From the NCBI GenBank assembly GCA_965263035.1, contig OZ253580.1:4800001-4864000 (forward strand): a stretch of 64,000 nt of DNA. The letters run 5' to 3'. Positions within the stretch are counted from its first letter, which is position 1. Each line of letters begins with the position of its first letter. Below are positions 1 through 64,000 of this stretch, piece after piece. Both the position numbers and the translations under genes were made by a program. This stretch comes from Acidobacteriota bacterium. Its GTDB lineage: Bacteria; Acidobacteriota; UBA6911; RPQK01; JAJDTT01. Below the pieces are notes generated by a model. That model saw only the letters and a list, made by a program, of their open reading frames with translations, did not search any database and was not told the DNA's origin.

Positions 1-1543
1 ATTCGATGGTCAAGCCTTCCCCTGCCGTCAACGCCGTCTCCGGAATCTCCTTCCTGGGGATCCAGTCCCGGAGGGTCAGGGACCAGAGACGGAATTCGTA
101 GGTGACCGTGGGATCGCCGGGGTCGTCCCAGGTCACCTTTACGCGGCCCGGACCCACCCAGTTCGCCTTCAAGTTCAACACGTACAGGTCGGGCAGATGT
201 CTCAGCCGTGCGGGAACCGGTCCCGTCAATTGGTTGCCCAGATAGCTGAACTCCTGCAGGCGGGTCAGTCGGCCCAGCTCAGCCGGGAACGGTCCGGTCA
301 GCCGGTTGTGCTGGAGGTGCAACTGCCAGAGTCTGGTCAGTTGGCCCAGTTCCGGAGGAATCGACCCCGACAGTTGGTTGTTGTGGAGGTGCAACCACTC
401 CAACCGGGTGAGGCGACCCAGCTCCGGTGGGATCCGTCCCGTCAACAGGTTGTCGGAGAGGTCCAGGTAAGCCAGATTGGTCAATTGGCCGAACTCGGCC
501 GGGATCGGTCCCGACAACTGGTTGTGGGAGAGATTCAACGAACCGAGACGGGTCAATTGGATCAACTCCACCGGGATCGGTTCCGTCAGCCGGTTGTCGG
601 AGAGATTCAATCCTCCCAACCGGGCCATCCGGCCCAACTCCTTCGGAATCGCTCCCGTCAACTGATTCGACGACAGATCCATTGAGGACAGATTGGTCAA
701 CCGCCCCAACTCCTTCGGAATCGGTCCCGACAGACGATTGTCGTGAAGCTCCAGCCAGGTCATCCCCGTCACTTGCCCCAACTCCGGCGGGATTCGTCCC
801 GTCAGCCGGTTCGAGAAAAGGTGCAACACCAGCAATCGGGACAGTTGGCCCAATTCACCCGGGATCGGTCCCGTGAGCCGGTTCTCACCGAGCCGCATAC
901 TGTGTAGCCGGGACAGTTGCCCCAACTCTGCCGGGATCGGTCCCGTCAGTTGGTTGTCGGAGAGGTTCAACGCGTTCATCCGCGTGAGTTTCCCCAACTC
1001 GACTGGGATCCCTCCCGTTAGCTGGTTTTCGTAGATCCACAACTGCCCTAGCTGAGACAACTGGCCCAACTCGACTGGGATCTCTCCGGTCAGTCCGTTG
1101 GAGTTGAGCAGTAAACTCGTGAGCCGGGACAGTTGTCCAAGTTCTGCCGGGATCCCTCCCGTCAACTGATGGTCGGAGATATCCAAATACCGCAGATGGG
1201 ACAGTCGGCTCAGTTCCGGCGGGATCCGTCCCCTCAACCGGTTGCCGAAGATCTCAATCCTGGTGACGCGTGCCGGCGCCCCCGTGGCCCTGATTCCTTC
1301 CCAATCGTTAATGGGCAAACCCGCGTTCCAGTTCAGGGATCCAGCCCCGTCCAACTTGTCACGAGCGGCCAGCAGAGCTTTGCAGTCCTCGACCAGGCCG
1401 GGGTTGCTCTTCGGATTCGGCACCGCCCGGCCGTCGTCGCAGGCCTGCACCAGGGGATTTCCGGTCGTTAGAAGAAGAACGAGCGTGAGGATCCATCCCG
1501 CAGTGGAAGGAAACCATCCTCGCCAAGCCGTCGTGTTACTCAT
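1..1543 (-). CDS. Secreted plant-type leucine-rich-repeat protein, runs off the window edge
   Basis: Manual translation from ATG 1543: MSNTTAWRGW...LVLLLTTG signal, N-cap (LVEDCKALLAARDKL...NW...WEGI), then about 14-15 24-aa repeats of type LxxNxLTGxIPxELGQLSxL, then an FN3-like stretch (VKVTWDDPGD). The + strand ORFs here are shadows. Confidence 0.93.
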   Translation of the reverse strand, partial: MSNTTAWRGWFPSTAGWILTLVLLLTTGNPLVQACDDGRAVPNPKSNPGLVEDCKALLAARDKLDGAGSLNWNAGLPINDWEGIRATGAPARVTRIEIFGNRLRGRIPPELSRLSHLRYLDISDHQLTGGIPAELGQLSRLTSLLLNSNGLTGEIPVELGQLSQLGQLWIYENQLTGGIPVELGKLTRMNALNLSDNQLTGPIPAELGQLSRLHSMRLGENRLTGPIPGELGQLSRLLVLHLFSNRLTGRIPPELGQVTGMTWLELHDNRLSGPIPKELGRLTNLSSMDLSSNQLTGAIPKELGRMARLGGLNLSDNRLTEPIPVELIQLTRLGSLNLSHNQLSGPIPAEFGQLTNLAYLDLSDNLLTGRIPPELGRLTRLEWLHLHNNQLSGSIPPELGQLTRLWQLHLQHNRLTGPFPAELGRLTRLQEFSYLGNQLTGPVPARLRHLPDLYVLNLKANWVGPGRVKVTWDDPGDPTVTYEFRLWSLTLRDWIPRKEIPETALTAGEGLTIE

Positions 1544-1694
1544 CTTCTGTCCCTGAAGGCGAGAAATCGGAGAAAAGAGGCTCACGCCCGTCGGTTTGGA
1601 TGAAGATAACGCATGTTCGGTCCGGGCGAAATTCACAGGAGTTCCCCCAAAAAAATGGGGAAAGTCCTGGGAATTCGCTGTTGCCGGGGCAGAG

Positions 1695-1703
1695 TGGTAT
1701 AAT
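1695..1703 (+). promoter_or_regulatory. Extended -10 promoter element (TGgTATAAT)
   Basis: Perfect TGnTATAAT about 40 bp upstream of the 1742 gene, in a divergent intergenic region. Confidence 0.55.
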
Positions 1704-1741
1704 TCGAAATCGCTTCTCAGTCAACAACCGGAAAGCTCCGA

Positions 1742-3658
1742 GTGGTGAAACGCTGGCAACACCGCAACCGTCCCAGGTTCTCCGGACTCGGTTCGTTTTT
1801 CTTCGGGGTGGCCTGTATCGCGCTGTTGTGGTTTGTTTCGTCCACGGGCCGACTCCAGGCGCAATCCTCCGGCGATGAGGCCCTTCCCGAGCCGACGTTG
1901 ATCTCGGTCTTTCCTCCCGGCGGGCAGCAGGGATCCCGGATCGAACTCGAGATCCGGGGGGAAGCGCTGGACGGCGCCTATTCGGTTGTCTTCGGTTCCG
2001 TCGGCTTGGAGGCTCAGGTCGGTGAAGTCGAGAAGCTTGAGGCGCGGGAACCGGCGACGCCGTCTCCCAAGAAGAAATCGTACCCCCTCTTTCGAGTGAC
2101 GGCGCACCTCACCGTGGACTCGTCGGTTCCCGCCGGAACCCATCGGTTTCGCTTGGTTTCTCATCGAGGGGTTTCCAACGCGCTCCATTTCCGGGTCGAC
2201 GAAGACACCGTCACCAGCGAGATCGAAACCCCACATCCATCGGCCCGGCAGGCGCAGGAGATCGACCTCCCTGTCATCGTCAACGGCCGTATCGGCGAGC
2301 ATGGCGAACTGGACGCCTATCGGTTCGACGCGGTTGCCGGTCAGGAGCTGACCTTCGTAATCACCCAGGCCGCACACTTCGAGCCCCGGCTTGCCCTTTA
2401 CCGTCCGACCGGGAGCTGGCTCGATCCCGACCGTCCCACCCGGCTCCTTTTCCGGGAGCAGGTGTCTTCCGACCTGATTCCGGTTCGGCACCGTTTCTCC
2501 TACCGTGTGGCGGAGTCGGGACTCTACCTGTTGGAGGTTGCGTCGCTCTTGGGAAAAGGGGGCCCCGACTGTGGCTATCAGCTTCGGGTTCTGACCGCCG
2601 GCCCGGCTCCGCAGGCAACGTCTGAACCCACGTGGACCGAACGACACTTCACCCGGAAGATCGATGCCGATTGGACCGACCGTCTCCGATCCCGGACCGT
2701 CCTCCAGGAGCAGCCGCATTCCCAAGGCCGCGAGACGGCCACCGGGGCCGGCAGCCTGGCGGTCTCCCCGGATGCTACGCCGTCGGCGACGGATCGAACC
2801 CCCCAGGGTCTGGCCCGGCTGCTGGAGCGGGAGCCCAACGAGCTGCGCGGACAGGCGTTGCCGGCTTCCATAGGGGAGCTCATCGACGGCACTATCGGCG
2901 CCCCGGGCGACCGCGACACCTACACCTTCGAGGGGGAGGCGGGCACCCAACTGATTCTCGAGCTGGCGACGCCGCGGGTGGGGCCGCCCCATTTCAATCC
3001 GCGCGTGGAGCTGTACGAAGACCAGGGTGGTTCGGTGCTGGCCAACGTCCACAAGTATGGAACGATCTACAACGGCGGCGGTATTCCGAGTTCCTTCTTG
3101 AAGACGGTCGAACCCAAGATGGCCTACACGCTGGAGCGAAGCGGCCGGTTCTTTGTGGAGGTTCGCGACGTCACCTCGCGTTACGGCGGCCCGGACTACG
3201 AGTACCGGTTGCTGGTTCGAACCCCGATTCCCCATGTCGGGGCCTTCGACGTGGACCCCGTCGAACGCATCAACCTGGTCCCGGGAATAGCCAGAAAGCT
3301 GAGCATCGTCACTCACCAGGAAGAAGGCTTTGCCGGTGAAGTCCTCTTCGCCTGTTCCAACCTGCCGCCCGGTGTCCAGATCTTCCCGGGTGCCGATGTG
3401 GAGAAGAAGAGTTCCGCATCCGTCAGCAAACAGGAGGAAAGTTTCCTGCCCGGAATACAGAAGACGACCCTGGTCCTTCTGGCCGAACCGGATGCTCCGG
3501 TGACCCGCATGCCCGAGTGGATTCGGATCACCGCCAGACCCGTGGTCGGAGGACGGGTCGGCGCGGACCTGCCCGTCTTGGAAGTTCCGCTGATGGTGGT
3601 CGCACCGGCCGATCCGGAGAGCAACTCCGGGGAAGGGGACTCCCAATCGTCGTCATGA
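1742..3658 (+). CDS. Secreted PPC (pre-peptidase C-terminal) domain protein of DUF1501/DUF1549 clusters
   Basis: Signal peptide; SVFPPGGQQG start; repeated EREPN..A..L...GTIG.PGD.D.Y.F PPC motifs; ATGA overlap with next gene. Confidence 0.85.
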   Translation: MVKRWQHRNRPRFSGLGSFFFGVACIALLWFVSSTGRLQAQSSGDEALPEPTLISVFPPGGQQGSRIELEIRGEALDGAYSVVFGSVGLEAQVGEVEKLEAREPATPSPKKKSYPLFRVTAHLTVDSSVPAGTHRFRLVSHRGVSNALHFRVDEDTVTSEIETPHPSARQAQEIDLPVIVNGRIGEHGELDAYRFDAVAGQELTFVITQAAHFEPRLALYRPTGSWLDPDRPTRLLFREQVSSDLIPVRHRFSYRVAESGLYLLEVASLLGKGGPDCGYQLRVLTAGPAPQATSEPTWTERHFTRKIDADWTDRLRSRTVLQEQPHSQGRETATGAGSLAVSPDATPSATDRTPQGLARLLEREPNELRGQALPASIGELIDGTIGAPGDRDTYTFEGEAGTQLILELATPRVGPPHFNPRVELYEDQGGSVLANVHKYGTIYNGGGIPSSFLKTVEPKMAYTLERSGRFFVEVRDVTSRYGGPDYEYRLLVRTPIPHVGAFDVDPVERINLVPGIARKLSIVTHQEEGFAGEVLFACSNLPPGVQIFPGADVEKKSSASVSKQEESFLPGIQKTTLVLLAEPDAPVTRMPEWIRITARPVVGGRVGADLPVLEVPLMVVAPADPESNSGEGDSQSSS

Positions 3659-6240
3659 AGGTCCGGGTGTCCGATTGGATCACTTCCCAATGGAATCGAT
3701 GCGGGCGGAGGCCCGGCCCCATTCTCTGCTCGACGGTCATCGTCGTTTCCTCAGTCCTTGTTTGCGCGATGGCCGCCTTCGAGGCGCCGGCGCCGAGCCA
3801 CTCCCCGACACTGCTCGCTCTGAGATTGGTCCCGGAGCAGGCGCACTTGACGGGTCCGGAGGCTGCCCAGCGTTTCGTCGTCATGGGGACGTTCGCCGAT
3901 GGTCTGGAGAGGGATCTGACCTCGGACAGCCGGCTTCGAATTTCCGATCCTGAACTGGCGCGCGTGGGTGACGCCGGCAGGGTCGTCGCCCTGGCGCCGG
4001 GCGAGGTGACTCTCCGGGCCCGGATCGGGGGGCGCGAAGCCCAGTCCCGGATTCGAATCGATCCCGGCGCGGCTCAGAGACCCTTCCGTTTCGACCGCGA
4101 TATCGCCTCCATTCTGACCAAACGGGGCTGCAACGCCAGCGAGTGCCACGGCAGCGTCAAGGGAAAGGGAGGTCTCAAGCTCTCCCTCGACGCTCTCTAT
4201 CCGGAAGAGGACCACGAGTGGATCGTGAAAGGGGGGATCTACCAGGTCCTGGTCATGGAATCGGGCGGTCCGCGGGTGCCGCGCGTGAATCCGGAGCGTC
4301 CGGAGGAGAGCCTGCTGCTGCAGAAGGCCGCCATGCAGGTGATCCACGGCGGCGGTGAGCGCCTGGGCGCCGACTCTGCGGACTACGCCGCCCTTCTGGA
4401 TTGGATCCGGGAAGGGGCCGAATATGGCGACCGAAATGAAGATGGGCGGATAGTCCGGGTGACGGTCTTCCCGCAGGAATCCGTCTTGGACGGCAAGGGT
4501 GTACAGCAGCTTCTGGTGACCGCCTACGGACCCGACGGCCGTGGCGAGGACATCAGTCACCAGGCTCGCTACGTCTCCCAGAACCCCCACGTCGTGACGG
4601 TCGACGAAAACGGCCGGGTCACGGCCGCCGGGACGGGAGAGACCACCATCCTGGTCCGCACCGCCGGTCACGCCCTCAGCGCACGCTTCGGAGTCGTGGA
4701 TGCGTCGGCCCCAGTCGACTTCAGAATCGAGCCCCGCAATCTCATCGACGAGCACGTCTTCGCCAAACTGCGAAAGTTCCAGATCCGTCCTTCTGCGCTT
4801 TCCAGCGATTCGGAATTCCTGCGCCGCGTCTGTATGGACATCACCGGCACCCTGCCGCCGCCGGATCGCGTCCGGGAATTCCTGGCCGACCGCGACCCGC
4901 GGAAACGGGACAAGCTCATCGAGACTCTCCTGGACTCTCCCCAGTACGTGGACTATTGGAGTTTCCTGTTCGGGGACCTGTTCCGGGTGACCTACACCTC
5001 CGTGGGCTCGCTCAAGGAGGTCAAGGCATACGGCGACTGGGTCCGCAACGGCATCCTCCAGAACAAGCCCTACGACCGCATGGCGCGGGAACGTATCGCC
5101 GCTCAGGGGTACGCGGCTCCCACCCGTCACTTTTTTCGTTATACCGAACTGGTCGTGCCCCACGAGATCATGGCCGAGCAGGTCCGCGTCTTCATGGGGC
5201 GCCGGCTGGATTGCGCCCAGTGCCACAACCATCCCTTCGAGACCTGGAGCCAGGACCAGTTCTGGGGAATGACCGCCTTTTTCGGCAACGTCACGCAACT
5301 TCTGGATTCCCAATTGGTTTTCGACAATCCGGAGGGTGGGCGATCCTACGACTTGAAACGGGAGGGCATCAAAACCGTCCATCCACGCCGGAAGGAAGAA
5401 GTCCGGGCCGGGTTCCTGGACGGGTCATTCCCGACAGGGGAACAGGAGCGCGATCCGCGCCTGGCTCTGGCCGACTGGATCATCGCCCAGCCCGCCTTCG
5501 CCCGGACCGTCGTGAACCGGGTCTGGGGCTATTACTTCGGCCGGGGAATCGTGGACCCTGTGGACGATTTCAAGGTATCCAACCCGCCGACCCATCCCGA
5601 GCTGCTGTCGGCGCTGGCGGAAGACTTCGTGGAGCACGGCTACGACCTGAAGCACCTGATGAGGCGGATCGTCCGGTCGTGGACCTACCAGACTTCGGGA
5701 GTCCCCAACCGGACCAACCAGGAAGATGGAATCAACTATGCGCGGGCTTTGGCCCGGCCGTTGCAGGCCACCGTCCTGCTGGACGCCATCTCCCACGCCA
5801 CCGGGGTCCCGGAGGAGTTCCCGGTGCACCCCAAGACCGTGCGCACCGGCGCGGCTCGTCCGGGGGCCCGCGCCATCGACCTGATTCCCGAACTGTTTCC
5901 CTGCCATTTCCTCAACGTCTACGGACGGTCCATGCGCAAGTCGCTTCCGGAAAAGCCGTCCCTGACCTTGGCCCAGGCCCTGCACATGTGGGCGGGATCG
6001 ACTTATACGACCAAAATCACCCAGGAGGGCGGACGTCTCGACCGGGCGCTGCGGGAAGGCCTATCCGATGCCCGGATCATCGAAGACTTCTACCTGGCAG
6101 CGCTTTCGCGCTATCCGACCGAACGGGAAAGATCCGACCTGGAAGCGTATGTCCGAGAGGGATCCTCCCCGCGGCCGGAGCAACTGGCGAACCTGATGTG
6201 GGCCCTAATCAGCTCGCGGGAGTTTGCATACAATCATTGA
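3655..6240 (+). CDS. DUF1549/DUF1553 (PSD1) protein with two Ig-like domains
   Basis: GCNASECHG, EFLRRVCMDITGTLP, LDCAQCHNHPF, VNRVWGYYFGRGIVDPVDD, SREFAYNH; start set at the ATGA overlap. Confidence 0.92.
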   Translation: MKVRVSDWITSQWNRCGRRPGPILCSTVIVVSSVLVCAMAAFEAPAPSHSPTLLALRLVPEQAHLTGPEAAQRFVVMGTFADGLERDLTSDSRLRISDPELARVGDAGRVVALAPGEVTLRARIGGREAQSRIRIDPGAAQRPFRFDRDIASILTKRGCNASECHGSVKGKGGLKLSLDALYPEEDHEWIVKGGIYQVLVMESGGPRVPRVNPERPEESLLLQKAAMQVIHGGGERLGADSADYAALLDWIREGAEYGDRNEDGRIVRVTVFPQESVLDGKGVQQLLVTAYGPDGRGEDISHQARYVSQNPHVVTVDENGRVTAAGTGETTILVRTAGHALSARFGVVDASAPVDFRIEPRNLIDEHVFAKLRKFQIRPSALSSDSEFLRRVCMDITGTLPPPDRVREFLADRDPRKRDKLIETLLDSPQYVDYWSFLFGDLFRVTYTSVGSLKEVKAYGDWVRNGILQNKPYDRMARERIAAQGYAAPTRHFFRYTELVVPHEIMAEQVRVFMGRRLDCAQCHNHPFETWSQDQFWGMTAFFGNVTQLLDSQLVFDNPEGGRSYDLKREGIKTVHPRRKEEVRAGFLDGSFPTGEQERDPRLALADWIIAQPAFARTVVNRVWGYYFGRGIVDPVDDFKVSNPPTHPELLSALAEDFVEHGYDLKHLMRRIVRSWTYQTSGVPNRTNQEDGINYARALARPLQATVLLDAISHATGVPEEFPVHPKTVRTGAARPGARAIDLIPELFPCHFLNVYGRSMRKSLPEKPSLTLAQALHMWAGSTYTTKITQEGGRLDRALREGLSDARIIEDFYLAALSRYPTERERSDLEAYVREGSSPRPEQLANLMWALISSREFAYNH

Positions 6241-6349
6241 GGAACGGGAGCGGCGGCTTTCTTGCCGCCGGACTCCAATGCAACAATGGGCCAAATAAGG
6301 AACGGACGACCGCAACGTCGCCCCCCCAACGAGTAATGGAGAAGGAAAG

Positions 6350-7696
6350 TTGAAAGAATACCGGTGTTTCCAGTGCAGGCGGACCAAACTCGGGCGCCGC
6401 GACTTCCTCCGCGTAGGTTCCCTGAGCTTTCTCGGGATGAACGCCGGCGACCTCCTCAGTCTGGAGCGTCTCCAAGCGGCGGCCGGCGCCAAACCTCCCG
6501 CGGGCCAGGCTCAGGCCTGCATTCTCCTCTTCCTGGAGGGCGGCCCCAGCCAGATGGATACCTGGGATCCCAAGGGGAACACCAACTTCGGCTCCATCGC
6601 CACCAACGTCGACGGCATCCGGATCTCCGAACTCCTGCCCCGGACGGCCGGGCACCTGGACAAGCTCTCGCTGATCCGGTCCATGCGGACGCAGGAGACC
6701 AACCACCCCCAGGGGACCATCGAGTCCCTCACCGGCCATCGGCCCAGCCCCACCATGAAGTTCCCGGGGTTCGGCTCGATCGTGGCCAAGGAAATGGGTC
6801 CCCGCAACGGCATGCCGCCGTTCACCACGGTCCCCATGCCTTGGGAGAACGACTTCTACAACTACGAGGAGGCCTTCAAGGGCTCGTACATCGGCGCCGA
6901 GTACGACGCCATGGTCCTGCCGGACCCCAGCGGAGAGGAATATGTCGTACCCGACCTCCGGTTGCCCAAATCGGTCTCCGCCGCGGCCATCGAAGACCGG
7001 AAGACCCTGCTCAGCATCGTGGACCGGCATTACCGGGCCACCCAGGAGGTGGCCGAGTTCGGCAAGATGGACACTTACCGCGAGCAGGCACTGGGCATGA
7101 TCCTCTCGTCTCACGTCCAGAAGGCGTTCGACCTCTCCAGCGAATCAGAGAAGACCAGGGACGCGTACGGACGCCACCGCTTCGGCCAGAGCGTTCTGAT
7201 GGCCCGCCGCCTGGTGGAGGCCGGGTGCCGCTTCGTCACGGCGGCCGGTTACAAGCACGGGCAGTGGGACACGCACGGGAGCAACGACAAGCGGCTCAAG
7301 GAAGACCTGACCCCTCCCCTGGACCAGGCGCTCACCGCGCTGTTGGAAGATTTGGAACAGAGGGGTCTGTGGGAATCGACGGTGGTGCTGGTCATGGGTG
7401 AGTTCGGGCGGACTCCCCACATCAATCCCGGCCTGGGTCGGGATCACTGGCCCCACTGCTGGTCGTTGGCCCTGGGAGGCGGCGGTATCCAAGGGGGGCA
7501 GGTCATCGGCGTCAGCGACGACCGGGCCGCCTTCGTTGCGGAACGCCCGATCTCCATCGGCGACCTCTACGCCACCATCTACAAGGCGCTGGGTATCGAT
7601 TGGACCAAGACCTACATGGCTCCCGTTGGACGTCCCGTCTACATCGCCAACGGTTTCGACGACACCATGGGGCAGCCCATCCCGGAATTGATCTGA
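6350..7696 (+). CDS. DUF1501 domain protein
   Basis: RRDFL leader, LEGGPSQMDTWDPK, WDTH, GEFGRTP, RDHW. Confidence 0.95.
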   Translation: MKEYRCFQCRRTKLGRRDFLRVGSLSFLGMNAGDLLSLERLQAAAGAKPPAGQAQACILLFLEGGPSQMDTWDPKGNTNFGSIATNVDGIRISELLPRTAGHLDKLSLIRSMRTQETNHPQGTIESLTGHRPSPTMKFPGFGSIVAKEMGPRNGMPPFTTVPMPWENDFYNYEEAFKGSYIGAEYDAMVLPDPSGEEYVVPDLRLPKSVSAAAIEDRKTLLSIVDRHYRATQEVAEFGKMDTYREQALGMILSSHVQKAFDLSSESEKTRDAYGRHRFGQSVLMARRLVEAGCRFVTAAGYKHGQWDTHGSNDKRLKEDLTPPLDQALTALLEDLEQRGLWESTVVLVMGEFGRTPHINPGLGRDHWPHCWSLALGGGGIQGGQVIGVSDDRAAFVAERPISIGDLYATIYKALGIDWTKTYMAPVGRPVYIANGFDDTMGQPIPELI

Positions 7697-7709
7697 CGAT
7701 TCGCGCGTT

Positions 7710-10463
7710 GTGACCGCCGCTGATCGCCCCAATTCGCCCTGGCCGCTGGGCTCCTGTCCGACTCTGGCCCGATCCGTTCCGAAACGGATGCACGCGCTGA
7801 CCCTGTACCGGGACCGATACGGTCCGCCCCGGGACGTGGTCCGGCTGGAGCAGGTCGAGGTTCCACGCCTGCGCGCCGCCGACGCCCGGGGTGTCCTCGT
7901 ATCCGTGCTGGCCAGCGGACCCAACTTCAATACCAATTTTGCGGCTCTGGGGCTGCCGGTTCCCGTCTTCGCCCGGGGCGACAGCGCCACCCTGCACATT
8001 CCGGGAAGCGACGCCCTGGGCATCGTGGTGAATGCGGGCCCGGCGGTCCGGTCGGTGAAGGTGGGACAGGCCGTCATTCTCGATTCCTGGACGGGTCACA
8101 ACATCCGCGGCTACGAGACCCACGACGGCTTCAATGCCCAGTTCGCCCTGGTCGACGAAGAGCGCGCCATTCCGCTGCCCCCGTCCCTCGGCGGCCACAG
8201 CCCCGAGCAGCTCTCGGCCATGCTACTCACCTACGGCACAGCCTACCGCACCGTAGTCGAGCGTCTGGCCGTCGGTCCGGGAGATTCCATGCTGGTCCTG
8301 GGAGGCGGGAAGGGAACCAGCTTCGCCGCCGCACAACTGGGAAAGGCCCTCGGAGCCCGCGTCGTCCTGATGGGTTCGAATCCGAAGTTGGGCCGATCCC
8401 TCATCGAACGGGGAATCACCGACGCCTTCGTCGACCGGCGGCAGATCCCGGCCGAGGTCTTCGGCGTGGTCGACGTGGCGGAAGAATATGACCGGTGGTA
8501 CGCTCGGACTGAGCCCTTTCGCCGGATCGTGCTGGCCGCCAATCAAGGTCGTCCTGTGGACACGGTCTTCGAGCATACCGGGGGCGCCAACTTTCCTCTG
8601 CTGGTTTCGGTTCTCGGCCCGAACGGACGACTCGCCTTCTTCGGCGCCACCGGCCGGGGCCTCAAGGGCGAATACAAGGAGACCTTCTTCTACGACGGAC
8701 GGCGCTTCGTCATGGACGCCCGCTGGGTCTGGATGCGCCAGAAGCAGGTCCTCTTTCGGAGCGGGACCCCGGCGGAGATCTTCTCGGAGATCGGTCTGCT
8801 GCCGGGGCGAAGAGGGCTGGTCTGGGGCGCCGACCGGTACGCGCGGGATTTCGTCGAGGCCGCACTGCAGCGGCGGGCGGACCTGGCGGTGGTCGCCTCC
8901 CGTTCCCGGGAATCGGAAGGGCTGGCCGCTCTGTTCCGGATGGGCCTCACCGAGTCGCAGGTCATCGATCGCGATCGGTTCCGTCTACCCGACGACATGC
9001 CGGATCCCTTGACCGACGAGGGGACGCCGAATCCCGCCTACATGTCCGATTTCATGATGGACGCCCGGGCTCTGGGCCGGGCCATCTGGGGGGTCTTCGG
9101 TCCTCGGGTCAATCCGGACTTCATCGTGGAGCGGCCCGATCAGAGTACGCTGCACGTGAGCACATTCCTGCTGAGGGACCATGACGAGAAGGACGAGATG
9201 CCGTGCGGCGTCGTCGTCGCCCGCGGGTCGTCCGACCTGACCGTCTCCGGCTCCCACATGTATCGAGCGGCCCAGGCTCGGGAGACGGTCCGACTGCTGG
9301 CCCGGAATCGAATCGTCATGGACCAGGAGGACCTGGAGGTGGTGAGCCTGTCCGGACTGCCGGAGATCCAGCAGAAGATGCTGGACGGCACCATGGCGAA
9401 ACCCAAGGGGGTGGCGCTGGTCCAGGCGGACGCCGCAGGCCGGAGGATCTCCGACTACGAAGCCGAGTACCTGGGCAAAAAGCTCCGAGAGGCCGACCCG
9501 GAAAACGGCCGGTTCATCGCCTTGAGCCTGATCGACGAGGTAGGAATCCTCACACTCCAAAGGCCGGACGCCTTGAACGCTCTCAATCAGGAACTGCTAG
9601 ACCAGCTCGCCGGGTTGGTGGAAGAGGTCGAGAAGCACGGGTCCCTCCACGGAGAAAAGACGAGCGCCCTGATCCTGCGTGGCTCGGGACGAGCTTTCGT
9701 GGCGGGGGCCGACGTCCAGGGCTTCGTGGGCCGGGACGCGGAGGCCATCCGGCGTCTGGCAGCGGAGAACATGGCTCTCTTCCGGCGGCTGGAAACCCTG
9801 CCTCTTCCGGTGGTGTCGATCGTGGACGGCTTCGCGCTGGGAGGCGGCAACGAGCTGGCCATGAGCACCCACTATCGAATCGTCACTGAGAACGCGGTCA
9901 TCGGGCAGCCGGAAGTGAAGCTCGGCATCATTCCCGGATACGGGGGCATGCAGAGGCTGCCGAGGCTTATCGGTCCGCGGAGAGCCGCGGAGATGGCGGT
10001 CAACGGAGAATCGGTGGACGGACGCACGGCGGTGATGATCGGGCTGGCCCAAGAGTTCCATCCCTCCTGCACCGCCCTGGCCAGAGCGTTTCAGGTGGCC
10101 GGCGAGCTCCGGTCCGGGACGCATCGGCCCGAAGCGTCCGATTGGGATCGCCTCGCTGCCACCCACGGTCCCGAAATGGATACGCTCTACCAAAGCGAGG
10201 CCGTGACCACACTCTTGAATGCGCCGGCTCCCACCGGCAGGGGCGCGGAAGATCTGCGGGCCGCTCGCGAGTTCGCGGCCCGGTTGGCGCTGACGGCCCT
10301 GCGGTTCGGTTACGAGCACGGGTTCGCCCGCGGCATGGACAACGACGCGAGACTGTTCGGTGAAGCCGTGGCGTCGGCGTCCGGTCAGTGGTGGGTGCGG
10401 CGTTTTCTGGCGAAAGATCCCAGGCAGTCCACTTTCCTGACCTTGCTGGCGCCCGAGGTGTAA
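7710..10463 (+). CDS. Ccr/propionyl-CoA-synthase-type enoyl-CoA reductase fused to a C-terminal enoyl-CoA hydratase
   Basis: Ccr motifs GPNFN, HIPGSDA, GYET, GTAYR, VFEH, WVWMRQK, GSH; crotonase motifs AFVAGADV, GGGNE, GQPEVKLGIIPGYGG. Confidence 0.9.
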   Translation: MTAADRPNSPWPLGSCPTLARSVPKRMHALTLYRDRYGPPRDVVRLEQVEVPRLRAADARGVLVSVLASGPNFNTNFAALGLPVPVFARGDSATLHIPGSDALGIVVNAGPAVRSVKVGQAVILDSWTGHNIRGYETHDGFNAQFALVDEERAIPLPPSLGGHSPEQLSAMLLTYGTAYRTVVERLAVGPGDSMLVLGGGKGTSFAAAQLGKALGARVVLMGSNPKLGRSLIERGITDAFVDRRQIPAEVFGVVDVAEEYDRWYARTEPFRRIVLAANQGRPVDTVFEHTGGANFPLLVSVLGPNGRLAFFGATGRGLKGEYKETFFYDGRRFVMDARWVWMRQKQVLFRSGTPAEIFSEIGLLPGRRGLVWGADRYARDFVEAALQRRADLAVVASRSRESEGLAALFRMGLTESQVIDRDRFRLPDDMPDPLTDEGTPNPAYMSDFMMDARALGRAIWGVFGPRVNPDFIVERPDQSTLHVSTFLLRDHDEKDEMPCGVVVARGSSDLTVSGSHMYRAAQARETVRLLARNRIVMDQEDLEVVSLSGLPEIQQKMLDGTMAKPKGVALVQADAAGRRISDYEAEYLGKKLREADPENGRFIALSLIDEVGILTLQRPDALNALNQELLDQLAGLVEEVEKHGSLHGEKTSALILRGSGRAFVAGADVQGFVGRDAEAIRRLAAENMALFRRLETLPLPVVSIVDGFALGGGNELAMSTHYRIVTENAVIGQPEVKLGIIPGYGGMQRLPRLIGPRRAAEMAVNGESVDGRTAVMIGLAQEFHPSCTALARAFQVAGELRSGTHRPEASDWDRLAATHGPEMDTLYQSEAVTTLLNAPAPTGRGAEDLRAAREFAARLALTALRFGYEHGFARGMDNDARLFGEAVASASGQWWVRRFLAKDPRQSTFLTLLAPEV

Positions 10464-10472
10464 CCGGGGCCG

Positions 10473-11015
10473 TCAACGGTTTCTGGCCGGATCCTCCAGG
10501 AACAGCTTGAAGCGGACTTGCTCCCAATCACCCCAGTTCCTTCTTCTCTGGAAGAGGAAGTGGACCTCCGAATCTTCGGTGCCGCGAAAGGCGCGGAGAG
10601 TGTTCTCCCAGTTCTGCACCTGGTCCTGGTATTGGGGCCGGCCCGTCTTGCTCAACTGTCTTTCTTCTGCCGTCCCCATCGGGACGGCTGTCGACCGCAG
10701 ATACAGAGTCCCGACGATGGGAATGACTCGATCCGACTCCGTTTCAGTCCGCGCTTCGCCCGGGACGGTGGCGACGACCTCTTCGCCCTTCAGAAAGACC
10801 AGGGAACAGCCTTCCTCCTCGCGCCGGACTTCCAGATCGAAGCCACCCCGGTCCAACCGCTGGCCGTCCTCCGTGTAAAGGTCCCGATCCAGCCGGATCT
10901 CGGTCACATAGACCTCGACGGCTGCCCGCACCTGACCCGCACCTACAGCCAGGATCGCAATCAGGTGGACTCCGGCGACGAAATGCAGACATCGGAGTAG
11001 ACGGGTCCCATTCAT
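10473..11015 (-). CDS. Hypothetical secreted protein
   Basis: 180-aa ORF with signal-like N-terminus; overlaps the stop of the hicB-like gene. Confidence 0.7.
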   Translation of the reverse strand: MNGTRLLRCLHFVAGVHLIAILAVGAGQVRAAVEVYVTEIRLDRDLYTEDGQRLDRGGFDLEVRREEEGCSLVFLKGEEVVATVPGEARTETESDRVIPIVGTLYLRSTAVPMGTAEERQLSKTGRPQYQDQVQNWENTLRAFRGTEDSEVHFLFQRRRNWGDWEQVRFKLFLEDPARNR

Positions 11016-11227
11016 GAGACGATTCCCGTTTCTCGGATGGCCTCAGGGGGCACACCGCGCAATTCTTTCTCGCGGCGTTCCTTGAGGATGAGCGCTATGG
11101 CCTCCGCCAGATTGTCACGAGCCTCATCCTTGGACTTGCCCTGACCGTTGGCGCCAGGGATTTCCGGGCAGTAGGCAATATGCCACTCTCCGTCCCGCTC
11201 GATAATGGACGTGAACGGATTCGTCAC
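11012..11227 (-). CDS. hicB: HicB-family antitoxin (short form, orphan)
   Basis: IAYCPEIPGANGQGKSKDEARDNLAEAI HicB signature. Confidence 0.88.
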   Translation of the reverse strand: MTNPFTSIIERDGEWHIAYCPEIPGANGQGKSKDEARDNLAEAIALILKERREKELRGVPPEAIRETGIVS

Positions 11228-11343
11228 CGTTGAAGTCTCCCAAAATATCGCCCCTCAGGTCAAAGGGCGATTTGACCCTCAAGGTGAATCTCATCGGGCT
11301 CACGAGGCGACTCGCCATTCAGGGATAGGCGACCCGTGGTACT

Positions 11344-11703
11344 TTGACGGGAAATGTCGCTCTTGATCACGCGGAATCCAGGGAGTCGAAAGTGATCCTT
11401 GACCTCAAGTGTTATGCGTACCGCGAGGCTGACGCTTGGGAAGCAATCTGCGTCGACTTGGACATTGCGACGTGTGGCTCGTCTCTCGACGAAGTCAAGC
11501 AATCCCTCGCCACCTCCATAGAACTTTATTTGGGGAGGGTCGCCGAGTTGCCGGCCCACGAACAAAGCGACTTCTTGGCGCGCAAGTCTCCTTGGCATTT
11601 TCGCGCCAAGCTGGCGTTCACGACTTGGTTGTCTGGTCTTCGAGGCTCAGCCGGTCGATTTCGGGGCTTTTCGTTCCAACATGACCTTCCCGTGCTTCCC
11701 TAA
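11344..11703 (+). CDS. HicB-like (partial RNase H fold) protein
   Basis: WEAICVDLDIATCGSSLDEVKQSLATSIELY resembles the HicB N-domain; start uncertain. Confidence 0.65.
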   Translation: MTGNVALDHAESRESKVILDLKCYAYREADAWEAICVDLDIATCGSSLDEVKQSLATSIELYLGRVAELPAHEQSDFLARKSPWHFRAKLAFTTWLSGLRGSAGRFRGFSFQHDLPVLP

Positions 11704-11840
11704 CGCAACAGGACCTTTGGCAACCCGGACTGCCGACGAATTCCGGACAAGGTGACTGCGGACAAGGTGACTGCCCGTACCTCGTCGCCATCCTTTCCAG
11801 GTACCGGAACGATCAGGCGTTTTCCGCCTACCCATCCCCA
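11700..11840 (-). pseudogene. HicA-like toxin C-terminal remnant with a 15-bp tandem duplication
   Basis: GKRLIVPVPGKDGDEVRAVTLSAVTLSGIRRQSGLPK; cggacaaggtgactg is duplicated at 11744-11773; no clear N-terminus. Confidence 0.5.
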
Positions 11841-12041
11841 ACCTGGCGAAGCCGAAACCAAAATGTTTTCGGCGGAGCGGCGGCATTCCAGCTCCCGGAC
11901 CTTCAATTGGCCTCGTCGTGCTCCGGTTTGGACCGAAGAGGGCGCCCACAAGGGGCGCGCCCCTACCAATAATTCTTCGTCCATTCGCACAAGATTTTGA
12001 GAGTAGGGAACTGAAAGTGCCGGTGGCTTCCGGACTGGAGG

Positions 12042-13511
12042 TTAACTTCGCTGGAGTAGCCGCCGTGAGAGGTCGTTGTAACCCCCCACGTCGGTGAGTC
12101 GCCGGTCCCGTCCCTGGAAGAAGTAGGTGAGTCCTTCGTGGTCCAGGCCCAGCAGCGAGAGGATGGTGGCGTGCAGGTCGTGGACGTGAACCTTGTCCTC
12201 GGTCGCCTTCATTCCCAGGTCGTCGGTGGCGCCGATGGCCTTCCCTCCCTGGATTCCGGCTCCCGTCATCCAGCATGAGAATCCGTACGGGTGATGATCC
12301 CGGCCGAGTTTTCCCTGCACGAACGGCGTCCGGCCGAATTCCCCGGAACAGAACACCAGGGTGCTCTCCAGCAGCCCCCGCTGCTTGAGATCCTGCAGCA
12401 GGCCGGCGATGGGCTGGTCCACCTTTCTGGAGTTGTCCCAATGGTTCCGGGAACATTGCTCGTGGCCGTCCCAGTCGGTGCTGATCAGGTGTACGAAGCG
12501 GACGCCGCGTTCCAACATGCGCCGGGTCAGCAGGCACATCCGCCCGAACTTCCGGCTCTTTTCCTGGTCCAGTCCGTACAGCCGGCGGATGTGTTCCGGC
12601 TCCCGGGAGAGGTCGACGAGTTCCGGCGCGGCGGTCTGCATTCGGAAAGCCAGCTCATAGTTGGAGATGCGAGCCGCCAGACTCGTGTCGTCGGAGCGGG
12701 CCTGGTAGTGCCGCCGGTTCGACTTCCGGATCCAGTCCAGGAGGTTCCGCTGATCCGCCGGGGTCATCTCCTGGGGAGGAGTCAGGTCCTTGAGAGGGGC
12801 GCCCTCGGAGCGCAGCAGGGTGCCCTGGTAGATGGCGGGCAGGAACCCGGAGCCGAAGTGGTTCCGGTTGGTCCGGCCCCACAAGTTGCCGTCGGTCATC
12901 ACCATGTAGGCGGGAAGATTGTCGTTCTCGCTCCCCAGGCCGTACAGGATCCAGGACCCGACGCTGGGATGTCCCGTGAGGATGGAACCGGTGCAGAGGT
13001 AGTTGGTCGCCGGACCGTGGACGAAGGAATCATGGTAGCAGGAGCGGACCACTGCCAAGTCGTCGGCGTGCGTGGCCACCTTCCGCATGAGATCCGAAAT
13101 CTCCAGCCCCGACTCCCCGTACCTGCGAAAGGGGATGTCCGAACCCATCAGCTTGGCTTCGCCGGCGGCGATATTGGCGAAATTGAGATCGCCCGAGGCG
13201 AAGCTCTGGGGAAGGTTCTGGCCGTCGTAGCGCGTCAGAGCCGGCTTGGGATCCAGGGTGTCCACATGGCTGGCGCCTCCCTGGAGATAGATGAAGACCA
13301 CGTTGCGGCCACTTGCGCTCTGGTGAGGAGGCTTGGGTGCGAGCGGGTGCAGAATCGATTCCCGGGTCCCCTTGGCGGAGGCCGTCCGGAAGAAGGATTC
13401 CCGCTCCAGCAGATGGATCAGCGGCAGGGAGCCGAAGCCCATTCCCCACTTGCTCAGGAACTCGCGTCGTGAGCCGGCCGGTTCATGGCGATGGCAGTGG
13501 AAGGGATTCAT
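12042..13511 (-). CDS. DUF1501 domain protein
   Basis: SRREFL, GGASHVDTLDPKP, YELAFRMQ, WDGH, GEFGRTP, RDHH. Confidence 0.95.
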   Translation of the reverse strand: MNPFHCHRHEPAGSRREFLSKWGMGFGSLPLIHLLERESFFRTASAKGTRESILHPLAPKPPHQSASGRNVVFIYLQGGASHVDTLDPKPALTRYDGQNLPQSFASGDLNFANIAAGEAKLMGSDIPFRRYGESGLEISDLMRKVATHADDLAVVRSCYHDSFVHGPATNYLCTGSILTGHPSVGSWILYGLGSENDNLPAYMVMTDGNLWGRTNRNHFGSGFLPAIYQGTLLRSEGAPLKDLTPPQEMTPADQRNLLDWIRKSNRRHYQARSDDTSLAARISNYELAFRMQTAAPELVDLSREPEHIRRLYGLDQEKSRKFGRMCLLTRRMLERGVRFVHLISTDWDGHEQCSRNHWDNSRKVDQPIAGLLQDLKQRGLLESTLVFCSGEFGRTPFVQGKLGRDHHPYGFSCWMTGAGIQGGKAIGATDDLGMKATEDKVHVHDLHATILSLLGLDHEGLTYFFQGRDRRLTDVGGYNDLSRRLLQRS

Positions 13512-13526
13512 GGAATAAACCGCTTC

Positions 13527-16148
13527 TCAATCAATATGGCTGAACTCGTTGACATTAAACAGTCCCAGGCAGAACTGGGTCAAGGCTGCGGCCCGCCGCC
13601 GTGGAATCTTCTCGAGCTGGGCCGGAAGCTCGAACCATTTCTCTACCTTCACCTCCCGGGCTCGGGCCGACATCAGTTCCAGGGCTTCCTTCTTCTCCGT
13701 GGCGGACGGCGCCCGGCTCAGGGCAAGCCGCCACGCCTTCTCCACCCAGGCTCCCGGGTCGTCCCCCTCGCTCTCCACCAGTCGGGACGCAAAGGCCACT
13801 GCCTGCCGGAACGCCATCCGGTTGTTGAGGAACCAGAGGGCCTGCGGCGCTACCGTGGTGACGTCACGGCGGGGGCAGCTGACGGCGTTCTGGGGGCTGT
13901 CGAAGACGTCGAACATGGGAAACCGGAGATTGCGGCGGCTGAGGATATAGACGCCCCGGCGGAGTTGGGAGAGGGGGTCCGCGACGGTCAGCCAACCTTT
14001 GGGACCTCCCAGGCTTTCCATCTCTTCAGCTCCGAGTGGCGGCGCCGCCGGACGGCCGTACACCCCGAGATTCAGGGTGCCGGCCACCGCAAGGGTGGCG
14101 TCCCAGAGGACTTCCGCTTCCAACCGCCGCCGGTTCATCCTCCAGAGGAGACGGTTTTCGGGATCCAGCGAGTAAGCGGCCGGATCGCCGTGCAAGCTCG
14201 ACATGCGGTAAGTGCTGGAGTTCAGGATCAGCCAGTGCATCGCCTTGAGGCTCCAGCTCCGGGCCGTGAACTCGACGGCCAGCCAATCCAGGAGCTGTGG
14301 ATGACTGGGCTGCTCTCCCTGGCGGCCGTAGTCGTTGGGAGTTCCCACCAGTCCTTGTCCGAAATGCCATTGCCAGAGCCGGTTCACCATGACCCGAGCG
14401 GTGAGAGGGTGGTCCGGACGGCTCAGCCAGAGCGCCAACTGCTTGCGGGGGCGGTTCCCCATTGATCCCGAGAAGACGCCATTGGGATCGGTCTCCCGGC
14501 TAAGCACCGCCGGCAAGCCGGGTCCGACCCGTTCCTCCTTGCGTCTGAACTCGCCTCGACTCAAGACGTGAACGGGTGCGGAAGCCTCCCGATCGTAATG
14601 ATCCAGCACTGAAGCGGTCGGTAACTCAAGCAGTCCTTCGAACCGGACCAGATTGGAGCCCTCGATCTCGGAGACCTTGAGTACGGCCCGGGCCAGCCCG
14701 AAAAGCAATTTTTGGTGTTCGTCCTGCTCCGGCTCGGTCAGAGCCTCCTCGAATTTGACGGCACGGACCGCCTCCATCAGGAGTTTGGCCAATTCTTCCT
14801 GCTCCGGGGTCCGCCGATCATTGTCCGTCTCGTAGGCTTCCACCACTTCCGGTGAAAATTGCGCCTTCTTCTCCTGTTCGATCCTCTTTTTGACCCGTTT
14901 CTCGAATCGGCGATAAGCGGAACGGCTTTCGTCCACGGCGATGACGGCGGGGTAGTCGATGTTCCGCGAGACCGCCTGAATGGGACTCATGATGGGGACG
15001 TCGACCTTGTGGCTGTTGGCGAACAGGGCCTGGAAGGCGTAGTAGTCCCTCTGGCTGATGGGGTCTGCTTTGTGATCGTGACAGCGGGCGCAGCCCAGAG
15101 TGAGCCCCAGAAAGGCGGCGCCGGTGGTGTCCGCCCAATCGGTCAGTTCTTCGGCGCGCAACTGCTGGGCGTCCTGCATCGACTCCAGCACCTCGGGCCC
15201 GAACGTGTAGAGGCCGGTTCCGACCCGTGCTTCCAGGTATTCGTTCTTCTTCAGGGGAATGGTCCGGCTCCCCAGGAGCTCGAATCGTTGGGGCCAGAGC
15301 TCGTCGCCTGCGACCTGCTCCTGCAGGAAACGGTCGTAGGGCTTGTCCTCGTTGAACGACTTGATGACGTAGTCCCGATACCGCCAGGCGTTGGGGTAGT
15401 AGTGGTCCGACTCGTATCCGCTGCTGTCGGCATAGCGGACCACGTCCAGCCAGTGCCGGGCCCAGCGCTCGCCGTAGCGTGGCGATTCCAGCAGCTTGCC
15501 CACCATCTTGCCGTAGGCCTCGGGCGAGTCGTCTTCCAGGTGCCGGTCCACCTGCTCCGGCGTCGGCGGAAGTCCGATGAGATCGAAGTAGGCTCTTCGG
15601 ATCAGGGTTCGCCGGTCGGCCTCGGGCGCCGGTTTCAAGCCCTTTTCCTGAAGCCGGGCCAGCACGAATGCATCGATGGGGTTCCGGACCCAGCCGTCCG
15701 CTTCCGTCTCTGGAACGGGTGGCCGCCGGAGCTTCCGGAACGACCACCAGGAGGGTGGGGAGGGGCCGTCTTCCCGGACGCCGGTCCAAGGAAGGCCGGC
15801 GTCGATCCAGCGGCGCAGCACCTCCAGATCCGCAGCCGCCAGCGGAGAGCCGCCCGGGGGCATTTTCAGCTCGCCGTCATGGGAAGCGGCCAGAAACAGC
15901 AGGCTTGAGCCGGCGTCTCCGGGAATCGCCGCCGGACCCCGCTGGCCGCCTTCCAGCAGAGTTTGCCTCCCGCTCAGATCAAGTCCCCCCTGGCGCGCCA
16001 CGCCATGGCAGGCAAGGCAGTCCCGCTCCAGAATCTCAAGAGCGGCCCCCACCACCGATCCGTCCGATTCCGTAGCGATAGTACTACCGGTCAGGAATGG
16101 CAGCGACCAGAACACGATGGCCAGGAAGGCATAAAGCCGGTTGATCAT
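13527..16148 (-). CDS. Planctomycete cytochrome c (PSCyt1) + DUF1549 + DUF1553 protein
   Basis: Signal; CLACH, YGERWARHWLDVVRYADS, CARCHDHK, ARVMVNRLWQWHFG. Confidence 0.95.
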   Translation of the reverse strand: MINRLYAFLAIVFWSLPFLTGSTIATESDGSVVGAALEILERDCLACHGVARQGGLDLSGRQTLLEGGQRGPAAIPGDAGSSLLFLAASHDGELKMPPGGSPLAAADLEVLRRWIDAGLPWTGVREDGPSPPSWWSFRKLRRPPVPETEADGWVRNPIDAFVLARLQEKGLKPAPEADRRTLIRRAYFDLIGLPPTPEQVDRHLEDDSPEAYGKMVGKLLESPRYGERWARHWLDVVRYADSSGYESDHYYPNAWRYRDYVIKSFNEDKPYDRFLQEQVAGDELWPQRFELLGSRTIPLKKNEYLEARVGTGLYTFGPEVLESMQDAQQLRAEELTDWADTTGAAFLGLTLGCARCHDHKADPISQRDYYAFQALFANSHKVDVPIMSPIQAVSRNIDYPAVIAVDESRSAYRRFEKRVKKRIEQEKKAQFSPEVVEAYETDNDRRTPEQEELAKLLMEAVRAVKFEEALTEPEQDEHQKLLFGLARAVLKVSEIEGSNLVRFEGLLELPTASVLDHYDREASAPVHVLSRGEFRRKEERVGPGLPAVLSRETDPNGVFSGSMGNRPRKQLALWLSRPDHPLTARVMVNRLWQWHFGQGLVGTPNDYGRQGEQPSHPQLLDWLAVEFTARSWSLKAMHWLILNSSTYRMSSLHGDPAAYSLDPENRLLWRMNRRRLEAEVLWDATLAVAGTLNLGVYGRPAAPPLGAEEMESLGGPKGWLTVADPLSQLRRGVYILSRRNLRFPMFDVFDSPQNAVSCPRRDVTTVAPQALWFLNNRMAFRQAVAFASRLVESEGDDPGAWVEKAWRLALSRAPSATEKKEALELMSARAREVKVEKWFELPAQLEKIPRRRAAALTQFCLGLFNVNEFSHID

Positions 16149-16288
16149 GGATTCGATTCCGGCGCCGGAAATAGGTCTGTCTACAGCGGCAACAGTCTAC
16201 CAAGTCCGGGCAGGACTTGCTGATGGCGGCGGCTTTCTTGCCGCCGCACGCCGGTGGTCCGTGGGTAAGACAGCCTGAACAATTCCGC

Positions 16289-16711
16289 CTACGGCATCAC
16301 CTGGAGACCCTCCAATTCGGCGGCGATCGACAGCCGCTGGTCAAGACAGACGAATGTGAGAGGGGAACTCAATTGTTCTTGAACCAACATCGCGGCGGCA
16401 AGCTGACCGGCATCCGCGGCGCGCAAGGGATGCCGTGCCAACAGCAGGTTCGCTCGCGCTCGAACGGAGAGGATATCCGTTACCTCATCCCATTTGTTGG
16501 CGAAGGCTTCGAACACTCTGAGCAGGTTGCGACGCTCCAAGCGCGCAAGCGCCCCTTCACGTGTCCGACGTTCAATCGCGCTGACAATCCCGGTTCTTGT
16601 CCAGGCCCAGGTAATGATCCGGTCGTCTTCCGCCAATCGATCACGTGCCCAGCCGCTTTCGGCTTCCGCAATGATCAGCGGCACCAACGCAGATGTATCC
16701 CAGTACCTCAA
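16289..16711 (-). CDS. vapC: VapC-family PIN toxin
   Basis: YWDTSALVPL N-terminus and HPLRAADAGQLAAA; overlaps antitoxin stop. Confidence 0.92.
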   Translation of the reverse strand: MRYWDTSALVPLIIAEAESGWARDRLAEDDRIITWAWTRTGIVSAIERRTREGALARLERRNLLRVFEAFANKWDEVTDILSVRARANLLLARHPLRAADAGQLAAAMLVQEQLSSPLTFVCLDQRLSIAAELEGLQVMP

Positions 16712-16989
16712 AACCGGTCCTTCCGATCCTCGGCCAACGCCTCGGAAATACTCACCGGCAACTCCAACGGAGGCTCGTCCAGAATAGCGGCAGCACCGCC
16801 TAGACCCGGTCTTATCACACCGTGGCTGATCAGCCGTTCTCGGGCTCCCTGGTCTTCCCCGGCTGCGGTTGCAACAAGTTTCGCGACCGGTTTGCCGCGG
16901 TCGAGAATCTGGACCTCGCCTCCCCGGCGGACCTCCCGAACATAGTGCGAGAGATTCGCCTTCAACTCGGAAATCGACACAGTAGTCAT
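16708..16989 (-). CDS. Phd/YefM-family antitoxin
   Basis: VSISELKANLSHYVREVRRGGEVQILDRGKPVAKL. Confidence 0.93.
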   Translation of the reverse strand: MTTVSISELKANLSHYVREVRRGGEVQILDRGKPVAKLVATAAGEDQGARERLISHGVIRPGLGGAAAILDEPPLELPVSISEALAEDRKDRF

Positions 16990-17020
16990 AGTGACTATTC
17001 TAGTCTTTTATTTCTGACTA
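16983..17020. promoter_or_regulatory. Putative TA autoregulatory operator (two palindromes)
   Basis: TAGTCA-tag-TGACTA (16983-16997) overlaps the antitoxin start; TAGTC-N10-GACTA at 17001-17020. Confidence 0.6.
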
Positions 17021-17187
17021 ATTAAGTCCGAAAGCTTCAATTTGTAGGTTGAAGGATCTGGACAAATGCCGCGCCGTGGCAGAATCGACTTTATCCAGGT
17101 TTCCTGTTAGTCTCGCCGGGTTTCGAGCGGGCGGTCCCTGGTGCGGTGACGGCTCGTAGCGAATCCCATCCAACACGAGAGGCGCTC

Positions 17188-18183
17188 ATGGCATTGACAA
17201 CCGAAGCGACCCCCTCGAAAGGACTTGACCCCGCCGCCCGGCTGGACCTGCTGCGTCAGATGCTCACGATTCGGGCGTTCGAGTACCGGGTGGGGGAGTT
17301 CTACGAACGGGCCGAGATGCCGGGCATCACCCATCTCTCCATCGGACAGGAGGCGGTGGCCGTCGGCGTCTGCGCTCACCTCGACCGAAAGGACTACATC
17401 ACCAGCACCCATCGCGGACATGGCCACTGTTACGCCAAAGGCGCCAGCTTGGTCCCCATGTTCGGCGAGTTGCTGGGCAAGGCGAACGGATACTGCCGCG
17501 GCAAGGGCGGGTCCATGCACATCGCCGACCGGGAAACGGGCCACCTGGGAGCCAACGCCATCATCGGCGGGGGCATACCGCTGGCGGCAGGCGCCGCCCT
17601 CTCCGCCAAGGTGCTCCGGAATCGGGGCGTCGGCGTCTCATTCTTCGGCGACGGAGCCCTCAACGAGGGCATCCTGTTGGAAACGATGAACCTGGCCGCC
17701 ATCTGGAAGTTGCCCGCCATCTTTGCCTGCGAGAACAATCACTATGGGGAATACACCCCCACGGAGCAGGTGACCGCCGGCCGCCTCACGCTCCGCGGAG
17801 AGGCCTTCGGCATCCCCTCGTCGGAAGTCGACGGGATGGACGTCCTGGCCGTCTACGACGCCACGTATCCGGCGGTTCAACGTGCCAGGGAGGGTGGTGG
17901 CCCCAGCTTCTTCGTCTTCGACACCTACCGCTACCTGGGTCACGGCATGTCGGATCGAACCAGGCCCTACCGCTCGCGTGAGGAAGAGGACGAGTGGCGG
18001 AGCCGGCGAGACCCCATCGAGCGATTGAGAAAGCAGCTGTTGGAGGCGGGGCACTACACCGATCCGGAACTGGATGCCGTTGGAGAGGAGGTCCGGGCCG
18101 AGGTGGAGGAAGCCGCGCGATTGGCTCAAGAAGCGCCGTTCCCGGACCCGGAAGAGGTGGACCGACATGTCTTCGCAGACTGA
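17188..18183 (+). CDS. TPP-dependent acetoin/2-oxoacid dehydrogenase E1 alpha
   Basis: HLSIGQEA, STHRGHGH, GKGGSMH, FFGDGALNEG...ENNHY. Confidence 0.95.
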   Translation: MALTTEATPSKGLDPAARLDLLRQMLTIRAFEYRVGEFYERAEMPGITHLSIGQEAVAVGVCAHLDRKDYITSTHRGHGHCYAKGASLVPMFGELLGKANGYCRGKGGSMHIADRETGHLGANAIIGGGIPLAAGAALSAKVLRNRGVGVSFFGDGALNEGILLETMNLAAIWKLPAIFACENNHYGEYTPTEQVTAGRLTLRGEAFGIPSSEVDGMDVLAVYDATYPAVQRAREGGGPSFFVFDTYRYLGHGMSDRTRPYRSREEEDEWRSRRDPIERLRKQLLEAGHYTDPELDAVGEEVRAEVEEAARLAQEAPFPDPEEVDRHVFAD

Positions 18184-19168
18184 AGCTCGCCAACTGACCT
18201 TCAGCCAAGCCGTCAACGAGGCGATCCGGGAGGAAATGGATCGCGATCATCGAGTGATCCTGTTCGGTGAGGACGTGGCGGCGGCCGGAGGGGTCTGGAA
18301 GGTGACCGACGGACTCCTGGACCGCTTCGGGGCGGAACGAGTCCTGGATACGCCCATCTCCGAAGCCGGAATCGCCGGTTTGGGCGTGGGGGCGGCCATG
18401 ACCGGTCTGCGGCCCATCGTAGAGATCATGTTCGGTGACTTTCTGCCGCTCGCCTCCGATCAGATCGTCAACCAGGCGGCCAAGACGTATTACATGTCAG
18501 GCGGGATGACCAGCGTCCCCATGGTCTTCCTCACCTCCATGGGCGCCGGGCGCCGTTTGGCGGCTCAGCACTCTCAAAGCCTGCAAGCCTGGTTCGCCCA
18601 TATCCCCGGGTTGAAGGTGGTGCTGCCGTCAAGCCCCCAAGACGCCAAGGGCCTGATGAAGACCGCCATCCGGGACGAGAATCCAGTGGTCTTCCTGCAG
18701 GACAAGGTGGACATCTACCGGAAGGGTCCGGTTCCCGATCCTTCCCACGAGTACACCATCCCCTTCGGTCGCGCCGACGTGAAGCGGGAGGGGGACGATC
18801 TGACCCTGATCGCCACCTCCAGCATGGTCTGGCAGGCCCTGGACGCGGCTTCGGAGTTGGCGGACGAGGGCATCGAGTCGGAGGTCGTCGACCCGCGCAC
18901 CCTGGCGCCGCTGGACGAAGAGGCGCTGCTGGACTCGGTCCGAAAGACGGCTCGCTGTCTGGTGATCGACGAGGGCTACCAGCGCTATGGGGCGGGAGCC
19001 GAGATCGCGGCTCTGATCGGCGAGAATCTGTTCTACGATCTGGAGGCGCCGGTTCGCCGGCTCGGCGCCATGGACGTTCCGGTTCCTTTCTCGCCGACGC
19101 TGGAGGACCTGACCATTCCCCGCAAGGAGCAGATCGTCGAGATCGCCCGCCAGATGTTCGAAGACTGA
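18167..19168 (+). CDS. Dehydrogenase E1 beta
   Basis: GEDV, DTPISE, GLRPIVEIMF, AQHSQ. Confidence 0.95.
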   Translation: MSSQTEARQLTFSQAVNEAIREEMDRDHRVILFGEDVAAAGGVWKVTDGLLDRFGAERVLDTPISEAGIAGLGVGAAMTGLRPIVEIMFGDFLPLASDQIVNQAAKTYYMSGGMTSVPMVFLTSMGAGRRLAAQHSQSLQAWFAHIPGLKVVLPSSPQDAKGLMKTAIRDENPVVFLQDKVDIYRKGPVPDPSHEYTIPFGRADVKREGDDLTLIATSSMVWQALDAASELADEGIESEVVDPRTLAPLDEEALLDSVRKTARCLVIDEGYQRYGAGAEIAALIGENLFYDLEAPVRRLGAMDVPVPFSPTLEDLTIPRKEQIVEIARQMFED

Positions 19169-19236
19169 CCGGTCGTCTACAACCGGGCCTCGCCATTGCC
19201 GGGAACTTTCCATCGATTCCAATTCGGAGAGGATTT

Positions 19237-20406
19237 GTGGCCACTGAAGTGATCATGCCTGCGCTGGAGATGTCCCAGGAGCAGGGCGTCCTGGTGCGTT
19301 GGTTCAAGTCCGAGGGGGAGTTCGTGGCCCGGGGCGAACCCCTGATGGAGATCGAGACCGACAAGGCGGTCATGGAGATCGAAGCCGCCGCATCCGGGGT
19401 CCTGTCCAACGTCACGGCCCGGGAGGGGGACGAGATCCCGGTGGGCCAGGGGATCGCGTGGCTCCTGAGCGAAGGTGAAGCGGCCCCCTCGCCGGCGGTC
19501 GGTGCGCCCGGAAAGCAGCGACCGTCCACTCGCCCCGCAACCGCCCGCCGCGCACGCGGCACAAAGACCGGAACCCGCACTCGCTCCCGGCGGGGAAGGG
19601 TCCGGGCGTCCCCCCGAGCCAGGAAGATGGCCCGCAAGTTGGGCATCGATCTGGCCACCGTCACCGGATCCGGCCCCAAGGGCGCCATCCTGCCCCGGGA
19701 TCTTGAGGCGCACGAGGCGGCTTCCAAAAAAGACGCCGCTGCGGAATCGGAATATCGCGTTATTCCCATCCAGGGAACGCGACGCTCCATCGCCCGTCGC
19801 ACGAGCGACAGCTACCGGAATGCCCCCCACATTTCTCTCTCCCTCTCCCTGGACGTGACCGACCTGCAAGCCAGGACGACTCCGCAACGCCGTCTCACGC
19901 CTTGTCTACTGAAAGCGGTGGCCGATGCGCTCATGAAACACCCCCGGCTCAACGCCCATCTGGTGGAGGAGGAGATCCGCGAGTTCAGGGCGGTTCATCT
20001 TGGGGTCGCCGTCTCTCTGGAAGACGGTCTCGTGGTTCCGGTTCTGCGGAACGTGGAGCAGAAGGGAATCGAACGGATCCAGACAGAACTGGCGGATCTG
20101 GCCGATCGATCCCGAAAGCGGAGGCTCCAGCCTGACGAGATGAAGGGAAGCACCTTCTCGGTCTCCAACCTGGGCATGTACGGCATCGAGCAGTTCACCT
20201 CCATCCTGAATCCGCCCGAAGTCGGGATCCTCTCGGTAGGGACCGTCCGCTCCGTGCCGGTGGTGGTGGACGGGCAGGTCGCCGTCCGTTCCAGGATGCA
20301 GGTGACCGTGAACGCCGATCACCGGGCCGTGGACGGCGCCGCGGCGGCCCGGTTTCTGCAGACCCTCAAGGAGTCCATCGAATCCGCCGGCGAGGCGGTG
20401 TCCTGA
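19237..20406 (+). CDS. Dihydrolipoamide acyltransferase E2
   Basis: Lipoyl EIETDKA, E3-binding ASPRARK..GSGPKG, catalytic DHRAVDG; no E3 gene in the window. Confidence 0.95.
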   Translation: MATEVIMPALEMSQEQGVLVRWFKSEGEFVARGEPLMEIETDKAVMEIEAAASGVLSNVTAREGDEIPVGQGIAWLLSEGEAAPSPAVGAPGKQRPSTRPATARRARGTKTGTRTRSRRGRVRASPRARKMARKLGIDLATVTGSGPKGAILPRDLEAHEAASKKDAAAESEYRVIPIQGTRRSIARRTSDSYRNAPHISLSLSLDVTDLQARTTPQRRLTPCLLKAVADALMKHPRLNAHLVEEEIREFRAVHLGVAVSLEDGLVVPVLRNVEQKGIERIQTELADLADRSRKRRLQPDEMKGSTFSVSNLGMYGIEQFTSILNPPEVGILSVGTVRSVPVVVDGQVAVRSRMQVTVNADHRAVDGAAAARFLQTLKESIESAGEAVS

Positions 20407-20495
20407 GACCAAACGTTGAATCAACCGGAGTTCCCAAAAAAATCAGGTCAACTCTTCGCAAGTGGTTGAAAACACGAGAGTCAGAAGATTCGACC

Positions 20496-20575
20496 GTAGG
20501 GGCGACCCTTGTGGTCGCCCTCCCCGGGCCGATCAGTAAGGGGCGACAGCGGGCACGCACAAGGGGCGCCCCTAC
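20496..20575. repeat. GTAG-type REP pair (REPIN-like); related copies at 11939-11966, 25810-25834, 36643-36668
   Basis: GTAGGGGCGACCCTTGTGGTCGCCC and the inverted GGGCACGCACAAGGGGCGCCCCTAC. Confidence 0.8.
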
Positions 20576-20609
20576 GTCGCGATCCTCGTTCAACCCTGCC
20601 CCGATCACC

Positions 20610-20800
20610 GTGAAGTTGTCATGCTAATCTCGAAGGATGGCACTAGCTTCGTTTTGGAAGAGGCTGATGGCTTCGAGCGCGAAGCGACCAAACTTGGCAA
20701 TAGCGATGTGTTCATGAAGTTTCTTGAGGACCGCTCACGCGAGGAAGGTGCGACTCCGATAGAACAATACGCTGAGGAGCTTGGCGCAAAAGATACATAG
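20610..20800 (+). pseudogene. 5'-truncated small antitoxin-like ORF
   Basis: EVVMLISKDGTSFVLEEADGFEREATKLGNSDVFMKFLEDRSREEGATPIEQYAEELGAKDT*; family call from memory only. Confidence 0.45.
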
Positions 20801-20883
20801 CAGACCCTCAAGGAATCCATCGAATCCGCCGGCGAGGCGGAGTCCTGAGGCCAAATTCGCGGAGGTCGACTCTGCAGCTCGTT

Positions 20884-22611
20884 TTGCTGATCCTGCTGAT
20901 TCACGCCGGATTTCTCACCGGATACTCGCAGTCCCAAGACGACACAAACGGCATTTTCTCCGACGAGACAGACCAGGCGGGACTCGACTTCGTCCACTTC
21001 AACGGGATGTCGGGCAAGTTCTACTACTGCGAGATGGTGGGCGGAGGCGGCGCCCTGTTCGACTACGACAACGACGGAGACCTGGACCTCTACGTGGTCC
21101 AGGGGCATATGCTGGGGGAGGGCGATCCGTCAGGCGGCGCCGGCGCTTCCCGGGCCGAGCCGGCTCCCATGGACCGGCTCTACCGGAACGATCTGGTCGT
21201 GCAACCGGACGGAACCCGCCGGGTCCGCTTTACGGACGTCACCGCCTCCAGCGGGATCCAGGCACTGGGCTACGGGATGGGAGCGGCCGCCGCGGACTTC
21301 GACAACGACGGCTGGGTCGACCTCTACGTCATGAACTTCGGTCCCAATCAGATGTTTCGGAACCGGGGGGACGGCACCTTCATGGACGTCACGGGGCGGA
21401 CCGGCACCGGCGACGGGAGATGGGGCGTGAGCGCGGCTTTCCTGGACTACGACCGGGACGGTTGGCTCGACCTCTTCCTGGGCAACTACGTCGATTTCAG
21501 GTTCTCCAACCAGAAGCGGTGCCATGCTCCCAGCGGGGCCGTCGACTACTGCGGTCCCCTGGGTTACGAGCCGGTTCCCAACCGCCTGTATCGAAACCGG
21601 CGGGACGGAAGCTTCGAGGACGTGTCGGCCAGGAGCCAGATCTCGAGGGAGTACCATGGAGCGTTGGGCGTGGTGGCGGCCGACCTGAACTCCGACGGAT
21701 GGCCGGACGTCTACGTGGCCAACGACCAGAGACCCAACGACCTCTGGATCAACCAGAAGGACGGGACCTTCATGAACGAGTCCCTGCTCGCCGGCGCCGC
21801 CTTCAACCGGGACGGGATGGCCGAGTCCAGCATGGGAGTCGACGCGGCGGATTTCGACAACGACGGCGACGAAGACCTCTTCATGACCCATCTCAAGAGC
21901 GAGAAGAACACCCTCTACACCAATGACGGCACGGGTTTTTTCAAGGACGCGTCGCTGGAAGCCAATCTGGCCGTCTCCAGCCTCCCGTTCACGGCCTTCG
22001 GCACGCGATTCTTCGACTACGACAACGACGGCTGGCTGGACCTGTTCGCCGCCAACGGGGAGGTCAGGACCATCGAGACCCTGGCGAGACGGGGAGACCC
22101 GTATCCTCTGCATCAGCCGAACCAGCTCTTTCGCAACTTGGGCGATGGACGGTTCCAGGAAGTCACCAGCGAGGCGGGATCGGTGTTCCGGCTCTCGGAA
22201 GTCAGCCGCGGCGCGGCGTTCGGGGACGTGGACAACGATGGGGACACGGACGTGCTCCTATTCAACAACAACGGACGCACCCGGCTGCTGATCAACCGTG
22301 CCGGTTCGGTGAATCGCTGGCTGGGGCTGCGGCTGGTGGGCCGCGAGAGCAATCGGGACGCTTTGGGAGCCTGGGCCGGTGTGTTCAGGAAGGGCAAGCC
22401 AACGCTCTGGCGCCGCGTCCGGACTGACGGCAGCTACGCCTCATCCAACGATCCCCGAGTTCTGGTGGGGTTGGGCGAGACGCCGGAAGTGATCCGCGTG
22501 CGTGCCCAGTGGCCGAGTGGTCTGGTGGAAGAGTGGCCGGACATCGAGCCGGGCCGCTACGTCACGCTCAGGGAAGGGAGCGGGGAAAAGAAGGGGATGT
22601 CGACACGTTGA
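20884..22611 (+). CDS. CRTAC1-family (FG-GAP repeats + ASPIC/UnbV) protein
   Basis: Repeated DYDNDGDLDL motifs; C-terminal GSYASSNDPRVLVGLG. Confidence 0.95.
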   Translation: MLILLIHAGFLTGYSQSQDDTNGIFSDETDQAGLDFVHFNGMSGKFYYCEMVGGGGALFDYDNDGDLDLYVVQGHMLGEGDPSGGAGASRAEPAPMDRLYRNDLVVQPDGTRRVRFTDVTASSGIQALGYGMGAAAADFDNDGWVDLYVMNFGPNQMFRNRGDGTFMDVTGRTGTGDGRWGVSAAFLDYDRDGWLDLFLGNYVDFRFSNQKRCHAPSGAVDYCGPLGYEPVPNRLYRNRRDGSFEDVSARSQISREYHGALGVVAADLNSDGWPDVYVANDQRPNDLWINQKDGTFMNESLLAGAAFNRDGMAESSMGVDAADFDNDGDEDLFMTHLKSEKNTLYTNDGTGFFKDASLEANLAVSSLPFTAFGTRFFDYDNDGWLDLFAANGEVRTIETLARRGDPYPLHQPNQLFRNLGDGRFQEVTSEAGSVFRLSEVSRGAAFGDVDNDGDTDVLLFNNNGRTRLLINRAGSVNRWLGLRLVGRESNRDALGAWAGVFRKGKPTLWRRVRTDGSYASSNDPRVLVGLGETPEVIRVRAQWPSGLVEEWPDIEPGRYVTLREGSGEKKGMSTR

Positions 22612-22715
22612 CATAGCAATGCGGTCTACGGACCCCATGACCCGGATACCGGGAACCGAACCTCCGTTCATGAGTGGCCTGACGACCGGCAACTACTGCA
22701 GCAGCGTGCACCTTA

Positions 22716-22877
22716 ACAGCCCGTGGTAAAAGTCGTCACGGCATTCGACCGTCCCTGCATCGTGCGCGGACTGCGTTGCTATCGGCTCACATACTCCCGG
22801 TATGCTCCCTCCGTTGCGCCTGGTCCGGCGGGCGCAGGAACGGTCTCGGTGCTCGCGGGACTTTCACCACGGACTGC
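22716..22877. mobile_element. MITE family A, copy 1 (162 bp, TA flanks)
   Basis: TIRs ACAGCCCGTGGTAAAAGTC / GACTTTCACCACGGACTGC; near-identical copies at 24151 and 55247. Confidence 0.9.
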
Positions 22878-23425
22878 TAATATATTTCGAAAACGATTCC
22901 AAACCCTGGACTCCACTATTTCCGAACCGGCTGTATTAGAATCGGCGTTTTCTTATATATATGATTATACGTATATTTCGGGACGCAAAGAAACAATATG
23001 GATTCCCGGCCGATATCAATTTTATCCCGCCGTTTTGATTGGCTACACAACCAGCTGCAAATTGTCGTTCGGTTCTCGCAGGAAACCTGAAATTAGTTCA
23101 GTGTCTCGGAATTTACGCGCTTCTGGCTCTCCATGCATTGCATTTCTTGCAATATAGGGCGTCTTTATTCGATTATTCCCCGGGGTACGTTGATAATCGT
23201 TTCCGATGACGGAACGGTGGCAGAGGATAAGCGTTTTCGTCGTACAATCGGCGATCCCGCGGGAAATACCGCACGGAGGCAGGGCAGTGCACTATATATT
23301 GACTATTCCGGAAAATAAATAAGAAATCTATTTTATCGCAATAAAAAGACGATTTCCCATCGGAAAATAGTGAGCGGCAGACCTTGTTCGAAGGGGTGTG
23401 TCTGGTGTAGGATGAAAACGTGCAC

Positions 23426-23547
23426 GAGCCAGCCGGGTGCGGCAACACCCGGCTGGCTCTAAACCAACTCGTCCTATGCTGGAGGAAGAGCCAGCCTGAG
23501 TCCTATTCTACTCGACCCAGAATCCGGTTTCAGTCCAGCATAGGACG
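23426..23547 (+). ncRNA. Candidate structured RNA leader
   Basis: Two 14-bp perfect inverted repeats plus an alternative 10-bp pairing, downstream of TTGTTC-N18-TAGGAT. Confidence 0.5.
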
Positions 23548-23850
23548 TCCTCTCTAAAATGGTGGCAGGAAAAGTGCCCGAATTTCTCCGGTTGTCGACG
23601 TTATCTTCAAGATCGACTGTCGGGGCGTTCAGGAATCTGCGCCGGAGGTGGCCATTACGGATTCCTCATGGCGCCATCCCTCCTGCACGATGCCGGCGGC
23701 GAAGAGATTAATTCAGCGCCGGCATCACCGACGGACCGGATCCACACTCCACCTGCAGGAATGACGCCGGCCGTGCTGGCAGTGCCGGCTGAATTGGGCC
23801 GGAGACGCTGGTTGAGTCGACCGGACGCTGAATCAACATTTGGAAGTACG

Positions 23851-24105
23851 ATGATGTCGGAGAATCGAAAGCTGTTTGGCTTGAATGACATCCAAGCCAT
23901 CCGCTTGATCTGCCTCAGTTGCAACGAAGAGCTCCTCTTCCCGAAACACATTCCGGCAAGCGATCATTGCCCCCACTGCAACGTCCGGTTGGATGCGAGA
24001 GGTCTGGAACCGGTCACCGAGCTGAACCTGGCGCGGATCATCCGGCAACTCACTCAGGATCCTAGCGGACTCCTGGACATCCGTTTCGAGGTCATGGACC
24101 CGTGA
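23851..24105 (+). CDS. Small zinc-ribbon hypothetical protein
   Basis: CLSC...CPHC; start chosen at ATGATG 23851. Confidence 0.6.
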   Translation: MMSENRKLFGLNDIQAIRLICLSCNEELLFPKHIPASDHCPHCNVRLDARGLEPVTELNLARIIRQLTQDPSGLLDIRFEVMDP

Positions 24106-24150
24106 TCCAGGATCGCGCAAACGACATCCGGGACTTACCTGAGTCCCTTA

Positions 24151-24312
24151 CCAGCCCGTGGCAAAAGTCGTCACGGCATTCGACCGTCCCTGCATCGTGC
24201 GCGGACTGCGTTGCTATCGGCTCGCATACTCCCGGTATGCTCCCTCCGTTGCGCCTGGTCCGGCGGGCGCAGGGCCGGTCTCGGTGCTCGCGGGACTTTC
24301 ACCACGGACTGT
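24151..24312. mobile_element. MITE family A, copy 2 (162 bp, TA flanks)
   Basis: Near identity to 22716-22877. Confidence 0.9.
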
Positions 24313-24560
24313 TAAACGACCGACTCCGATCCGGCCCGTACACCAGGCGACTCCCCAGCCGGGAATCCTTCCACATCACCTCTTTGGCGCAACCCGACCT
24401 CAACGATCGGGTTGACGCTGATGGTGAAGCACCCAATCCGGTGCAGGACGAAGGCATTTGCGGCAACTCGATGAGATGGCGGTCCACGGATTGACAGGGG
24501 TAGGATGTGTTTATTGCATAGAAGGCCGACGAATACCGACCGGAGCCGAGCGGAGGAAAC

Positions 24561-25580
24561 ATGATCGGAAATTTGATCTCACGGTGTCGGCGCGGGACCG
24601 CGGTCGGGTGGACTGTACTCCTCCTCGCTGGGAGCCTAACGGCTCAGGATGAAGCCTCAACGCCGGCCGAGGTGTGGGAGCGGATCAAGGGAACGGAAGA
24701 TCCGGGAGTCTTTGAGGCGTACATCGATCGATACCAGAACGTTTCGGAGGCCGAAATCTACGTCGAGCTAGCGAAGTTCGAGTTGGAGGCGTTGCCGCCG
24801 GCGGAGTGGAGCAACAGCCTCGGAATGGAGTTCGTGCGGGTACCGGCCGGCGAGTTCCGGATGGGGTCGGAGAGCGGGTTTGCGGACGATGACGAGAAAC
24901 CGGTGACTCGGGTGAAGATCAGCCGGGCGTTCTATCTGGGGAAATACGAGGTGACTCAGGGTCAATGGGAGACGGTGATGGGATCGAATCCCTCGGATTT
25001 CAAGAACTGCGGTCGAGATTGCCCGGTGGAGAGTGTTTCGTGGGACGACGTGCAGCAGTTCGTCAGGGAGCTGAACGGCATGGAGGTTGGAGCGAGGTAC
25101 CGGTTGCCGACGGAGGCCGAGTGGGAGTACGCGGCGCGGGCGGGAACTCGGACGGACACGCCGGCAGGAGATTTAGATTTAGTGGGGACCAGCAACGCGC
25201 CGATGTTGGACCGGATCGCGTGGTACGGCGGCAACAGCGGCGTGAGGTACGATGGCGGGGTCGATTGTTCGGACTGGAATGAAAAGCAGTACCCGTCAAC
25301 GTGGTGCGGGACCCATCCGGTCGGGGGGAAGGCTGTGAATGATTTCGGGCTGCACGACATGCTGGGGAACGCGTGGGAGTGGGTAGAGGACCGATACGGG
25401 GAGTACCCTGGAGGCGGCAGTGTCACAGATCCCAAGGGCCCTGCGACGGGCTCCCTTCGGGTCCGTCGGGGGGGCGGTTGGAGCCACGACGCTCTCGGCT
25501 GCCGGTCGGCGTATCGCGCCGGCGTCATCCCCGGCAATCGCTACCACTACCTGGGTTTCCGCCTCCTGAGGGTCGAATGA
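24561..25580 (+). CDS. Secreted FGE-sulfatase (SUMF1) domain protein
   Basis: NSLGMEFV, YEVTQGQW, RLPTEAEWEYAARAG, GLHDMLGNAWEW, GFRL; GGAGG RBS. Confidence 0.95.
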   Translation: MIGNLISRCRRGTAVGWTVLLLAGSLTAQDEASTPAEVWERIKGTEDPGVFEAYIDRYQNVSEAEIYVELAKFELEALPPAEWSNSLGMEFVRVPAGEFRMGSESGFADDDEKPVTRVKISRAFYLGKYEVTQGQWETVMGSNPSDFKNCGRDCPVESVSWDDVQQFVRELNGMEVGARYRLPTEAEWEYAARAGTRTDTPAGDLDLVGTSNAPMLDRIAWYGGNSGVRYDGGVDCSDWNEKQYPSTWCGTHPVGGKAVNDFGLHDMLGNAWEWVEDRYGEYPGGGSVTDPKGPATGSLRVRRGGGWSHDALGCRSAYRAGVIPGNRYHYLGFRLLRVE

Positions 25581-25835
25581 TCCGTCCCTGCCACGCCGCG
25601 ATAAGTCGATGAACCCGGGCAATCACTCCAATCGTGGACCCCGAGTCGTTCAGACTCGCCGCTCGGCGACGAACTCATGGGGCCAGATTGATTCTGCCCG
25701 CCTGCTGGACCCGGGCAACCGCAATGGTCGCCCCGATGTCGACACGGCATGGCCGGCGGGCCTGTCCGGTCCCGGTGGGCCAGGAAAACACTGCGGCGGG
25801 TTAAAGGAAGGGCAACCACGAGGGTTGCCCCTACG

Positions 25836-26345
25836 CTATTCGCTCCATTCGAAGTCGTGCACGATCTGGCCTCCGGTGCCCGTCTCGTTCAGCTCCAGGA
25901 GGTTGCCGTCGGGATCGTAGAAGAAGAGCACGTGCCAATCCCCCTCACCCGAGAAGCGGACCGGAGGCGAGATGAACTCGACGCCCTCCGCCTTCAATTG
26001 TTCATAGATCGCGGGCAGGTTCTCCACTCCGAAGCAGATGTGCGCACTGGGCACGTGGTGGACCTCGTATCTCGCCTGGGGGCTTTCCGGTTTCAACCAC
26101 TGGATGATGTCGAAGGTCAACGCCACCCCTTCGTCGTTCCGGTCGTAGCCCTGGACGCCCTCCGGAGCCCGCATGCGGTATTCGCGCATGTGGCAGCCCG
26201 GCTTGTCCACCATCTCCGCCACCGGGCCCGCGATGTGCTCTTCCGGAGTCACCACCTCCAGGCCCAGCAGATCGCGATAGAAGTGCAGGGATTTCTCGAT
26301 GTCGCTCACCATGACGGCGATGTGGTCGATCTTCTTCAGGTACAT
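25836..26345 (-). CDS. VOC (glyoxalase-like) protein
   Basis: IDHIAVMVSDIEKSLHFY, HICF, FYDPDGNLLEL. Confidence 0.92.
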   Translation of the reverse strand: MYLKKIDHIAVMVSDIEKSLHFYRDLLGLEVVTPEEHIAGPVAEMVDKPGCHMREYRMRAPEGVQGYDRNDEGVALTFDIIQWLKPESPQARYEVHHVPSAHICFGVENLPAIYEQLKAEGVEFISPPVRFSGEGDWHVLFFYDPDGNLLELNETGTGGQIVHDFEWSE

Positions 26346-26409
26346 CCGATTTGACTCCTTTCGGTTCGTATCTCCCGGGCGCCGGCCTCGGCAGCCGGAC
26401 GTTCCGGCA

Positions 26410-27159
26410 TCACTTGGTGGTATAGCCCCCGTCGGCCACCAGAACCGAGCCGGTGACGAAAGAGGCGTCGTCGCTCACCAGAAAGAGAATGCAGTTGGCC
26501 ACCTCTCCCGGATCGGCGAACCGTTCCAGCAGGTTGCTCTTGCGGTAGGGCGCCAGGTGTTCCTCCGGCACCCCGTCCAGCATGGGTGTGTTCATGGAGC
26601 CGGGGCAGACCGTGTTCACCCGGATGCCCTCCAGGGCGTGGTCGTGGGCCATGCACTTGGCCAGGCCGATGAGGCCGTGCTTGGAGGCGTTGTAGGAAGC
26701 CTGTTTCGCGTTGGACACCACGCCGGAGAGGGACGAAATGCAGACGATGTTCCCCGACTTCTGCTTTCGCATCTGCCGGATGGCGTATTTGGAGCAGAGG
26801 AAAGGCCCCTTCAGATTGACCCCCAGGACAAAGTCCCAATCCTCCTCGGTGGTCTCGGGAACGGCCTTCTCCACCTGGACGCCGGCGTTGTTGATGAGTA
26901 TGTCGATCCGGCCGAATCGGGCGACGGTCTCCTCCATCAGGTTGCGGGCGTCGGCCGCCGACGAGACGTCGGCCTTGACGAAGAGGGCTTCGGTCCCGTC
27001 ATTCTGGAGGGATCGGGCCACCCCTGTTCCCGCATCGACGTTGACGTCGGCGATGACCACTTTGGCCCCTTCGGCCGCGAAGAGTCTGGCGGTGGACGCG
27101 CCCAGGCCACTACCGCCGCCGGTGATGATCGCCACCCTGCCGTCCAGTTTTCCGGGCAT
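26410..27159 (-). CDS. SDR oxidoreductase
   Basis: TGGGSGLG, NNAG, YNASK. Confidence 0.95.
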   Translation of the reverse strand: MPGKLDGRVAIITGGGSGLGASTARLFAAEGAKVVIADVNVDAGTGVARSLQNDGTEALFVKADVSSAADARNLMEETVARFGRIDILINNAGVQVEKAVPETTEEDWDFVLGVNLKGPFLCSKYAIRQMRKQKSGNIVCISSLSGVVSNAKQASYNASKHGLIGLAKCMAHDHALEGIRVNTVCPGSMNTPMLDGVPEEHLAPYRKSNLLERFADPGEVANCILFLVSDDASFVTGSVLVADGGYTTK

Positions 27160-27369
27160 GCTGCTTTCCTCTTTCCGCGCCGCTCGTCCCCGTTCGATTG
27201 GGCGCTCCGGCTGAATGGGTTCGACTTCCTAACCGGCCCGCTTGGCGGCTTTGGCCAAGCCGTCCGGCACTCGACTTAAGGTATTGAATCCGATGCCGTG
27301 AGGCAAGCCGTATCGCCGTCCGGGGAATCCTGCAAGGGGCTCCCGGAACGTGTTAGTGTCCGGCTCGTC

Positions 27370-28347
27370 ATGACTCGATGCGTCGCGACCCTGCTCCCGC
27401 TGCTGTTGCTCTGGGCCTGCGCGGCGCCGGTTCCCGATCCCTCCCGCGACGGACGGCTGAGGATCGCCTTCATCTCCAAGTCCTACACCGATCCCTTCTG
27501 GCTGGACGCCATCGACGGCGCCCAACGGGCGGCAGAGGAGCTGGGGGTGGAACTGCTGTTGCACGCCGCCAAGAGCGAGACTCATGTCGTGGATCAGGTC
27601 CAGATCGTGGAGAACATGATTCAGTTGGAAGTGGACGGCATCGTGCTGGCGCCCTGCGATTCCAACGCCCTGTCGCCTGCCGTGTCGAAGGTGAACCAGG
27701 CCGGGATTCCCATCACCGTCATCGACACCGGGATCGCCGAGGGGGATATCGTCACTTTCGCCGCCACCGACAATGTCCTTTGCGGCACCGTGGCCGCCGA
27801 CCGGCTGGCCGACCGCCTTTCGGATCGAGGGAAGGTCGGCGTCATCGCCTGTCCGCCCAGCATTCTGCCCTGCCGGGAAATCATGAACGGTTTCGTGGAA
27901 GGCCTGCGCAAGTATCCCGACCTGGAAATGGTGGGGTCTCCGCTGGGAGTCCCCTTCTGCGACCAGTCCTTCAACGCCACCACCGACCTGCTGACGGCGC
28001 ATCCCGATCTGGCCGGTCTCTATATCTTCGGTGGTCCCGCGGTTCTCTGCGCCGCCCAGGCGGCCGGGGCCTTCGGAAAGAACCTGGGCGAGGATCTGAT
28101 GGTAGTGGGCCGCGGTTCCATCGGCAAAGCGGGGTTGGGGGACCTGGAGGCGGTCAAGCGTGGCGAGCTGGACGCCATGGTCGCCCAGTTTCCCGCCAAG
28201 ATGGGCTATGCCGGCGTCGACAGTCTGGTCAAATTCCGCCGCGGCATCGAATCTACGCCCTTCACCGACACCGGCGTGGTCCTGGTGACGAAGGAGAACG
28301 TGGACGAGTTCATCCGGCAGATCGAGAGCGGGGAGCCGCTCTTGTGA
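27370..28347 (+). CDS. Sugar ABC transporter substrate-binding lipoprotein (RbsB-like)
   Basis: LLWAC lipobox, DPFW, ITVIDT, ATDN, AQFPAKMGY. Confidence 0.9.
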   Translation: MTRCVATLLPLLLLWACAAPVPDPSRDGRLRIAFISKSYTDPFWLDAIDGAQRAAEELGVELLLHAAKSETHVVDQVQIVENMIQLEVDGIVLAPCDSNALSPAVSKVNQAGIPITVIDTGIAEGDIVTFAATDNVLCGTVAADRLADRLSDRGKVGVIACPPSILPCREIMNGFVEGLRKYPDLEMVGSPLGVPFCDQSFNATTDLLTAHPDLAGLYIFGGPAVLCAAQAAGAFGKNLGEDLMVVGRGSIGKAGLGDLEAVKRGELDAMVAQFPAKMGYAGVDSLVKFRRGIESTPFTDTGVVLVTKENVDEFIRQIESGEPLL

Positions 28348-29150
28348 TCGTTCCGGAAAGCGCCTCCGGAACCGCGACCGGACCCGCTGGCGGGGCCGGC
28401 CGCGCAGCTCTCCTGGAGGCGGTGGGTATCACCAAACGATTCGGCGCGCTGACGGCGGTCGACGGCGCCGATCTCACCGTCGGCCGGGCTGAGATCGTGG
28501 GCTTGGTGGGCGGCAACGGGGCCGGAAAATCGACACTGATCCACCTCATCTCCGGCGTCGATCGACCCGATCGAGGACACTTCTTGATGGAGGGCCGGCC
28601 GCTTCGACCGGGGAGCCCTGCCGATGCCCGGTTTCAGGGAATCGAGACCGTTTACCAGGACCTGGCGCTCCTGGGCGAACTGGACGTGACCGCCAACATC
28701 TTCATGGGACGGGAGTGGCGCCGGGGCGTCCCCGGGCTCCGCTGGCTGGCGGAGAAGTCCATGAAGGCCAAGGCGGAAGAGTTGATCCGCAGGCTCGGCT
28801 ACGACTTCCGCGCCTCAACCCGGGTGCGTTACCTTTCGGGGGGACAGCGCCAGGCGGTAGCCCTGGCCCGTGCCCTACTGGCCCGCGCCAAGCTGATCCT
28901 GATGGACGAACCGACGGCGGCCCTGGGGGTCGCGGAGACCCGAAAGACGCTGGACCTGATCCGGAGGTTTCGGGACGAGGGAGTCTCCCTGATCGTGATC
29001 GGTCACGAGTTGGACGACATCTTCTCCATCGCCGACCGGATCGTGGTCATGAGGAAGGGGGCGACGGTGGCCGACCTGAGGACCCGTTCCACGAACCAGG
29101 ACGAGGTCGTCGACCTGATGCTGAAGGGCCCGCTTCCGTCCAGGAGTTGA
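28344..29150 (+). CDS. Sugar ABC transporter ATP-binding protein
   Basis: GGNGAGKST, LSGGQRQ, MDEPT; GTGA overlap. Confidence 0.93.
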   Translation: MIVPESASGTATGPAGGAGRAALLEAVGITKRFGALTAVDGADLTVGRAEIVGLVGGNGAGKSTLIHLISGVDRPDRGHFLMEGRPLRPGSPADARFQGIETVYQDLALLGELDVTANIFMGREWRRGVPGLRWLAEKSMKAKAEELIRRLGYDFRASTRVRYLSGGQRQAVALARALLARAKLILMDEPTAALGVAETRKTLDLIRRFRDEGVSLIVIGHELDDIFSIADRIVVMRKGATVADLRTRSTNQDEVVDLMLKGPLPSRS

Positions 29151-29157
29151 CCGGCCC

Positions 29158-30165
29158 GTGGATTGGAATCGTTCGCTTCAAGTTTTGGTCTCCCGCTTGA
29201 CGAGCCGGGGTCTGCATCCCGCCTTGCTGAAGCTCACCCGGCTCAAGGCGCTGCTGGCGGCCACCCTCATTCTGGTGGCCGTCGTGTCCATGATCTCTCC
29301 CGTCTTTCTCACCACTCGAAATTTCCTCAACATCCTGGAACAGCTCTCCATCAACGCCATCGTCGCGGTCGGCATGACCTTTGTCATCATCGCCGCCGGG
29401 ATCGACCTCTCGGTGGGCTCGATCCTGGCCCTGGGGAGCATGGGAACGGCCGGGCTTCTGGTCTCCGGGATCCCGGTCCCGGGCGCTATCGTAGGAGGGT
29501 TGCTCGTGGGGACCGCCGCCGGTGCGGTCAACGGCGTCGCCGTGGCCTACGGCCGGATCCCGGCCTTCATCATGACCCTGGGGATGCTCAACGTCGCCCG
29601 GGGAACCGTCATGTTCCTGACCAGCGGCAACTCCATCGTCGGCCTCCCGGAGAGCTTCCTGTTTCTGGGCAAGGGGCGCATCGGTCCGATCCCCGTGCTG
29701 GTGTTGATCACCGCGGCGGTCTACCTGATCGGCCACCTGGTGCTGGTGAAGACCCGCTTCGGGCGCTACACCTTCGCCATCGGCAACGATCCCGAAACGG
29801 CCCGCCGCCTGGGGGTCCGCGTCAAGCGCCACCAGTTCCTGCTCTACGCCCTGAGCGGCGGACTGGCTTCCTTTGCGGGGATTCTGCTGGCGGCCCGTCT
29901 GAACTCGGCCCTCACCCTGGCGGGGACCGGGGCCGAGCTGGACGTGATCGCGGCGGTGGTCATCGGGGGGACGAGCCTGTACGGGGGACGGGGCTCCATG
30001 CCGGGGACGCTGTTGGGCGTGATCTTCTTTCAGATCGTCCGCAACGCCCTGAACATCCTGGGCATCTCGGTCTTCGTGCAGCAGGTGGCCGTGGGCGCCC
30101 TGCTCATCTTCAGCGCTCTGGCCGACTTCCTCTACGATCGATGGGGGCGGCAGGAAGGGAGTTGA
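29158..30165 (+). CDS. Sugar ABC transporter permease (RbsC-like)
   Basis: GIDLSVG, TRFGRY..AIG, ELDVIAAVVIGG. Confidence 0.94.
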   Translation: MDWNRSLQVLVSRLTSRGLHPALLKLTRLKALLAATLILVAVVSMISPVFLTTRNFLNILEQLSINAIVAVGMTFVIIAAGIDLSVGSILALGSMGTAGLLVSGIPVPGAIVGGLLVGTAAGAVNGVAVAYGRIPAFIMTLGMLNVARGTVMFLTSGNSIVGLPESFLFLGKGRIGPIPVLVLITAAVYLIGHLVLVKTRFGRYTFAIGNDPETARRLGVRVKRHQFLLYALSGGLASFAGILLAARLNSALTLAGTGAELDVIAAVVIGGTSLYGGRGSMPGTLLGVIFFQIVRNALNILGISVFVQQVAVGALLIFSALADFLYDRWGRQEGS

Positions 30166-30181
30166 ATCGCTTGGCGCGGTG

Positions 30182-30970
30182 TCAGCCGCTCTCCGCCTTC
30201 CCGGATTGGGAGGCCCGAAAGGTTTCCAAGGCGGACTTGGCCCCGCCGAGCAGAAGGCTGTAGTCGCTCCCGTAGCCCAGGAAGATGAACCCCTGCTCCA
30301 GGCGGTGCGCCAGGTCTTCCGGGCTCCCGACGCCGATGCCGATGGCCACGCCGGTGTCCCGGCCCACCTGCAGAGCCTTGTCGATCACGGCGTCCGTCTC
30401 GGGATTCGGCTGACGCCTGGGGTCCACACCCAGAGCCAGCGACAAATCCCACATGCCCATGTAGAGCAGGTCGACCCCCGGCACGGACGCGATCCGCTCC
30501 AGGTCTTGGACCGCCTCGGCGGTCTCCAGCAGCAGACCCACCAGGATGTTCCGGTTGGCCCGTTCCAGGTAGTCGTTGTAATCGAGGGTGTAGCGGGACG
30601 CGCGCAGAGGACCGAAGCCTCGCTTTCCTTCCGGAGGATAACGGGTGGCGGCCACCACCGCCTCCGCCTCCTCCACGGTCTTCACCATGGGGACGATGAT
30701 CCCCATGGCGCCTATATCCAGAGCCTTCTGTATGGCGAACAGGTCCGAGGGCGGGACCCGGACCATGGGCATGGCGCCGGAACCGTCGATGGCCATGAGC
30801 ATGCGCTCGACCTGAGCCGAATCCAGGGCGTTGTGCTCGGTTTCGACCAGCAGCCATTCGTACCCGGAGTAGGCTAGCAACTCGGCCACCGAGGGACTGC
30901 CCAGTCCCAGAAAACATCCGACGGCGGCTTCACCCGCGATGACCTTCTGACGTATCCGATTGTCCTTCAT
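30182..30970 (-). CDS. HpcH/HpaI class II aldolase
   Basis: ETEH, MVRVP, LDIGA, RYPPEGKRG, LET; GGAGG RBS before ATG 30970. Confidence 0.92.
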   Translation of the reverse strand: MKDNRIRQKVIAGEAAVGCFLGLGSPSVAELLAYSGYEWLLVETEHNALDSAQVERMLMAIDGSGAMPMVRVPPSDLFAIQKALDIGAMGIIVPMVKTVEEAEAVVAATRYPPEGKRGFGPLRASRYTLDYNDYLERANRNILVGLLLETAEAVQDLERIASVPGVDLLYMGMWDLSLALGVDPRRQPNPETDAVIDKALQVGRDTGVAIGIGVGSPEDLAHRLEQGFIFLGYGSDYSLLLGGAKSALETFRASQSGKAESG

Positions 30971-31084
30971 GTCAGTGAACCTCCGTTGAGAATCGGCCCG
31001 CAGAAGATAAGGGACGGGGAGAGGTGTGTCAAAGCCGGTCGAGGCATCGTGCCAATTGCGGGCGACGAGTCCGCAAGGAGCAAG

Positions 31085-31236
31085 GGATTGGACCATGCCA
31101 ATGCAACGGGCATGTCAGCGGGTCATGGCCAATCGCTGAGGGCATTCAGGATGCCTTCGATCGTGATTGGGGCAGCGCCGTCCTGACCGCGAAATACCGG
31201 AATGCCATCATCATCGATGGTGACTGTAATTCGCAT
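31085..31236 (-). pseudogene. Collapsed vapB-vapC relic
   Basis: MRITVTIDDD|GIPVFRGQDGAAPITIEGILNALSDWP* (31123-31236, internally deleted antitoxin), then an overlapping ATG and a VALAWSNP fragment resembling a VapC start. Confidence 0.55.
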
Positions 31237-31324
31237 GGGAACAGCGTCGCATCATCCCATCAATCCGATGGAACTCTGGGCGACCCGAATCGGCGGCTAG
31301 AAAACGACCGCTCCGGGCCGCCGG

Positions 31325-31738
31325 TCACTCGTCCTTGATCTCGGCCTCGAGGATGACAGCGGCTTCTTTTCCGCCGAACCTGGATTGAAACACGGTCATG
31401 CCTGCGAACTCGTACTCAGGGGGCGCCTCGTTCATCTCCTTTTGCATGGTGCTGGTCCGGCTGGTTGCAAGGAGTAGGTAGCGGAAACGCCGACCTTCGG
31501 AGTCCAGCGACATGATGACGACCACCTCGTTGCCGCCGAAAGCGGTCTCACCCCCTTGGGTGCCGGCGAAGCGGTAGCCCCGCGCGCCGACTTCGTTGAG
31601 CTCTTTCTCCATGGTGCCGGTCCGGCTGGTGGCCAGAAGCAGGAACTTGTCTTGTTGCCCGGCATCCTGGTCCTGGGCGGGAAGATTCGGGGCAAGCAGC
31701 ACGAGGGCGGTCGTGAGGGAGCTGAAGATCTTGGTCAA
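31325..31738 (-). CDS. Secreted hypothetical protein with two internal repeats
   Basis: Signal; LLLATSRTxTMxKE.NE occurs twice; GGAGG RBS. Confidence 0.8.
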   Translation of the reverse strand: MTKIFSSLTTALVLLAPNLPAQDQDAGQQDKFLLLATSRTGTMEKELNEVGARGYRFAGTQGGETAFGGNEVVVIMSLDSEGRRFRYLLLATSRTSTMQKEMNEAPPEYEFAGMTVFQSRFGGKEAAVILEAEIKDE

Positions 31739-32165
31739 CGTTTTTCCTCCTGTTGGGACTCACTGGGCGTCAGATACGTTTGTTGGTGTCAGTATGAACG
31801 GAAAAACCCAGGAACGGGAGAGGGCGAGGAGTCGTTTAGGTTAAGAGCGAAAATCCAAGTTACGAGGTTTCGTGCGTCAGGCATCTTGATTTCGATCGCC
31901 CATCCGATACCACCGGGGGCGTGCTCCGAGCACAACTTGGTCCCCCGGCCGATTTCGCTATAATCGGGATGAGTGACTGAGAAAATATTTCTATCGTCAT
32001 CCACCCTCACCCATCCTCCAAAAGCCGACATCAACTCATCTCCGAAGGCGGCAGTCGATGGTGGTCTTTGGCCGGGCCGGATAATACTGTGGCCGATGGC
32101 GATCTCAGACCTTGTGCCGAGTAGGCGACCGGACCCCAAACCTCAAGGAATGGAAAGGAGAGAAA

Positions 32166-33239
32166 ATGCGACAGGAGAAGTGTTCGGCCTCCCAGCGAGT
32201 GTGTATGGTTCCCATTTTGGCCATTGTTCTCTGCCAATTGGGAGTCGGCGCCCCAGCTGGGAAGAGTGTCTACGATGACCTCAGGCGTGGCCGCAGTCTC
32301 ACATCCGAAGAGGCCGTCGCGCTTGAAGAGAAACTGGAAAAGGATTTGCATGACGTGACTTCACGGACCCAGCTCCTCGGTTATTACGGCGGGAGTCGGT
32401 CTTTCCGCGATGAGTCGGCCAAGGCCGCAAAACGCAAGCATGTGCTGTGGTTCATCCGAAACGCACCGGGATCCGAGGTTTTGGGTAAGCCCGAGGCACG
32501 GATCGACCACGTTCTGGACTCCGAGGGCTATGCAGAGGCCAAGAAAGCCTGGATGAGTCAGATCGACCGTGAACCTGAAAACGCGGCTTTGTTGGGAAAC
32601 GCGTCAGGTTTCTTCATGTTCGGCGACCGAAGAACCGCGATCAAATTGCTCCAAAGGGCCCAAACCATCGATCCGTCCAACCCGCAATGGCCCGAGAATC
32701 TGGGGCGCATATTCAGCATGGGAGCCCGGGGACCGGGTGAGGACGATATGGGGCTCTCTGAGAAGGCGCTCGAGCAGCTTGAAAAGGCGTATGAGCTTGG
32801 GGATGAAACTCGTAAGGACGCACTCCTGGAGAGCTTGGCGAAGGCTGCATTTTCGGCGGATCGGCTTGACAAGGCCAGGCAGTATGCGGACCTCATGCTG
32901 CAAAATACCGAAGCGGGGTGGAACTATGGGAACCGTGTCCACCACGGCAACCTCGTTCTGGGTCGAATCGCCTTGCGCGAAGGCAACGTCGAGGAGGCCA
33001 AATCTCGCCTGATTACGGCCGGCAACACACCAGGATCCCCCCAGCTCAATTCATTCGGACCGAATATGGCGCTCGCGAAAGCACTCCTTGAGATCGGTGA
33101 ACGGGAAGTCGTTCTGGAGTATTTTGAGCTTTGTTCAAAGTTCTGGAACACGGACCGAGCGAGGGACAAATTGGACAAATGGGGCGTTCTCGCGGCAGCA
33201 GGGAGGATACCCGATTTTCGCGCGAATCTTGTTTACTGA
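32166..33239 (+). CDS. Secreted TPR-like protein
   Basis: Helical repeats; C-terminal WNYGNRVHHGNLVLGRIAL...GSPQLNSFGPNM. Confidence 0.85.
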   Translation: MRQEKCSASQRVCMVPILAIVLCQLGVGAPAGKSVYDDLRRGRSLTSEEAVALEEKLEKDLHDVTSRTQLLGYYGGSRSFRDESAKAAKRKHVLWFIRNAPGSEVLGKPEARIDHVLDSEGYAEAKKAWMSQIDREPENAALLGNASGFFMFGDRRTAIKLLQRAQTIDPSNPQWPENLGRIFSMGARGPGEDDMGLSEKALEQLEKAYELGDETRKDALLESLAKAAFSADRLDKARQYADLMLQNTEAGWNYGNRVHHGNLVLGRIALREGNVEEAKSRLITAGNTPGSPQLNSFGPNMALAKALLEIGEREVVLEYFELCSKFWNTDRARDKLDKWGVLAAAGRIPDFRANLVY

Positions 33240-33419
33240 TTTCGGGATTGCGGCGGTCAGCCGCCGGCCGGATTGATGGCTGCTGTGTTCTCCGCACTGC
33301 CTGCCTTATCATCTCATCGAAGACCACTTCCCCTGGTCCTCTGGGGGTGAGACCGTGACCGGAGCGCCGTCCACGGCCGGATGCCCCGACGAATTCGCGA
33401 CGGTCCTCATTTCGATGCC

Positions 33420-34569
33420 ATGGCGAAGCCGCTTCTCTGGTTCTGGACTTTTCTATCGATGGCCGTGACCGGACCGGCCGCGGGACAGGAGAGCTTGGTT
33501 GAGAGGCAGTTGCAGAACGCCTCGGAGGCGGAGGCCAGGGGCGATTGGCCAGCCGCCGAGAAAGCCTACAGCAGCGTCTTGGAACTGCAGCCGGAACGGA
33601 CCGACATCATGGTCCGGTTGGGGCTGGTCTACCAATACCAGGGCAGGTTGGACCCGGCCGTCGACGCGGTCCGAAGTGCCCTGACCCTAAACTCCGATCT
33701 CCCCGACGCCCACTTCTATCTGGGGCTCGCCTACTTCGGCCTCCACCGGTACCCGGAGGCCGCAGGTGCCCTTCAGGAGGCGATTTCCCGGGACCCGGAA
33801 AACGTCAAGGCTCAGGTCTATCTGGGGGTCTGCTTCCTGGCGCTGGGACGGCTGGATGAGAGCATCGGACATCTGGAGGCGTTGACCCGCAGCCATCCTC
33901 GGGAGTTGGAAGCCTTGCAGACGCTGGGCCAGGCTTATCTGACGAAAGGCAGCGATGACGGCTTCAACCGGACCATCGCCCGGATCGACGAGGTCGAACC
34001 CAATTCCTTCCGGTCCCATCAGCTCCAGGCCGAGTTTTTCGCCGCCCGGGGACACCTGAACGAGGCTGCGCAGGCGTACGAGCAAGCGGTCGCCCGGAAC
34101 CCGGACGCGCCCGGAGTCAACTTCGCCCTGGGGGACATCTACTTCGGTCTGGGGCAATACGACAAGGCAGAGTCGGCGCTGCGGAAGGAACTGGAAATCG
34201 ACCCGCATCACCCCATCGTCAACCTGGAGTTGGGCATCATCAAGAACTCCCGGCAGCAGTTCGACCAGGCCATTCGGCACCTGGAAAGGGCGTTACGGGT
34301 GGATGGCGGGCTCCCGGACGCCCACATGGCTCTGGCCTCGGCTTACGTGGCCAAGGGCCGACTGCCGGCCGCCGAAGGTGCCCTCCGGCGGGCCATCGCG
34401 CTGGCTCCCGGAGATCCGCAACCCCTACTACCAGTTGGCCCAGGTCTACCGGAAGCTGGGCAGGATGGACGAAGCACGCGCGTCGCTGGAACGGTTTCAG
34501 AAGTTGGAAGCAGGGAGCCGCCAAGAGCGGCAGCGCGCCGCGGAAGGTCTCCTGCAGAAAAAACCGTGA
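33420..34569 (+). pseudogene. Secreted TPR protein with +1 frameshift near the 3' end
   Basis: TPR pattern continues as YYQLAQVYRKLGR in another frame after CCCC at 34422-34425. Confidence 0.75.
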
Positions 34570-34845
34570 GGCCCGGCCTGATTGACATTCGTCGAAATGG
34601 GATCGGCGGCGGATGATCTCCCTGAAGAATTATACCTTTTAACTCGATCTTGCCCTCCCACGGCACGGACTCGTCGGGACGCCAGGGTACTCCTTTCGGC
34701 CTCGATCCGTTCCGCCGCTTCTGGTACAGTTTGCGAACAAACGTTCACGTTCCTTATGCTCCGTTCGTTTTGTTTCCAATAACATTTCTGGTGAGAATTC
34801 CGGGCTGAAGGTTGGAGCGAATCTTTACTTCAAAGGAGGTATCCG

Positions 34846-35718
34846 ATGCGAAGAAAGCAAGTCGTGTGTGGCTTAGTCGTTGTTGTCCTGATGGGCGGTG
34901 CCAGCCCTCAGGTGATGGCCCAGATTTTCCCCTGGTGGTCTTTTGACAACAGCGTTTTTGAGGAGATCCAGGACCGTGGGACGATCAGAGTCGGTCTGGG
35001 CCTGTTCGAGCCTTGGTCGCTCTGCAATGCCGACGGCGAGCTGATCGGCTTTGAGATCGATGTCGCGAACAAATTGGCCGAGGATATGAGGGTAGAGGTT
35101 AAATTTGAGCGGGCGAACTGGAAATACATCATCACATCCCTGCTCGAGGAGGATTTTGACGCCATCATCAGTGGTATGACGATACTTCCAAGCCGTAATC
35201 TCAGGGTCAATTTCACGTCACCGTACAACTTGACTGGCGTCTATCTGGTGGCGAATACGGCGGAAACCACCGACTTGGAGACGCTGGAAGATTTCAACAG
35301 CTCCGATGTCACGATTGGGACCCGGAGCGGAGCTTCGTCCATCCCCGCGATCGAGAATGTTTTTCCTAGTGCCATGATCGAGCTCTTTGATACCGACAAC
35401 GACGTCCTCGAGGCCGTGGTTGCCGGTGATGTCGATGCTGCGGCAGCGTTCGCGTCGACGGGGGCCACATGGGTTGAAGCCAACCCGGACACCCTGCACC
35501 AGCCCTCCGAGGAGCCGTTTGCCTTGGAACCGCTGGCGATGGCCGTGCGGAAAGGCGATCTCGACATCTTAAATTTCCTCAATGGCTGGATTACGGTCAA
35601 CGAGTCGAATGGCTGGCTCGAACAGCGCCGCCAATATTGGTTCGAGGGTAGCGAGTGGGAGGATCAGAGGGCTACCGATCCGGACACCATCGCCGCGTGC
35701 GATCAATCCTTTCTGTAG
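34846..35718 (+). CDS. Polar amino-acid ABC substrate-binding protein (family 3), orphan
   Basis: RGTIRVG, GFEIDVA, FDAIISGMTI..R...FTSPY; AGGAGG RBS. Confidence 0.92.
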   Translation: MRRKQVVCGLVVVVLMGGASPQVMAQIFPWWSFDNSVFEEIQDRGTIRVGLGLFEPWSLCNADGELIGFEIDVANKLAEDMRVEVKFERANWKYIITSLLEEDFDAIISGMTILPSRNLRVNFTSPYNLTGVYLVANTAETTDLETLEDFNSSDVTIGTRSGASSIPAIENVFPSAMIELFDTDNDVLEAVVAGDVDAAAAFASTGATWVEANPDTLHQPSEEPFALEPLAMAVRKGDLDILNFLNGWITVNESNGWLEQRRQYWFEGSEWEDQRATDPDTIAACDQSFL

Positions 35719-35799
35719 CCGGCTTGGGGTGGAAAGTATGGGCGGCCTAATGGGTGAATGCGGGAATCGACGGTGTCGATGGCTCGACAATGAGTGCAT

Positions 35800-35966
35800 C
35801 TAGGAGTCTGCGCGGTAGAAATGATCGTAGCGAGAAAGTGGGGAATCGAGGCCAGATTTTCTCGATTTGGAGGTGCATAGTTGTTCTATTCGCCGAGAAA
35901 TCGAGGAAATATGGACCGATTCTACCGCTTTCGCAGTAGATCAATTTCTGCGGCGCAGGCTCCTAG
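35800..35966. mobile_element. MITE family B, copy 1 (CTAG-flanked)
   Basis: CTAG-GAGTCTGCGCGGTAGAAATGATC ... GATCAATTTCTGCGGCGCAGGCTC-CTAG; second copy at 59694-59860. Confidence 0.88.
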
Positions 35967-36092
35967 GGCAAGCCTGTAGTTCAGTCCGCCACCCGGTTGA
36001 GACCTTTCAGGTTGTTCATGTTTCGGGCGAGCGGCGGCTTTCCGGCCGCCGCTCCCTACGAATGTCGGGGACAAGAATGTCCCCGCTCCTGC

Positions 36093-36611
36093 TCATTTGG
36101 ATTCTTCGTATCTTCGTAGAACAGCCAGAGCACGAAGCCGGCTCGGGCGACGTGGGTTCGGGTCGCGGGAACATGGAATCGCACGTAACCATGCGATGTA
36201 ATCCTTTGGCAGACCGTGTTGTTCGGCTCCGTATAGAACCAGTTTGTGATACCAGCAATAGGGTACGAGAGAGTCGTCGATCCAGCCTTCCTCCGCCACA
36301 TATAAAAAAATCTTCGTCTCAACACCATCCACCGGGACAGTCATCTCGCACTTCTGGTACCCGTAGCCGACTCCTTCATGGCGGTCGAGTTGGCGAATCT
36401 GGCCATCGTTGATATCAAAAAGGACTCCGTGGACCACTTCCTGGTCGGATTCGGTCTTGACGACGTTGCATTTGCCGGAGCCGTCGCCACTGCCCTTGTG
36501 GAAACGTAGCCGATACTTGCGCAAGGAAAGGCGCGTAGGGTTTCTCGCGGAGGACACACGATCCGTGAGCCGTTCCGTAAGCATGTTGGATCCGTATGCG
36601 AAATACTTCAT
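36093..36611 (-). CDS. Gamma-glutamylcyclotransferase family protein
   Basis: MKYFAYGSNM, VHGVLF, LDRHEG; GGAGG RBS. Confidence 0.9.
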   Translation of the reverse strand: MKYFAYGSNMLTERLTDRVSSARNPTRLSLRKYRLRFHKGSGDGSGKCNVVKTESDQEVVHGVLFDINDGQIRQLDRHEGVGYGYQKCEMTVPVDGVETKIFLYVAEEGWIDDSLVPYCWYHKLVLYGAEQHGLPKDYIAWLRAIPCSRDPNPRRPSRLRALAVLRRYEESK

Positions 36612-36751
36612 CGCCTGTATTCCTCCATAACAGACAGAAACCGAAGGGGCACCCCTTGTGGGTGCCCTCCTTGACAATACACCGACCCACCCGGCCATCG
36701 CCGCGCCCGCGTTGAACCCGGACCCGGTGCCCCGTAGAATAATCGGCAACG

Positions 36752-38395
36752 ATGCATATTCACCAATCCCGATTCCTGCCGTCCCTCGCCGCATTTGCCC
36801 TGCTCTCCCTGCTGCCTCTCGCTGCGGCGGCCAAGGAGAAGAACGACCGGAAGGATGACGGGCAGGTGCAGGCCGAGGAGTCCCAGGACTACTTCCGAAA
36901 ATGGCTCAACGAGGACGTGATCTACATCATCACCGAAGACGAGAAGGCCGTCTTCGACGGACTCACCAACGAGGCCGAAAAGGAGCAGTTCATCGAGCAG
37001 TTCTGGTATCGGCGGGACCTGGACCTCAGGACCCCCATCAACGAGTTCAAGGAAGAGCACTACCGCCGCATCGCGTATGCCAACGAGCGGTTCCACAGCG
37101 GCAAATCGGGTTGGAGATCGGACCGCGGCCGAATCTACATCATCCACGGGCCGCCTGACGAGATCGAGGACTTCGGCGGGGGTGGCCAATATGTCCGCGA
37201 GTCCTACGAAGGCGGGGGAACCACCACCGTCCACCCCTTCGAACGGTGGCGTTATCGAAAGATCGACGGGCTCGGGAGCGACATCACCCTGGAATTCGTG
37301 GACGAATCCCGCACCGGAGAGTACCGTCTTGCTCTCCATCCCGACGAAAAGGACGCCCTGATCGGCCTGCCCGGGTTGGGGCTGACCGACAGCGAAAGGT
37401 TGGGCCTGACCCAGAAGGGGCGGCGCTTGCATCCCGACGAGATGCACAACCCCTACCTCCGGGCGAACATGCGGCGCCAGGACCATCCCTTCACCCGTTT
37501 CGAGATCTTCGCCAAGACTCAGGCCGCCCGGCCCATCAAGTACAACGACCTCCGGGATCTGGTCAAAGTCACGGTGAACTACACCAATCTCCCGTTCCAG
37601 GTTCGGAGCGACTACTTCAGGTTGAACCAGGACAAGGTACTGATTCCCGTCACCGTGGAGTTGCAGAACCGGGACATGACCTTCAAGCAGAAAGGCGCCT
37701 CCCACTACGCCCAGATCGGCCTCTACGGCGCCGTCACCAGCATGGGAAAGAAGTTCATCCAGGAATTCGATCAGGACATGACCGTGGCCTACCCGGACAG
37801 ATGGATCGAGTTGGGGCGGCAGAGCCGGTCCCTCTACCAGAAGGTGCTGCTGTTGGACAACAACACGCGCTACAAGCTGGACTTGATCGTCAAGGACCTC
37901 AACAGCGACAACGTGGGCGCCGTCAGGCACGCTCTGATACCACCCCCTTCCGTGAAAGAGTCCCAGAAACTGAGCGCCAGCTCCCTGGTTCTTTCCGACC
38001 ACATGCGGGAACTGGAGGAGCTGCCGGAAGGCGACGAGATGTTCGTCTTCGGAGACGTCAAGCTCCGGCCCAGCATCACCCGGAAGTTCACCCGGAAAGT
38101 CCCCCTGGGAATCTACCTGCACCTGTACAACTTCAAGGTGGATCAGACCTCCAACGCTCCCTTGCTGGAGGTCTCCTACCGGATCCGAAACGGGACCGGC
38201 CAACTGGTCAAGGATGTCACCGACAGCGCCGGTGAATCGATCCGGTTCCTTTCCAAAGAAAGAGTCGTCCTGACCAAGAAACTGGACTTGAGCGATCTGG
38301 AACCCGGAACCTATCTGGCCCAGGTCGAGGCCCGGGATTCCTCCAGCGACGAGCGGGTGCAACTGGAGGACCGGTTTCGAGTCGTGGGGAACTGA
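36752..38395 (+). CDS. GWxTD domain protein
   Basis: EEHYRRIAYANERF, GWRSDRGRIYIIHGPPD. Confidence 0.93.
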   Translation: MHIHQSRFLPSLAAFALLSLLPLAAAAKEKNDRKDDGQVQAEESQDYFRKWLNEDVIYIITEDEKAVFDGLTNEAEKEQFIEQFWYRRDLDLRTPINEFKEEHYRRIAYANERFHSGKSGWRSDRGRIYIIHGPPDEIEDFGGGGQYVRESYEGGGTTTVHPFERWRYRKIDGLGSDITLEFVDESRTGEYRLALHPDEKDALIGLPGLGLTDSERLGLTQKGRRLHPDEMHNPYLRANMRRQDHPFTRFEIFAKTQAARPIKYNDLRDLVKVTVNYTNLPFQVRSDYFRLNQDKVLIPVTVELQNRDMTFKQKGASHYAQIGLYGAVTSMGKKFIQEFDQDMTVAYPDRWIELGRQSRSLYQKVLLLDNNTRYKLDLIVKDLNSDNVGAVRHALIPPPSVKESQKLSASSLVLSDHMRELEELPEGDEMFVFGDVKLRPSITRKFTRKVPLGIYLHLYNFKVDQTSNAPLLEVSYRIRNGTGQLVKDVTDSAGESIRFLSKERVVLTKKLDLSDLEPGTYLAQVEARDSSSDERVQLEDRFRVVGN

Positions 38396-38453
38396 CCCGC
38401 CGATCTCCGATGGTCAAATGGGAGTCCGGCGGGTGAAGACTGTCGCTCCCAAT

Positions 38454-38476
38454 CGGCGACAAGAAAGTCGCCGCTC
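38454..38476. repeat. GGCGRCAAGAAAGYCGCC REP-like hairpin family (copies near 6251, 16226, 36029/36066, 38454, 43470, 47480, 49228-49275, 49346)
   Basis: Recurrent imperfect palindrome followed by (G/C)CTCC, mostly at gene 3' ends. Confidence 0.85.
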
Positions 38477-39106
38477 GTGCGCCCGACATGGGCTGTATCT
38501 AAGGGATGAAAGATCCCAAGGGAGGTGATGGGACCAACCCTAGCCGAACCGCAAGGCGTAGCCGCGAGGTGAAGCTGAAGGAAGCGGAAGGCAAACCCAC
38601 GACCGCAGGAACACGAACCGGCAGCGAGGCCGGGTGCGGGCGGTGAGCTGGCGAGCAACAGCGAAACCCGAACCCCATCCAGACGTACCAGGTAGAGCCG
38701 GGCGGCCCGGGGGGAAAGATGCAGCACCTTACTCGGGGAGATCTCAAGGGTGAGAGCCTTTGAGAAGTCAGCAGAGGTCATAGTAGCGAAGAAGCCGGAT
38801 AATGCCGGTGGAGCGAAGGACCGAAGGAGTCGGACTGGCCCTATGGTGGACTCGTCAGCGGGATCGCAACTACCTCCGAAAACGGGCCGTGGGGAGGCCC
38901 CTCGGACCCGGCACGGAAGGCCCAAGGGTGGAACCCGTCAAGCCGGAAGGGCGGAGATCAAGTCCCAGCGGCGGCGAAAACCGGAAAGAAAGGCCCTGTA
39001 CGAGGCTCGAAAGAGCCTCGGGTGACTCCAACCGCCGGATACTGAAAACGGTACGTCCGGTGGTGTGGGAGGGTGCGGGGGCGCAATCCCCTGCACTCGA
39101 CCCGAT
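38477..39106 (+). mobile_element. ORF-less group II intron, class IIC
   Basis: 5' GTGCG; DV ACCGCCGGATACTGAAAACGGTACGTCCGGTGGT with CGC triad; DVI ending ACCCGAT; AGAAGTCAGCAGAGGTCATAGTAG DII/III motif; inserted 4 nt after a hairpin. Confidence 0.92.
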
Positions 39107-39111
39107 CATAG

Positions 39112-40797
39112 TCATTGCAGAGTGAGGAGAGAGAAGGGGAGGGGCGTCGGCTGAAACACGGGATCGTTGTCCCGCCACGGTTGCCGGCAGGCTTCTCTGC
39201 GCTGGTACCGGGTGAGGTTTTCCTGTAGCAGCGTGGCCAGCATGGAGCGTTGGGCCCGGGACACTTCGGTGATCATCATCCTCTGCACCTGGACGGCCCG
39301 ATCGAACAGGCCCAGCTCGGCGTAGACCATGGCCAGCGTCTCCACCTGCTCGAAATCGGGGGTCTTCACTCGTTCGAACACCTTCTGCAGGAGCCGCAGG
39401 GCCTGCTGCCCGTTGCGGATGGCGGCGTCGGGACAGGCCGCCAGCAGGCGAGCCATAGCGTGGGCCAGATCGGTGTCGTCGGGCAGAGCCGTCAGGCCCG
39501 CTTCCAACCGCGACCGGGCCTCCTTCCATCTCTGGGTCCTCACCAGGGCCATGGCGCCCATGAAGTGGGCGAAGGCATTGCCGGGGTCCAGCTCGATGAC
39601 CCTGCCGTAGTGCGGGATCGCCTCGTCGACGAGTTCCCGGCGCATCAGCAGGTTGGCCAACTGGAAATGGGCTTCGGTGAAGTTGGGATCCGTTTCGATC
39701 GCTTGGCGGCAGTGCTCCAGGGCCTGTTCCTCACGACCTATCTGGATCAGTCCCATGGACAGGTTCAGATGGATCCGGGACTTGGAGGCGGTATGAGGCA
39801 GGGCGGCCTCGAATTGCTGGACGGCCTCCTCCACGCGGCCCATCTGCGCCAGGGCCGTGCCCAGGTCCACGAGGGCGAGGGCGTCGTTGGGATCCTGGGA
39901 AACCATCTCGCGAAAGATCCGCACGGCCTCCTCGTGTTGTCCGGAGTCCAGTAGACGGTTGGCCTGCTCGCGCTGCCGCCAGCGTCCCGTCTTCACTCTC
40001 AGCAGTTCTTTCAGCAGAGGATCGGGATAGTTCACGGCGCCGTCCCCCTGCTTGCCCAGATGCAGCCGTGCCTTGTCCACCTGTCTCAACTGGCGGTAGG
40101 CCATGGCCAGCCGGTAGTGGAGGCTGCTGGCCTGAGGCTGGCGCCGAAGAGCCTCCTCGTAGTGTTCAACGGCCTTCGCGTAGTCGCGTCCGGCGGCCGC
40201 GATTTCGCCGAGACCCGCCATCGCGGCCGCGGATTCAGGGTCAAGCTTCAGCGCCTGCTGGAAATGTTCCGCTGCCTCCTCCGTCCGGCCCTGCTCCAAC
40301 TCGATCCGGGCCAGGCCCAGCACCGCCGCCAGGTCGTTGGGGCGCAGGGTCAGGACGTGCGCGTACTGGGCGCCGGCCCGTTCCAGGTCTCCTCTTGCCC
40401 GATAGCCGAGAGCCAGGTAGTAGGACCAGCGGTAATCTCGGGGCGCCAGCCGCAGGGCGTTCCGATAACAGGACTCGGACGCATCCAGGAGGTCGTAGGT
40501 CTGAAGCATCTGGCCCATTTGGCCGTAAGCCCGGGCCCGCTGCTCCGGGTCGGCCCCGGGGCGCCGGATCATTTGCTCCAGGTCGACCCGGGCGCGCTCC
40601 AGTTGCTCCCGCACGTTCGCGTCCATGGCGCTCAGGTTGGGGAAGGGAATCGGCTCCAGTTCGGAACCTGTGGCCTGGGCTGGCGGTGGTTCTGCCGGGG
40701 GCGCTTCCGGGGCAGCGGTCAGACGACCTTGGAAAAGGACGGACAGCGCCACCATGGTGATCAAAACCAGCCGCCGTGCCGCCGACCTTCGTTCCAT
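39112..40797 (-). CDS. Secreted TPR protein
   Basis: Signal plus many TPRs; ARLLAACPDAAIRNG C-terminal motif. Confidence 0.9.
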   Translation of the reverse strand: MERRSAARRLVLITMVALSVLFQGRLTAAPEAPPAEPPPAQATGSELEPIPFPNLSAMDANVREQLERARVDLEQMIRRPGADPEQRARAYGQMGQMLQTYDLLDASESCYRNALRLAPRDYRWSYYLALGYRARGDLERAGAQYAHVLTLRPNDLAAVLGLARIELEQGRTEEAAEHFQQALKLDPESAAAMAGLGEIAAAGRDYAKAVEHYEEALRRQPQASSLHYRLAMAYRQLRQVDKARLHLGKQGDGAVNYPDPLLKELLRVKTGRWRQREQANRLLDSGQHEEAVRIFREMVSQDPNDALALVDLGTALAQMGRVEEAVQQFEAALPHTASKSRIHLNLSMGLIQIGREEQALEHCRQAIETDPNFTEAHFQLANLLMRRELVDEAIPHYGRVIELDPGNAFAHFMGAMALVRTQRWKEARSRLEAGLTALPDDTDLAHAMARLLAACPDAAIRNGQQALRLLQKVFERVKTPDFEQVETLAMVYAELGLFDRAVQVQRMMITEVSRAQRSMLATLLQENLTRYQRREACRQPWRDNDPVFQPTPLPFSLLTLQ

Positions 40798-40842
40798 GGA
40801 GTTATCGACCGTTCTACTTGTGGCCGGAGAGTCGCCTACCCG

Positions 40843-42813
40843 TCAATAGGGCCAGTTCAAAGCAGGTGACGTAGCCACGAATTGCCGGCGCTTCACCCAT
40901 CGGACCCGGTCCTGTCGGTAATGGTCTCTCTGGTAGAAGGGGTAGTATCTTCCAGGAGGGTCGATGAAGACGACGCTGTTCCCCTTCATGACCAGGTTGA
41001 AATCGACTCCCCACATCTTTTCCTTGACCGTGCGCTCCTGGATGGGAAAGGAGAGTTCCACCACGTCCCCCGGTTTCACGCTCCCCACTTGGGCGTAGCG
41101 CCCCTCCCACCCCAGCTCTCGGGTCCGCTGATTCACCTTGCAAACCGTCTTCTCCGGTTCGGTCCAATCGGGAATCCGAACCTGGAGCCGGATCGGCTGT
41201 TTGACCTTCACGTCGACCTGTCCTTCGTAGGGGATATAGCTCTGGACGTCCGCCCATGGAGAAACCCGGTTGAGAAGCAGATTGACCTTCAGGTCCCCGT
41301 CCCGGTAGTGGAGCAGGTGCCTCCAGGCATACCAGATGGCCCGCGCGTGGTTGCCCGTGCAGCAATGCATGAGGAACAGGTGGTCGGAATCGGGCCGGTC
41401 CGACCAGGTCAGCGGATGCCCCACGAAGTCGTTGGGGGACGCCAGACTCATGGCGGAGCCGATGTTCCGTTCCACGGTCCGGTCGGAGGACTCGAACTCG
41501 GGGCGGTTCCAGGTCTCGTAGCGATCCTCGGGCAGGAGCCGGCCGACGAAGTCTTCCTTCAACAACTGCATCTCGGCGAACTGGTTCCTCAGATAGCGGT
41601 CGGCGTCGTCCCAGTAGTCCCCGGCCCCGGCGAGGCTCAGTTTGATGGCCAGCGCGGCCATATCGGCTACGGTGCAGCCCTCCACGCCGTATCTGGCCAC
41701 TTGCTGGACCGTCTTGGCCGAGTAGTGCTGCCCGGCTCCCGGAGTGGAGGGAAAGAATCCCACGGTGGCGCTGCCGCTGGAATCCCGGGCGTATTCGTAG
41801 GAGTTCTTCGAGTACTCGATGAAATCCTGGTCCTGGCTGGCCATGGCGAATTCCAGCAGGCCGGAGATGGGGCGGGTGTGCAGGTGGGTGTGGGGGACGC
41901 CCCGGAAACGTCCTTCCGAGTCGTAGCAGCCGGAATGCCGGGTCATGTAGATGGCCAGCTTGCGGGCCAGGTCCAGAGCCGGCTGGTATCCGGTGGCCAG
42001 GTAGGCTTGGCTGAGGCCCTGGATGATCCAACCCGCGGCGGCCCCGCTGGCCTCCCGGGTGCAGTCCGGGTCGACGATGTCCCGATCACGGGGAATCTCG
42101 GTTTCCGGGTTGACTGCCATCAGGGGGAAGTAGCAGTAGTCGTCCTTGTAGACCATCAGGCGGGCCACGCCGTCGACCAGTTTCTGCAGCCGTTCCTTCC
42201 AGAACTCGTCGCCGCTCAGCAGGTAGTAGAGGGCGAAGTTGCCCAGCCAACCCCCCTGCGCGACGGTGCTGGCGAGCTGGGTCTCCTTGAGTCCCTTCTG
42301 CTCCAGCCAGTCGGCGTGGAACCCGGCCCAGGGGCGGCCCTCGAACGGCATGTAGATCAGGCCGTCCTCCCCCTGCATGCGAAGCAGGTTCTCCGGCCAG
42401 GCCTGATCCACCTCCAGGTTCTGGTCGCTGCCGCTGACGTATCGGAGCAGGGGGAGCGCCTCCTGGAACTTGTACTGGACGTTCAGGTCATGGAAGTCGT
42501 GCACCAGAACGGGCGGTTTCCGGTTCAGGAGCACGTGCCACCAGATTTCGTAGCCCGCCTCCGGGTCCGCCGACTCGGTCAGCGCGTTGATGGACAGCCG
42601 GGCCCGCTCGGCCAGGTCCAGGGTGTCCGGGACCAGCCCTTCCTGCCATTCACCCTTCAGCGCCGGGAAGCCCACCTTGGGAATCTCCGGAGAGATGTAG
42701 CCGATCTTCTTCGGCTTGGCCTCTTCCGGGGGGCCGGCCGCCAGGGTCACGGCCGTGGCCAGAACCGCCGCGCCCATCCAACGAACTCCGAATCGACTCG
42801 TCTTCGTTTGCAT
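40843..42813 (-). CDS. GH127-like (beta-L-arabinofuranosidase-related) secreted protein
   Basis: EGCTVADM, HCCTGN, VRIPDW motifs. Confidence 0.75.
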   Translation of the reverse strand: MQTKTSRFGVRWMGAAVLATAVTLAAGPPEEAKPKKIGYISPEIPKVGFPALKGEWQEGLVPDTLDLAERARLSINALTESADPEAGYEIWWHVLLNRKPPVLVHDFHDLNVQYKFQEALPLLRYVSGSDQNLEVDQAWPENLLRMQGEDGLIYMPFEGRPWAGFHADWLEQKGLKETQLASTVAQGGWLGNFALYYLLSGDEFWKERLQKLVDGVARLMVYKDDYCYFPLMAVNPETEIPRDRDIVDPDCTREASGAAAGWIIQGLSQAYLATGYQPALDLARKLAIYMTRHSGCYDSEGRFRGVPHTHLHTRPISGLLEFAMASQDQDFIEYSKNSYEYARDSSGSATVGFFPSTPGAGQHYSAKTVQQVARYGVEGCTVADMAALAIKLSLAGAGDYWDDADRYLRNQFAEMQLLKEDFVGRLLPEDRYETWNRPEFESSDRTVERNIGSAMSLASPNDFVGHPLTWSDRPDSDHLFLMHCCTGNHARAIWYAWRHLLHYRDGDLKVNLLLNRVSPWADVQSYIPYEGQVDVKVKQPIRLQVRIPDWTEPEKTVCKVNQRTRELGWEGRYAQVGSVKPGDVVELSFPIQERTVKEKMWGVDFNLVMKGNSVVFIDPPGRYYPFYQRDHYRQDRVRWVKRRQFVATSPALNWPY

Positions 42814-42958
42814 TGCCGTTTATCATCCGTGTAGGAGTGAGTCATGATGTATGGACCGACTGCGGTCAGGCCCAATGGGGGTTATTCTAGATGATGACGT
42901 TGTGTTTCGGTACCGACCGATTTCCGGGAGGGCCGCCTTTCCCGACAGAGGTGTCACG

Positions 42959-43462
42959 ATGGCTGGGATGAAGAAGATCAGGAAGCTGGACCATGTTGCC
43001 TTGATGGTGAGCGATCTGGACCGGTCGTTTCATTTCTACCACCACCTGCTGGGCCTGGAGGTGGAGGAGTACGTCGAGCACCCCATGCCGGGGTCCAAGA
43101 ACATCCAGGGCGTCGCCAAGATGACCCGGTTCCCCGACGTGAGGGTGCGGGAATATCGCATGAAGATGCCCGAGAACCCGGGCATGACCCTTGATCTGAT
43201 CGAGTGGATCACCCCCAAGAGTCCCGTGGGCCGGTACCCTTTGCACCACGTCCCGTCCTCGCATCTCTGCTTCGACGTGGAAGACATGGAGGCCACTTAC
43301 GAGTTCCTGAAGGGAGAAGGCGTCGAGTTCGTCTCTCCGCCCGTCTACTGGGAGCCGGAGGAAGGGGGATGGGTGGTCCTGTTCTTCTACGATCCGGACG
43401 GGAATCTGCTGGAGTTGAACCAGCCGCAACCGCACCATCAGAAGCCCGAACCCGGTGCCTGA
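42959..43462 (+). CDS. VOC (glyoxalase-like) protein
   Basis: LDHVALMVSDLDRS, HLCF, FYDPDGNLLEL. Confidence 0.92.
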   Translation: MAGMKKIRKLDHVALMVSDLDRSFHFYHHLLGLEVEEYVEHPMPGSKNIQGVAKMTRFPDVRVREYRMKMPENPGMTLDLIEWITPKSPVGRYPLHHVPSSHLCFDVEDMEATYEFLKGEGVEFVSPPVYWEPEEGGWVVLFFYDPDGNLLELNQPQPHHQKPEPGA

Positions 43463-43538
43463 CCCCGCTGGGAGGGGGGACATCCCTGTCCCCCATTCTT
43501 CCTGGTCCTCTGGTCCCACCGAAGTTCTGCGGATCGGC

Positions 43539-44351
43539 TTATTGATTTGCAGACCGGGCCAGAAACCTGGCTTGGCCCACTTCCATTTGCCGCCCGGAGG
43601 GTTGGATCGCCGTGATCCCGCCGTCCACCATCAGCACGGCTCCGGTGATGTAGGAGGCCTCGTCGCTGGCGAGGAACAGGATGGCGTTGGCCACCTCGCT
43701 GGGCTCGGCGAAGCGGGACATGAGCGTCATGCCCGCATAGGGCGCCACGTTCTCGGCCGGCGTGTTGGCCATCATGGGCGTGTTCATGCCGGTGGGGCAG
43801 ACCGCGTTCGCCCGGATGCCGTCGAGTCCGCAGTCCTGGGCGATACAGCGGGTCAGGCCGATGAGGCCGTGCTTGGAGGTGTTGTAGTCGGCTTGGTTCT
43901 CGTTGCCCTGCACGCCCGACACCGACGAGACGCAGACGATGCTTCCCGCCCCCTGGCGTTTCATCTGGGGGATCACCGCCTTGGAGCAGAGGAACGGACC
44001 ACGCAGGTTGACCCGCATGATCCGGTCCCAGACTACTGCATCGATTTCGTACACAGGCGCCACTTCACCGAATATGGCGGCGTTGTTCACGAGGATGTCG
44101 ATCCTGCCGAATTGCTCCACGGTGGTCGCCGCCATGCGCTCCGTGTCCTGCTCGTCACTGCAGTCGGCCACGATTGCAATCGCTTCGCCGCCGGCCTCCC
44201 GGATTTTCCCTACCGTCTCCGCGGCCGTTTGCGGATTCACGTCTACGACCGCCACCCGGGCGCCCTCCGCCGCGAACCGCACGGCCACAGACTCGCCCAA
44301 GCCCTGACCGGCCCCCGTTACGATCGCCACCTTGTCTCCCAAACGCCCCAT
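43539..44351 (-). CDS. SDR oxidoreductase
   Basis: TGAGQGLG, NNAA, YNTSK. Confidence 0.95.
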   Translation of the reverse strand: MGRLGDKVAIVTGAGQGLGESVAVRFAAEGARVAVVDVNPQTAAETVGKIREAGGEAIAIVADCSDEQDTERMAATTVEQFGRIDILVNNAAIFGEVAPVYEIDAVVWDRIMRVNLRGPFLCSKAVIPQMKRQGAGSIVCVSSVSGVQGNENQADYNTSKHGLIGLTRCIAQDCGLDGIRANAVCPTGMNTPMMANTPAENVAPYAGMTLMSRFAEPSEVANAILFLASDEASYITGAVLMVDGGITAIQPSGRQMEVGQARFLARSANQ

Positions 44352-44354
44352 CCT

Positions 44355-46031
44355 TCACCTCCCGGCTTCTTCGGCCAGACGCCGTCTCGCCAGCGTACCG
44401 ACGTAGCTGGCTGTGGCCCTTGCCTGGTTCGCCAGCCAATACTGAAGTGCCAGTGGCCTGAGCGGCTGTTCGCTTAGATACACCTCGTACCAGCCCTTGC
44501 CCAGCCGCGCCAGCCGCAAGCCCAGGACCGAAAAGCCGATCACCATCAATGGGACCAGCAGGAACGACATCACCGGGACCGTTGCCGGAAACGCCATCGC
44601 CAACGCCGCCAAAAGTCCCGAAACGGCCGCGCCGCTGATTCCAGCGGCCATGATGGACTTGCCGATCGCCCGGTATAGTTCGCCTTCCGTGATCTCTCTT
44701 CTCTGGTACTGGAGACCGTACTCCAACACGGCCATCACCGCTGCTATCGCCGCGGCGGTCAAGACTCCTTCCAAGGCGCATTTTGCCGTCTCCAGGAGCG
44801 TCGCGTGAAAGGCGTCGCTCTGCAGGACCCGTTGCGCCGCTTCCAGCTCCCTCGGCGTCATTAGATCGCTGCCCCGTGCGCGATTCACGGAGGAGTTTTC
44901 GAACAAGCCATTGGACGCCGAGTGACTGCCGCCCTCGCTGTATGCACGGATGTGGCTCCAGTCCTTGCCCTCCAGATACTTCGCCGTGGCCTCAGGTCCC
45001 GCTGCCCGGATCTGTTCGGGGATCGTCTCCCAGACCCTCTGTGCTTCAACCTGACCCCGCGAGGTACCCCGTGTCCCGGCGTACAAATACTTCGTCGGGT
45101 CCAAGTTCGCCCAGTCGAGATTGAGTGAAAAGCGCGAAAGGTGACCGTAAGCGTCCCAGAACGGAGTCGGGTCGCGCATAACCGCCAACATCTGCTGGAA
45201 GGAATCTGTCACCCTTACCTTCTCGGAGACGGCCAAGACGCCGGCCGTCACACCGGTGATGACCGGCGCACCATAAGAGCGAGTAACGGACAGCCCCGCC
45301 GTAGCCCCTTGACGAGCCTTCTCCGCGGACCGGACGGCCGCGTCCTTGACTCCCTCTACAACCTGTTCCGCTCCGTCGCGAGCCCTCTCGGCGGACCAAC
45401 CGGCTGCATCCCTAGTACCCTGGGCGATGTGGGTTGCCCCAACCTGTGCCTTCTCGGTGGACCAGGCGGCCACGTCCTTGACTCCGTCCGCGACCTGTGC
45501 CGCGCCCTCGCGGGCCTTTTCGGCGGACCGAGTGGCTGCATCCTTCGCTCCCTCGGTGATGTGGGTTGTCCCAACCCGTGCCTTTTCGGCAGACCAGCCG
45601 GCCACGTCCTTGACTCCGTCCGCAACCTGTGCCGCCCCCTGGCGGACCTTTTCGGCGGACCGAGCGGCTGCATCCTTCGATCCCTCTGCGATGTGCGTTG
45701 CCCTAACCCGAGCCTTTTTGGTGGACCGATTGGCTGCGTACATGGCTCCCTCCATCACCCGTGCCGTGCCGCCGCGAGCCTTTTCGGCGGACCAGGCGGC
45801 GGCGTCCTTGGCCTCGTCCGCAACTCGCGCCGCCCCGTCACGAGTCTTTTCTGCGGAATGAGCTGCAGCATTCTTGGCTCCCGCCGCTACCCGAGCCGCC
45901 CGATCACAAGCTTGTTCTGCGGTCCGAGTGGCCGCATCCTTCGCTCGCTTCGTCACCCGAAAAAACCTGGCGCGGGCTTTCCCTGTCTCCGACGCGGCGT
46001 CACGAGACTCATTTGCTGAGGTGTCTACCAC
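44355..46031 (-). CDS. Protein with 22-aa LEA/apolipoprotein-like repeats, HNH-like motif and C-terminal hydrophobic helices
   Basis: About 10 repeats like AAQVADGVKDVAGWSAEKARVG; KDWSHI...GGS..SN...E...NRARG; hydrophobic C-terminus. Confidence 0.8.
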   Translation of the reverse strand: MVDTSANESRDAASETGKARARFFRVTKRAKDAATRTAEQACDRAARVAAGAKNAAAHSAEKTRDGAARVADEAKDAAAWSAEKARGGTARVMEGAMYAANRSTKKARVRATHIAEGSKDAAARSAEKVRQGAAQVADGVKDVAGWSAEKARVGTTHITEGAKDAATRSAEKAREGAAQVADGVKDVAAWSTEKAQVGATHIAQGTRDAAGWSAERARDGAEQVVEGVKDAAVRSAEKARQGATAGLSVTRSYGAPVITGVTAGVLAVSEKVRVTDSFQQMLAVMRDPTPFWDAYGHLSRFSLNLDWANLDPTKYLYAGTRGTSRGQVEAQRVWETIPEQIRAAGPEATAKYLEGKDWSHIRAYSEGGSHSASNGLFENSSVNRARGSDLMTPRELEAAQRVLQSDAFHATLLETAKCALEGVLTAAAIAAVMAVLEYGLQYQRREITEGELYRAIGKSIMAAGISGAAVSGLLAALAMAFPATVPVMSFLLVPLMVIGFSVLGLRLARLGKGWYEVYLSEQPLRPLALQYWLANQARATASYVGTLARRRLAEEAGR

Positions 46032-46067
46032 TTTGAGAATTTCCTTCTCGGGCTCGGCAACAGCCTC

Positions 46068-46325
46068 TTACGCCCCGACAATGCCCAAAGTGTCGTAACC
46101 GATGATCTTATTGGCACTTCGTTGGTCGCGCCTCGGCAGCTTCGCGCAGTCCAGCGCGATGCGATCCAATTCTTCGACGCGCCGGGATATGCCACGCGAT
46201 TCCTCAACCTGTTCCAAGCGCGCCTGGAGGGCATGTTTGACCGCCTCGGTCAACGATTTTCCGGTCAACGTGGCGAGCCTCTTCGCGAGGCCATGGGTTT
46301 CTGCATCATCTATTTTTAGCGCCAT
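46068..46325 (-). CDS. vapB: VapB-family (Rv0623-like) antitoxin, no adjacent vapC
   Basis: MALKIDDAETHGLAKRLATLTGKSLTEAV...IIGYD. Confidence 0.85.
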   Translation of the reverse strand: MALKIDDAETHGLAKRLATLTGKSLTEAVKHALQARLEQVEESRGISRRVEELDRIALDCAKLPRRDQRSANKIIGYDTLGIVGA

Positions 46326-46617
46326 ACCAATATTCTCCACATCCGGATTCTTGAAAGTAGTAGGAAAAATCAACCTGAAGGAGCAATCGTAACACCTGAA
46401 TGTCGCGGCAGGTGCTCGGTTCGGCCGTGTCTCTATTGCCTTCGGGACAGTCCGTTGTCTTGGTCGCTGTTCAGACCCTATAATCCCGATCAACGCGAAC
46501 GCCAGGGGTTTATTGTCGGCGTCCCGTGCCGTCTCGACTGTGCCACGTTATTTCGGAACCCGAAAGGTCGGCGCCGAGGACACTGACTTCAACGAATGCA
46601 TCCGGAGGTTCTGACCC

Positions 46618-47448
46618 ATGCAGATTGATCGCCGCCGATTTATCGAAACCGTATCTCGCAGCGCAGCGGGCGCAGGCTTCGTTCCCGCACTCTCGGCGCT
46701 GGGTTGCGCCCCGTCCACCGAATCCGAGTGGAAACCTCTTTTCGACGGGGTTTCACTGAACGGCTGGCACACCAATCCGGAGAAGACCGGTCACGGTACG
46801 GGTGGGCAGTGGGCCGTCGAGGATGGAACCATCACGGGTCAGCAGGACCCCCCCGGCTCGGGCAACGGCGGCATCCTGCTCACCGACGAGAAGTTCATGG
46901 ACTTCGAACTCTCCATCGACATCAAACCGGACTGGGGGGTCTGCTCGGGACTCTTTCTGCGCAGCAACGACAAGGGCCAGTGTGTGCAGATGATGGTCGA
47001 CTATCACGACAACGGCAAAATGGGGTTTCTCTACGGCGAAGGGACCTTCGGCTTCAACTGTGCGACCTTCGAGATCAACGGGGTCCTGGACCAGGACCAA
47101 CGGTTGGTCCGTCTCACGCCCATCGGCGGCCGCTCCTTGGAGGAGGCCGGGTTGATCTCGTCCTGCAAGCCGGAGGAGTTCATCGAGGCCTACAAGATCG
47201 ACGATTGGAATACGGCCCGGGTCCTCGTCACCGGAACCGAACCGCACCTCACCACGTGGATCAACGGCCTGAAGATCTGCGAGTTCGACGGGCCGACCAC
47301 CACCAATCAGAAGTACGTCGACAATCGCCAGGAGATCGTGAACCGGGTCGGCCAACCCGGCAGCATCGCGGTCCAGGTCCACGGCGGCAAGAGTTGGCCG
47401 ACCGGCGCCAAGTGCCGCTGGAAGAACATCCGGATCCGCCCGGTGTAG
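46618..47448 (+). CDS. Tat-exported DUF1080 (3-keto-disaccharide hydrolase-like) protein
   Basis: RRRF leader, LFDGVSLNGW, SGLFLR, WN, IAVQVH, WKNIRIR. Confidence 0.92.
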   Translation: MQIDRRRFIETVSRSAAGAGFVPALSALGCAPSTESEWKPLFDGVSLNGWHTNPEKTGHGTGGQWAVEDGTITGQQDPPGSGNGGILLTDEKFMDFELSIDIKPDWGVCSGLFLRSNDKGQCVQMMVDYHDNGKMGFLYGEGTFGFNCATFEINGVLDQDQRLVRLTPIGGRSLEEAGLISSCKPEEFIEAYKIDDWNTARVLVTGTEPHLTTWINGLKICEFDGPTTTNQKYVDNRQEIVNRVGQPGSIAVQVHGGKSWPTGAKCRWKNIRIRPV

Positions 47449-47539
47449 AGCAAAGGCCGGTCGAGGAGGAGTGGCCGGAGGGGCGACTTTCTTGTCGCCC
47501 ATTGGGAGGGGACTTCCCACCCTTCTTCAAGCGAGATTT

Positions 47540-47604
47540 GACCCCCAGGGGGAGGCCCGGCGAAGGGAGCGTAGCGACCGCAGCCGGGCCTCCCCCTGGG
47601 GGTC
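47540..47604. other. 22-bp perfect-stem hairpin in the IS110 downstream end
   Basis: gacccccagggggaggcccggc ... gccgggcctccccctgggggtc. Confidence 0.8.
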
Positions 47605-47746
47605 CTCTCTGGTACGGTGGTTCCCATTGACCTGGTGAAGCGATCCCCGGGTCCAGTCCATGGTCGCCCGGATGGACATCGCTCTTGAGCTTCTGGAGCG
47701 ACCGCACCAGGGTGGAGCCTACAACGTCCCTCGGTCCAGATCCGGA

Positions 47747-48994
47747 TCAAGCAGCCCGGCGCTGTCTCGCATGATTCGCATCGTATTCCGTCTGGTCTCG
47801 CAACATGGCGCAGGCCACCGCCAGCAGGCGATCGGCAACGGACCGCAGGGCCCGGGCATGGCCGTGGCCGCGCTCCCGCAGGGCAGCGTACTTGGCCTTG
47901 CTGGTGGGGTCGTGTTGCGTGGCCACGCGCGACCAATGATAGGCCGCTTCCCGCAGACGAGGATGAACGGCTTGGCGGCGCACGACCCGGGTGTATTTGC
48001 CGGAACTCCGGGTCACGGGGGCCACCCCGCACAGACATCGCAAAGCGGCGTAATCTCGGCGCCGGATCGCATCGAAGGCTTCCGAGAGCAGGGTGGCCAG
48101 GACGATTCGGCCGATGCCGGGCAGGGAGGCGAGGATCGCCACGTCCCGGCACGGTCCTTGGGGCCCCGGCGTCGACTCGCACCGCTTCTCCCAAGCCCGG
48201 ATCAAACGGTCGAGCTCACGAGAGATGTCCCGGAGTTGGTTCCGCACCACGGCCAGGCGCTCACCGAGACTTTCGATGTGGACCCTCATCGCCTGGGTGG
48301 TGCCCGGGGCGACCGGGATGGAGCGTACCCGCAAGCGACGCAGGACCTCTGGGGCGTCGATGCGCCGGATCCGATGTTGTTTCAACACCTTGGCGACCCG
48401 GCTCGGACGCAGCTTCCGGGCCGCATCCGGTGTCGGGGCCAGCTTCCACACTTCCATCACCCACGGCTCGGCGAGATCCTTGCTCAGGTGTAGGAACTGC
48501 GGATAGTAGCGCCAGAGTTGTTGGCGCAGGCGGTTGAGAAGCCGGGTCCGATCACGGGTCAACTGTGCACCCAGTCTGGACACCTCGCGCAGTTGGATCA
48601 TTTCAGAATCGACCGGTTCGAGCTGTTGCCAGCGATCCCCGTCGGTTCGGATCGCGTCGGCCAGCACCCGGGCATCGCGGCGGTCATCCTTGGCGCCCGC
48701 CGGCGAGAAGCGGTCGCGGAATCGATCCACCTGCCTTGGATTGATGGCATACACGACAAAGCATCGCCCCATCAAAAACTCCACCACCGGACCGTGCGGC
48801 ACTTCAATCGCCACCGAGACGGCCTCCGCTCTCGTCCCCGTCTGCTGCAGGATCCAGTCGGCCATCTGGGCCAGGCCCGAACCGCTGTGCGGGAAGCTGC
48901 GCTGTCCCTGACAGGTGCCTCGCTCATCCACGACGCAGACTTGGTGCGCCTGGGACGCCCAATCGACCCCCACAAACCATTGACTTGGTTTCAT
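47747..48994 (-). CDS. IS110 DEDD recombinase/transposase
   Basis: FVGVDWA, IEVP, KDDRRDA, LPGIG, GVAPVTRSSG; AGGAGG RBS before ATG 48994. Confidence 0.96.
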   Translation of the reverse strand: MKPSQWFVGVDWASQAHQVCVVDERGTCQGQRSFPHSGSGLAQMADWILQQTGTRAEAVSVAIEVPHGPVVEFLMGRCFVVYAINPRQVDRFRDRFSPAGAKDDRRDARVLADAIRTDGDRWQQLEPVDSEMIQLREVSRLGAQLTRDRTRLLNRLRQQLWRYYPQFLHLSKDLAEPWVMEVWKLAPTPDAARKLRPSRVAKVLKQHRIRRIDAPEVLRRLRVRSIPVAPGTTQAMRVHIESLGERLAVVRNQLRDISRELDRLIRAWEKRCESTPGPQGPCRDVAILASLPGIGRIVLATLLSEAFDAIRRRDYAALRCLCGVAPVTRSSGKYTRVVRRQAVHPRLREAAYHWSRVATQHDPTSKAKYAALRERGHGHARALRSVADRLLAVACAMLRDQTEYDANHARQRRAA

Positions 48995-49009
48995 CCCGAA
49001 CCTCCTAGT

Positions 49010-49215
49010 GATTAAATGGATGTCGGGCCGCCGCGATCCGGGCCAATTCCTGTACTGGCATTCGTGGATCCAAACTTCCCACGGGGCCTCCATCGCGGCA
49101 ACCGGCCGGGGCACGAGTCCCCTCCAGGTGCTCTGAGGGCGCTGCGGCTTTATGGTAGCTCCCGGCCGGTTGGCCCTCTTCACCCACCGTGGGTGAAGTC
49201 CCCTAAAGAGCACTC
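49010..49215 (-). ncRNA. Predicted IS110 bridge RNA
   Basis: 5' hairpin, target loop with guides aaagccgc and ggagggg, donor loop with guides gtgggaagt and gtacagga; ends approximate. Confidence 0.8.
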
Positions 49216-49330
49216 GAGAAGGGTACAGGCGGCTTTCTTGCCGCCCACTGGGACAGGCGGTTTTCTTGCCGCCTGCTCTCCGGTGTTGCTTCGGTAGGCG
49301 GGAAGTGTAGAGGGGGGACTGCCGTCCCCC

Positions 49331-50149
49331 CTACCCCCCCCGGAACGGCGGCAAGAAAGCCGCCGCTCCCGCCCCGCCGCGACCCGGCAGCGAGTCCAGC
49401 AGGACCCGAGTGTAGGCATGCCGCGGCTTCCGCAAGACCGTCTCCGTCGGTCCCGCCTCAACAATGCGTCCCCGGCGCATTACGTGCACCCGGGAGGTCA
49501 TGTAGCGCACCAGCGCCAAATCATGGGAGATGAAGAGGATGGCCAGGTTCCGTTCGGACCGCAGCCGCCGAAGAAGGTTGGCGAGGCGGGCCTGGGCCGA
49601 CTGGTCGATTGCGGACGTGGGCTCGTCCGCGATCAGGACCCTCGGTTCGGGTGCCAGGGCCCGGGCGATGCTGACCCGCTGACGCTGGCCGCCCGAAAGT
49701 GCCTTGGGAAACCTTCGGGCCTGGGATTCGTCGATGCCGATGGATTGAAGCAGGGAAAAGGACTCTGCCTGGGCCTGTTTGCGCGTCAGTCCGCGCCATA
49801 CCTGGAGGGCTTCCGCCACCGCCGACCACGCCCGCATCCGGGGGTTGAGGGACGAATACGGGTCCTGGAAGACCATCTGGACCTTCCAGCGCTCGTTCTT
49901 GGGGACGCGCTCTCGCGAGTCGGGCTCCGCGACCTGCTTGCCTTCCCACAACACCGTTCCAAAGGCCGCCGGCTGGAGGCCCACGAGCACCCGCGCCAGC
50001 GTGGTCTTGCCGCTGCCGCTCTCGCCGACCACGCCCACGATCTCGCCTGGATGGAGCGTCAGGCTGGCATCGCGAACGGCCTCGAACGCGTCCGCACCCC
50101 GTCCGAACCGGACCGTGATGTTCCGGCCCTCCAGCAGCGGTCCGCTCAT
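49331..50149 (-). CDS. Peptide ABC ATPase (OppF/DppF-like)
   Basis: GESGSGKT, LSGGQRQR, ADEPT; C-terminus reads through a REP copy. Confidence 0.92.
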   Translation of the reverse strand: MSGPLLEGRNITVRFGRGADAFEAVRDASLTLHPGEIVGVVGESGSGKTTLARVLVGLQPAAFGTVLWEGKQVAEPDSRERVPKNERWKVQMVFQDPYSSLNPRMRAWSAVAEALQVWRGLTRKQAQAESFSLLQSIGIDESQARRFPKALSGGQRQRVSIARALAPEPRVLIADEPTSAIDQSAQARLANLLRRLRSERNLAILFISHDLALVRYMTSRVHVMRRGRIVEAGPTETVLRKPRHAYTRVLLDSLPGRGGAGAAAFLPPFRGG

Positions 50150-51141
50150 GGATCGCACCCCATCCGGTCGTGGTGAAGACACGCCGTCCGTTGGCGTCCG
50201 GCAGGCGCCAAAGGCGGTTGGGCGCCTTCGCGGCAGTCGTCGTCCGCCAGCGAACAGCGGGGCCGGAAGCGGCATCCTGAGGGCCAGGCACCGACCGATG
50301 CCGGATCCCCCGGAATGGTCTCCAGATCTTCTCCCGGCACCGCCAGGTCCACTCGCGAGGCCAGCAAGGCTCGGGTGTATGGATGGCGCGGGTTACGGAC
50401 CAACGCCTCCAGGGGTCCGTTCTCGACCGACGCGCCGGCGTACATGACCATCACGCTGTCACAGACTTCCTCGATCACGGCCAGATCGTGGGAGACGAAG
50501 ATCAGGGCCATCTTCAGACGTGCTCGCAGGCGGTTGATCAAGTTCAGGATCTCGCGTTGGATCGTCACGTCCAGCGCCGTCGTCGGCTCGTCGGCGATCA
50601 GGATCTCGGGCTGCTGAGCGAGGGCCGCCGCGATCATGACGCGCTGACGCATTCCGCCGGAGAGCTCATGGGAACGCATCTCCAGGACCTGGTCGGGACG
50701 GAGAATCCGCACCAGTTCTAGAAGCTGGAGCGCCTGGTCGTCCGCTTCCCCGGCGGCAACCTCACGGGCCGCATGGATCGCCTCGGTCAACTGAGTGCGG
50801 ACCTTGAGCACCGGATTCAGTCCGGCCAGGGAGCTCTGAGGGACGTATCCGATGCGCCGGCCGCGGATCCGGCGCCAGACCTTCTCGTCGGCCCCGGCCA
50901 GGTCCCGATCCCGATAGAGAATTCTGCCGGACGCCACCATGGCTCCGTGGCGCCGGAGCGTCCCCATCAAGGCGCGGCAGAGCATGGTCTTGCCGGAGCC
51001 CGATTCCCCCACGATTCCCAGGGCCTGACGGCGGAGCAACTGGAAATCGGCCGTGTCCACGATGGACAACAAATCTCCCTGTCGCCGCGGCACACCGATT
51101 CGCAGGCCCTCCACTCGCAGTATGGGGGAATCTACGTCCAT
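50146..51141 (-). CDS. Peptide ABC ATPase (OppD/DppD-like)
   Basis: GESGSGKT, LSGGMRQR, GCRFRPRC. Confidence 0.93.
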   Translation of the reverse strand: MDVDSPILRVEGLRIGVPRRQGDLLSIVDTADFQLLRRQALGIVGESGSGKTMLCRALMGTLRRHGAMVASGRILYRDRDLAGADEKVWRRIRGRRIGYVPQSSLAGLNPVLKVRTQLTEAIHAAREVAAGEADDQALQLLELVRILRPDQVLEMRSHELSGGMRQRVMIAAALAQQPEILIADEPTTALDVTIQREILNLINRLRARLKMALIFVSHDLAVIEEVCDSVMVMYAGASVENGPLEALVRNPRHPYTRALLASRVDLAVPGEDLETIPGDPASVGAWPSGCRFRPRCSLADDDCREGAQPPLAPAGRQRTACLHHDRMGCDP

Positions 51142-51225
51142 TGCTCTCCGCCTCAGTTGACATCCCCGCGGCCGATTCGGGGTGGCCAACGGCTTACCCG
51201 TTCCGTGTTTACTTAGTGATATCAA

Positions 51226-52056
51226 CTAATTCTCCCCCGCGTACCGGCCGGACAATCCGTGCGCCAGCAGCGCGACTCCGATGGCGGTCAGGGAGAGCGC
51301 CAAGCCGGGAAAGACGGTGATCCACCACTGTGCCTGCAGGTAGAGGCGTCCGTCGGCGATCATGGCGCCCCACTCGGGTCTGGGCGGGTTGACTCCCGCT
51401 CCCAGAAACGAGAGCGACGACACGGTCAGCACCACGATGACGAAGTCGCTCAGTCCATACGCGACCGTCTCGCTGTAGACGTTGGGAAGGATGTGCCGGG
51501 TCAGGACTCGCAGCCGGGAGTACCCGAGGACGCGGGTCGCCTCCACGAACTCGGCGTTCCTCAGGATCAAGGCGCGGGAACGGGCGATTCGGGCGTAGCG
51601 GGCCCAGTTCACCGCCGCGAGTCCGATCAGGAGACCGGTCACTCCGGGACCCACCACCGCCACGATGGCGATGACCAGCACCACGAAGGGGAAGGCGTTG
51701 ATGGCATCGATCAGCATCAGCCACAACCAGGCCACCAGACGGTTTCTGGTCGTCCCCAGAACGGCGCCCAGGAAGGTCCCGATGAGAAGCGGCGCCGAGA
51801 CCCCAATGAGCGCCAGGATCAGGTCCAGACGGCCCGCCGCGAAGGTCCTGGTGAAGACGTCCCGTCCCAGTTGGTCGGTCCCAAAGAGGTGCTCGACGCC
51901 GGGTGGCGACAACGGAGACCCGCTGGCGGCAATGGGATTGTGAGGGCTGAGCAGCGGAACCAGAACACTCAGGATGATCACGAGCAGGAGGATGGCGATC
52001 CCGACCAGGGCGGAACGGTTGAGATCCATGGTTAGAAGCCGCCGTAGTCGCTTCAT
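51226..52056 (-). CDS. Peptide ABC permease (OppC/DppC-like)
   Basis: FGTDQLGRD, HILPN, LSFLG..PEWG. Confidence 0.94.
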   Translation of the reverse strand: MKRLRRLLTMDLNRSALVGIAILLLVIILSVLVPLLSPHNPIAASGSPLSPPGVEHLFGTDQLGRDVFTRTFAAGRLDLILALIGVSAPLLIGTFLGAVLGTTRNRLVAWLWLMLIDAINAFPFVVLVIAIVAVVGPGVTGLLIGLAAVNWARYARIARSRALILRNAEFVEATRVLGYSRLRVLTRHILPNVYSETVAYGLSDFVIVVLTVSSLSFLGAGVNPPRPEWGAMIADGRLYLQAQWWITVFPGLALSLTAIGVALLAHGLSGRYAGEN

Positions 52057-53054
52057 GAAACTCGGGTCCGCGGGTCGATCCAGCCGCTGACCGTATCGGA
52101 CAGGAAGCTGACGGCGACCACGATGAGCGCGAAGATCAGGATGATGCCCTGGACCACGGGATAGTCCCGCAGCAGGACCCCCTCCACCACCAGCGCCGTC
52201 CCCATGCCCGGAATATTGAACACGATCTCCACCACCACGGTGGCGCTCAGGAGCTGTCCCAGGATGTAGCCCAGCAGGCTGATGGTGGGGGCCAGCGAGG
52301 GCCGCAGCAGGTAGCGCCAGACCAGGACCGGGGCCGGCAGTCCCCGAACGATGGCCGTCTCCACGAACTCCTGCTCCATGGTCTCGGCGATGGAGCTCTG
52401 GAGGACCCGGGCCAGGATCGGAACCAGAGCCCCGCTCATGGTCAGGGCGGGGAGCCAGAGATATTGGAGGTTGCCCGGGAACCCGGGCTGGTAGCCGGCC
52501 ACCGGTGCCCAGCCCAGGCGCACCGCGAAGAGGAGGATCAGAAGCAGCCCGAAGTAGAAGGAAGGAGTGGCCAGGGAGACGGAGGTGGAGACGCGGAAGG
52601 CATGGTCGAACCAGGTGCCGCGAAGCAGGGCGGCGGCAACCCCCAGCGGAATCGCCATCAGGAGGGCCATCAACACCGTCACGCCGATCAGCCAGGCGGT
52701 CAGGGGCAGCGTCCGGGCGACCACCGAGTTGACGCTCTGTCCGGTCTGAATCGACGTGCCCAGGTCGCCCTGCGCCACCGATCCCAGGTATCTGGCGAAC
52801 TGTTGGGGAAGACTGCCCTCCAGTCCCAGGATCTGCCTGTATTTGGCGACCAGTTCCGCGGTGGCGGTGTCCCCCAACAGCATCTCCACCGGATCGCCGG
52901 GGATGAGGTGGATCAGAGTGAAGCTGACCAGCAGCACGCCCAACGCGGCCAACGCGGCCCGGGCAAGATGGCGGAGGGTCCTGGTGAGAAGGTGTGAGAC
53001 ACTGGCGGAAGAGAGTGTGGTCCGGGCGGTTTCGGGAGGCGCTCCGTTACTCAC
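52053..53054 (-). CDS. Peptide ABC permease (OppB/DppB-like)
   Basis: IPGDP, GDLGTS, VEIVFNIPGMG, RDYPVVQG, DPR. Confidence 0.94.
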   Translation of the reverse strand: MSNGAPPETARTTLSSASVSHLLTRTLRHLARAALAALGVLLVSFTLIHLIPGDPVEMLLGDTATAELVAKYRQILGLEGSLPQQFARYLGSVAQGDLGTSIQTGQSVNSVVARTLPLTAWLIGVTVLMALLMAIPLGVAAALLRGTWFDHAFRVSTSVSLATPSFYFGLLLILLFAVRLGWAPVAGYQPGFPGNLQYLWLPALTMSGALVPILARVLQSSIAETMEQEFVETAIVRGLPAPVLVWRYLLRPSLAPTISLLGYILGQLLSATVVVEIVFNIPGMGTALVVEGVLLRDYPVVQGIILIFALIVVAVSFLSDTVSGWIDPRTRVS

Positions 53055-54638
53055 CTACTCACCGGTGGAAGCTGGTTCAGAGTCTCGTTGCAACTCGGCC
53101 AGGGTCGCCACCATGGGATTGGTGCCGGGCGGGAGGTTGGCTTCGAACAGGATCTTCCGGTCGATCCGGCTCCCGACCAGAACGACCCGCTCCGAGATCG
53201 GGACGAGCGGCATGTCTTGAAGCGCCAGTTCCTGGGCGCGATGAATGAGCTCGATTCTCCGGTCGAAATCAATGGCGACGGAGGCGGAGTTCACCAGACG
53301 GATCACCTCCGGGTTGTGGTAGCGGAGCGATTCGGTCCAGGTTGCCCCCGGAATCCATTGACTCCTGAAGAAATTCATGGGACCCGCGGCCAGGCCTGAA
53401 AACTGCATCTCGTAACCGCCGGAGCGAAGATTGGAGCTGGCCACGGCATCTTCCAGGGGTTCCACCTGAACCTGGATTCCAAGTTCTTCCAGGTTGGCGG
53501 CAATGACCAGAGCGGCATCGGTCCAACCGCTACGCTGGCCCCACGCCTGCAACTTCACGCTGAAGCCGTCCCTGAAGGGAGTTTCCGCCAGCAGTTCCCG
53601 CGCCGCCGCCAGATTCCGCTTTCCTCCGTAGGGAAGGTTGAACAGGCTCTCCGGCGGTCCCGCATACTGGAATCCCCGGGCCGGAGCCGAAATTCCGCCG
53701 AAGGCCTTCTGATTGACCTCATCCCGGTCGATGGCCAGCGAGATCGCCTGCCGGACCTGAGCGTTCCGCAACGGGTGACCGTCCGGCAATCCACCGTTGA
53801 AGGCAACGTGGTACTGGCCGTTGTGAGGGGCCGGGTAGGTCTCGACCTCGGCCGGCAACGAAGTCCTCGCCGTCACCGGCAGGTCGTACACGTAGTCGAT
53901 GGTCCCGGCGGTCAGTTGCAAAACTCGGGAGGTGGGATCGGGCACGGCCACGAGCTCGATCCGTTCGATGGCCATGCGACCTCGGACATAGTTGGGATTG
54001 GCCTCGATCGTCCACTTCGAAGCCCCCGGGATCCATTCCTTCAACACGTAGGGACCGGAGCTGACGGGATGATGGAAGTATTCGGGGTCCTCTTCGATCC
54101 GGGACCGCGGATGGATGCCCATGGCCATGTGGGCCAGAGCCAGCGGAAGATCCAGGTAGGGTTCCTTCAGGTGGAAAACGACCGTTTTGGAGTCCGGCGC
54201 CTCGACCTGCCGTACGGGCGCCAGCAGCATCGGGAAGAACGGCCCCGGATGATCGCGGTTCCGCGTGTAGGCGAAGACGACGTCCCGGCTTGTGACCGGG
54301 GTGCCGTCCGAATAGACCAGTCCCTCCTTCAGGGTCACGGTGACCGTCAGGCCGTCGCCGGAGACCTCCATCGATTCGGCCAGCTCCGGCTCCACCGACC
54401 AGTCGTGATTCAGCCGGAAGAGCCGTCCGGCGATCAGATACAGAGTGACGATGCTCGGCTGGTGGGTGGAGCCCACAATGTCCAGATTGGTGAGCTTCGA
54501 GCTCAGGCTGAGGGTGACTGACGGGATGGGCAGTTCAGTCTGCCTCTCCGTTGGGCTGGGGCTGCCGTCGTCTGCCGGCCCGCACCCGAGCAGGATCGCA
54601 AGACAGAGCAGGCATGCCGGGACCAGGAGTCTTCGCAT
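53055..54638 (-). CDS. Peptide ABC substrate-binding lipoprotein (family 5)
   Basis: LLGC lipobox, PELAES, SDGTPVT, GPY, VRQAISLAIDR. Confidence 0.93.
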   Translation of the reverse strand: MRRLLVPACLLCLAILLGCGPADDGSPSPTERQTELPIPSVTLSLSSKLTNLDIVGSTHQPSIVTLYLIAGRLFRLNHDWSVEPELAESMEVSGDGLTVTVTLKEGLVYSDGTPVTSRDVVFAYTRNRDHPGPFFPMLLAPVRQVEAPDSKTVVFHLKEPYLDLPLALAHMAMGIHPRSRIEEDPEYFHHPVSSGPYVLKEWIPGASKWTIEANPNYVRGRMAIERIELVAVPDPTSRVLQLTAGTIDYVYDLPVTARTSLPAEVETYPAPHNGQYHVAFNGGLPDGHPLRNAQVRQAISLAIDRDEVNQKAFGGISAPARGFQYAGPPESLFNLPYGGKRNLAAARELLAETPFRDGFSVKLQAWGQRSGWTDAALVIAANLEELGIQVQVEPLEDAVASSNLRSGGYEMQFSGLAAGPMNFFRSQWIPGATWTESLRYHNPEVIRLVNSASVAIDFDRRIELIHRAQELALQDMPLVPISERVVLVGSRIDRKILFEANLPPGTNPMVATLAELQRDSEPASTGE

Positions 54639-54968
54639 GAGGCGGATTCTATCCGAGAGAACGGCAGGCGGCTAGCCGTCTACCGGATTCCCTCAGACTA
54701 ACTCCAGCCAGAATCAAGGACTCGCGCGACGTCGACCAATACAATCTGATACCAGGGGAGCTGTCCCGTCGGGATCTGCCATATGAAGCGGGGAGTACTG
54801 AGGGACGTTGATTCGCCGTGATCGGAGCTTGGCCTCCCGGTTCGCTCCGGCCGCGGAAGGAAGTCATCCGGTGTGTCATTGAGGAAACTGACCATGCACT
54901 CAGATAGTCGTTTGATTGCCTCGGAAAAATGTATCGGTGGACGGGGACGAACGCGACGAATTCGCCTC

Positions 54969-56612
54969 ATGGTGACAGGTTTCTTGCTGACTTGGGTTTC
55001 AACCGGATCCGGTTTGGCTACAGGGGACGATGACTGGCGTACCCTGCTGCTGCGGGAACTCTCGAGTGCCTACCTGGAGGAAGAAGTCACCCCCGACCCC
55101 ACCGCCGAGGAACGCCAACTGCGGCTGGATCGCCTCTTTCGAGAGCTGGGTCGTCGCTTGGCGCGATCGGGTGTCAGCGCGGTACCGGTCCGTCACATAG
55201 CGAGCCTCGCGCTTCTCGGGGCCGAGTTGCCGGGTCCCGAGGGTCAACAGCCCGTGGCAAAAGTCGTCACGGCATTCGACCGTCCCTGCATCCCGGCGGA
55301 CTGCGTTGCTATCGGCTCACATACTCCCGGTATGCTCCCTCATCGCGCCTTGTCCGGCGGGCGCAGGAACGGTCTCGGTGCTCGCGAGACTTTCACCACG
55401 GGCTGTCAACCGTCCACGACTTCCGCTGTCGACAAGGCGGCCCCCCGGAAACCTGATCCGGAGCCCTCCCCGGAAGATTCTCTCCAGGCCAGGAGCTTGA
55501 CCAAGGGTCAGGAAGGCTTTCGCCAGGCGATCGAGCAATTCCAGGAGTTGCCCATGTCGGAGCGGATGGTCATGACCGGCGACGTGACCTCCGGGGTTCA
55601 GATGGCCACGGTACCTGGAGATTCGCCACATCTGACGTCGGTTTTTGGAAGGACACGTGTGAACTTTACCTTGAGAGCACTGCCGGCTCGAAGCCAGGTC
55701 TGGGACGAGGGATACTTCTTTCTCCAGATCGGTGCTGCGGGGGGACCCTTCGACAGCTCGGTGGTGGGCGGTCCCGAGTCGTTCAGCAGCTTCAACGACG
55801 TCGCCAGCGACCGCAGCCGATTCAACGAGCCGATCGCCCGAGGCAATCTCTATCTCGGCAAGGCCTTCTATGAGCAGGGAATCCGGTGGGGCAGCAGCCG
55901 CCTGAGCGCGAGAGCTGGAGTGTTCGACGTCTCCGACTACTTCGATACCAACCAATTCGCCAACAACGAGGTGCGGCAGTTCGTCAACAGTGCCTTCGTA
56001 AACGGGGCCGCCTACAAGACTGGAGTCGTCGCTCCGGGACTGGTCGGAGAATATGAGCGGCCACTGAGTTACGACCGGCTCCGCGGGGTCGCGTTTCGAG
56101 TCGGTTACGCTGTTTCCAGGACCGAACGAGCCTTCACCTCTCCCCTTTGGACGACCGAGGCGGAACTGAGGACGGTCCTCAAGAACTACCCGGGTCACTG
56201 GCGTTTGGGCATGACGCTTGGCAACGTGGCTGGTGAAGGGGGGGTGCGCGGAATCTACGTGAGTGCGGACCAGTGGGTCAGTCCGAGGGTCGGGGTATTC
56301 GGACGCTACGGCGTTGGGAATTCGGGTCCGGGGGCGCTCGTCTTCGGGCCGGTACGGACATCGTATTCGGGAGGGATTCAGTGGCGGTTTGCTGCTGAAG
56401 GCGTCCAAGACTCGGCCCTGGGTCTCGCCTTCTCCCAAGCGTTCGGGATCAGTGACGCGGCCTCCGAGAAAGTGATGGAGGCCTACTACCGGTGGCAGGT
56501 CACACGAAATTTTGCCTTCACTCCTGATTTTCATCCGGTCTTCGGTTCAGGTGGAAGATCGGCCAAGGAAACTCAGGGGGTCCTCGGAGCTCGGGTCCAT
56601 GTGAGCTTCTGA
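54969..56612 (+). CDS. OprB-like outer-membrane porin containing an in-frame MITE
   Basis: DYFDTNQFANNEVRQF, EKVMEAYY, TPDF, terminal Phe; start uncertain. Confidence 0.82.
   Translation: MVTGFLLTWVSTGSGLATGDDDWRTLLLRELSSAYLEEEVTPDPTAEERQLRLDRLFRELGRRLARSGVSAVPVRHIASLALLGAELPGPEGQQPVAKVVTAFDRPCIPADCVAIGSHTPGMLPHRALSGGRRNGLGARETFTTGCQPSTTSAVDKAAPRKPDPEPSPEDSLQARSLTKGQEGFRQAIEQFQELPMSERMVMTGDVTSGVQMATVPGDSPHLTSVFGRTRVNFTLRALPARSQVWDEGYFFLQIGAAGGPFDSSVVGGPESFSSFNDVASDRSRFNEPIARGNLYLGKAFYEQGIRWGSSRLSARAGVFDVSDYFDTNQFANNEVRQFVNSAFVNGAAYKTGVVAPGLVGEYERPLSYDRLRGVAFRVGYAVSRTERAFTSPLWTTEAELRTVLKNYPGHWRLGMTLGNVAGEGGVRGIYVSADQWVSPRVGVFGRYGVGNSGPGALVFGPVRTSYSGGIQWRFAAEGVQDSALGLAFSQAFGISDAASEKVMEAYYRWQVTRNFAFTPDFHPVFGSGGRSAKETQGVLGARVHVSF
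55247..55406. mobile_element. MITE family A, copy 3 (160 bp, CA flanks), inside the porin ORF
   Basis: Same TIRs and body as copies 1 and 2, with two 1-bp deletions. Confidence 0.9.
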
Positions 56613-56636
56613 ATTCAATCCAGGCGTATCAACTGC

Positions 56637-58901
56637 TCACTCGATCACTATGGATTCGGAGGCGTGGACGAACAGCACGTCGTTCGCTCTGCCGAAGACA
56701 CGGAGCGATTGCTCCGCCTCTTCCGACTGGAGGGCGTCGGCGTTCAGCCCCGCGATGACGAGATCGGCCTTGGACGACCGGTCCGACACCTCTTGCTCCA
56801 GGGCTTCCTGCGTCGCGCAGCGGACTGATGTGACATTCTGCCTGGAGATCGGAAGCCGGCCCACGGTCACCATGTTGGAAAGATTATGTGTCTCCCGTTC
56901 GGCGTGTTCAGAGTCGAGGCAGGCGAAGAATCGGATCTGGGCCCGCCTCCATTCCGGGTGCCCCACGATGATGTAGGCCAGCAGCAACATCAGCGGAGCG
57001 TTCGACAGGTTGTCCTCGGTCACCCAGATGTGGATCGAAGACCGGTAACCGAAACGGTACTTGGCGGAACGCAATACGAGGACATTGAACTGCGACTCGG
57101 CAGCGAGACGCGCACCCCGCAAGGTTTCTTCGATCTCTTCCGGATGCTCTTTGTCGAATTCCAGCAGGACACAATTGTTGGGTAGTCCCGAGATACCCGG
57201 CATCTGAAGCGTTTGGGCCAGCGCCATTTCGAAGGAAGGACAGATGAGGGAGTCCACGAAAATACCGGCACCGCTGATCTCGCTCCGCTCAATGAGCTTG
57301 TCCACGTGGACCCGGGCCCGGGTCTCCCCGGCGTACGTATAGTCCCCCTGAAAGAACTGGATGAAATGCCCGAATCCGTGGCGGTGGCTGATCCAGCGCA
57401 TCAGGTCGAAGTGGCCGAGTCTACGTTCCCCGAAACGGGTCACCGCGACGATCGACGGACGCCAGCCTCCTTCTGACTTCTCCACGTGGTTCTTCTGCAG
57501 AGTGATCTGGAGGCGCCGGGTCAGTTGGAACATGGTGCCTTGGAAAATCGCCGTCAGGTCGCGCTCCCCCTTGCGCGTTCGACTCAATCCGTAGTAGGCC
57601 GCCACCATCAGAGAAATCGCCACGAACGCGTAGAGCACGTTCATCTGGATCATCATCAGCCCGCACATCACGGCGCCCAGAAGCGACAGGTACCAGCGGG
57701 AATGGAAGGTGGGACGGTAGGAGGGATTGCCTGCGAAGTATTCCAGGAATGAGACCGTGCAGAGGGCGCCGTAGGTCACCATGAAGAACATGCTGAGGAT
57801 CTGTGCGATGAAATCCACGCCTCCGCCGAGCACGAACAAGATCGCAATAACTCCCGTAACGCAGGTCGCGGCCACCGGTTCGTGCGCTCTGCCACGGACC
57901 CGCTTGAGTACGCGATTCAGTTTTGGAACGGGGAGCACGTTGTCCCGGGCCAGCGCCTGAAGCGTTCGGGGAGCCACCAGGATCGCACCCAGGGCAGAGG
58001 AGAAGGCGGCAGCACCCAACCCCACGTAGATCGCCGGGCCCCAGAGGGCGATCTTTGCCATGATGAACTGATCGGCAGCGAGTGCTTCCGGGGTGGCGCT
58101 CTGGGCGAGCTTGATGGCGACCAGGGCGTAGACGACCATGCCGGCCAGCGTCGCACCGATGGTGCCCAGCGGAATACTCTTCTGGGGATTCTTCAGGTCA
58201 CCGGAGAGTCCAAGGCCGGCGATCATACCCGTGAAGGCGGGGAAACAGGTCGCAAAGACAATGCCGAAAGAGTTACCGCCTTCGATTCGAGTGGTGAGAT
58301 TCAGCCCGTCGGGCTGGATCGATTCGGGCCCTTGTCCCAGGAGGAACGTCGAGATCGCCACCCCCAGAATCGCGCTGACGACCCAGAGTACTCCGACGCC
58401 CAGCTTGGCCCCAACGGTAAGCATCATCACCACGAGCAGGAGTGCGCAGGGAAGGCTGATCCAGCGGGGGTCGGGATTCACTTCGTACTGTGCGGCGGCC
58501 CATTCGTAGACGGGGTCGAACGCTTCCGCGAATGCGACGAGATAGAAAGCGACCGAGATCGCCTGCGACAAATAGAGTGCGATTCCAATTGCGCCTCCGA
58601 TGTTGGTGCCAAAGGAACGGCTGATGATGTAGTAGGCGCCGCCGCCGGCCACGCGGCGGTTGGTGGCGATCTCGGACACGGCGAGGACGGTGGGGATGGT
58701 TACGAGATGTCCGATCAGGATGATCATGAGGCTGCCCCAGAGGCCCACATGGCCGACGGCGTAGCCGAAGCGCAGGAAGAGGATCGCTCCCAGGATCGTG
58801 CTGATCGAGGCCAGGAAAACCGGAGCCGTGCCGAAACCGTGTCCTGCAACGGAGGGTGTGGCGGCGCTCGCAGCGGCCTGTCGCGGGTGTTGAGCCATCA
58901 C
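56637..58901 (-). CDS. SLC12/cation-chloride-cotransporter-like APC permease
   Basis: ILGAILFLRFG, GGAYYIISRSFG, FPAFTG..G..SGDL, SIPLGT, WRP C-terminal domain. Confidence 0.9.
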   Translation of the reverse strand: MMAQHPRQAAASAATPSVAGHGFGTAPVFLASISTILGAILFLRFGYAVGHVGLWGSLMIILIGHLVTIPTVLAVSEIATNRRVAGGGAYYIISRSFGTNIGGAIGIALYLSQAISVAFYLVAFAEAFDPVYEWAAAQYEVNPDPRWISLPCALLLVVMMLTVGAKLGVGVLWVVSAILGVAISTFLLGQGPESIQPDGLNLTTRIEGGNSFGIVFATCFPAFTGMIAGLGLSGDLKNPQKSIPLGTIGATLAGMVVYALVAIKLAQSATPEALAADQFIMAKIALWGPAIYVGLGAAAFSSALGAILVAPRTLQALARDNVLPVPKLNRVLKRVRGRAHEPVAATCVTGVIAILFVLGGGVDFIAQILSMFFMVTYGALCTVSFLEYFAGNPSYRPTFHSRWYLSLLGAVMCGLMMIQMNVLYAFVAISLMVAAYYGLSRTRKGERDLTAIFQGTMFQLTRRLQITLQKNHVEKSEGGWRPSIVAVTRFGERRLGHFDLMRWISHRHGFGHFIQFFQGDYTYAGETRARVHVDKLIERSEISGAGIFVDSLICPSFEMALAQTLQMPGISGLPNNCVLLEFDKEHPEEIEETLRGARLAAESQFNVLVLRSAKYRFGYRSSIHIWVTEDNLSNAPLMLLLAYIIVGHPEWRRAQIRFFACLDSEHAERETHNLSNMVTVGRLPISRQNVTSVRCATQEALEQEVSDRSSKADLVIAGLNADALQSEEAEQSLRVFGRANDVLFVHASESIVIE

Positions 58902-58911
58902 AGTAACTCCT

Positions 58912-59148
58912 TCAGGGAGTCGTCACTTGCCTTTGGGTCCGGACTCTCAACTCGAAATCGAGGGAACTGTCACCGAAACCATTAAAGATGACATCCGGCG
59001 CCGGATCGGCGAGGACATTCGGATGTTCTCCACCGACGCGAAGCAGCACCGATCGCACTTTCTCCGGATCGCTCCCGTAGGATACTCCCAACGGAACGTT
59101 GATGCGGGCGTCCCGCAGTTTGAGGAAGAGGTGCGGGATCAAACCCAT
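58912..59148 (-). pseudogene. MscS mechanosensitive channel C-terminal fragment
   Basis: VPLGVSYGSDPEKV, FGDSSLDFELRV; no TM domain. Confidence 0.8.
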
Positions 59149-59152
59149 TCAA

Positions 59153-59367
59153 GTCACCCGCGTCCGCTCAAGACGGACCACAAGTAGAGGACCATGCCCG
59201 TACCAACGAGCAGATTTCCCAGGCACGGGAATTAGGAACCAAGACAACGGATGATTCCAGAACAGCGTGGCCACATTGATCCCGAGCCCGATGGAGATCA
59301 GCAATCCCGACAATTGGAGTCGACCAGAAAATCCCGATCGTCCCCACGGTGATCGAATTCCACTCAT
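59153..59367 (-). pseudogene. Small membrane protein, frameshifted
   Basis: RLQLSGLLISIGL...WNHPL; second TM LGNLLVGTGMVLYLWSVL is in another frame. Confidence 0.6.
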
Positions 59368-59369
59368 CG

Positions 59370-59693
59370 TCAATCCTCCGGACGCCACCGCCCAAACCGG
59401 TCCGGTTTCAAGATTTCGTGAATCAGGTTGTGGCAGGTCAGACAAGATACCGAACCGTCGAGCAGTTGGGCCCGAAACGGGGTGTGAGCCTCCTGCTCCT
59501 CGTATGACTGCGCCCCGCCGTGGCATTCCAGACAGGCCCGATTCCGGTATGGCTCGTACAGCTCAACCGGCTCGGATGAGGTGCCCCAGACCTGGTGCCA
59601 GGCGTGTCTCACTCCGCGGATCTTGTCGTCGAGATCGCCGAATATCGTGTAGTCCGTGTGGCACGTGTAACCGGCGCGGCCGGCTGGAACTCG
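59370..59693 (-). pseudogene. NapC/NirT-like multiheme cytochrome c, 5'-truncated
   Basis: GYTCH (degenerate), CLECH, CLTCH; frame is cut at the MITE. Confidence 0.75.
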
Positions 59694-59860
59694 CTAGGAG
59701 TCTGCGCGGTAGGAATGATCGTAGCGAGAAAGCGGGGAATCGAGGCCAGATTTTCTCGATTTGGAGGTGCATAGTCGTTCTATTCGCCGAGAAATCGAGG
59801 AAATATGGACCGATTCTACCGCTTTCGTAGTAGATCAATTTCTGCGGCACAGGCTCCTAG
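59694..59860. mobile_element. MITE family B, copy 2
   Basis: Near identity to 35800-35966; CTAG flanks. Confidence 0.88.
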
Positions 59861-59973
59861 GAGGCTGTCCGAGAACTCGAAAAATCATAGTTTTTGAAAA
59901 CTTAACCCTTTATAAATCAATAGTTTACAAACAAGACTTTTTTAAAATAGTCTATTCTCGGACAGCCTCCTAG
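59857..59973. mobile_element. MITE family C / internally deleted IS5-like remnant
   Basis: Perfect TIRs GAGGCTGTCCGAGAA / TTCTCGGACAGCCTC, CTAG flanks, AT-rich core. Confidence 0.85.
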
Positions 59974-61289
59974 CGTCGCATTCTGGAACGGAGCGCCCTG
60001 TAGATCCTGAGCAGCAACTCTCCCGACGTGACCCGGCGCCGCCGCTCTCTGAGTGCGGTGATGAAATGGCCGACAACCAGGTAGGCCAGAGCACAGTAGC
60101 TGAAATAAATGACGAAGTGGGCGTCTCCCCGGTCGGGTCGAATCTGATCCGCCAGCCAATCGAGCAGAAAACCGCCCACAAGGGAGCCGACGAACATCCC
60201 TGTGCCGTTTACGAACGAGGTCGTGGCCACGTAGACGTTGACTTTCTGCTCGTCGCTCAGGGACAAGCCCAAGTATTGTTGGGCCGTGATGGCTCCGGCT
60301 CCGAACAGCCCTTCGTTCGTATTCCAGGCCAGAACGGCGAAGATCAGAACCGGGATCAGACCCTGACCGCTCAGACAGAACAGGGCCGCGGCAACTCCCA
60401 CCACTGAAATCCGCAGGGCGTTCCTGCCCCCGTATTGATCGCAAAAGTTGCCCCACAGACGCCGTAATCCCACGCCCAGACCGGCGATCACCATTGTGAT
60501 CAGACTGATCTGAAACATGCTCAATCCCCGGGGTCCCAGCAGGTAGGGATTAATGAAGGAGACGATCATGCTGCCCACGAGGCTGAGCATGAAGGAGGCG
60601 TGCAGATACACGCGAAAGGGACGATTACGGAAGGGAGTGACGATTTCCCCGAGACCGGGTCGGTCCGGTCTCGGGACCGATGGCCTTCTGCGGCTCAGGC
60701 GCAGCAGGAATATGACAGCCGGCAGGATGAAGGCGGTGGTCAGCAGGAAAACATGGAGATATGCGCCATAGAACCGCTCGTCGCCGGCGGAGGAGTTGAG
60801 ATCGATATACCAAGTGGCCGGGATGGCCAGAGCGATGCTGGGGACCGTCGTCAGCGACAGGATATTGCTCATGTGGCGCCCCAACTTCTCTCGCGGGATA
60901 TGGTATCGGCACAGCGCCGAGAGGCTGGTGTAGGCGATGAAGGTACAAATCATCGTGGTTACGAAGATCGCAGAGCAGACCAGAGTCAGGTATGGCTTCG
61001 AAAGAGCAAACCAGGGCACAAGCAGGAAGAGATAGGGGAGCAGGATCCGGATCAGATAACTGACGGATGCGATTTCTCGATCCCGTGCCAAGCGGGCCAA
61101 ATAGGGCGACAGGCCCAGATTCACGGTAACTGGAATCAGGTAGGACATTCCCTTGATCAGTCCGAACTGGGACAGGCTCAGGTCCATGCGAAGGAAGAGC
61201 CGGTCGATGAAAAGGAACGAGCCGGCCGCCGTCAGCGTAACGGACAGAAAGAAGTGAAAAAGATAGAGCCTTCGGATGTCGGAGTTCAT
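59970..61289 (-). CDS. MFS transporter
   Basis: About 12 hydrophobic segments; WGNFCDQYGGR motif-A-like. Confidence 0.88.
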   Translation of the reverse strand: MNSDIRRLYLFHFFLSVTLTAAGSFLFIDRLFLRMDLSLSQFGLIKGMSYLIPVTVNLGLSPYLARLARDREIASVSYLIRILLPYLFLLVPWFALSKPYLTLVCSAIFVTTMICTFIAYTSLSALCRYHIPREKLGRHMSNILSLTTVPSIALAIPATWYIDLNSSAGDERFYGAYLHVFLLTTAFILPAVIFLLRLSRRRPSVPRPDRPGLGEIVTPFRNRPFRVYLHASFMLSLVGSMIVSFINPYLLGPRGLSMFQISLITMVIAGLGVGLRRLWGNFCDQYGGRNALRISVVGVAAALFCLSGQGLIPVLIFAVLAWNTNEGLFGAGAITAQQYLGLSLSDEQKVNVYVATTSFVNGTGMFVGSLVGGFLLDWLADQIRPDRGDAHFVIYFSYCALAYLVVGHFITALRERRRRVTSGELLLRIYRALRSRMRR

Positions 61290-61845
61290 TCGGAAAGTCT
61301 CGGAGGAGTTTGCGCCGTGGAACGACCCTGGGTGACTGGCGGCATCCCGACCTGCACTCGATCCCCGGCTTTGACCAGAAAAGCTGATCCCGGCCCCAAC
61401 TCACGAAGGCTCCGGTGGCATTCGTTCCAAAAATCCAGGTCGCTCTGGTTCAATTCGGGGAAAGCCGTTTCGACCCAGGTTGTGATCAACCACCAAGGCC
61501 CGAAGATCGACCCAACGCCCGCAGACATCGCAACTCACCTTATAACCGTCGACAAGCGTTTCGTCATCGTATCCGCGATCAGGATGGGCTGAACTGATTT
61601 GAGAGGCGGGCAGGCGCCGATTCTCGACCTCCCGCCTCGAACAGCGGGGCGCCGCCGGAAGGCTGGTAGGTCGCGTTGCCCACGGGGCGGCAGTCGATTC
61701 TGCGCCCTCCCAGGATCAGGCATGTGGTGAATCGACGGATTTTCCGGTTTTCCGTTCGGTTTGAACGAATCCGATCTCGTTCTGAGTTGTTCAGGATTGG
61801 ATTCTTAGCGAGACGAGCCAGTGCTCCGGCCGAATCTGAAATCGT

Positions 61846-62226
61846 CTATTCGGCAGAAGCCTTCGTATTTTCGCCCATGTCGACGGTGCCCTTGAAGCTG
61901 CTGCCCTCCTCCAAGACCACTCGGGGGGCGACTATCTTGCCTTTGACCCGCCCGGTCTTGCTCAAGAGGATCGTACCTTCCCCGTGGAGGGTTCCTTCCA
62001 CAACGCCATCGATCCGAATCACAGCGGCGGACATGTCGGCCATGACCCGACCTTCCTTCCCCACAGTGACGCTGCACCCGGTGAGCGACAATCGCCCTTC
62101 GAGACGCCCCTCAATGAGCATATCCTGCCCTCCGGTCACCTCCCCCTTGATCCTGATGTCGGCCCCGATGACCGATCTAGTCTGGTGTTGTCCCGAAGGA
62201 TTGCGCGGCGTAGAACCTGGAGTCAT
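61846..62226 (-). CDS. Bactofilin (polymer-forming cytoskeletal protein)
   Basis: SVIGADIRIKGEV, IEGRLEG, GSSFKGTVDM. Confidence 0.92.
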   Translation of the reverse strand: MTPGSTPRNPSGQHQTRSVIGADIRIKGEVTGGQDMLIEGRLEGRLSLTGCSVTVGKEGRVMADMSAAVIRIDGVVEGTLHGEGTILLSKTGRVKGKIVAPRVVLEEGSSFKGTVDMGENTKASAE

Positions 62227-62423
62227 GGGTTTGGGGCGCGTGATCAGTGGTTCCGGTGAATCGCCTTTCAACACGCTGTGCTCCGTGCGCGAAACGTCCG
62301 GCTATTTTAGACGGCGCCCATGACATGGAAGAGAATTGCCCGAGGAGCCGTGCAAGTTCTATTGTCAATCTCTCTCGCCACCCACGTTTGACGCTCCCTC
62401 CAACAATTCTCGATACTTTCCAA

Positions 62424-62779
62424 ATGCAGAGACTCTCCGGCACCTGCCTCTTGATTGCGGTGTTCTCCGTAACCGTGCCGGGGAACGATTTGCAACCGAC
62501 CTCCTTTTCGATTGCAGAGGACGCGGTTCGAATTGGAGAGTGCTACACCTTCCAAGTGGAAGACGGCGCTCATGTGACCCTGGACCTGCGCTACACCCAC
62601 ATGGATCCAGCTTCTCTTCTCTGGACCCCACCGAATGGGTCCCGCAGACGTGGACAGTGCTACTGCCGGTGGGGTCGGCGCCCGGAACCTGGGGGGGCGC
62701 GGAAATAACCCTGCGGGATCGAGCGAATAACGCCAAGTATTACGGTTTCACCGAAAGCATCCGTTTCGATGTGGAATAG
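62424..62779 (+). pseudogene. Fragmented secreted protein
   Basis: Signal-bearing N-part (MQRLSGTCLL...) and a beta-rich C-part (WTVLLPVGSAPGTW...IRFDVE*) in different frames. Confidence 0.4.
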
Positions 62780-62854
62780 CGGGACTCGCCGGCGAGTGTT
62801 CCGGACTTGCCCTGGTGTAGTTCCCCCTGGTCAGGTCCCCGTTTACTATTCAAG

Positions 62855-64000
62855 CTAATAGACCGCAATCGCCCGGCCGGATCCACCGTGGGCTCCCTCC
62901 AGCCTGGGAGCGGCGAAGATGAAGTACGCCTTGGGCGGCATGGACCCCACACGGGTCAAGAACTCGACGCCGACCATCCCGCCACTGCCCAGCGCCCAGT
63001 AGGTCATGACGGCACGTTTGGGATCGACGCCTCCCAGCGTCGGTCCATCCGTCGCGACGCAGCGGATTCCCCGGTCCGCCAAGTACCGGATGGCGTCCGC
63101 TCCCGGCGCCGGCCAGCCTTCCCGTTTCCCGTTGAGCGGATCCGCCATGCAGGCCATGTCCTCCGGAAACGGCTTCAGATAGCGGTCGCTGTAGCCGCTG
63201 TGGAAGATGACCACGTCCCCCGGTTGCAGCTCGCCGGACCGCTTCTCGTACTCCCGGATGTCATCGGGCCGGATGACCGGGGAGGCCGGCCAGTCGGACT
63301 CGCGGGTGGAGCCGATCAGGTGCTTCACGTCGATGACCCGGGCCCAGCCGGCGGTCTGGGAAAGAGGCACCTTTTCGGTAGTGACGTCGCTGTGCCCGCG
63401 CGGTCCGTAGCGTTTTTCGTATTCGGCCAGCCACTCCCTCACCTGCGTAGAGTAGTCTCCAGGGTCGAATCCGGCCCGGGGCAGGGCATAGGCGGGGGGC
63501 ACCAGGTGGGTGCCGGTGTGGCTGTCGTAGGCGCGCTGGTGTTGCGCCGGGACATAGGGAAGCGGAAGCACATGCTGGTAGTAGGGATAACGGGAATTGC
63601 CGGCTCCGGGACCGGGCCACCAGACCGGCAGGTCCTCGGAGAGCTGGACGGAAAGATCGATGACCCTCTGTTTGCGCGCAGCTTTGATCAACCATGGCGC
63701 GAGTGGGTCCCCGACGATGCCGAAGGCCCGGACCTCGGCGCCGATGCCCCCTCCGTGTTTCGGCGGCAGTTGGACGTAGACGGCTCCCGTAGCCGGGAGG
63801 TCGCCCAGATTTCGGGCCCCTTCCGTCCAGATCATTCCGTATTTCAGGCCCGCGCCGTGGGTTTCCATTCCCCCCGGGGGCGGAAGCGGTCCCATGCTGG
63901 GACTGTCGATCCCGGCAGTCAGAACGCCCCGGCTTCCCACGTAGTCCATGGTCTCGGCCTCGGGCGCGGGCCAAGCCGTTTTCTCACCTGCAGCGACCTC
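62855..64000 (-). CDS. Cyclase-family (kynurenine formamidase-like) protein with tandem domains, 5' end outside the window
   Basis: IDLSVQL, DSHTGTHL, PGDVVIFHSG, ATDGPTLG, GGSGRA. Confidence 0.9.
   Translation of the reverse strand, partial: EVAAGEKTAWPAPEAETMDYVGSRGVLTAGIDSPSMGPLPPPGGMETHGAGLKYGMIWTEGARNLGDLPATGAVYVQLPPKHGGGIGAEVRAFGIVGDPLAPWLIKAARKQRVIDLSVQLSEDLPVWWPGPGAGNSRYPYYQHVLPLPYVPAQHQRAYDSHTGTHLVPPAYALPRAGFDPGDYSTQVREWLAEYEKRYGPRGHSDVTTEKVPLSQTAGWARVIDVKHLIGSTRESDWPASPVIRPDDIREYEKRSGELQPGDVVIFHSGYSDRYLKPFPEDMACMADPLNGKREGWPAPGADAIRYLADRGIRCVATDGPTLGGVDPKRAVMTYWALGSGGMVGVEFLTRVGSMPPKAYFIFAAPRLEGAHGGSGRAIAVY

Follow-up and report, generated by a model that had tools for sequence, protein, structure and literature searches.

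The gene at positions 7710..10463 (+) of the window, i.e. the whole stretch of 64,000 nucleotides from an Acidobacteriota bacterium that was analysed, encodes a fusion of an enoyl-thioester reductase with a crotonase-fold hydratase, and both halves find their closest characterised relative in propionyl-CoA synthase (PCS). With moderate confidence, we favour the reading that the fusion is a two-step enzyme that produces a saturated acyl-CoA from a short 3-hydroxyacyl-CoA by way of the enoyl-CoA, probably propionyl-CoA from 3-hydroxypropionyl-CoA. The family combines an enlarged reductase of the PCS type, a complete CO2 pocket of the crotonyl-CoA carboxylase/reductase (Ccr) type including its second shell, and a built-in dehydratase, all without a ligase, and it is strongly conserved in many uncultured lineages.

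In the mechanism that we propose, the C-terminal crotonase would dehydrate a short-chain (S)-3-hydroxyacyl-CoA to the 2-enoyl-CoA, which the N-terminal PCS-type reductase with its extra Rossmann-like unit would reduce by NADPH. The likeliest substrate is 3-hydroxypropionyl-CoA, which would pass through the reactive acrylyl-CoA to propionyl-CoA. As in PCS, fusion of the two activities would prevent the release of acrylyl-CoA. A separate ligase or transferase would have to provide the CoA ester, and propionyl-CoA could be carried on to succinyl-CoA by enzymes of the source genome. PCS is the textbook example of an enzyme that shields a toxic intermediate inside a reaction chamber, and it is also present in Chloroflexus. 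If the fusion catalyses reduction only, the PCS principle would exist in a simpler two-domain form and would point to how carbon from 3-hydroxypropionate or acrylate is routed in bacteria that have not yet been grown.

Gene and domain organisation

The open reading frame of 917 aa is single and intact, runs from a GTG at 7710 to the stop codon at 10461-10463 and is matched by homologues over its full length. It was originally described as lying 13 bp after a DUF1501 gene, which is confirmed: the DUF1501 gene (6350-7696, Pfam E 2.6e-98) ends with a TGA at 7694-7696, followed by 13 bases and the GTG. In the window, the gene is surrounded by pairs of PSCyt/PSD1 and DUF1501 genes, which give no information on the function of the fusion enzyme.

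The order of reductase (residues 1-590) and dehydratase (residues 601-917), with no ligase, is as originally predicted, and all sequence motifs quoted at that time are found in the protein. Pfam gave no match to an AMP-binding ligase domain (PF00501/PF13193) in the 917 residues at E values up to 0.1. All features lie on the + strand. The N-terminal part of the catalytic lobe of the reductase (residues 1-185, 7710..8264) contains the ADH_N match (residues 90-157, 28 bits, cut-off 23.5) and aligns to Ccr 4gi2 from residue 11. It carries the NFN motif (72-74; codon of N74 at 7929-7931), T75, S100-D101 and the GYE motif (134-136; codons of Y135-E136 at 8112-8117). The first Rossmann-type nucleotide-binding unit (residues 186-352, 8265..8765) includes an ADH_zinc_N match (residues 206-318) whose 30 bits are slightly below the cut-off of 31.8. 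The alignment to 4gi2 continues up to residue 353, and the predicted model shows strands and helices at 193-350. This unit has the glycine motif LGGGKGTS, with VLGGGKG at 196-202 and VFEH at 286-289, and ends with DARWVWMRQKQ. It is followed by the inserted second Rossmann-like unit (residues 353-510, 8766..9239) and by the return of the chain to the catalytic lobe together with the linker to the hydratase (residues 511-600, 9240..9509). The return carries the GSH motif (514-516; codon of H516 at 9255-9257), aligned to the GSH of AntE.

The crotonase-fold enoyl-CoA hydratase/dehydratase core (residues 601-801, 9510..10112) is marked by a strong ECH_1 match (residues 611-801, 138 bits, gathering cut-off 27, E 4.7e-40). 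Its motifs GGGNE (711-715) and QPE (733-735) correspond to GGGxE and xPE, which hold the two catalytic Glu of the crotonase family, here E715 (codon 9852-9854) and E735 (codon 9912-9914). A C-terminal helical extension (residues 802-917, 10113..10460), of a kind also present in PCS and in FadB/FadJ, is indicated by the alignment to PCS, by a FadJ model match at 608-902 and by modelled helices at 786-900. N72, N74, Y135, E136, G514, S515, H516, E715 and E735 are invariant in all 32 family members compared.

Internal duplication of the reductase

The original prediction held that the nucleotide-binding domain is duplicated. This is confirmed by indirect evidence. Residues 237-340 and 442-533 match one and the same segment of AntE (about 268-358 and 288-386, respectively), and a second HMMER match joins residues 449-487 to 9kva 273-311. 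Thus, the later part of the inserted unit repeats a Ccr segment that is already matched by the first Rossmann unit. In the predicted model, a second beta-alpha-beta-alpha-beta unit at 368-420 repeats the one at 193-242. Moreover, residues 35-489 are colinear along their whole length with the PCS reductase (1265-1727), which also bears out the original statement that the latter carries a similar duplication. The motifs quoted for the second copy are present (LVWGA 370-374, ARALGRAIW 452-460, IVER 472-475), and its glycine motif is degenerate (WGADRY). Direct comparison of the two copies revealed no significant similarity, with E 0.56 when residues 190-350 were compared with 360-520 by BLASTP; aligning the corresponding sub-profiles of the family with hhalign yielded E 0.11, albeit in the expected register.

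Relationship to PCS and other reductases

Erythrobacter PCS (6eqo, Erythrobacter sp. NAP1) is the best solved match of both halves at the sequence level (E 1e-47). The structure prediction that had been proposed as a check is in good agreement with this, as 6eqo was the top match in the structural search (Foldseek E 1.2e-28 over 660 columns). Both proteins have a dehydratase with a helical extension and a reductase with an inserted Rossmann-like unit, and the two chemical steps are expected to be identical. They differ in that PCS has the order ligase-dehydratase-reductase (hydratase 906-1203 and reductase 1265-1727 in 6eqo), whereas our protein is reversed and lacks the AMP-forming ligase, for which the canonical PCS-type proteins P0276 and P0253 show an AMP-binding match. 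With 917 aa versus 1850 aa, it is half the size of PCS, and identity in the structural alignment is about 22%.

The phylogenetic tree groups the reductase family with the clade of duplicated reductases that includes PCS, as its sister (support 95/84), both within one duplicated-reductase clade (95/85). The PCS-containing clade excludes our family at 100/99, so that the latter is not nested among the PCS reductases. Ccr sequences form their own clade (93/83), with our protein outside. As far as the sequence tree can tell, this sister position outside the true Ccr clade is new; the stem of the family is long (1.8), which calls for caution with respect to its placement.

Several uncharacterised fusions likewise join a duplicated reductase to some dehydratase and fall into one clade with our family: P0226 (reductase-hydratase, 939 aa), P0287 (hydratase-reductase, 969 aa), P0198 (reductase-MaoC, 711 aa), P0225 (HpcH-MaoC-reductase, 2640 aa) and P0249 (hydratase-ligase-reductase, 2388 aa). 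They share at most 35% identity with our reductase and branch elsewhere in the tree; the domains of P0226 are arranged in the order seen in our protein, yet it lies inside the PCS-related clade. The archaeal hydroxypropionate/hydroxybutyrate cycle employs a pair of enzymes for which both reactions are expected to be identical to ours, the M. sedula dehydratase 5zai and an acryloyl-CoA reductase (NCBIfam NF041172). These are separate proteins, however, and the reductase is an ordinary MDR with a single Rossmann unit which is not the best-matching family of our protein.

With the Ccr/ECR enzymes (KsCcr 6owe, M. extorquens-type 4gi2, AntE, CinF), the protein shares the MDR enoyl-thioester reductase fold, from which it departs by the extra Rossmann-like unit of about 160 residues and by the fused hydratase. 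It reaches 175.3 bits with the Ccr equivalog model TIGR01751 and thus falls short of the cut-off of 378.55, which is passed by fifteen single-domain relatives and P0198, while P0211 is about 1 bit short.

The CO2 pocket and the question of carboxylation

The CO2 pocket of KsCcr consists of N81, F170 (or Tyr), E171 and H365, according to PMC6628652, which also describes enoyl-CoA carboxylases/reductases as the fastest CO2-fixing enzymes. As had been proposed, the Asn, aromatic-Glu and His residues of our protein fall on the respective columns of the sequence alignment; the loops concerned are of low confidence in the predicted model. N74 aligns to the Asn of the NYN motif and is followed by a Thr like N81-T82 of KsCcr; Y135-E136 align to F170-E171, and H516 to the His of GSH. 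In KsCcr, Thr82 and Ser119 form a second shell that orients the Asn, and the variants T82D and S119A are more than 50-fold slower. Our family has Thr75 (in NFNT) and Ser100 (in GSD) at these positions, each at least 90% conserved among 32 sequences; the assignment of S119 to the Ser of GSD is suggested by the motif. PCS has the same four pocket residues, but differs at both second-shell positions (Asp and GSG). A PCS relative with, judging from the alignment, all four pocket residues and both second-shell residues in the Ccr state is new.

These findings raise the possibility, clearly weaker than the reduction to propionyl-CoA, that the enzyme is a true reductive carboxylase in which the enolate is trapped with CO2 by the reductase once dehydration has taken place. 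It would then convert acrylyl-CoA to (2S)-methylmalonyl-CoA, or crotonyl-CoA to ethylmalonyl-CoA, and save the ATP of a biotin carboxylase. Besides the invariance of the four pocket residues (32/32) and the Ccr state of the second shell, such a role is favoured by the N-terminal 347 residues, which are closer to Ccr 4gi2 (E 3.6e-30) than to PCS (E 1e-18), and by the presence of methylmalonyl-CoA epimerase and mutase in the source genome. The position outside the Ccr clade and the low TIGR01751 score argue against it. Furthermore, almost no carboxylation activity is reported for PCS in PMC7918591, despite the same four residues, and hence the motifs do not decide the question. The active-site loops 72-100 and 126-142 have a pLDDT below 50 in the predicted model, and therefore neither pocket geometry nor water access can be read from it. 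Particular substitutions in PCS reportedly raised carboxylation. Of the bifunctional enzyme originally proposed, which was to yield a reduced or carboxylated acyl-CoA, the PCS-related reductase-dehydratase is supported, while sequence alone cannot tell whether the enzyme fixes CO2. If it does, the family would be a component ready for use in synthetic CO2 fixation.

Chain length of the substrate

The closest solved relatives of the hydratase half are the dehydratase domain of PCS, a short-chain crotonase and a 3-hydroxypropionyl-CoA dehydratase. Residues 611-903 match PCS 906-1203 including the C-terminal helical extension, and similar matches were obtained with C. acetobutylicum crotonase 5z7r (E 1.5e-34) and M. 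sedula 3-hydroxypropionyl-CoA dehydratase 5zai (E 1.4e-33). NCBIfam models of short-chain enoyl-CoA hydratases gave E values from 1e-46 to 1e-49, all under their own cut-offs (157-167 bits for the best models versus 313-394), so that no named hydratase is assigned at equivalog level.

Since C4 crotonases and short-chain models are matched as well as the C3 dehydratase, and the best relatives of the reductase other than PCS are crotonyl-CoA enzymes, we considered whether the protein is a C4 enzyme whose crotonase and crotonyl-CoA reductase together convert (S)-3-hydroxybutyryl-CoA to butyryl-CoA with no link to 3-hydroxypropionate. It would serve the reductive use of acetoacetyl-CoA or of carbon derived from polyhydroxybutyrate, or act as an NADPH sink. 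We regard this as rather unlikely, as both halves have their closest characterised relative in PCS, a C3 enzyme, and none of the 78 loci inspected links a thiolase or PHB gene to the fusion gene. The branch via ethylmalonyl-CoA is further weakened because no mesaconyl-CoA hydratase was found in the source genome, which is 97% complete; this argues against a role in the ethylmalonyl-CoA pathway.

Family distribution and the multi-SDR partner

Full-length homologues share 61-92% identity and form a tight family that is scattered across phyla and was seen in metagenome bins only, with 126 hits at species level. The claim that the fusion is undescribed holds for the literature searched, which stopped short of the PCS papers PMC6499725 and PMC6650136 and contained no published description of the reductase-hydratase architecture.

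Many Ccr homologues in secondary metabolism supply extender units, and the polyketide-pathway homologues AntE and CinF are among the solved relatives of our protein. The supply of unusual alkylmalonyl-CoA extender units for polyketide or lipid synthesis nevertheless seems highly improbable: no PKS, ACP or related gene was found beside the fusion gene within the window, none recurs across the 78 loci, and the high identity across phyla is more in keeping with a constraint of the housekeeping type than with a variable role in secondary metabolism.

The 78 species-level loci have no universal neighbour and no conserved or fused ligase or CoA-transferase; an ADP-forming acyl-CoA synthetase occurs near the fusion gene in 6 of them and an AMP-forming one in 5. 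In 22 of the 78, the fusion gene is continuous with, or lies directly before, a 1665-aa multi-SDR module, an association that is new, and 47 out of 51 longer proteins found consist of the same fusion plus extra multi-SDR sequence. The best solved match of the module is malonyl-CoA reductase 8hjw (E 4.5e-25), with two catalytic SDRs in permuted order, and from its sequence the module may be said to loosely resemble a permuted malonyl-CoA reductase. An 8hjw-like module beside the fusion would link the family to 3-hydroxypropionate. Single FabG-type reductases match each SDR of the module equally well or better, and the partner could equally be a 3-oxoacyl-CoA reductase of a C4 enzyme, completing a KR-DH-ER set; on the other hand, like malonyl-CoA reductase it contains a pair of catalytic SDRs within a large multi-SDR protein, rather than one ketoreductase. 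The module is absent from the source genome (best tblastn 83 bits) and was not found in any of five other genomes with the short form, so that the C3 link may hold for one lineage only.

The first 540 residues of the partner in the long fusion (model pLDDT 74.8) gave no Pfam family, no usable ESM Atlas match and no Foldseek match at E 0.001 or better; VIA-align returned TPR-like helical hairpins only (best Z 8.6). Neither a ligase nor a CoA-transferase fold was recognised in this region by these searches.

Metabolic context and RNA libraries

The source genome encodes two methylmalonyl-CoA mutases, a PccB-type carboxyltransferase and the methylmalonyl-CoA epimerase, and thus propionyl-CoA has an outlet. 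The two mutase genes and the PccB-type gene stand in scattered housekeeping surroundings that provide no operon clue. We found no source of 3-hydroxypropionyl-CoA in this genome, which has neither a malonyl-CoA-reductase-like nor a 4-hydroxybutyryl-CoA dehydratase gene; the lack of the former is in line with a C4 substrate. A missing propionyl-CoA carboxylase, considered as a sign of carboxylation, was discarded, as a PccB-type gene is present here and in three of five long-fusion genomes, where it adjoins a mutase. The ATP-dependent route is therefore kept, which speaks against the carboxylase.

Were the enzyme an acrylyl-CoA carboxylase/reductase, the short form in the source genome would serve an ATP-free, carboxylating C3 assimilation. 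A more far-reaching proposal, which we consider doubtful, is that a natural acrylyl-CoA carboxylase/reductase brings its own dehydratase and that the long fusion, a single giant protein which includes the malonyl-CoA-reductase-like module, leads from malonyl-CoA via the chemistry of 3-hydroxypropionate to methylmalonyl-CoA, as the reductive arm of a bacterial CO2 fixation of the hydroxypropionate type. If true, the synthetic HOPAC cycle would have a counterpart in nature, or the route would belong to a bacterial cycle like the hydroxypropionate/hydroxybutyrate cycle; the latter option is raised by 4-hydroxybutyryl-CoA dehydratase genes in three of the five long-fusion genomes.

RNA libraries may hold DNA, and contigs assembled from them are thus no proof of transcription. 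In runs X17 and X19, parts of the gene are without a contig, which shows nothing. Two studies yielded RNA-library contigs that cover the gene; one of these contigs, 2930 bases long, spans positions 7577-10506.

Domain architecture of the fusion protein

The gene under study (7710-10463, (+) strand) starts with GTG and reads through 917 codons in one open frame. Its upstream neighbour, a DUF1501 gene (6350-7696, (+)), ends with a TGA 13 bases before this GTG, which is the spacing that had been predicted. Within 7400-11200, no sigma-70-like promoter was found, and terminator-like sites occur at chance level. Pfam reports ADH_N (residues 90-157, 28 bits, above the cut-off), ADH_zinc_N (residues 206-318, 30 bits, slightly below the cut-off of 31.8) and ECH_1 (residues 611-801, 138 bits), i.e., an N-terminal MDR reductase followed by a C-terminal crotonase. 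The fusion of reductase and hydratase, in this order, is real. All motifs quoted in the original prediction occur in the 917-aa translation, and its account of what the protein is was largely right. Among NCBIfam models, the reductase half scores best with TIGR01751 (crotonyl-CoA carboxylase/reductase, Ccr), where its 175 bits fall short of the cut-off, 378.55. Models of short-chain enoyl-CoA hydratases are matched by the hydratase half, again under their cut-offs.

The best solved match of the whole protein is the propionyl-CoA synthase (PCS) of Erythrobacter (6eqo, E 1e-47). It falls in two pieces: residues 611-903 align with PCS 906-1203 (hydratase plus helical extension) and residues 35-489 align colinearly with PCS 1265-1727 (reductase). 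Dehydratase and reductase domains are thus common to both proteins, but their order is swapped. Both the corresponding PCS segment and the FadB/FadJ linker align with the C-terminal helical extension. The nearest solved relatives of the hydratase are the PCS dehydratase domain, the crotonase of C. acetobutylicum and the 3-hydroxypropionyl-CoA dehydratase of M. sedula; both catalytic glutamates expected in this half, E715 (GGGNE) and E735 (QPE), are invariant among 32 aligned family members.

When the reductase half was searched alone, genuine Ccr enzymes ranked at the top (4gi2, E 3.6e-30, across residues 11-347). AntE and 9kva each gave a second, separate match, in which residues 442-533 or 449-487 hit the region already matched by residues 237-340. 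Taken with the colinear alignment to PCS, these double matches show that a second Rossmann-like unit is inserted, as in PCS. The AlphaFold2 model, made from 32 family sequences (pLDDT 77.8, pTM 0.75), contains the beta-alpha-beta-alpha-beta topology twice (193-242 and 368-420), and its top Foldseek match is again 6eqo (E 1.2e-28 over 660 columns), with Ccr structures next. The postulated duplication of the nucleotide-binding domain therefore stands as far as repeated topology, double matches and PCS colinearity are concerned; the two units compared with each other gave no significant match, being too diverged, so that a duplication is suggested indirectly.

Reductase phylogeny

Relatives were labelled by domain architecture and by passing or failing the Ccr model. 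The alignment behind the maximum likelihood tree had 44 rows, covered the N-terminal 300 residues common to them and used four generic MDR proteins as the outgroup. In the tree, one clade unites the Ccr rows (93/83) and a separate one all insert-bearing reductases (95/85). Within the latter, the family of full-length homologues is monophyletic (100/100), its stem being long at 1.8 changes per column. Its sister group (95/84) is a clade (100/99) comprising the canonical PCS proteins along with several other fusions. This placement calls for caution owing to the long stem, and the common insert agrees with it. The family is a variant of the PCS and enoyl-CoA carboxylase/reductase kinds.

Five other fusions, all uncharacterised, contain the same reductase module: P0226 has the same reductase-hydratase order on a different branch, P0287 is a hydratase-reductase without ligase, P0198 (711 aa, above the Ccr model cut-off) joins the reductase to a MaoC dehydratase, P0225 (2640 aa) is an HpcH/HpaI lyase-MaoC dehydratase-reductase, and P0249 stands for hydratase-ligase-reductase giants.

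The CO2 pocket

In K. setae Ccr, the CO2 pocket consists of N81, F170 (Tyr tolerated), E171 and H365, and the Asn is oriented by Thr82 and Ser119; T82D and S119A variants are >50-fold slower (Stoffel et al., PMC6628652). In the AlphaFold2 model the loops around the pocket have low confidence, and the comparison was made by sequence alignment. The family carries NFN-T in the Asn region, GSD in the Ser region, GYE at the aromatic-Glu pair and GSH at the His. Ccr rows read NYN-x, GSD or GSE, G[YF]E and, from the AntE alignment, GSH. Compared over the first three of these regions, PCS rows show NFN-D, GSG and GYE (GYN in one row), and the outgroup lacks the Asn and the aromatic residue and varies in the Ser region (GAD, GMD, GSD). 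The Asn, aromatic-Glu and His of the protein hence sit at Ccr pocket positions, as had been proposed, and the pocket matches the Ccr state in full; that of PCS, with Asp and GSG where the family has Thr and GSD, does so less.

As far as aligned columns can tell, this state is the strongest argument for true reductive carboxylation. However, PCS also carries the four first-shell residues and is reported to show almost no carboxylation activity until engineered (PMC7918591, PMC10176493), so the pocket residues are not decisive, and we regard carboxylation by this enzyme as less likely than not.

Family and distribution

A word-indexed protein search returned 483 proteins; the 120 listed of these have 888-982 aa, are 63-91% identical and bear only generic names, e.g., 'enoyl-CoA hydratase-related protein'. 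In an exhaustive HMMER search, the family condenses to a few 50%-identity representatives, with the next relatives <=37% identical. The mean column identity in the alignment of 32 members is 73%, and every catalytic and pocket residue is invariant.

Scanning one genome per species turned up 126 stretches that encode the protein; 78 loci were retained from these. The record titles mark 77 as MAG and the remaining one as 'Bacterium isolate'; they name Acidobacteriota, Deferrimicrobiaceae, Desulfobacterales, Gaiellaceae, Chloroflexia, Methylomirabilis, Pseudomonadales and others. The nearest relatives (88-92% identity) are Acidobacteriota. Within the window's phylum the distribution is patchy, as the gene occurs in 8 of 301 sampled genomes and 3 of 185 genera, all in the window's own order.

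A multi-SDR module in relatives

Among longer proteins, 47 of 51 matches are the same fusion lengthened to 2033-2647 aa by SDR domains. The added 1665-aa module directly follows the gene, fused or adjacent, in 22 of the 78 species loci (L077:9657-14651 and 21 others). Of the solved proteins, malonyl-CoA reductase matches it best (8hjw, E 4.5e-25), in permuted order: module residues 1092-1309 resemble the N-terminal catalytic SDR and 539-752 the C-terminal one. Since single FabG-type reductases match each module SDR equally well or better, this likeness is architectural and no proof of function. The first ~530-540 residues are mostly helical and gave no recognisable family or fold in Pfam, model and structure searches; a CoA-activating step is not visible in the first 540. 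In 7 of the 22 module loci, an acyl-CoA synthetase, either AMP-forming or ADP-forming, is encoded within 10 kb.

All five long-fusion genomes examined, which may be incomplete, encode methylmalonyl-CoA mutase. In three of the five, a PccB-type carboxyltransferase adjoins the mutase; an AbfD-type 4-hydroxybutyryl-CoA dehydratase occurs in three (G301, G302, G303). G303 has three HpaB_N-family copies, and the one searched against solved structures (L082:762-2234) matches 1u8v with E 4.8e-143. This gene set recalls the archaeal hydroxypropionate/hydroxybutyrate cycle.

The module was not found in the window's genome (tblastn; best match 83 bits, to generic SDRs) or in any of the five other short-form genomes examined, i.e., those with the 917-aa-type fusion alone, which argues that the family functions without this partner in most lineages.

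Proposed reaction and pathway context

The two domains almost certainly combine dehydration of a 3-hydroxyacyl-CoA with hydride transfer to an enoyl-CoA. The crotonase would dehydrate first and the reductase would then reduce the resulting enoyl-CoA, an order that thermodynamics and analogy to PCS suggest. PCS kinship, the short-chain enzymes related to the hydratase and the module fused to the protein in other genomes argue for C3 substrates. A plain dehydratase-reductase with C3 preference seems moderately probable, and a C4 enzyme rather unlikely. These estimates overlap with that for carboxylation, as chain length is one question and carboxylation another.

The window's genome is one contig of 6.2 Mb, 97% complete. 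It encodes two methylmalonyl-CoA mutases, one PccB-type carboxyltransferase and methylmalonyl-CoA epimerase, which supports a route from propionyl-/methylmalonyl-CoA to succinyl-CoA. Mesaconyl-CoA hydratase, isocitrate lyase and AbfD-type 4-hydroxybutyryl-CoA dehydratase were not found in this 97% complete genome, leaving the ethylmalonyl-CoA pathway and an autotrophic hydroxypropionate cycle unsupported there. HpcH/HpaI-family genes (aldolase, citrate-lyase-beta or malyl-CoA-lyase-like) are unusually many, 16 in all, one at 30251-30922 (-).

In the full texts searched, we found no description of a ligase-less reductase-hydratase relative of PCS (two primary PCS papers and supplements, outside this scope, may mention homologues), of a natural acrylyl-CoA carboxylase or of the long fusion with the multi-SDR module. 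In the part available, a 2026 survey preprint relies on two markers, malonyl-CoA reductase and malyl-CoA lyase, with no mention of ligase-less or long-fusion forms.

RNA libraries and neighbouring genes

The stretch was found in sequencing runs of 9 studies, 7 runs being recorded as RNA. Contigs of four RNA-library assemblies (two studies; two labelled sponge metagenome) cover the gene, which neither proves transcription nor gives levels. One contig spans 7577-10506, nearly exactly the gene; another, from a different RNA run, crosses the junction with the DUF1501 gene (7487-7865). In the assemblies of one study, a DUF1501 contig (6300-7606) has ~8x the word depth of the 7577-10506 contig, and contigs break near 7577-7606 in both runs. 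The depth difference hints at separate transcript levels, contig depth being a poor measure.

Convergent to the gene lies a 180-aa ORF (10473-11015, (-)), which has no Pfam family and whose N-terminus resembles a signal peptide; homologues keep its position in 9 related Acidobacteriota loci. Pairs of PSCyt/PSD1 (DUF1549/DUF1553) and DUF1501 genes stand on either side (3517-7696, (+), and 12042-16148, (-)). Such pairs are best known from Planctomycetes; these belong to an Acidobacteriota genome. Further genes encode a leucine-rich-repeat protein extending past the window start (2-1636, (-)), E1 alpha, E1 beta and E2 of a 2-oxoacid dehydrogenase complex (17146-20406, (+)) and an FG-GAP/ASPIC-UnbV repeat protein (20884-22611, (+)).

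Follow-up and report, generated by a model that had tools for sequence, protein, structure and literature searches.

The locus described here lies in a window of 64,000 nucleotides, the whole stretch of DNA analyzed, from the genome of an Acidobacteriota bacterium. Within it, a 630-nt element that resembles a group II intron but carries no protein-coding gene raises the question of whether such an RNA can be mobilized by a protein made elsewhere in the genome or is simply the decayed fragment of a larger intron. The original prediction, made from the letters of the window, favored a non-autonomous ribozyme mobilized in trans.

Identity and Boundaries of the Element

The 630-nt element at positions 38477-39106 (+ strand) has all six domains of a group II intron of class C (IIC) but contains no RT ORF. 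Its ends were established by comparison with a sister genome, G003, in which the orthologous intergenic site is uninterrupted: it reads ...gtcgccgctc/catagtcactgcag with nothing between the halves, such that the empty target has the form ...GTCGCCGCTC/CATAGTCA.... This empty site fixes both intron ends to the base and shows that the target was not duplicated. The 5' end carries the intact GTGCG that had been predicted (38477-38481), and the 3' end reads ...GAT at 39106, in agreement with the 5' GUGYG and 3' AY of group II introns; such introns have six helical domains arranged about a central wheel, and six domains are present in the RNAalifold consensus.

A search with group II covariance models, which had been proposed as a check, gave matches above the gathering score for Rfam RF02001 (D1D4-3; 81.4 bits, 38558-38725) and RF01998 (D1D4-1; 47.2 bits, 38728-38821). 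The region 39030-39106 aligned to RF00029 with 38.9 bits, 1.1 bits under the gathering score of 40 (E = 6e-6). This alignment bears out the predicted domain V (DV), with a CGC triad at 39033-39035 where the RF00029 consensus is AGC, and the predicted DVI (39066-39104). Replacement of AGC by CGC in the DV triad is a mark of bacterial class C introns. Assignment of the element to class C is backed by this triad and by the RT/maturase (IEP) of related introns described below, which best matches solved IIC RTs. An Rfam match to Methylosinus-1 RNA in DIV (13.4 bits, E = 1.6) was taken as chance. The absence of an RT ORF was also confirmed: the TIGR04416 RT/maturase profile matched eight places genome-wide and none inside the 630-nt element, and the + strand ORFs within it are of 46, 91, and 107 aa only. 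The principal features of the intron, with the evidence for each, are as follows.

38477-39106, + strand: ORF-less class C group II intron (Rfam; 19 full-length copies; exact empty site in G003)
38482-38737, + strand: domain I (RNAalifold consensus columns 7-262; RF02001 at 38558-38725)
38653-38656, + strand: EBS1 GAGC, in the 8-nt loop GCGAGCAA closed by GCUG/CAGC (RF02001, RNAalifold, covariation)
38738-38769, + strand: domain II (RNAalifold columns 263-294)
38776-38822, + strand: domain III (RNAalifold columns 301-347; RF01998 covers 38728-38821)
38826-39029, + strand: domain IV without ORF, ~204 nt (RNAalifold columns 351-600; segment identities)
39001-39020, + strand: 8-bp stem CGAGGCUC/GAGCCUCG with GAAA loop (position of the ORF in full-length relatives)
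39031-39064, + strand: domain V, with the CGC triad at 39033-39035 (RF00029 alignment)
39066-39104, + strand: domain VI, with bulged A39100 (RF00029 alignment, RNAalifold)

The bulged A39100, 7 nt from the 3' end, is the candidate branch point. Group II ribozymes typically have a DV of ∼34 nt with a catalytic triad and a 2-nt bulge, and a DVI whose bulged A lies close to the 3' end, and the element agrees with this pattern. Domain IV is variable in its 5' part; then follow a block (∼38917-39006) whose sequence is conserved in the ORF-bearing form of the intron and, last, the terminal cap. The conserved block would correspond to the proposed IEP-binding region. The perfect 8-bp stem with a GAAA tetraloop, which had been noticed in the window sequence, sits exactly at the position of the ORF in the relatives.

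Conservation of the helices was assessed in an alignment of 22 sequences, which amounts to 17 distinct rows (five copies from this genome are identical, and another two are mutually identical). Pairing is kept in 98.9% of 3230 pair cells across the 17 distinct sequences, the pair counts and the RNAalifold consensus being drawn from one and the same alignment; in a control in which partners were slid, 34-45% were paired. Changes on both sides were found at 7 pairs, compared with 1.7 ± 1.1 in shuffles, and none of 500 shuffles reached 7. All 14 DV pairs are invariant across the 17 distinct sequences. In DVI, five pairs vary, each on one side, and all remain paired.

Short Copies and Their Full-length Relatives

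The genome was searched for further ORF-less copies and for an RT-encoding relative, and both were found. The 30 BLAST pieces obtained resolve into 19 intact, 3 interrupted, and 2 ORF-bearing copies, together with one 51-nt fragment. The intact copies, in which the predicted 630-nt unit recurs 19 times, are of 630-632 nt and 95.6-100% identical; five of them, at different sites, are mutually identical, and two others form an identical pair. The three interrupted copies are broken by other mobile DNA. There are therefore 22 short copies, at 22 different sites, and the short form outnumbers its autonomous partner ∼11 to 1 (22 versus 2). The most diverged copy, at 2488950-2489581, has a GTACG start, an eroded hairpin, and T at +1, and it looks dead.

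The ORF-deletion junction GCTCGAAAGAG, which forms the 8-bp GAAA-capped stem, is common to all 19 intact copies. This stem is the scar of the ORF deletion, and the shared junction points to a single origin of the short copies in one deletion.

The two ORF-bearing relatives, each of 1848 nt, encode an uninterrupted 410-aa class C RT/maturase with YADD. They differ from one another at 6 positions, none of which lies in the ORF, and the proteins are therefore identical. The 1230-nt IEP gene is looped out of these relatives at the position of the 8-bp stem of the short form. When segment identities were computed without G004_F, the short copies were 98.6% identical to the 1848-nt relatives in DI-DIII and 98.9% identical at the 3' end, compared with 68% in the DIV segment adjoining DI-DIII. 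A related RT is thus present in the genome, the element is not single-copy, and its DI pairings are not broken.

The 410-aa IEP contains RVT_1 (residues 64-272) and GIIM (residues 285-359) domains and nothing beyond RT and X, as is characteristic of class C proteins, which have no DNA-binding or endonuclease domain. It scored 363 bits on TIGR04416 (cut-off, 300). Against solved structures, values of 449 bits for the GsI-IIC RT and 343 bits for the group II intron RT/maturase 7uim were obtained, compared with 124 bits for LtrA and 110 bits for 6me0. An exact look-up of the 410-aa protein in the protein collection gave no match; the 100% identical homologue is of 461 aa, and the failure is probably explained by an upstream start chosen by gene callers. 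A homologue search returned 8000 matches, which were ordinary group II RT/maturases. The genome contains three more intact group II RT genes. It also has a second group II intron family, with an IEP 34% identical to the class C protein and an RNA that is matched by another Rfam model, RF02003 (D1D4-4).

The Target Hairpin and Its Recognition

The features on either side of the intron are listed below.

36752-38395: upstream gene with a GWxTD domain (Pfam GWxTD_dom)
38396-38433, + strand: strong hairpin right after the stop codon of the upstream gene (fold; ORF list)
38454-38476, + strand: REP-like target, 7-bp stem CGGCGAC/GTCGCCG with loop AAGAAA, then CTC (fold; census)
38473-38476, + strand: IBS1 GCTC, at the 3' end of the 5' exon (all 24 loci; covaries with EBS1)
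39107, + strand: C opening the 3' exon, candidate IBS3 (C at 23 of 24 loci)

The intron had been predicted to lie 4 nt after a REP hairpin. Adjacency to the hairpin is retained, and the spacing is revised: the folded 7-bp stem (38454-38460 paired with 38467-38473) leaves 3 nt, with IBS1 already beginning at the final paired base of the stem (38473). The hairpin is indeed a repeated element, as its 23-nt core (38454-38476) has 251 copies in the genome at ≤4 mismatches, of which 19 are occupied by an intron and 232 are empty. A neighbor at ≤60 nt was found for 120 copies, and 48 of the neighbor spacings are exactly 28 nt. The 251-copy family is therefore a short imperfect palindrome, present in hundreds of copies and clustered, as is expected of REPs. 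REPs are associated with a RAYT (Y1 transposase) gene that is flanked by them. Here, Y1_Tnp gave two weak matches (39 and 36 bits), one of which has REPs ∼0.8 kb away, on a single side only.

A GC-rich hairpin followed by GCTC precedes the intron at all 24 loci, 19 of which belong to the REP-like family. The hairpin has an MFE of −12 kcal/mol or lower at 21 of the 24, compared with 6.4% of 1000 random GCTC/C sites. Class C introns typically lie a short distance downstream of a stem-loop, use an IBS1 of 3-4 nt, and lack an EBS2/IBS2 pairing; a hairpin and a 4-nt IBS1 are seen at every locus here. Six different stem-arm sequences occur among the 24 loci and, at positions −10 to −4, appear to argue against a sequence-specific IBS2.

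No T run follows the REP-like hairpins. Insertion after the terminators of co-oriented genes was considered and rejected, since a co-oriented gene lies upstream at only ∼13 of the 24 loci by a crude GC3-based ORF call; the target is accordingly described as a hairpin or REP and not as a terminator. The strong hairpin at 38396-38433, which lies outside the intron target, may be the GWxTD-domain gene's own terminator. The unique flanks of the intron contain the 3' ends of this gene and of a TPR gene. The fold of 38396-38476 has an energy of −37.6 kcal/mol and a z score of −3.87.

The predicted complementarity of EBS1 GAGC (38653-38656) to GCTC (38473-38476) is backed by a compensatory change between species. 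The combination GAGC/GCTC is present in 26 copies (24 in this genome and 2 in G004) and GAGG/CCTC in 8 (one each in G001 and G008 and six in G003), with no discordance in any of the 34 readable copies, which amount to one or two evolutionary events. With respect to IBS3, C also follows 219 of the 232 empty REPs, and the C at +1 is therefore no independent evidence for this pairing.

With dnaA, at the GC-skew minimum, as the reference for the origin, 19 of the 24 introns were found to be co-directional with the replication fork, compared with 83 of the 232 empty REPs (Fisher p = 4.9e-5). This orientation is that expected from the preference of class C introns for the lagging-strand template, and the same fork direction is reported for class C introns (PMC8919778).

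Sister Genomes and the History of ORF Loss

The orthologous site is intron-free in all five sister genomes examined, and the insertion in the window is therefore derived. The complete genome G001 contains one short copy and no cognate IEP (best identity, 36%), the second-type group II RT being the only type present; that it holds a single copy suggests dependence on the IEP. By contrast, G003 has five cognate IEP genes yet one short copy only, such that the IEP alone does not guarantee amplification. Sequence comparison indicates that ORF loss arose at least three times within the genus, which shows a fresh ORF loss in G003, a helperless orphan in G001, and a burst in the genome studied here.

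A broader interpretation, which we regard as quite possible if slightly on the doubtful side, is that of a class C pair resembling SINEs and LINEs. Here, ORF losses would have been repeated, with at least three separate deletions in four species, and one ORF-less lineage would have persisted across species and been trimmed stepwise to the capped stem. This lineage would also have exchanged DI-DIII and DV-DVI, including EBS1, with a resident autonomous intron, a module swap proposed on the basis of the 98.6% identity in DI-DIII against 68% in the adjoining DIV segment. Finally, with REP-like repeats, and not terminators, as the landing pad, it would have multiplied until it exceeded its partner 11-fold in copy number.

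Proposed Mechanism and Alternatives

We consider it very probable that this class C group II intron is non-autonomous, i.e. a ribozyme-only retroelement mobilized by the IEP of its relatives. The original reading of a trans-mobilized IIC ribozyme, as opposed to a decayed fragment, is supported by 22 copies at 22 sites, by retention of 98.9% of the pairs, and by two intact cognate IEP genes; beyond this, we infer that the IEP works on the short copies in trans, that these copies remain able to splice and move, and that priming occurs at the replication fork.

In the mechanism proposed, an ancestor would have lost the RT/maturase gene from domain IV, and in the window lineage the gap would have been trimmed to the stable 8-bp GAAA-capped stem, with the 5' part of DIV, upstream of the former start codon, retained. 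The intron RNA would be transcribed by read-through from neighboring genes, and the 410-aa RT/maturase supplied by the two full-length relatives would bind and splice it. The resulting RNP would reverse-splice into single-stranded DNA immediately downstream of a GC-rich hairpin. It would read the shape of the hairpin, the four bases of IBS1 (GCTC, through EBS1 GAGC) and, probably, the C that follows as IBS3. Given that the IEP is without an endonuclease domain, the replication fork would supply the primer for cDNA synthesis on the lagging-strand template. The REP-like repeat, with ∼250 copies, is the commonest suitable hairpin in this genome and would offer many harmless landing sites.

Assembled contigs from RNA libraries bear on whether the copies are active. 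In libraries X14 and X15, the depth of the intron relative to its flanks is about that expected from ∼24 DNA copies, and it was weighed neither for nor against expression. One contig joins 38476 to 39107, at a depth of 2.6 and with 29 nt on the REP side. The intron contig of the same run bears the GAGG variant, and the joint may therefore represent the empty site of a relative rather than ligated exons. A depth peak at 38758-38851 corresponds to other intron families with a common DIII segment, for which there are numerous matches in the sister-genus genomes G009, G011, and G012. In addition, one X8 contig skips 33 nt (38982 to 39016), which could come from another strain with a shorter DIV or from misassembly.

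The lack of a clear sign of expression or splicing in these contigs would be expected if the copies were dead relics of one past amplification, whether helped or unaided, of which nothing splices or moves today, as would the three copies broken by other mobile elements and the one that is visibly decaying. A review also holds that bacterial introns lacking an IEP are, in general, no longer retromobile (PMC4424553). We nonetheless consider this explanation unlikely, as it sits poorly with five identical copies at different sites and a further identical pair, with an invariant DV and helix variation that keeps pairing, with two cognate IEP genes that are intact and identical, and with the absence of the window insertion from all five sister genomes.

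Mobilization of the short copies, or only their splicing, by the second-family RT/maturase or a host factor is less probable still. The three further RT genes are intact, G001 retains its short copy with the second RT type alone, and "driver" IEPs with relaxed specificity are described for Thermosynechococcus elongatus (PMC2882425). The second IEP, however, has no more than 34% identity to the class C protein and is associated with an intron RNA that fits RF02003 (D1D4-4), whereas the short copies resemble the ORF-bearing class C introns closely, with 98.6% identity in DI-DIII and 98.9% at the 3' end; moreover, G001, with the second type only, holds a single copy.

It is most improbable that the introns are passengers, duplicated with REPs by the REP machinery or by REP-array recombination and not by reverse splicing: although 19 of the 24 loci lie in a single REP family, some copies have a REP just downstream as well (e.g. 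311840, 2272572, and 3923178), and a Y1-transposase-like gene (weak match) lies 0.8 kb from REPs, the upstream hairpins fall into six sequence classes with five loci outside the 251-copy family, unique sequence lies right downstream of most copies (that in the window included), the junction is invariably GCTC/GTGCG, EBS1 and target change together between species, and the introns are replication-biased whereas empty REPs tend the opposite way.

Relation to Known Systems

For the trans-mobilized class C intron proposed here, the closest precedent is provided by T. elongatus, in which ORF-less TeI3 introns have TeI4 introns as their partners (Mohr, Ghanem and Lambowitz 2010, PMC2882425). As described there, the TeI3 introns likewise have one DIV deletion with remnants of the ORF ends, form the majority (17 of 28, compared with 22 of 24 here), and rely on the IEPs of related introns in the same genome, a reliance that we infer for the present element. 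The likeness extends to the ORF deletion shared by all 19 intact copies and to the presence of an intact-IEP relative in the same genome. The TeI3 introns differ in that they belong to another intron class, the IEP has DNA-binding and endonuclease domains (as drawn in the TeI4h schematic), and they have split into families that differ in their EBS sequences (PMC2882425). The element described here is of class C, with an endonuclease-less IEP; it recognizes a hairpin and 4 nt, is concentrated on a REP-like repeat, and belongs to a genus with at least three separate ORF losses. Trans-mobilization of TeI3 is reported in PMC2882425 from experiment; for the present element it is proposed from sequence comparison.

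The group IIC-attC introns of integrons are, in the account given in PMC3001079, also a IIC lineage on repeated structured DNA and not on terminators; their targets are the attC sites of gene cassettes, and the ORF is kept. B.h.I1 and GsI-IIC, as cited in PMC8919778 and PMC12584367 (Robart et al. 2007; Mohr et al. 2018), share the CGC triad, a small ribozyme (∼420 nt outside DIV), an IEP of RT and X only, a short IBS1, an insertion site a few bases beyond a stem-loop, and a bias toward the lagging-strand template. Unlike the present element, they are ORF-bearing and insert after intrinsic terminators, those of co-oriented genes. Here, by contrast, the amplified form lacks the ORF, and the hairpins belong mostly to a repeated extragenic family with no T run.

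The REP-associated intron of Pseudomonas putida KT2440 is ORF-bearing. The Pseudomonas REP-associated elements resemble the present case in that REPs serve as landing sites for mobile DNA, and for the KT2440 group II intron the REP association given is a minority one, 2 of 9 copies (Tobes and Pareja 2006, PMC1525189), as against 19 of 24 in one REP family and 24 of 24 after a hairpin here. The literature searches made here yielded neither an amplified ORF-less class C intron nor a REP-specialized one.

For group II introns that have dispensed with their own gene, the one well-studied exception to the loss of mobility comes from a thermophilic cyanobacterium and concerns another intron class, whereas in the genome studied here a gene-less class C intron is the dominant form. 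Its target rule is simple and fully readable, and it includes a natural "retargeting" in which one EBS1 base is matched by one target base. The system is thus a compact natural one for the origin of non-autonomous retroelements, their retained use of a helper RT, and the limits on their spread. In addition, a 630-nt IIC ribozyme that is presumably recognized by a GsI-IIC-like RT may be of interest for group II intron and RT engineering.

Structure and Classification of the ORF-less Element

The element occupies window positions 38477-39106 (+) and has a 5′ end of GTGCG and a 3′ end of GAT, in agreement with the 630-nt extent and start of the original prediction. It lies between two convergent genes, and an RNAalifold consensus over 22 short (ORF-less, ∼630-nt) copies yielded the usual six domains.

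36752-38395 (+), GWxTD-domain protein gene, upstream of the intron
38482-38737 (+), DI
38738-38769 (+), DII
38776-38822 (+), DIII
38826-39029 (+), DIV
39031-39064 (+), DV
39066-39104 (+), DVI
39112-40797 (-), TPR-repeat protein gene, downstream of the intron

A strong hairpin (CCCGCCG...CGGCGGG), distinct from the REP next to the intron, is present at 38396-38433, right behind the GWxTD stop codon.

Group II covariance models had been suggested as a check. Of the curated Rfam models, the D1-D4 families RF02001 (81.4 bits, 38558-38725) and RF01998 (47.2 bits, 38728-38821) exceeded their gathering scores, and in a permissive scan the DV/DVI model RF00029 matched 39030-39106 with 38.9 bits (E = 6e-6), 1.1 bits short of its gathering score of 40. 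Alignment to RF00029 confirmed the predicted DV, with a CGC triad at 39033-39035 where the consensus has AGC, and DVI, in which A39100 is bulged 7 nt from the intron 3′ end. The TIGR04416 RT/maturase profile matched eight places in the whole genome and none inside the element, which accordingly has no RT ORF, as had been proposed.

Two side observations concern individual domains. A 40-nt DIII segment (38781-38823; intron positions 305-346) recurs with 85-90% identity at many places in G009, G011, and G012, three genomes of the sister genus, where other intron families appear to share it; its depth in metagenome contigs is very high. One contig from public run X8 skips 33 nt at 38982-39016 (depth 10.7) and represents either an even shorter DIV variant of another strain or an assembly artefact.

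Genomic Copies and the Cognate Intron-encoded Protein

The window's own genome (G000), a single 6.198-Mb contig, contains 19 full-length short copies (630-632 nt; identity to the window copy, 95.6-100%), three copies broken by other mobile DNA, and one 51-nt fragment. The RT-encoding relative that was to be sought alongside such copies is also present, as two 1848-nt long copies with ∼1.2 kb between intron positions 1-528 and 540-630. The two sequences disagree at 6 of 1848 positions, all outside the ORF, and the short form outnumbers the long form ∼11 to 1. The ORF encodes a 410-residue intron-encoded RT/maturase (IEP); its ATG lies just past the end of similarity to the short form, and its stop codon 81 nt upstream of the intron 3′ end. 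The IEP consists of RVT_1 and group II maturase domains and no other domain, contains YADD, and scores 363 bits on TIGR04416 (cut-off 300). Among solved structures, the GsI-IIC RT was the best match (449 bits), followed by 7uim, a second group II intron RT/maturase (343 bits), LtrA (124 bits), and the RT of entry 6me0 (110 bits). This match, the small size of the ribozyme (∼420 nt outside DIV), and the CGC triad place the family in bacterial class C.

Two of the broken copies, at 3067627-3070027 (+) and 3923178-3925592 (-), carry one type of 1.78-kb insertion sequence, encoding a 342-residue rve/HTH_21 transposase, in opposite orientations at intron positions ∼264/276 and ∼345/350. At 5180457-5185638 (+), positions 121-264 are replaced by 4.7 kb that includes a 694-residue large serine recombinase (Resolvase + Recombinase + Zn_ribbon_recom). 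The genome also harbors a second group II intron family (∼2.0 kb) that is not related to the first; its IEP shares 34% identity with the class C IEP, and its RNA matches RF02003 D1D4-4 (92.6 bits).

5536884-5538888, 983769-984869, and 5842098-5843198, second-family introns, intact
5053504-5056830, second-family intron, RT split by ∼2.2 kb

Loss of the ORF from Domain IV

In the long form, a DIV stem (CGAG.../...CUCG) closes the ORF-holding loop, with the start codon paired to the last codons. In the short form, 11 nt replace everything between, giving the perfect stem CGAGGCUC-GAAA-GAGCCUCG; the 8-bp, GAAA-capped stem noted at 39001-39020 is thus real. The deletion junction is identical in all 19 intact short copies, which argues that they descend from a single ORF-less ancestor. 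Approximately 190 nt of DIV 5′ of the former start codon were kept, comprising a segment of 82-84 nt that is 68% identical to the long form and a following 90 nt that are 87-88% identical; the conserved block is a candidate IEP-binding region.

Insertion Boundaries and Structural Constraint

None of the five sister genomes examined (G001, G003, G004, G005, and G008) carries an intron in the orthologous intergenic region. In G003, REP-...GTCGCCGCTC is followed directly by CATAGTCACTGCAG, the bases that flank the intron in the window. Comparison with this empty site indicates that the 630 nt are a base-exact insertion in the G000 lineage and that the target was not duplicated, as reverse splicing predicts.

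Standard pairs made up 98.9% of 3230 pair cells in the 22 short copies (17 distinct), a value inflated by derivation of the consensus from the same alignment, compared with 34-45% when partners were slid by 1-3 columns. Pairs changed on both sides, which are less affected, numbered 7; 500 shuffles gave 1.7 ± 1.1, and none reached 7. DV was invariant, and all five variable DVI pairs were still paired.

Target Recognition

At all 24 loci a GC-rich hairpin is followed by GCTC and then the intron, with C after the intron at 23. The 30 nt upstream fold at ≤ -12 kcal/mol at 21 of the 24 loci versus 6.4% of 1000 random GCTC|C sites. The stem arms represent six sequence classes; what the targets have in common is thus hairpin shape rather than stem sequence.

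The commonest target, CGGCGRC-AAGAAA-GYCGCCG followed by CTC, belongs to a REP-like family of 251 genomic copies (within 4 mismatches), of which 120 are clustered and 48 spacings are exactly 28 nt; the window member is at 38454-38476. "REP hairpin" is therefore a fair name for this clustered repeat. The intron does lie right after the hairpin, but the 7-bp stem of the fold ends at 38473, leaving a gap of 3 nt and not the 4 nt proposed. Introns occupy 19 of the 251 REPs, all with a GCTC end; among the 232 empty REPs, the end is GCTC in 130 and CCTC in 46. The copies often form 28-nt tandem arrays, and another type of hairpin (GGGGGGACT...GTCCCCCC), itself an intron target in sister species, frequently lies upstream of them. 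Weak Y1-transposase (PF01797) matches occur at 2482924-2483100 (-) (36 bits) and 3478135-3478365 (+) (39 bits); the former, with REP copies ∼0.8 kb away on one side only, may be a RAYT-like gene associated with the family.

The predicted EBS1, GAGC at 38653-38656, lies inside an 8-nt loop (GCGAGCAA) closed by GCUG/CAGC and is complementary to the exon GCTC. This pairing was borne out by the sister species, and no discordant pair was found among readable copies; in another four G008 copies the exon is CCTC, but the contig ends before the EBS1 loop is reached.

EBS1 and 5′ exon end in readable copies
EBS1 GAGC, exon GCTC: 26 copies (G000, 24; G004, 2)
EBS1 GAGG, exon CCTC: 8 copies (G001, 1; G003, 6; G008, 1)

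The covariation represents one, perhaps two, compensatory events and gives qualitative support, exactly at the predicted position.

Replication-strand Bias

With the origin taken as the cumulative GC-skew minimum (2,873,574), where dnaA lies (2,871,758-2,873,065), 19 of 24 introns are co-directional with the fork compared with 83 of 232 empty REPs (Fisher p = 4.9e-5). The skew plateau defines the terminus poorly, so that assignment is uncertain in three or four cases near 5.6-0.1 Mb. Within the REP family, the corresponding values are 16 of 19 introns and 50 of 128 empty GCTC|C sites (p = 3e-4). Empty REPs mostly face against the fork (149 of 232). Introns pointing with the fork have the lagging-strand template as their sense strand; the same bias is described for class C introns (PMC8919778), and it fits fork priming by an endonuclease-less RT.

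History in the Genus

Of 40 related genomes, G001, G003, and G008 contain full-length short copies (648, 657, and 650 nt, respectively), and G003 and G004 contain ORF-bearing copies (five and one, respectively). The deletion junctions are not alike between genomes. In G003, ATG and four codons are joined to the last codons, and the short copy is 98.8-100% identical to that genome's long copies in every segment, which points to a recent, separate ORF loss. The G008 junction is different again. The G001 junction is that of G000 plus 18 nt, and the divergent DIV segment common to both (88-90% identity) argues that their short copies are one lineage.

Identity of G000 short copies to other forms
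G000 long: DI-DIII, 98.6%; 3′ end, 98.9%; DIV 5′ variable segment, 68%
G001 short: DI-DIII, 94.7%; 3′ end, 92.3%; DIV 5′ variable segment, 88-90%

The ribozyme core of the G000 short copies is thus nearer to the resident long copies than to the G001 short copy. Given that differences of 1.4% and 32% in adjoining segments exclude a single divergence time, we infer that short and long forms have exchanged sequence within one genome; such exchange would also keep EBS1 alike in both. The complete G001 genome has one short copy and no cognate IEP was found in it (best identity, 36%), which fits helper dependence. In G003, five helpers accompany a single short copy; the presence of a helper is therefore not sufficient for amplification.

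RNA-library Contigs

Public runs were analyzed as assembled contigs. In one RNA-library contig (run X18; depth 2.6; 29 nt on the repeat side), 38476 is followed directly by 39107, so that precisely 630 nt (GT..AT) are skipped. Given that the intron contig of the same run has the GAGG variant, this joint may be a relative's empty site instead of spliced RNA. RNA-library depth across the intron was no greater than ∼24 DNA copies would give.

Relation to Known Systems

Bacterial introns without IEPs are reported to occur nearly always alongside a related IEP-encoding intron and to have mostly lost mobility (PMC4424553, PMC3245105). The clear precedent for amplification in trans is Thermosynechococcus elongatus, where one ORF deletion is common to 17 of 28 introns and mobilization by "driver" IEPs was demonstrated experimentally (PMC2882425); those introns are of a different class, with IEPs bearing DNA-binding and endonuclease domains. 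Class C introns insert behind terminator hairpins (PMC12584367, PMC8919778), one lineage targets attC sites (PMC3001079), and a table for a P. putida group II intron lists 2 of nine copies as REP-associated (PMC1525189). In the literature searched, neither amplification of an ORF-less class C intron nor a class C intron centred on a REP family was found described.

The many copies, kept pairings, and related intact IEP genes support the proposed non-autonomous ribozyme mobilized in trans, and we infer that the short copies splice, bind the IEP, and move. The initial observation is borne out, and the data support a class C, REP-targeted, trans-dependent ORF-less intron, the family of which provides an unusually clear natural record of the birth, retargeting, and spread of an ORF-less intron.

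Follow-up and report, generated by a model that had tools for sequence, protein, structure and literature searches.

Insertion site and genomic copies of the element

The window, a 64,000-nucleotide stretch of an Acidobacteriota genome, contains an IS110-group element of 1,720 bp (positions 47510 to 49229, both CC cores counted), the limits of which were set by alignment of four genomic copies with their flanks. The element and all of its features described below are read on the minus strand. The junctions are aaagccg-CC-TGTACC on the left and GGGAAGT-CC-cctcccaat on the right, with the left copy of the CC core at 49228-49229 and the right copy at 47510-47511; a CC core is present in all 67 related left ends that were analysed. 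The insertion site consists of three tandem REP hairpins, the middle one of which is split by the element: unit 1 and the left part of unit 2, which constitutes the left target, occupy 49230-49273, and the right target CCTCCCAAT together with unit 3 occupies 47482-47509. Within its REP hairpin, the left target takes in the loop and the 3' arm. The window has 7 occurrences of the REP pattern GGCGRCAAGAAARYCGCC, where 0 are expected. The non-coding ends of the element are 235 nt (left end, LE) and 237 nt (right end, RE) long and have no long terminal inverted repeats, only a subterminal repeat of 6-8 bp; an 8-bp subterminal inverted repeat, ACCCTTCT, is common to LE and RE. An earlier reading of the window from its sequence only (hereafter the sequence-only reading) had placed an element with these limits on the minus strand within a tandem REP array, and every feature it listed was found where it had put it.

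The host genome, examined by BLAST and tblastn, contains four full copies (A to D, of which A is the window copy), each with an intact open reading frame of 415 aa, and one remnant (E). CC is found at both ends of all four full copies. The closest relative of copy A is copy B, with a DNA identity of only 95%. Perfect free target sites (AAAGCCGCCCCTCC) number only 2 in the genome.

An empty site with a single CC, as had been reconstructed from the window, exists in G006, a genome of the same genus, which has an uninterrupted ...gggcggcaagaaaaccgCCcctcctagc behind the same upstream sequence; the orthologous REP reads ...aaaaccgCCcctcc without interruption, so that the core is single when the site is empty. 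Among the relatives compared at the orthologous intergenic region, only G006 retains the same REP. The exact pre-insertion site was not found in G001, G002, G003, G004, G005 or G008, in which this region has no copy of the element but differs in REP content.

The recombinase

The recombinase gene (47747-48994, 415 aa) is preceded by a ribosome-binding site, AGGAGG, at 49001-49006. Its product matches Pfam families PF01548 (the N-terminal DEDD RuvC-like domain; residues 8-165, E = 2.8e-35) and PF02371 (the C-terminal Tnp domain; residues 286-369, E = 7.9e-17) and scores 194.2 bits against NCBIfam NF033542, 'IS110 family RNA-guided transposase' (cut-off 140). The sole match in a sequence search of the PDB was IS621 (E = 6.6e-8). 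The conserved residues D11, E64, D104, D107, S331 and G332 are invariant across 7 homologues and align with D11, E60, D102, D105, S241 and G242 of IS621; the reading frame of the window copy is intact, and every catalytic residue is present. The protein is identified by its sequence as an IS110-family RNA-guided transposase.

A predicted bridge RNA in the left end

The non-coding left end can be folded into a 5' hairpin (49178-49198) followed by two closed loops. The putative target-binding loop is closed by a perfect 12-bp stem (5' strand 49161-49172, 3' strand 49099-49110) that is indicated by both the fold and covariation, and the putative donor-binding loop by a stem (5' strand 49085-49099, 3' strand 49030-49044) that is indicated by covariation. 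The hairpin and both closed loops were recovered in the minimum free energy fold of the left end, which has a z-score of only -2.0; the hairpin, the 12-bp stem and the two-loop layout proposed in the sequence-only reading thus lie where that reading had them. A consensus structure derived from 54 aligned left ends comprises 41 pairs, with 96.0% of cells paired and both sides changed in 24 pairs. None of 500 shuffles reached any of the five measures, and slid controls were 35-41% paired. Changes on both sides were found in 8 of 13 pairs of the target-loop stem (helix 2) and in 11 of 13 pairs of the donor-loop stem (helix 5). No bridge-RNA family was matched in a scan of positions 47000-49700 with Rfam 15 (E <= 10); the only matches were microRNA-like, located on the RE hairpin and far under the gathering scores.

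Each loop contains two guide-like segments, and both loops are strand-specific, having the sense segment on the 5' side and the antisense segment on the 3' side, always on unpaired loop sides. In the target-binding loop, the left target guide (LTG) AAAGCCGC (49144-49151) has the same sense as positions 1-7 of the left target together with the first core C; the RTG (right target guide) GGAGG is followed by core-pairing GG and by handshake bases ACU (49116-49125), the whole being the reverse complement of AGT-CC-CCTCC, with GGAGGGG itself at 49119-49125. In the donor-binding loop, the left donor guide (LDG) GTGGGAAGT (49074-49082) is identical to the final 9 nt of RE before the core, and the right donor guide (RDG) GTACA is followed by core-pairing GG and by handshake bases AA (49047-49055). 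All four guide words had been noted from the window sequence as matching the target flanks and donor arms, and all four are where they were said to be, with two refinements. The LTG word aaagccgc matches the left target and the first core C as claimed, but the next base (A, at 49143) mismatches the second core C. The RDG word (GTACAGGA, 49048-49055) matches the donor arm as claimed, and its final A is a handshake position that pairs with the donor's own T. As a control for chance, LE positions 11-235 were subjected to 20,000 dinucleotide-preserving shuffles: the four guide words occurred singly 60, 2,846, 17 and 42 times, combinations of two or more turned up 21 times, and the full set of four in no shuffle.

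Covariation of guides and insertion sites

Left target guides differ among the copies in the host genome and follow the flanks of each copy: copies A and B have AAAGCCGC at aaagccg-CC, copies C and D have AATGTCCC at aatgtc-CC, and remnant E has AAAGTCGC at aaagtcg-CC. The sequence-only reading had regarded copies at unrelated sites as evidence against a bridge RNA; listing of the copies with their flanks showed that C and D do lie at a different left flank, but with a guide altered to match it, which favours the bridge-RNA reading. In copies C and D the LTG is followed by a TGT, which was considered as a guide for the left junction and dropped, the family alignment having identified (C)TGTGCC as a conserved inner stem. 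Three further versions of the guide were found elsewhere in the genus: ACAGTCCCC at acagtcc-CC (G001, three copies), AAAGTCCCC at aaagtcc-CC (L013) and AAAACCGC at aaaccg-CC (a remnant in G004). Thus, within one genus, six LTG versions follow six left flanks (three of them within the host genome), and the RTG exists in two versions at matching REP variants, with the donor loop unchanged.

The analysis was extended to the family as a whole by comparison of 67 related left ends. From 98 loci that were scanned, 32 without the anchor words CAGTACAG/CTGTAC were left out, possibly on account of cut contigs or divergence. The covariation of guide and target among homologs that the sequence-only reading had called for was found for both target guides. 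For the left target (63 unique pairs), cognate pairs had a mean match of 5.87/7 as opposed to 4.17 for non-cognate pairs, and for the right target (42 unique pairs) the corresponding values were 4.60/5 and 3.23; in each test, none of 10,000 permutations was as high. Of the 67 left ends, those left out of the right-flank test were 17 without an RE candidate in the locus, 4 duplicates, 2 with less than 6 nt of flank, and L049 and L065, for which the RE search had struck an internal or unrelated place. A single mismatch between LTG and flank was observed in each of L012 and L014. The LDG also varies with the RE terminus (GTGGGAAGT, GTGAGGAGT, GTGAAGAGT, GTGGGGAGT, GTAGGAAGT, GTAGGAGGT), with one mismatch in L014, but since the search for RE used an exact 8-nt word of the donor loop, the agreement of LDG and RE is partly by construction. 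The RDG and the core match their counterparts but, being the same in each of the 67 left ends, cannot show covariation.

Right end and candidate junction promoter

The right end contains a near-perfect hairpin of 65 nt (47540-47604), in which copies C and D show a G/C change that is compensatory, and which is flipped in the window copy relative to copies B to D. Nearer the terminus lies a -35-like TTGAAG (47525-47530), and in the left end a -10-like TACCCT (49220-49225) overlaps the right donor arm TGTACC; the two are 17 bp apart only once RE is joined to LE, an arrangement that had been predicted from the window and was confirmed. The joined ends of copies B to D would read TTGACA-17-TACCCT. 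TACCCT is found in 36 of 67 related left ends and TACC in 65 of them, and TTG is found at the fixed -35 place in 35 of 38 unique right ends. TACCCT agrees with the -10 consensus in only 3 of its 6 bases. No promoter-like site was found in the integrated locus.

Part of the stretch is contained in 20 of the 24 rows listed for public sequencing runs, of which X1, X6, X15 and X17 were examined, all as assembled Logan contigs. In the RNA library X15, one contig extends over 47667-49041 and two over 49074-49183, but such contigs cannot show transcription, and libraries of this kind may contain DNA. No joint of RE to LE, as expected of a circle, was listed among the contigs of these four runs. Many joints that skip from near 47499-47509 to 49228-49346 were considered as empty sites and rejected, because their sides, 18-27 nt in length, fall within REP units, making them REP-to-REP look-alikes.

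Handshake bases

The target-loop handshake AC(U) pairs with (A)GT of the donor. Among 57 relatives, the first handshake base of the donor loop forms a Watson-Crick pair with position 7 of the left target in 44, and a G-T pair in 6 more. In the clade of the window copy (7 of 7 loci), this base is an A that faces G or C in the target and pairs with the donor's own T, and in this respect the clade differs from 50 of the 57 relatives; the lineage of A, B and E adds the mismatch of the LTG at the second core base. The count of handshake pairs is 1 before strand exchange and 2 after it, as compared with 1 and 3 in wild-type IS621. The equivalent change in IS621, G166A, strongly reduced recombination. 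The combination of LTG mismatch and handshake A is found not only in the window copy but in B, E and L012, all at different sites, which indicates that elements with both features have transposed repeatedly.

Interpretation and alternatives

The locus is best explained as an intact IS110-group member of the IS110 family, with a bridge RNA encoded in its left end, inserted in a REP hairpin (probability roughly 0.93). The grounds for this reading are the anatomy of the element, the covariation of guides with sites and of stems, the conserved catalytic residues and the empty orthologous site; transcription, circle formation, catalysis and any present activity of the window copy are inferred. The suggestion that this is a further IS110 ortholog with a CC core and readable guides is upheld by the protein family, the bridge-RNA layout, and covariation within the genome and among the 67 relatives. 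The element adds a new and well-supported case to a type of system already known, provides a natural series of retargeting and may, as the sequence-only reading proposed, be a programmable recombinase.

By homology with IS621, the element would be expected to function as follows. [quoted passage not shown] The 5' sides of the loops, which are sense to the DNA left of CC, would pair with the bottom strand (AAAGCCGC with the target, GTGGGAAGT with the right end), and the 3' sides, antisense to the core and the DNA rightward of it, would pair as GGAGG-GG with CC-CCTCC and as GTACA-GG with CC-TGTAC. Four recombinase subunits, each with a DEDD RuvC-like domain and a Tnp domain bearing the catalytic serine, would hold both loops; top strands would be swapped at the CC core and the Holliday junction would then be resolved. 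A circular copy would thereby be inserted with no duplication beyond the shared core, and the joining of RE to LE in the circle, by setting the -35 box 17 bp from TACCCT, would presumably turn on expression of bridge RNA and recombinase.

The possibility that copy A is a genuine bridge-RNA element but an immobile relic, with guides that can still be read and no efficient transposition now, is unlikely, but several of its features point that way. Its 95% identity to the nearest copy indicates that it has not moved recently, its -35 TTGAAG is weaker than the TTGACA of copies B, C and D, its RE hairpin is flipped, its LTG is mismatched at the second core base, just 2 perfect free sites exist in the genome, and the handshake A of its donor loop is paired with the T of its own donor, a configuration that lowered insertion by IS621. 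Yet the reading frame and catalytic residues of copy A are complete, its stems and guides are all intact, and the same mismatch and handshake base recur at different sites in B, E and L012.

It is far less probable that the element belongs to the IS1111 group, with a guide (seek) RNA in the right end for which the 65-nt hairpin region would be the true guide. The right end is about as long as the left, the 8-bp subterminal inverted repeat is present in both, and the pairing of the RE hairpin is preserved by compensatory change. However, both covarying loops and the complete set of four guide segments are in LE, upstream of the gene, which is the IS110-group arrangement according to PMC11208160, and no words matching the flanks were noted in RE, where the search was not systematic; this alternative was rejected on the location of the guides and covarying loops. 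The least credible explanation, that the LE-flank matches are chance or a captured REP fragment, could draw on a GC-rich genome full of REPs and on the frequency of GGAGGGG alone (2,846 of 20,000 shuffles), but it was rejected because the four words never occurred jointly in those shuffles, six LTG versions follow six left flanks in one genus, the permutation tests gave 0/10,000, and the pattern is strand-specific and placed in unpaired loop sides closed by covarying stems.

Comparison with known systems

Among the closest known systems is IS621 of Escherichia coli (IS110 group; bridge recombinase, PDB 8WT6), with which the element shares both protein domains and the catalytic D-E-D-D and S-G residues. 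[quoted passage not shown] It also uses REP sequences as insertion sites and rebuilds a promoter across the RE-LE joint, to which the promoter-like sequence described here may correspond. Bridge RNAs are predicted for 85.7% of IS110 elements in PMC11208160, and the left-end layout found here matches the rules given there. The relationship to IS621 is distant (E = 6.6e-8, in two short aligned stretches): the protein is 415 aa in length as opposed to 326, the core is CC rather than CT, and the RTG is 5 nt plus core, whereas that of IS621 is 4 nt. The window copy also differs from IS621 in that its LTG mismatches the second core base, the first handshake base of its donor loop finds its partner in its own donor and not in the target, and its right non-coding end is as long as the left and bears the 65-nt hairpin.

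Two IS110-family elements of Pseudomonas putida, ISPpu9 and ISPpu10, are comparable in being multi-copy and inserted into intergenic repeats that are REPs or bear stem-loops. In the case of ISPpu10, a target-encoded stem-loop lies 5' of the paired bases; the left target of the window copy is likewise part of a hairpin, that of the REP, of which it occupies the loop and 3' arm. Elements of the IS1111 group share the DEDD recombinase and RNA-guided (seekRNA) choice of site, but they carry the guide RNA in the right end, along with subterminal inverted repeats of 7-17 bp, whereas the present element has it in the left end. Neither this element nor a subfamily with a CC core was described in the results of literature searches that were not designed for the purpose; the supplementary IS110 catalogues of PMC11208160 may list the subfamily.

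Bridge recombinases are under development as programmable tools for insertion, excision and inversion of DNA. To these the present element adds a distant orthologue (a weak match to IS621) with a CC core, in which all four guides, and one handshake guide as well, are directly readable. The natural series of retargeting with a fixed donor loop represents the modularity that engineers make use of, here evolved, and the unusual handshake allows a natural test of the published rule by which the balance of insertion and excision depends on these bases. The picture of how an IS110 element works is unchanged.

A tentative and rather doubtful extension is that the bridge RNA has been naturally retuned, by the handshake of the clade and the LTG mismatch of copies A, B and E, and that the loop of remnant E retargets intact copies in trans. 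If so, by the rules established for IS621, the handshake of the clade may weaken the drive to insertion and ease excision. Loops of separate RNA molecules can join one synaptic complex, and hence the orphan loop of E could retarget intact copies; the target loop of this remnant is intact, and its guide AAAGTCGC fits 33 free REP sites.

Element anatomy and insertion site

The anatomy of the element and the covariation of its guides with its insertion sites were both observed directly in this analysis. The element occupies 1,720 bp (window 47510-49229, minus strand) with CC at each boundary; on that strand the left junction reads aaagccg-CC-TGTACCC and the right junction GGGTGGGAAGT-CC-cctcccaat. 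An ORF of 415 aa (47747-48994, minus strand), preceded by an AGGAGG site, encodes a protein with the Pfam domains DEDD_Tnp_IS110 (2.8e-35) and Transposase_20 (7.9e-17), which scores 194.2 bits (cut-off 140) with the NCBIfam equivalog 'IS110 family RNA-guided transposase'. The sole solved structure matched by sequence is IS621, and that match is weak (E 6.6e-8). Residues D11, E64, D104, D107 and S331-G332, unchanged across an alignment of seven homologues, align with D11, E60, D102, D105, S241 and G242 of IS621, where the catalytic residues are those named in PMC11208158. The element belongs to the IS110 group. It has the defining features of the family that could be tested, and probably works like IS621.

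The non-coding ends are nearly equal in length (right end, RE, 237 nt; left end, LE, 235 nt). The RE contains a 65-nt hairpin (47540-47604) with no T-run on its 3' side. It is inverted in the window copy (copy A) relative to the three other full copies in the genome (B, C and D), with 62/65 identity to the reverse complement of B versus 50/65 directly, and its pairing is kept in C and D by a compensatory G/C swap.

The sequence-only reading placed the insertion within a tandem array of REP, a host hairpin repeat, and the element indeed splits the second of three units. The REP sequence GGCGRCAAGAAARYCGCC is present 7 times in the window (0 expected) and 190 times in the genome. The left target consists of the loop and 3' arm of the REP hairpin, and the core is the final two bases of that arm. 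The orthologous intergenic region was found without the element in six same-genus genomes, where its REP content is different. In a further same-genus genome (G006), the same upstream sequence is followed by an unbroken REP, ...gggcggcaagaaaaccgCCcctcctagc, with a single CC, which agrees with the empty site reconstructed earlier except at one loop base. In another same-genus genome (G007) the same REP holds another subfamily member (80% protein identity). The stem of this occupied REP (L107/L014, G007:C2:2463280-2468687) carries a compensatory change, GGCGAC...GTCGCC versus GGCGGC...GCCGCC in the window. In the orthologous region of G006 (L116, G006:C12:67500-70350), the REP array is longer and other coding sequence amounts to about 2.3 kb, with two ORFs (303 and 362 aa) that are alike at the N-terminus and no IS110 element.

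Guide segments of the putative bridge RNA

Every coordinate assigned by the sequence-only reading proved exact. On the minus strand of the LE, a 5' hairpin (49178-49198) is followed by a target-binding loop closed by a perfect 12-bp stem (49161-49172 with 49099-49110), which carries the left target guide (LTG) AAAGCCGC (49144-49151) and the right target guide (RTG) GGAGGGG (49119-49125); the donor-binding loop carries the left donor guide (LDG) GTGGGAAGT (49074-49082) and the right donor guide segment GTACAGGA (49048-49055). The minimum free energy fold of the LE has the hairpin and two stem-closed loops, with a z-score against shuffles of only -2.0. The four guide words were counted in 20,000 dinucleotide-preserving shuffles of this region (LE positions 11-235): singly they turned up 60, 2,846, 17 and 42 times, and no shuffle contained all four.

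Guides follow flanks among copies in the genome

The strongest single test of the guide reading compares guides with flanks across the copies that this 6.2-Mb genome carries on its one contig. There are four full copies, with DNA identities to the window copy of 100, 95, 83 and 83%, all with the 415-aa ORF intact (protein identity 97.3% for A and B, 99.0% for C and D, 81% for A and C); no further IS110 paralogue was found by tblastn of the genome. The right flank is CC-CCTCC in all four, and the RTG GGAGGGG is constant. The left flank varies between copies and the LTG varies along with it: A and B have aaagccg-CC with AAAGCCGC, C and D have aatgtc-CC with AATGTCCC, and a remnant (E) has aaagtcg-CC with AAAGTCGC. 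C and D are inserted in a second family of hairpin repeats, GGGGGACAAGAATGTCCCCC, of which the genome has 22-24 copies (e.g. G000:C1:1647705 and 2170319). Copies at unrelated sites had been named beforehand as evidence against the reading; other sites do occur, but the guides have changed to match them.

Remnant E (G000:C1:2558568-2558740, outside the window) retains LE positions 1 to ~165, with the 5' hairpin, the target loop and the left donor guide intact, and then passes directly into the REP tail CCTCCCAAT. The genome has 33 free AAAGTCGCCCCTCC sites that match the guide of this remnant. The breakpoint lies at the internal sequence ...CAGTGTCC, which has GT-CC in common with the true RE; thus, the remnant may have arisen when the recombinase deleted internal sequence at a pseudo-site, or else by a microhomology deletion.

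Retargeting within the genus

Three copies in the genome G001 all lie at acagtcc-CC and have the guide ACAGTCCCC; these targets are related forms (GGGGGACTAACAGTCCCC) of the second hairpin repeat. At another locus (L013), the guide AAAGTCCCC faces aaagtcc-CC. A remnant in G004 has the guide AAAACCGC at gaaaccg-CC and an RTG altered to GGAGCGG; this form would recognise CC-GCTCC, the most frequent of the REP tails. Single guide/flank mismatches were found at L012 (guide AAAGCCGC at aaagtcg) and at L014 (guide AAAGTCCCC at aaagtcg-CC), the latter with one LDG/RE mismatch as well.

REP targeting has been described for IS621, ISPpu9 and ISPpu10, a bridge RNA has been predicted for 85.7% of IS110 elements (PMC11208160), and 18 of 72 orthologues were active in a human-cell screen (10.1101/2025.05.14.653916); therefore, the system itself is of a known type. 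The detail added here is a subfamily with a CC core and a TGTACC left end, and a series of retargeting events within one genus.

Covariation in the wider family

Genome contigs yielded 14 loci in one scan, and from metagenome contigs the best 80 of 499 relatives (protein identity 51-63%) were kept. Among the 98 loci scanned (L005-L011 left out), the analysis covered the 66 loci (67 left ends) with CAGTACAG and CTGTAC no more than 260 nt upstream; the other 32 lack this pair. All 67 left ends have a CC core and begin with TGTAC. Agreement between left target positions 1-7 (LT1-7, without the core) and the 5' side of the target loop averages 5.87/7 for cognate and 4.17 for non-cognate combinations (63 unique pairs), and right target positions 1-5 are antisense to the 3' side at 4.60/5 versus 3.23 (42 unique pairs); in neither case did any of 10,000 permutations reach the cognate mean. 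The 3' side of the target loop consists of N5-7, GG (core) and AC, the last complementary to the GT that closes every RE, as expected of a target-loop handshake guide, a concept from work on IS621. The LDG and the RE terminus vary together in at least six versions (RE candidates for 50 of the 67 left ends), an agreement that is partly by construction because the RE was located by an exact 8-nt LDG word.

For RNA structure, alignment A3 comprised 54 distinct left ends, after exclusion of six with large insertions and the second copy in L049. Of the 41 pairs predicted by RNAalifold, 24 have changes in both partners; such changes affect 8 of 13 pairs in the stem closing the target loop and 11 of 13 in that closing the donor loop. 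Paired cells amounted to 96.0% versus 88.9% in shuffles, a measure biased toward the structure because the structure was derived from the same alignment, and 35-41% when partners were slid by 1-3 columns; none of 500 shuffles matched any of five measures. The compensatory counts are better evidence for the LE structure than the paired cells.

Handshake bases and proposed mechanism

The base after AAAGCCGC in copies A and B, remnant E and L012 is A, opposite the second C of the core; in L013, G001 and most relatives the guide matches both core bases. The first handshake base of the donor loop forms a Watson-Crick pair with LT7 in 44 of 57 unique pairs and a G-T pair in 6 more. The 7 misfits, with A facing G or C, are precisely the window clade (L001-L004, L012-L014), and there the A pairs with the donor's own T. 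The analogous change G166A in IS621 is described as strongly lowering recombination. The balance of insertion and excision is reported to be set by how the handshake bases pair before and after exchange of the top strands, with one pair going to three in wild-type IS621 (PMC13626964). By our count the window copy would have one pair before exchange and two after, and its insertion bias should therefore be weaker.

By IS621 rules, the element most likely works through two recombinase dimers, each of which would hold one loop; top strands would be exchanged at the core, with a phosphoserine as intermediate, before resolution of the Holliday junction. It is from these rules that we infer transcription, circle formation and catalysis for the window element.

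Joining RE to LE in the window copy yields TTGAAG-17-TACCCT, as the sequence-only reading proposed, and in B, C and D TTGACA-17-TACCCT. Among 38 unique REs, 35 have TTG at one and the same position, and 21 have TTGAC. The -10 hexamer TACCCT shares only 3 of its 6 bases with the consensus; a promoter scan of the integrated locus found no sigma-70-like site. In the published IS110 model a promoter is rebuilt in the circle (PMC11208160), and the RE-LE junction sequence fits this model, with promoter function here putative. ACCCTTCT (LE positions 6-13; window 49217-49224) forms a subterminal inverted repeat with AGAAGGGT in the RE (window 47510-47522); this repeat, 8 bp long in copy A and 6 bp in B-D, falls within the spacer of the putative junction promoter.

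The metagenome contig L049 carries two related copies head to tail, spaced by 1,723 nt (positions 759 and 2482), and each has the RE of another copy as its left flank (ggtggggagtcccc-CC); this tandem array would keep a chromosomal RE-LE junction. Three relatives are larger: L016 measures 2,886 nt from LE to RE, and L068 and L104 have an extra insert of ~85 nt close to the 5' end of the LE.
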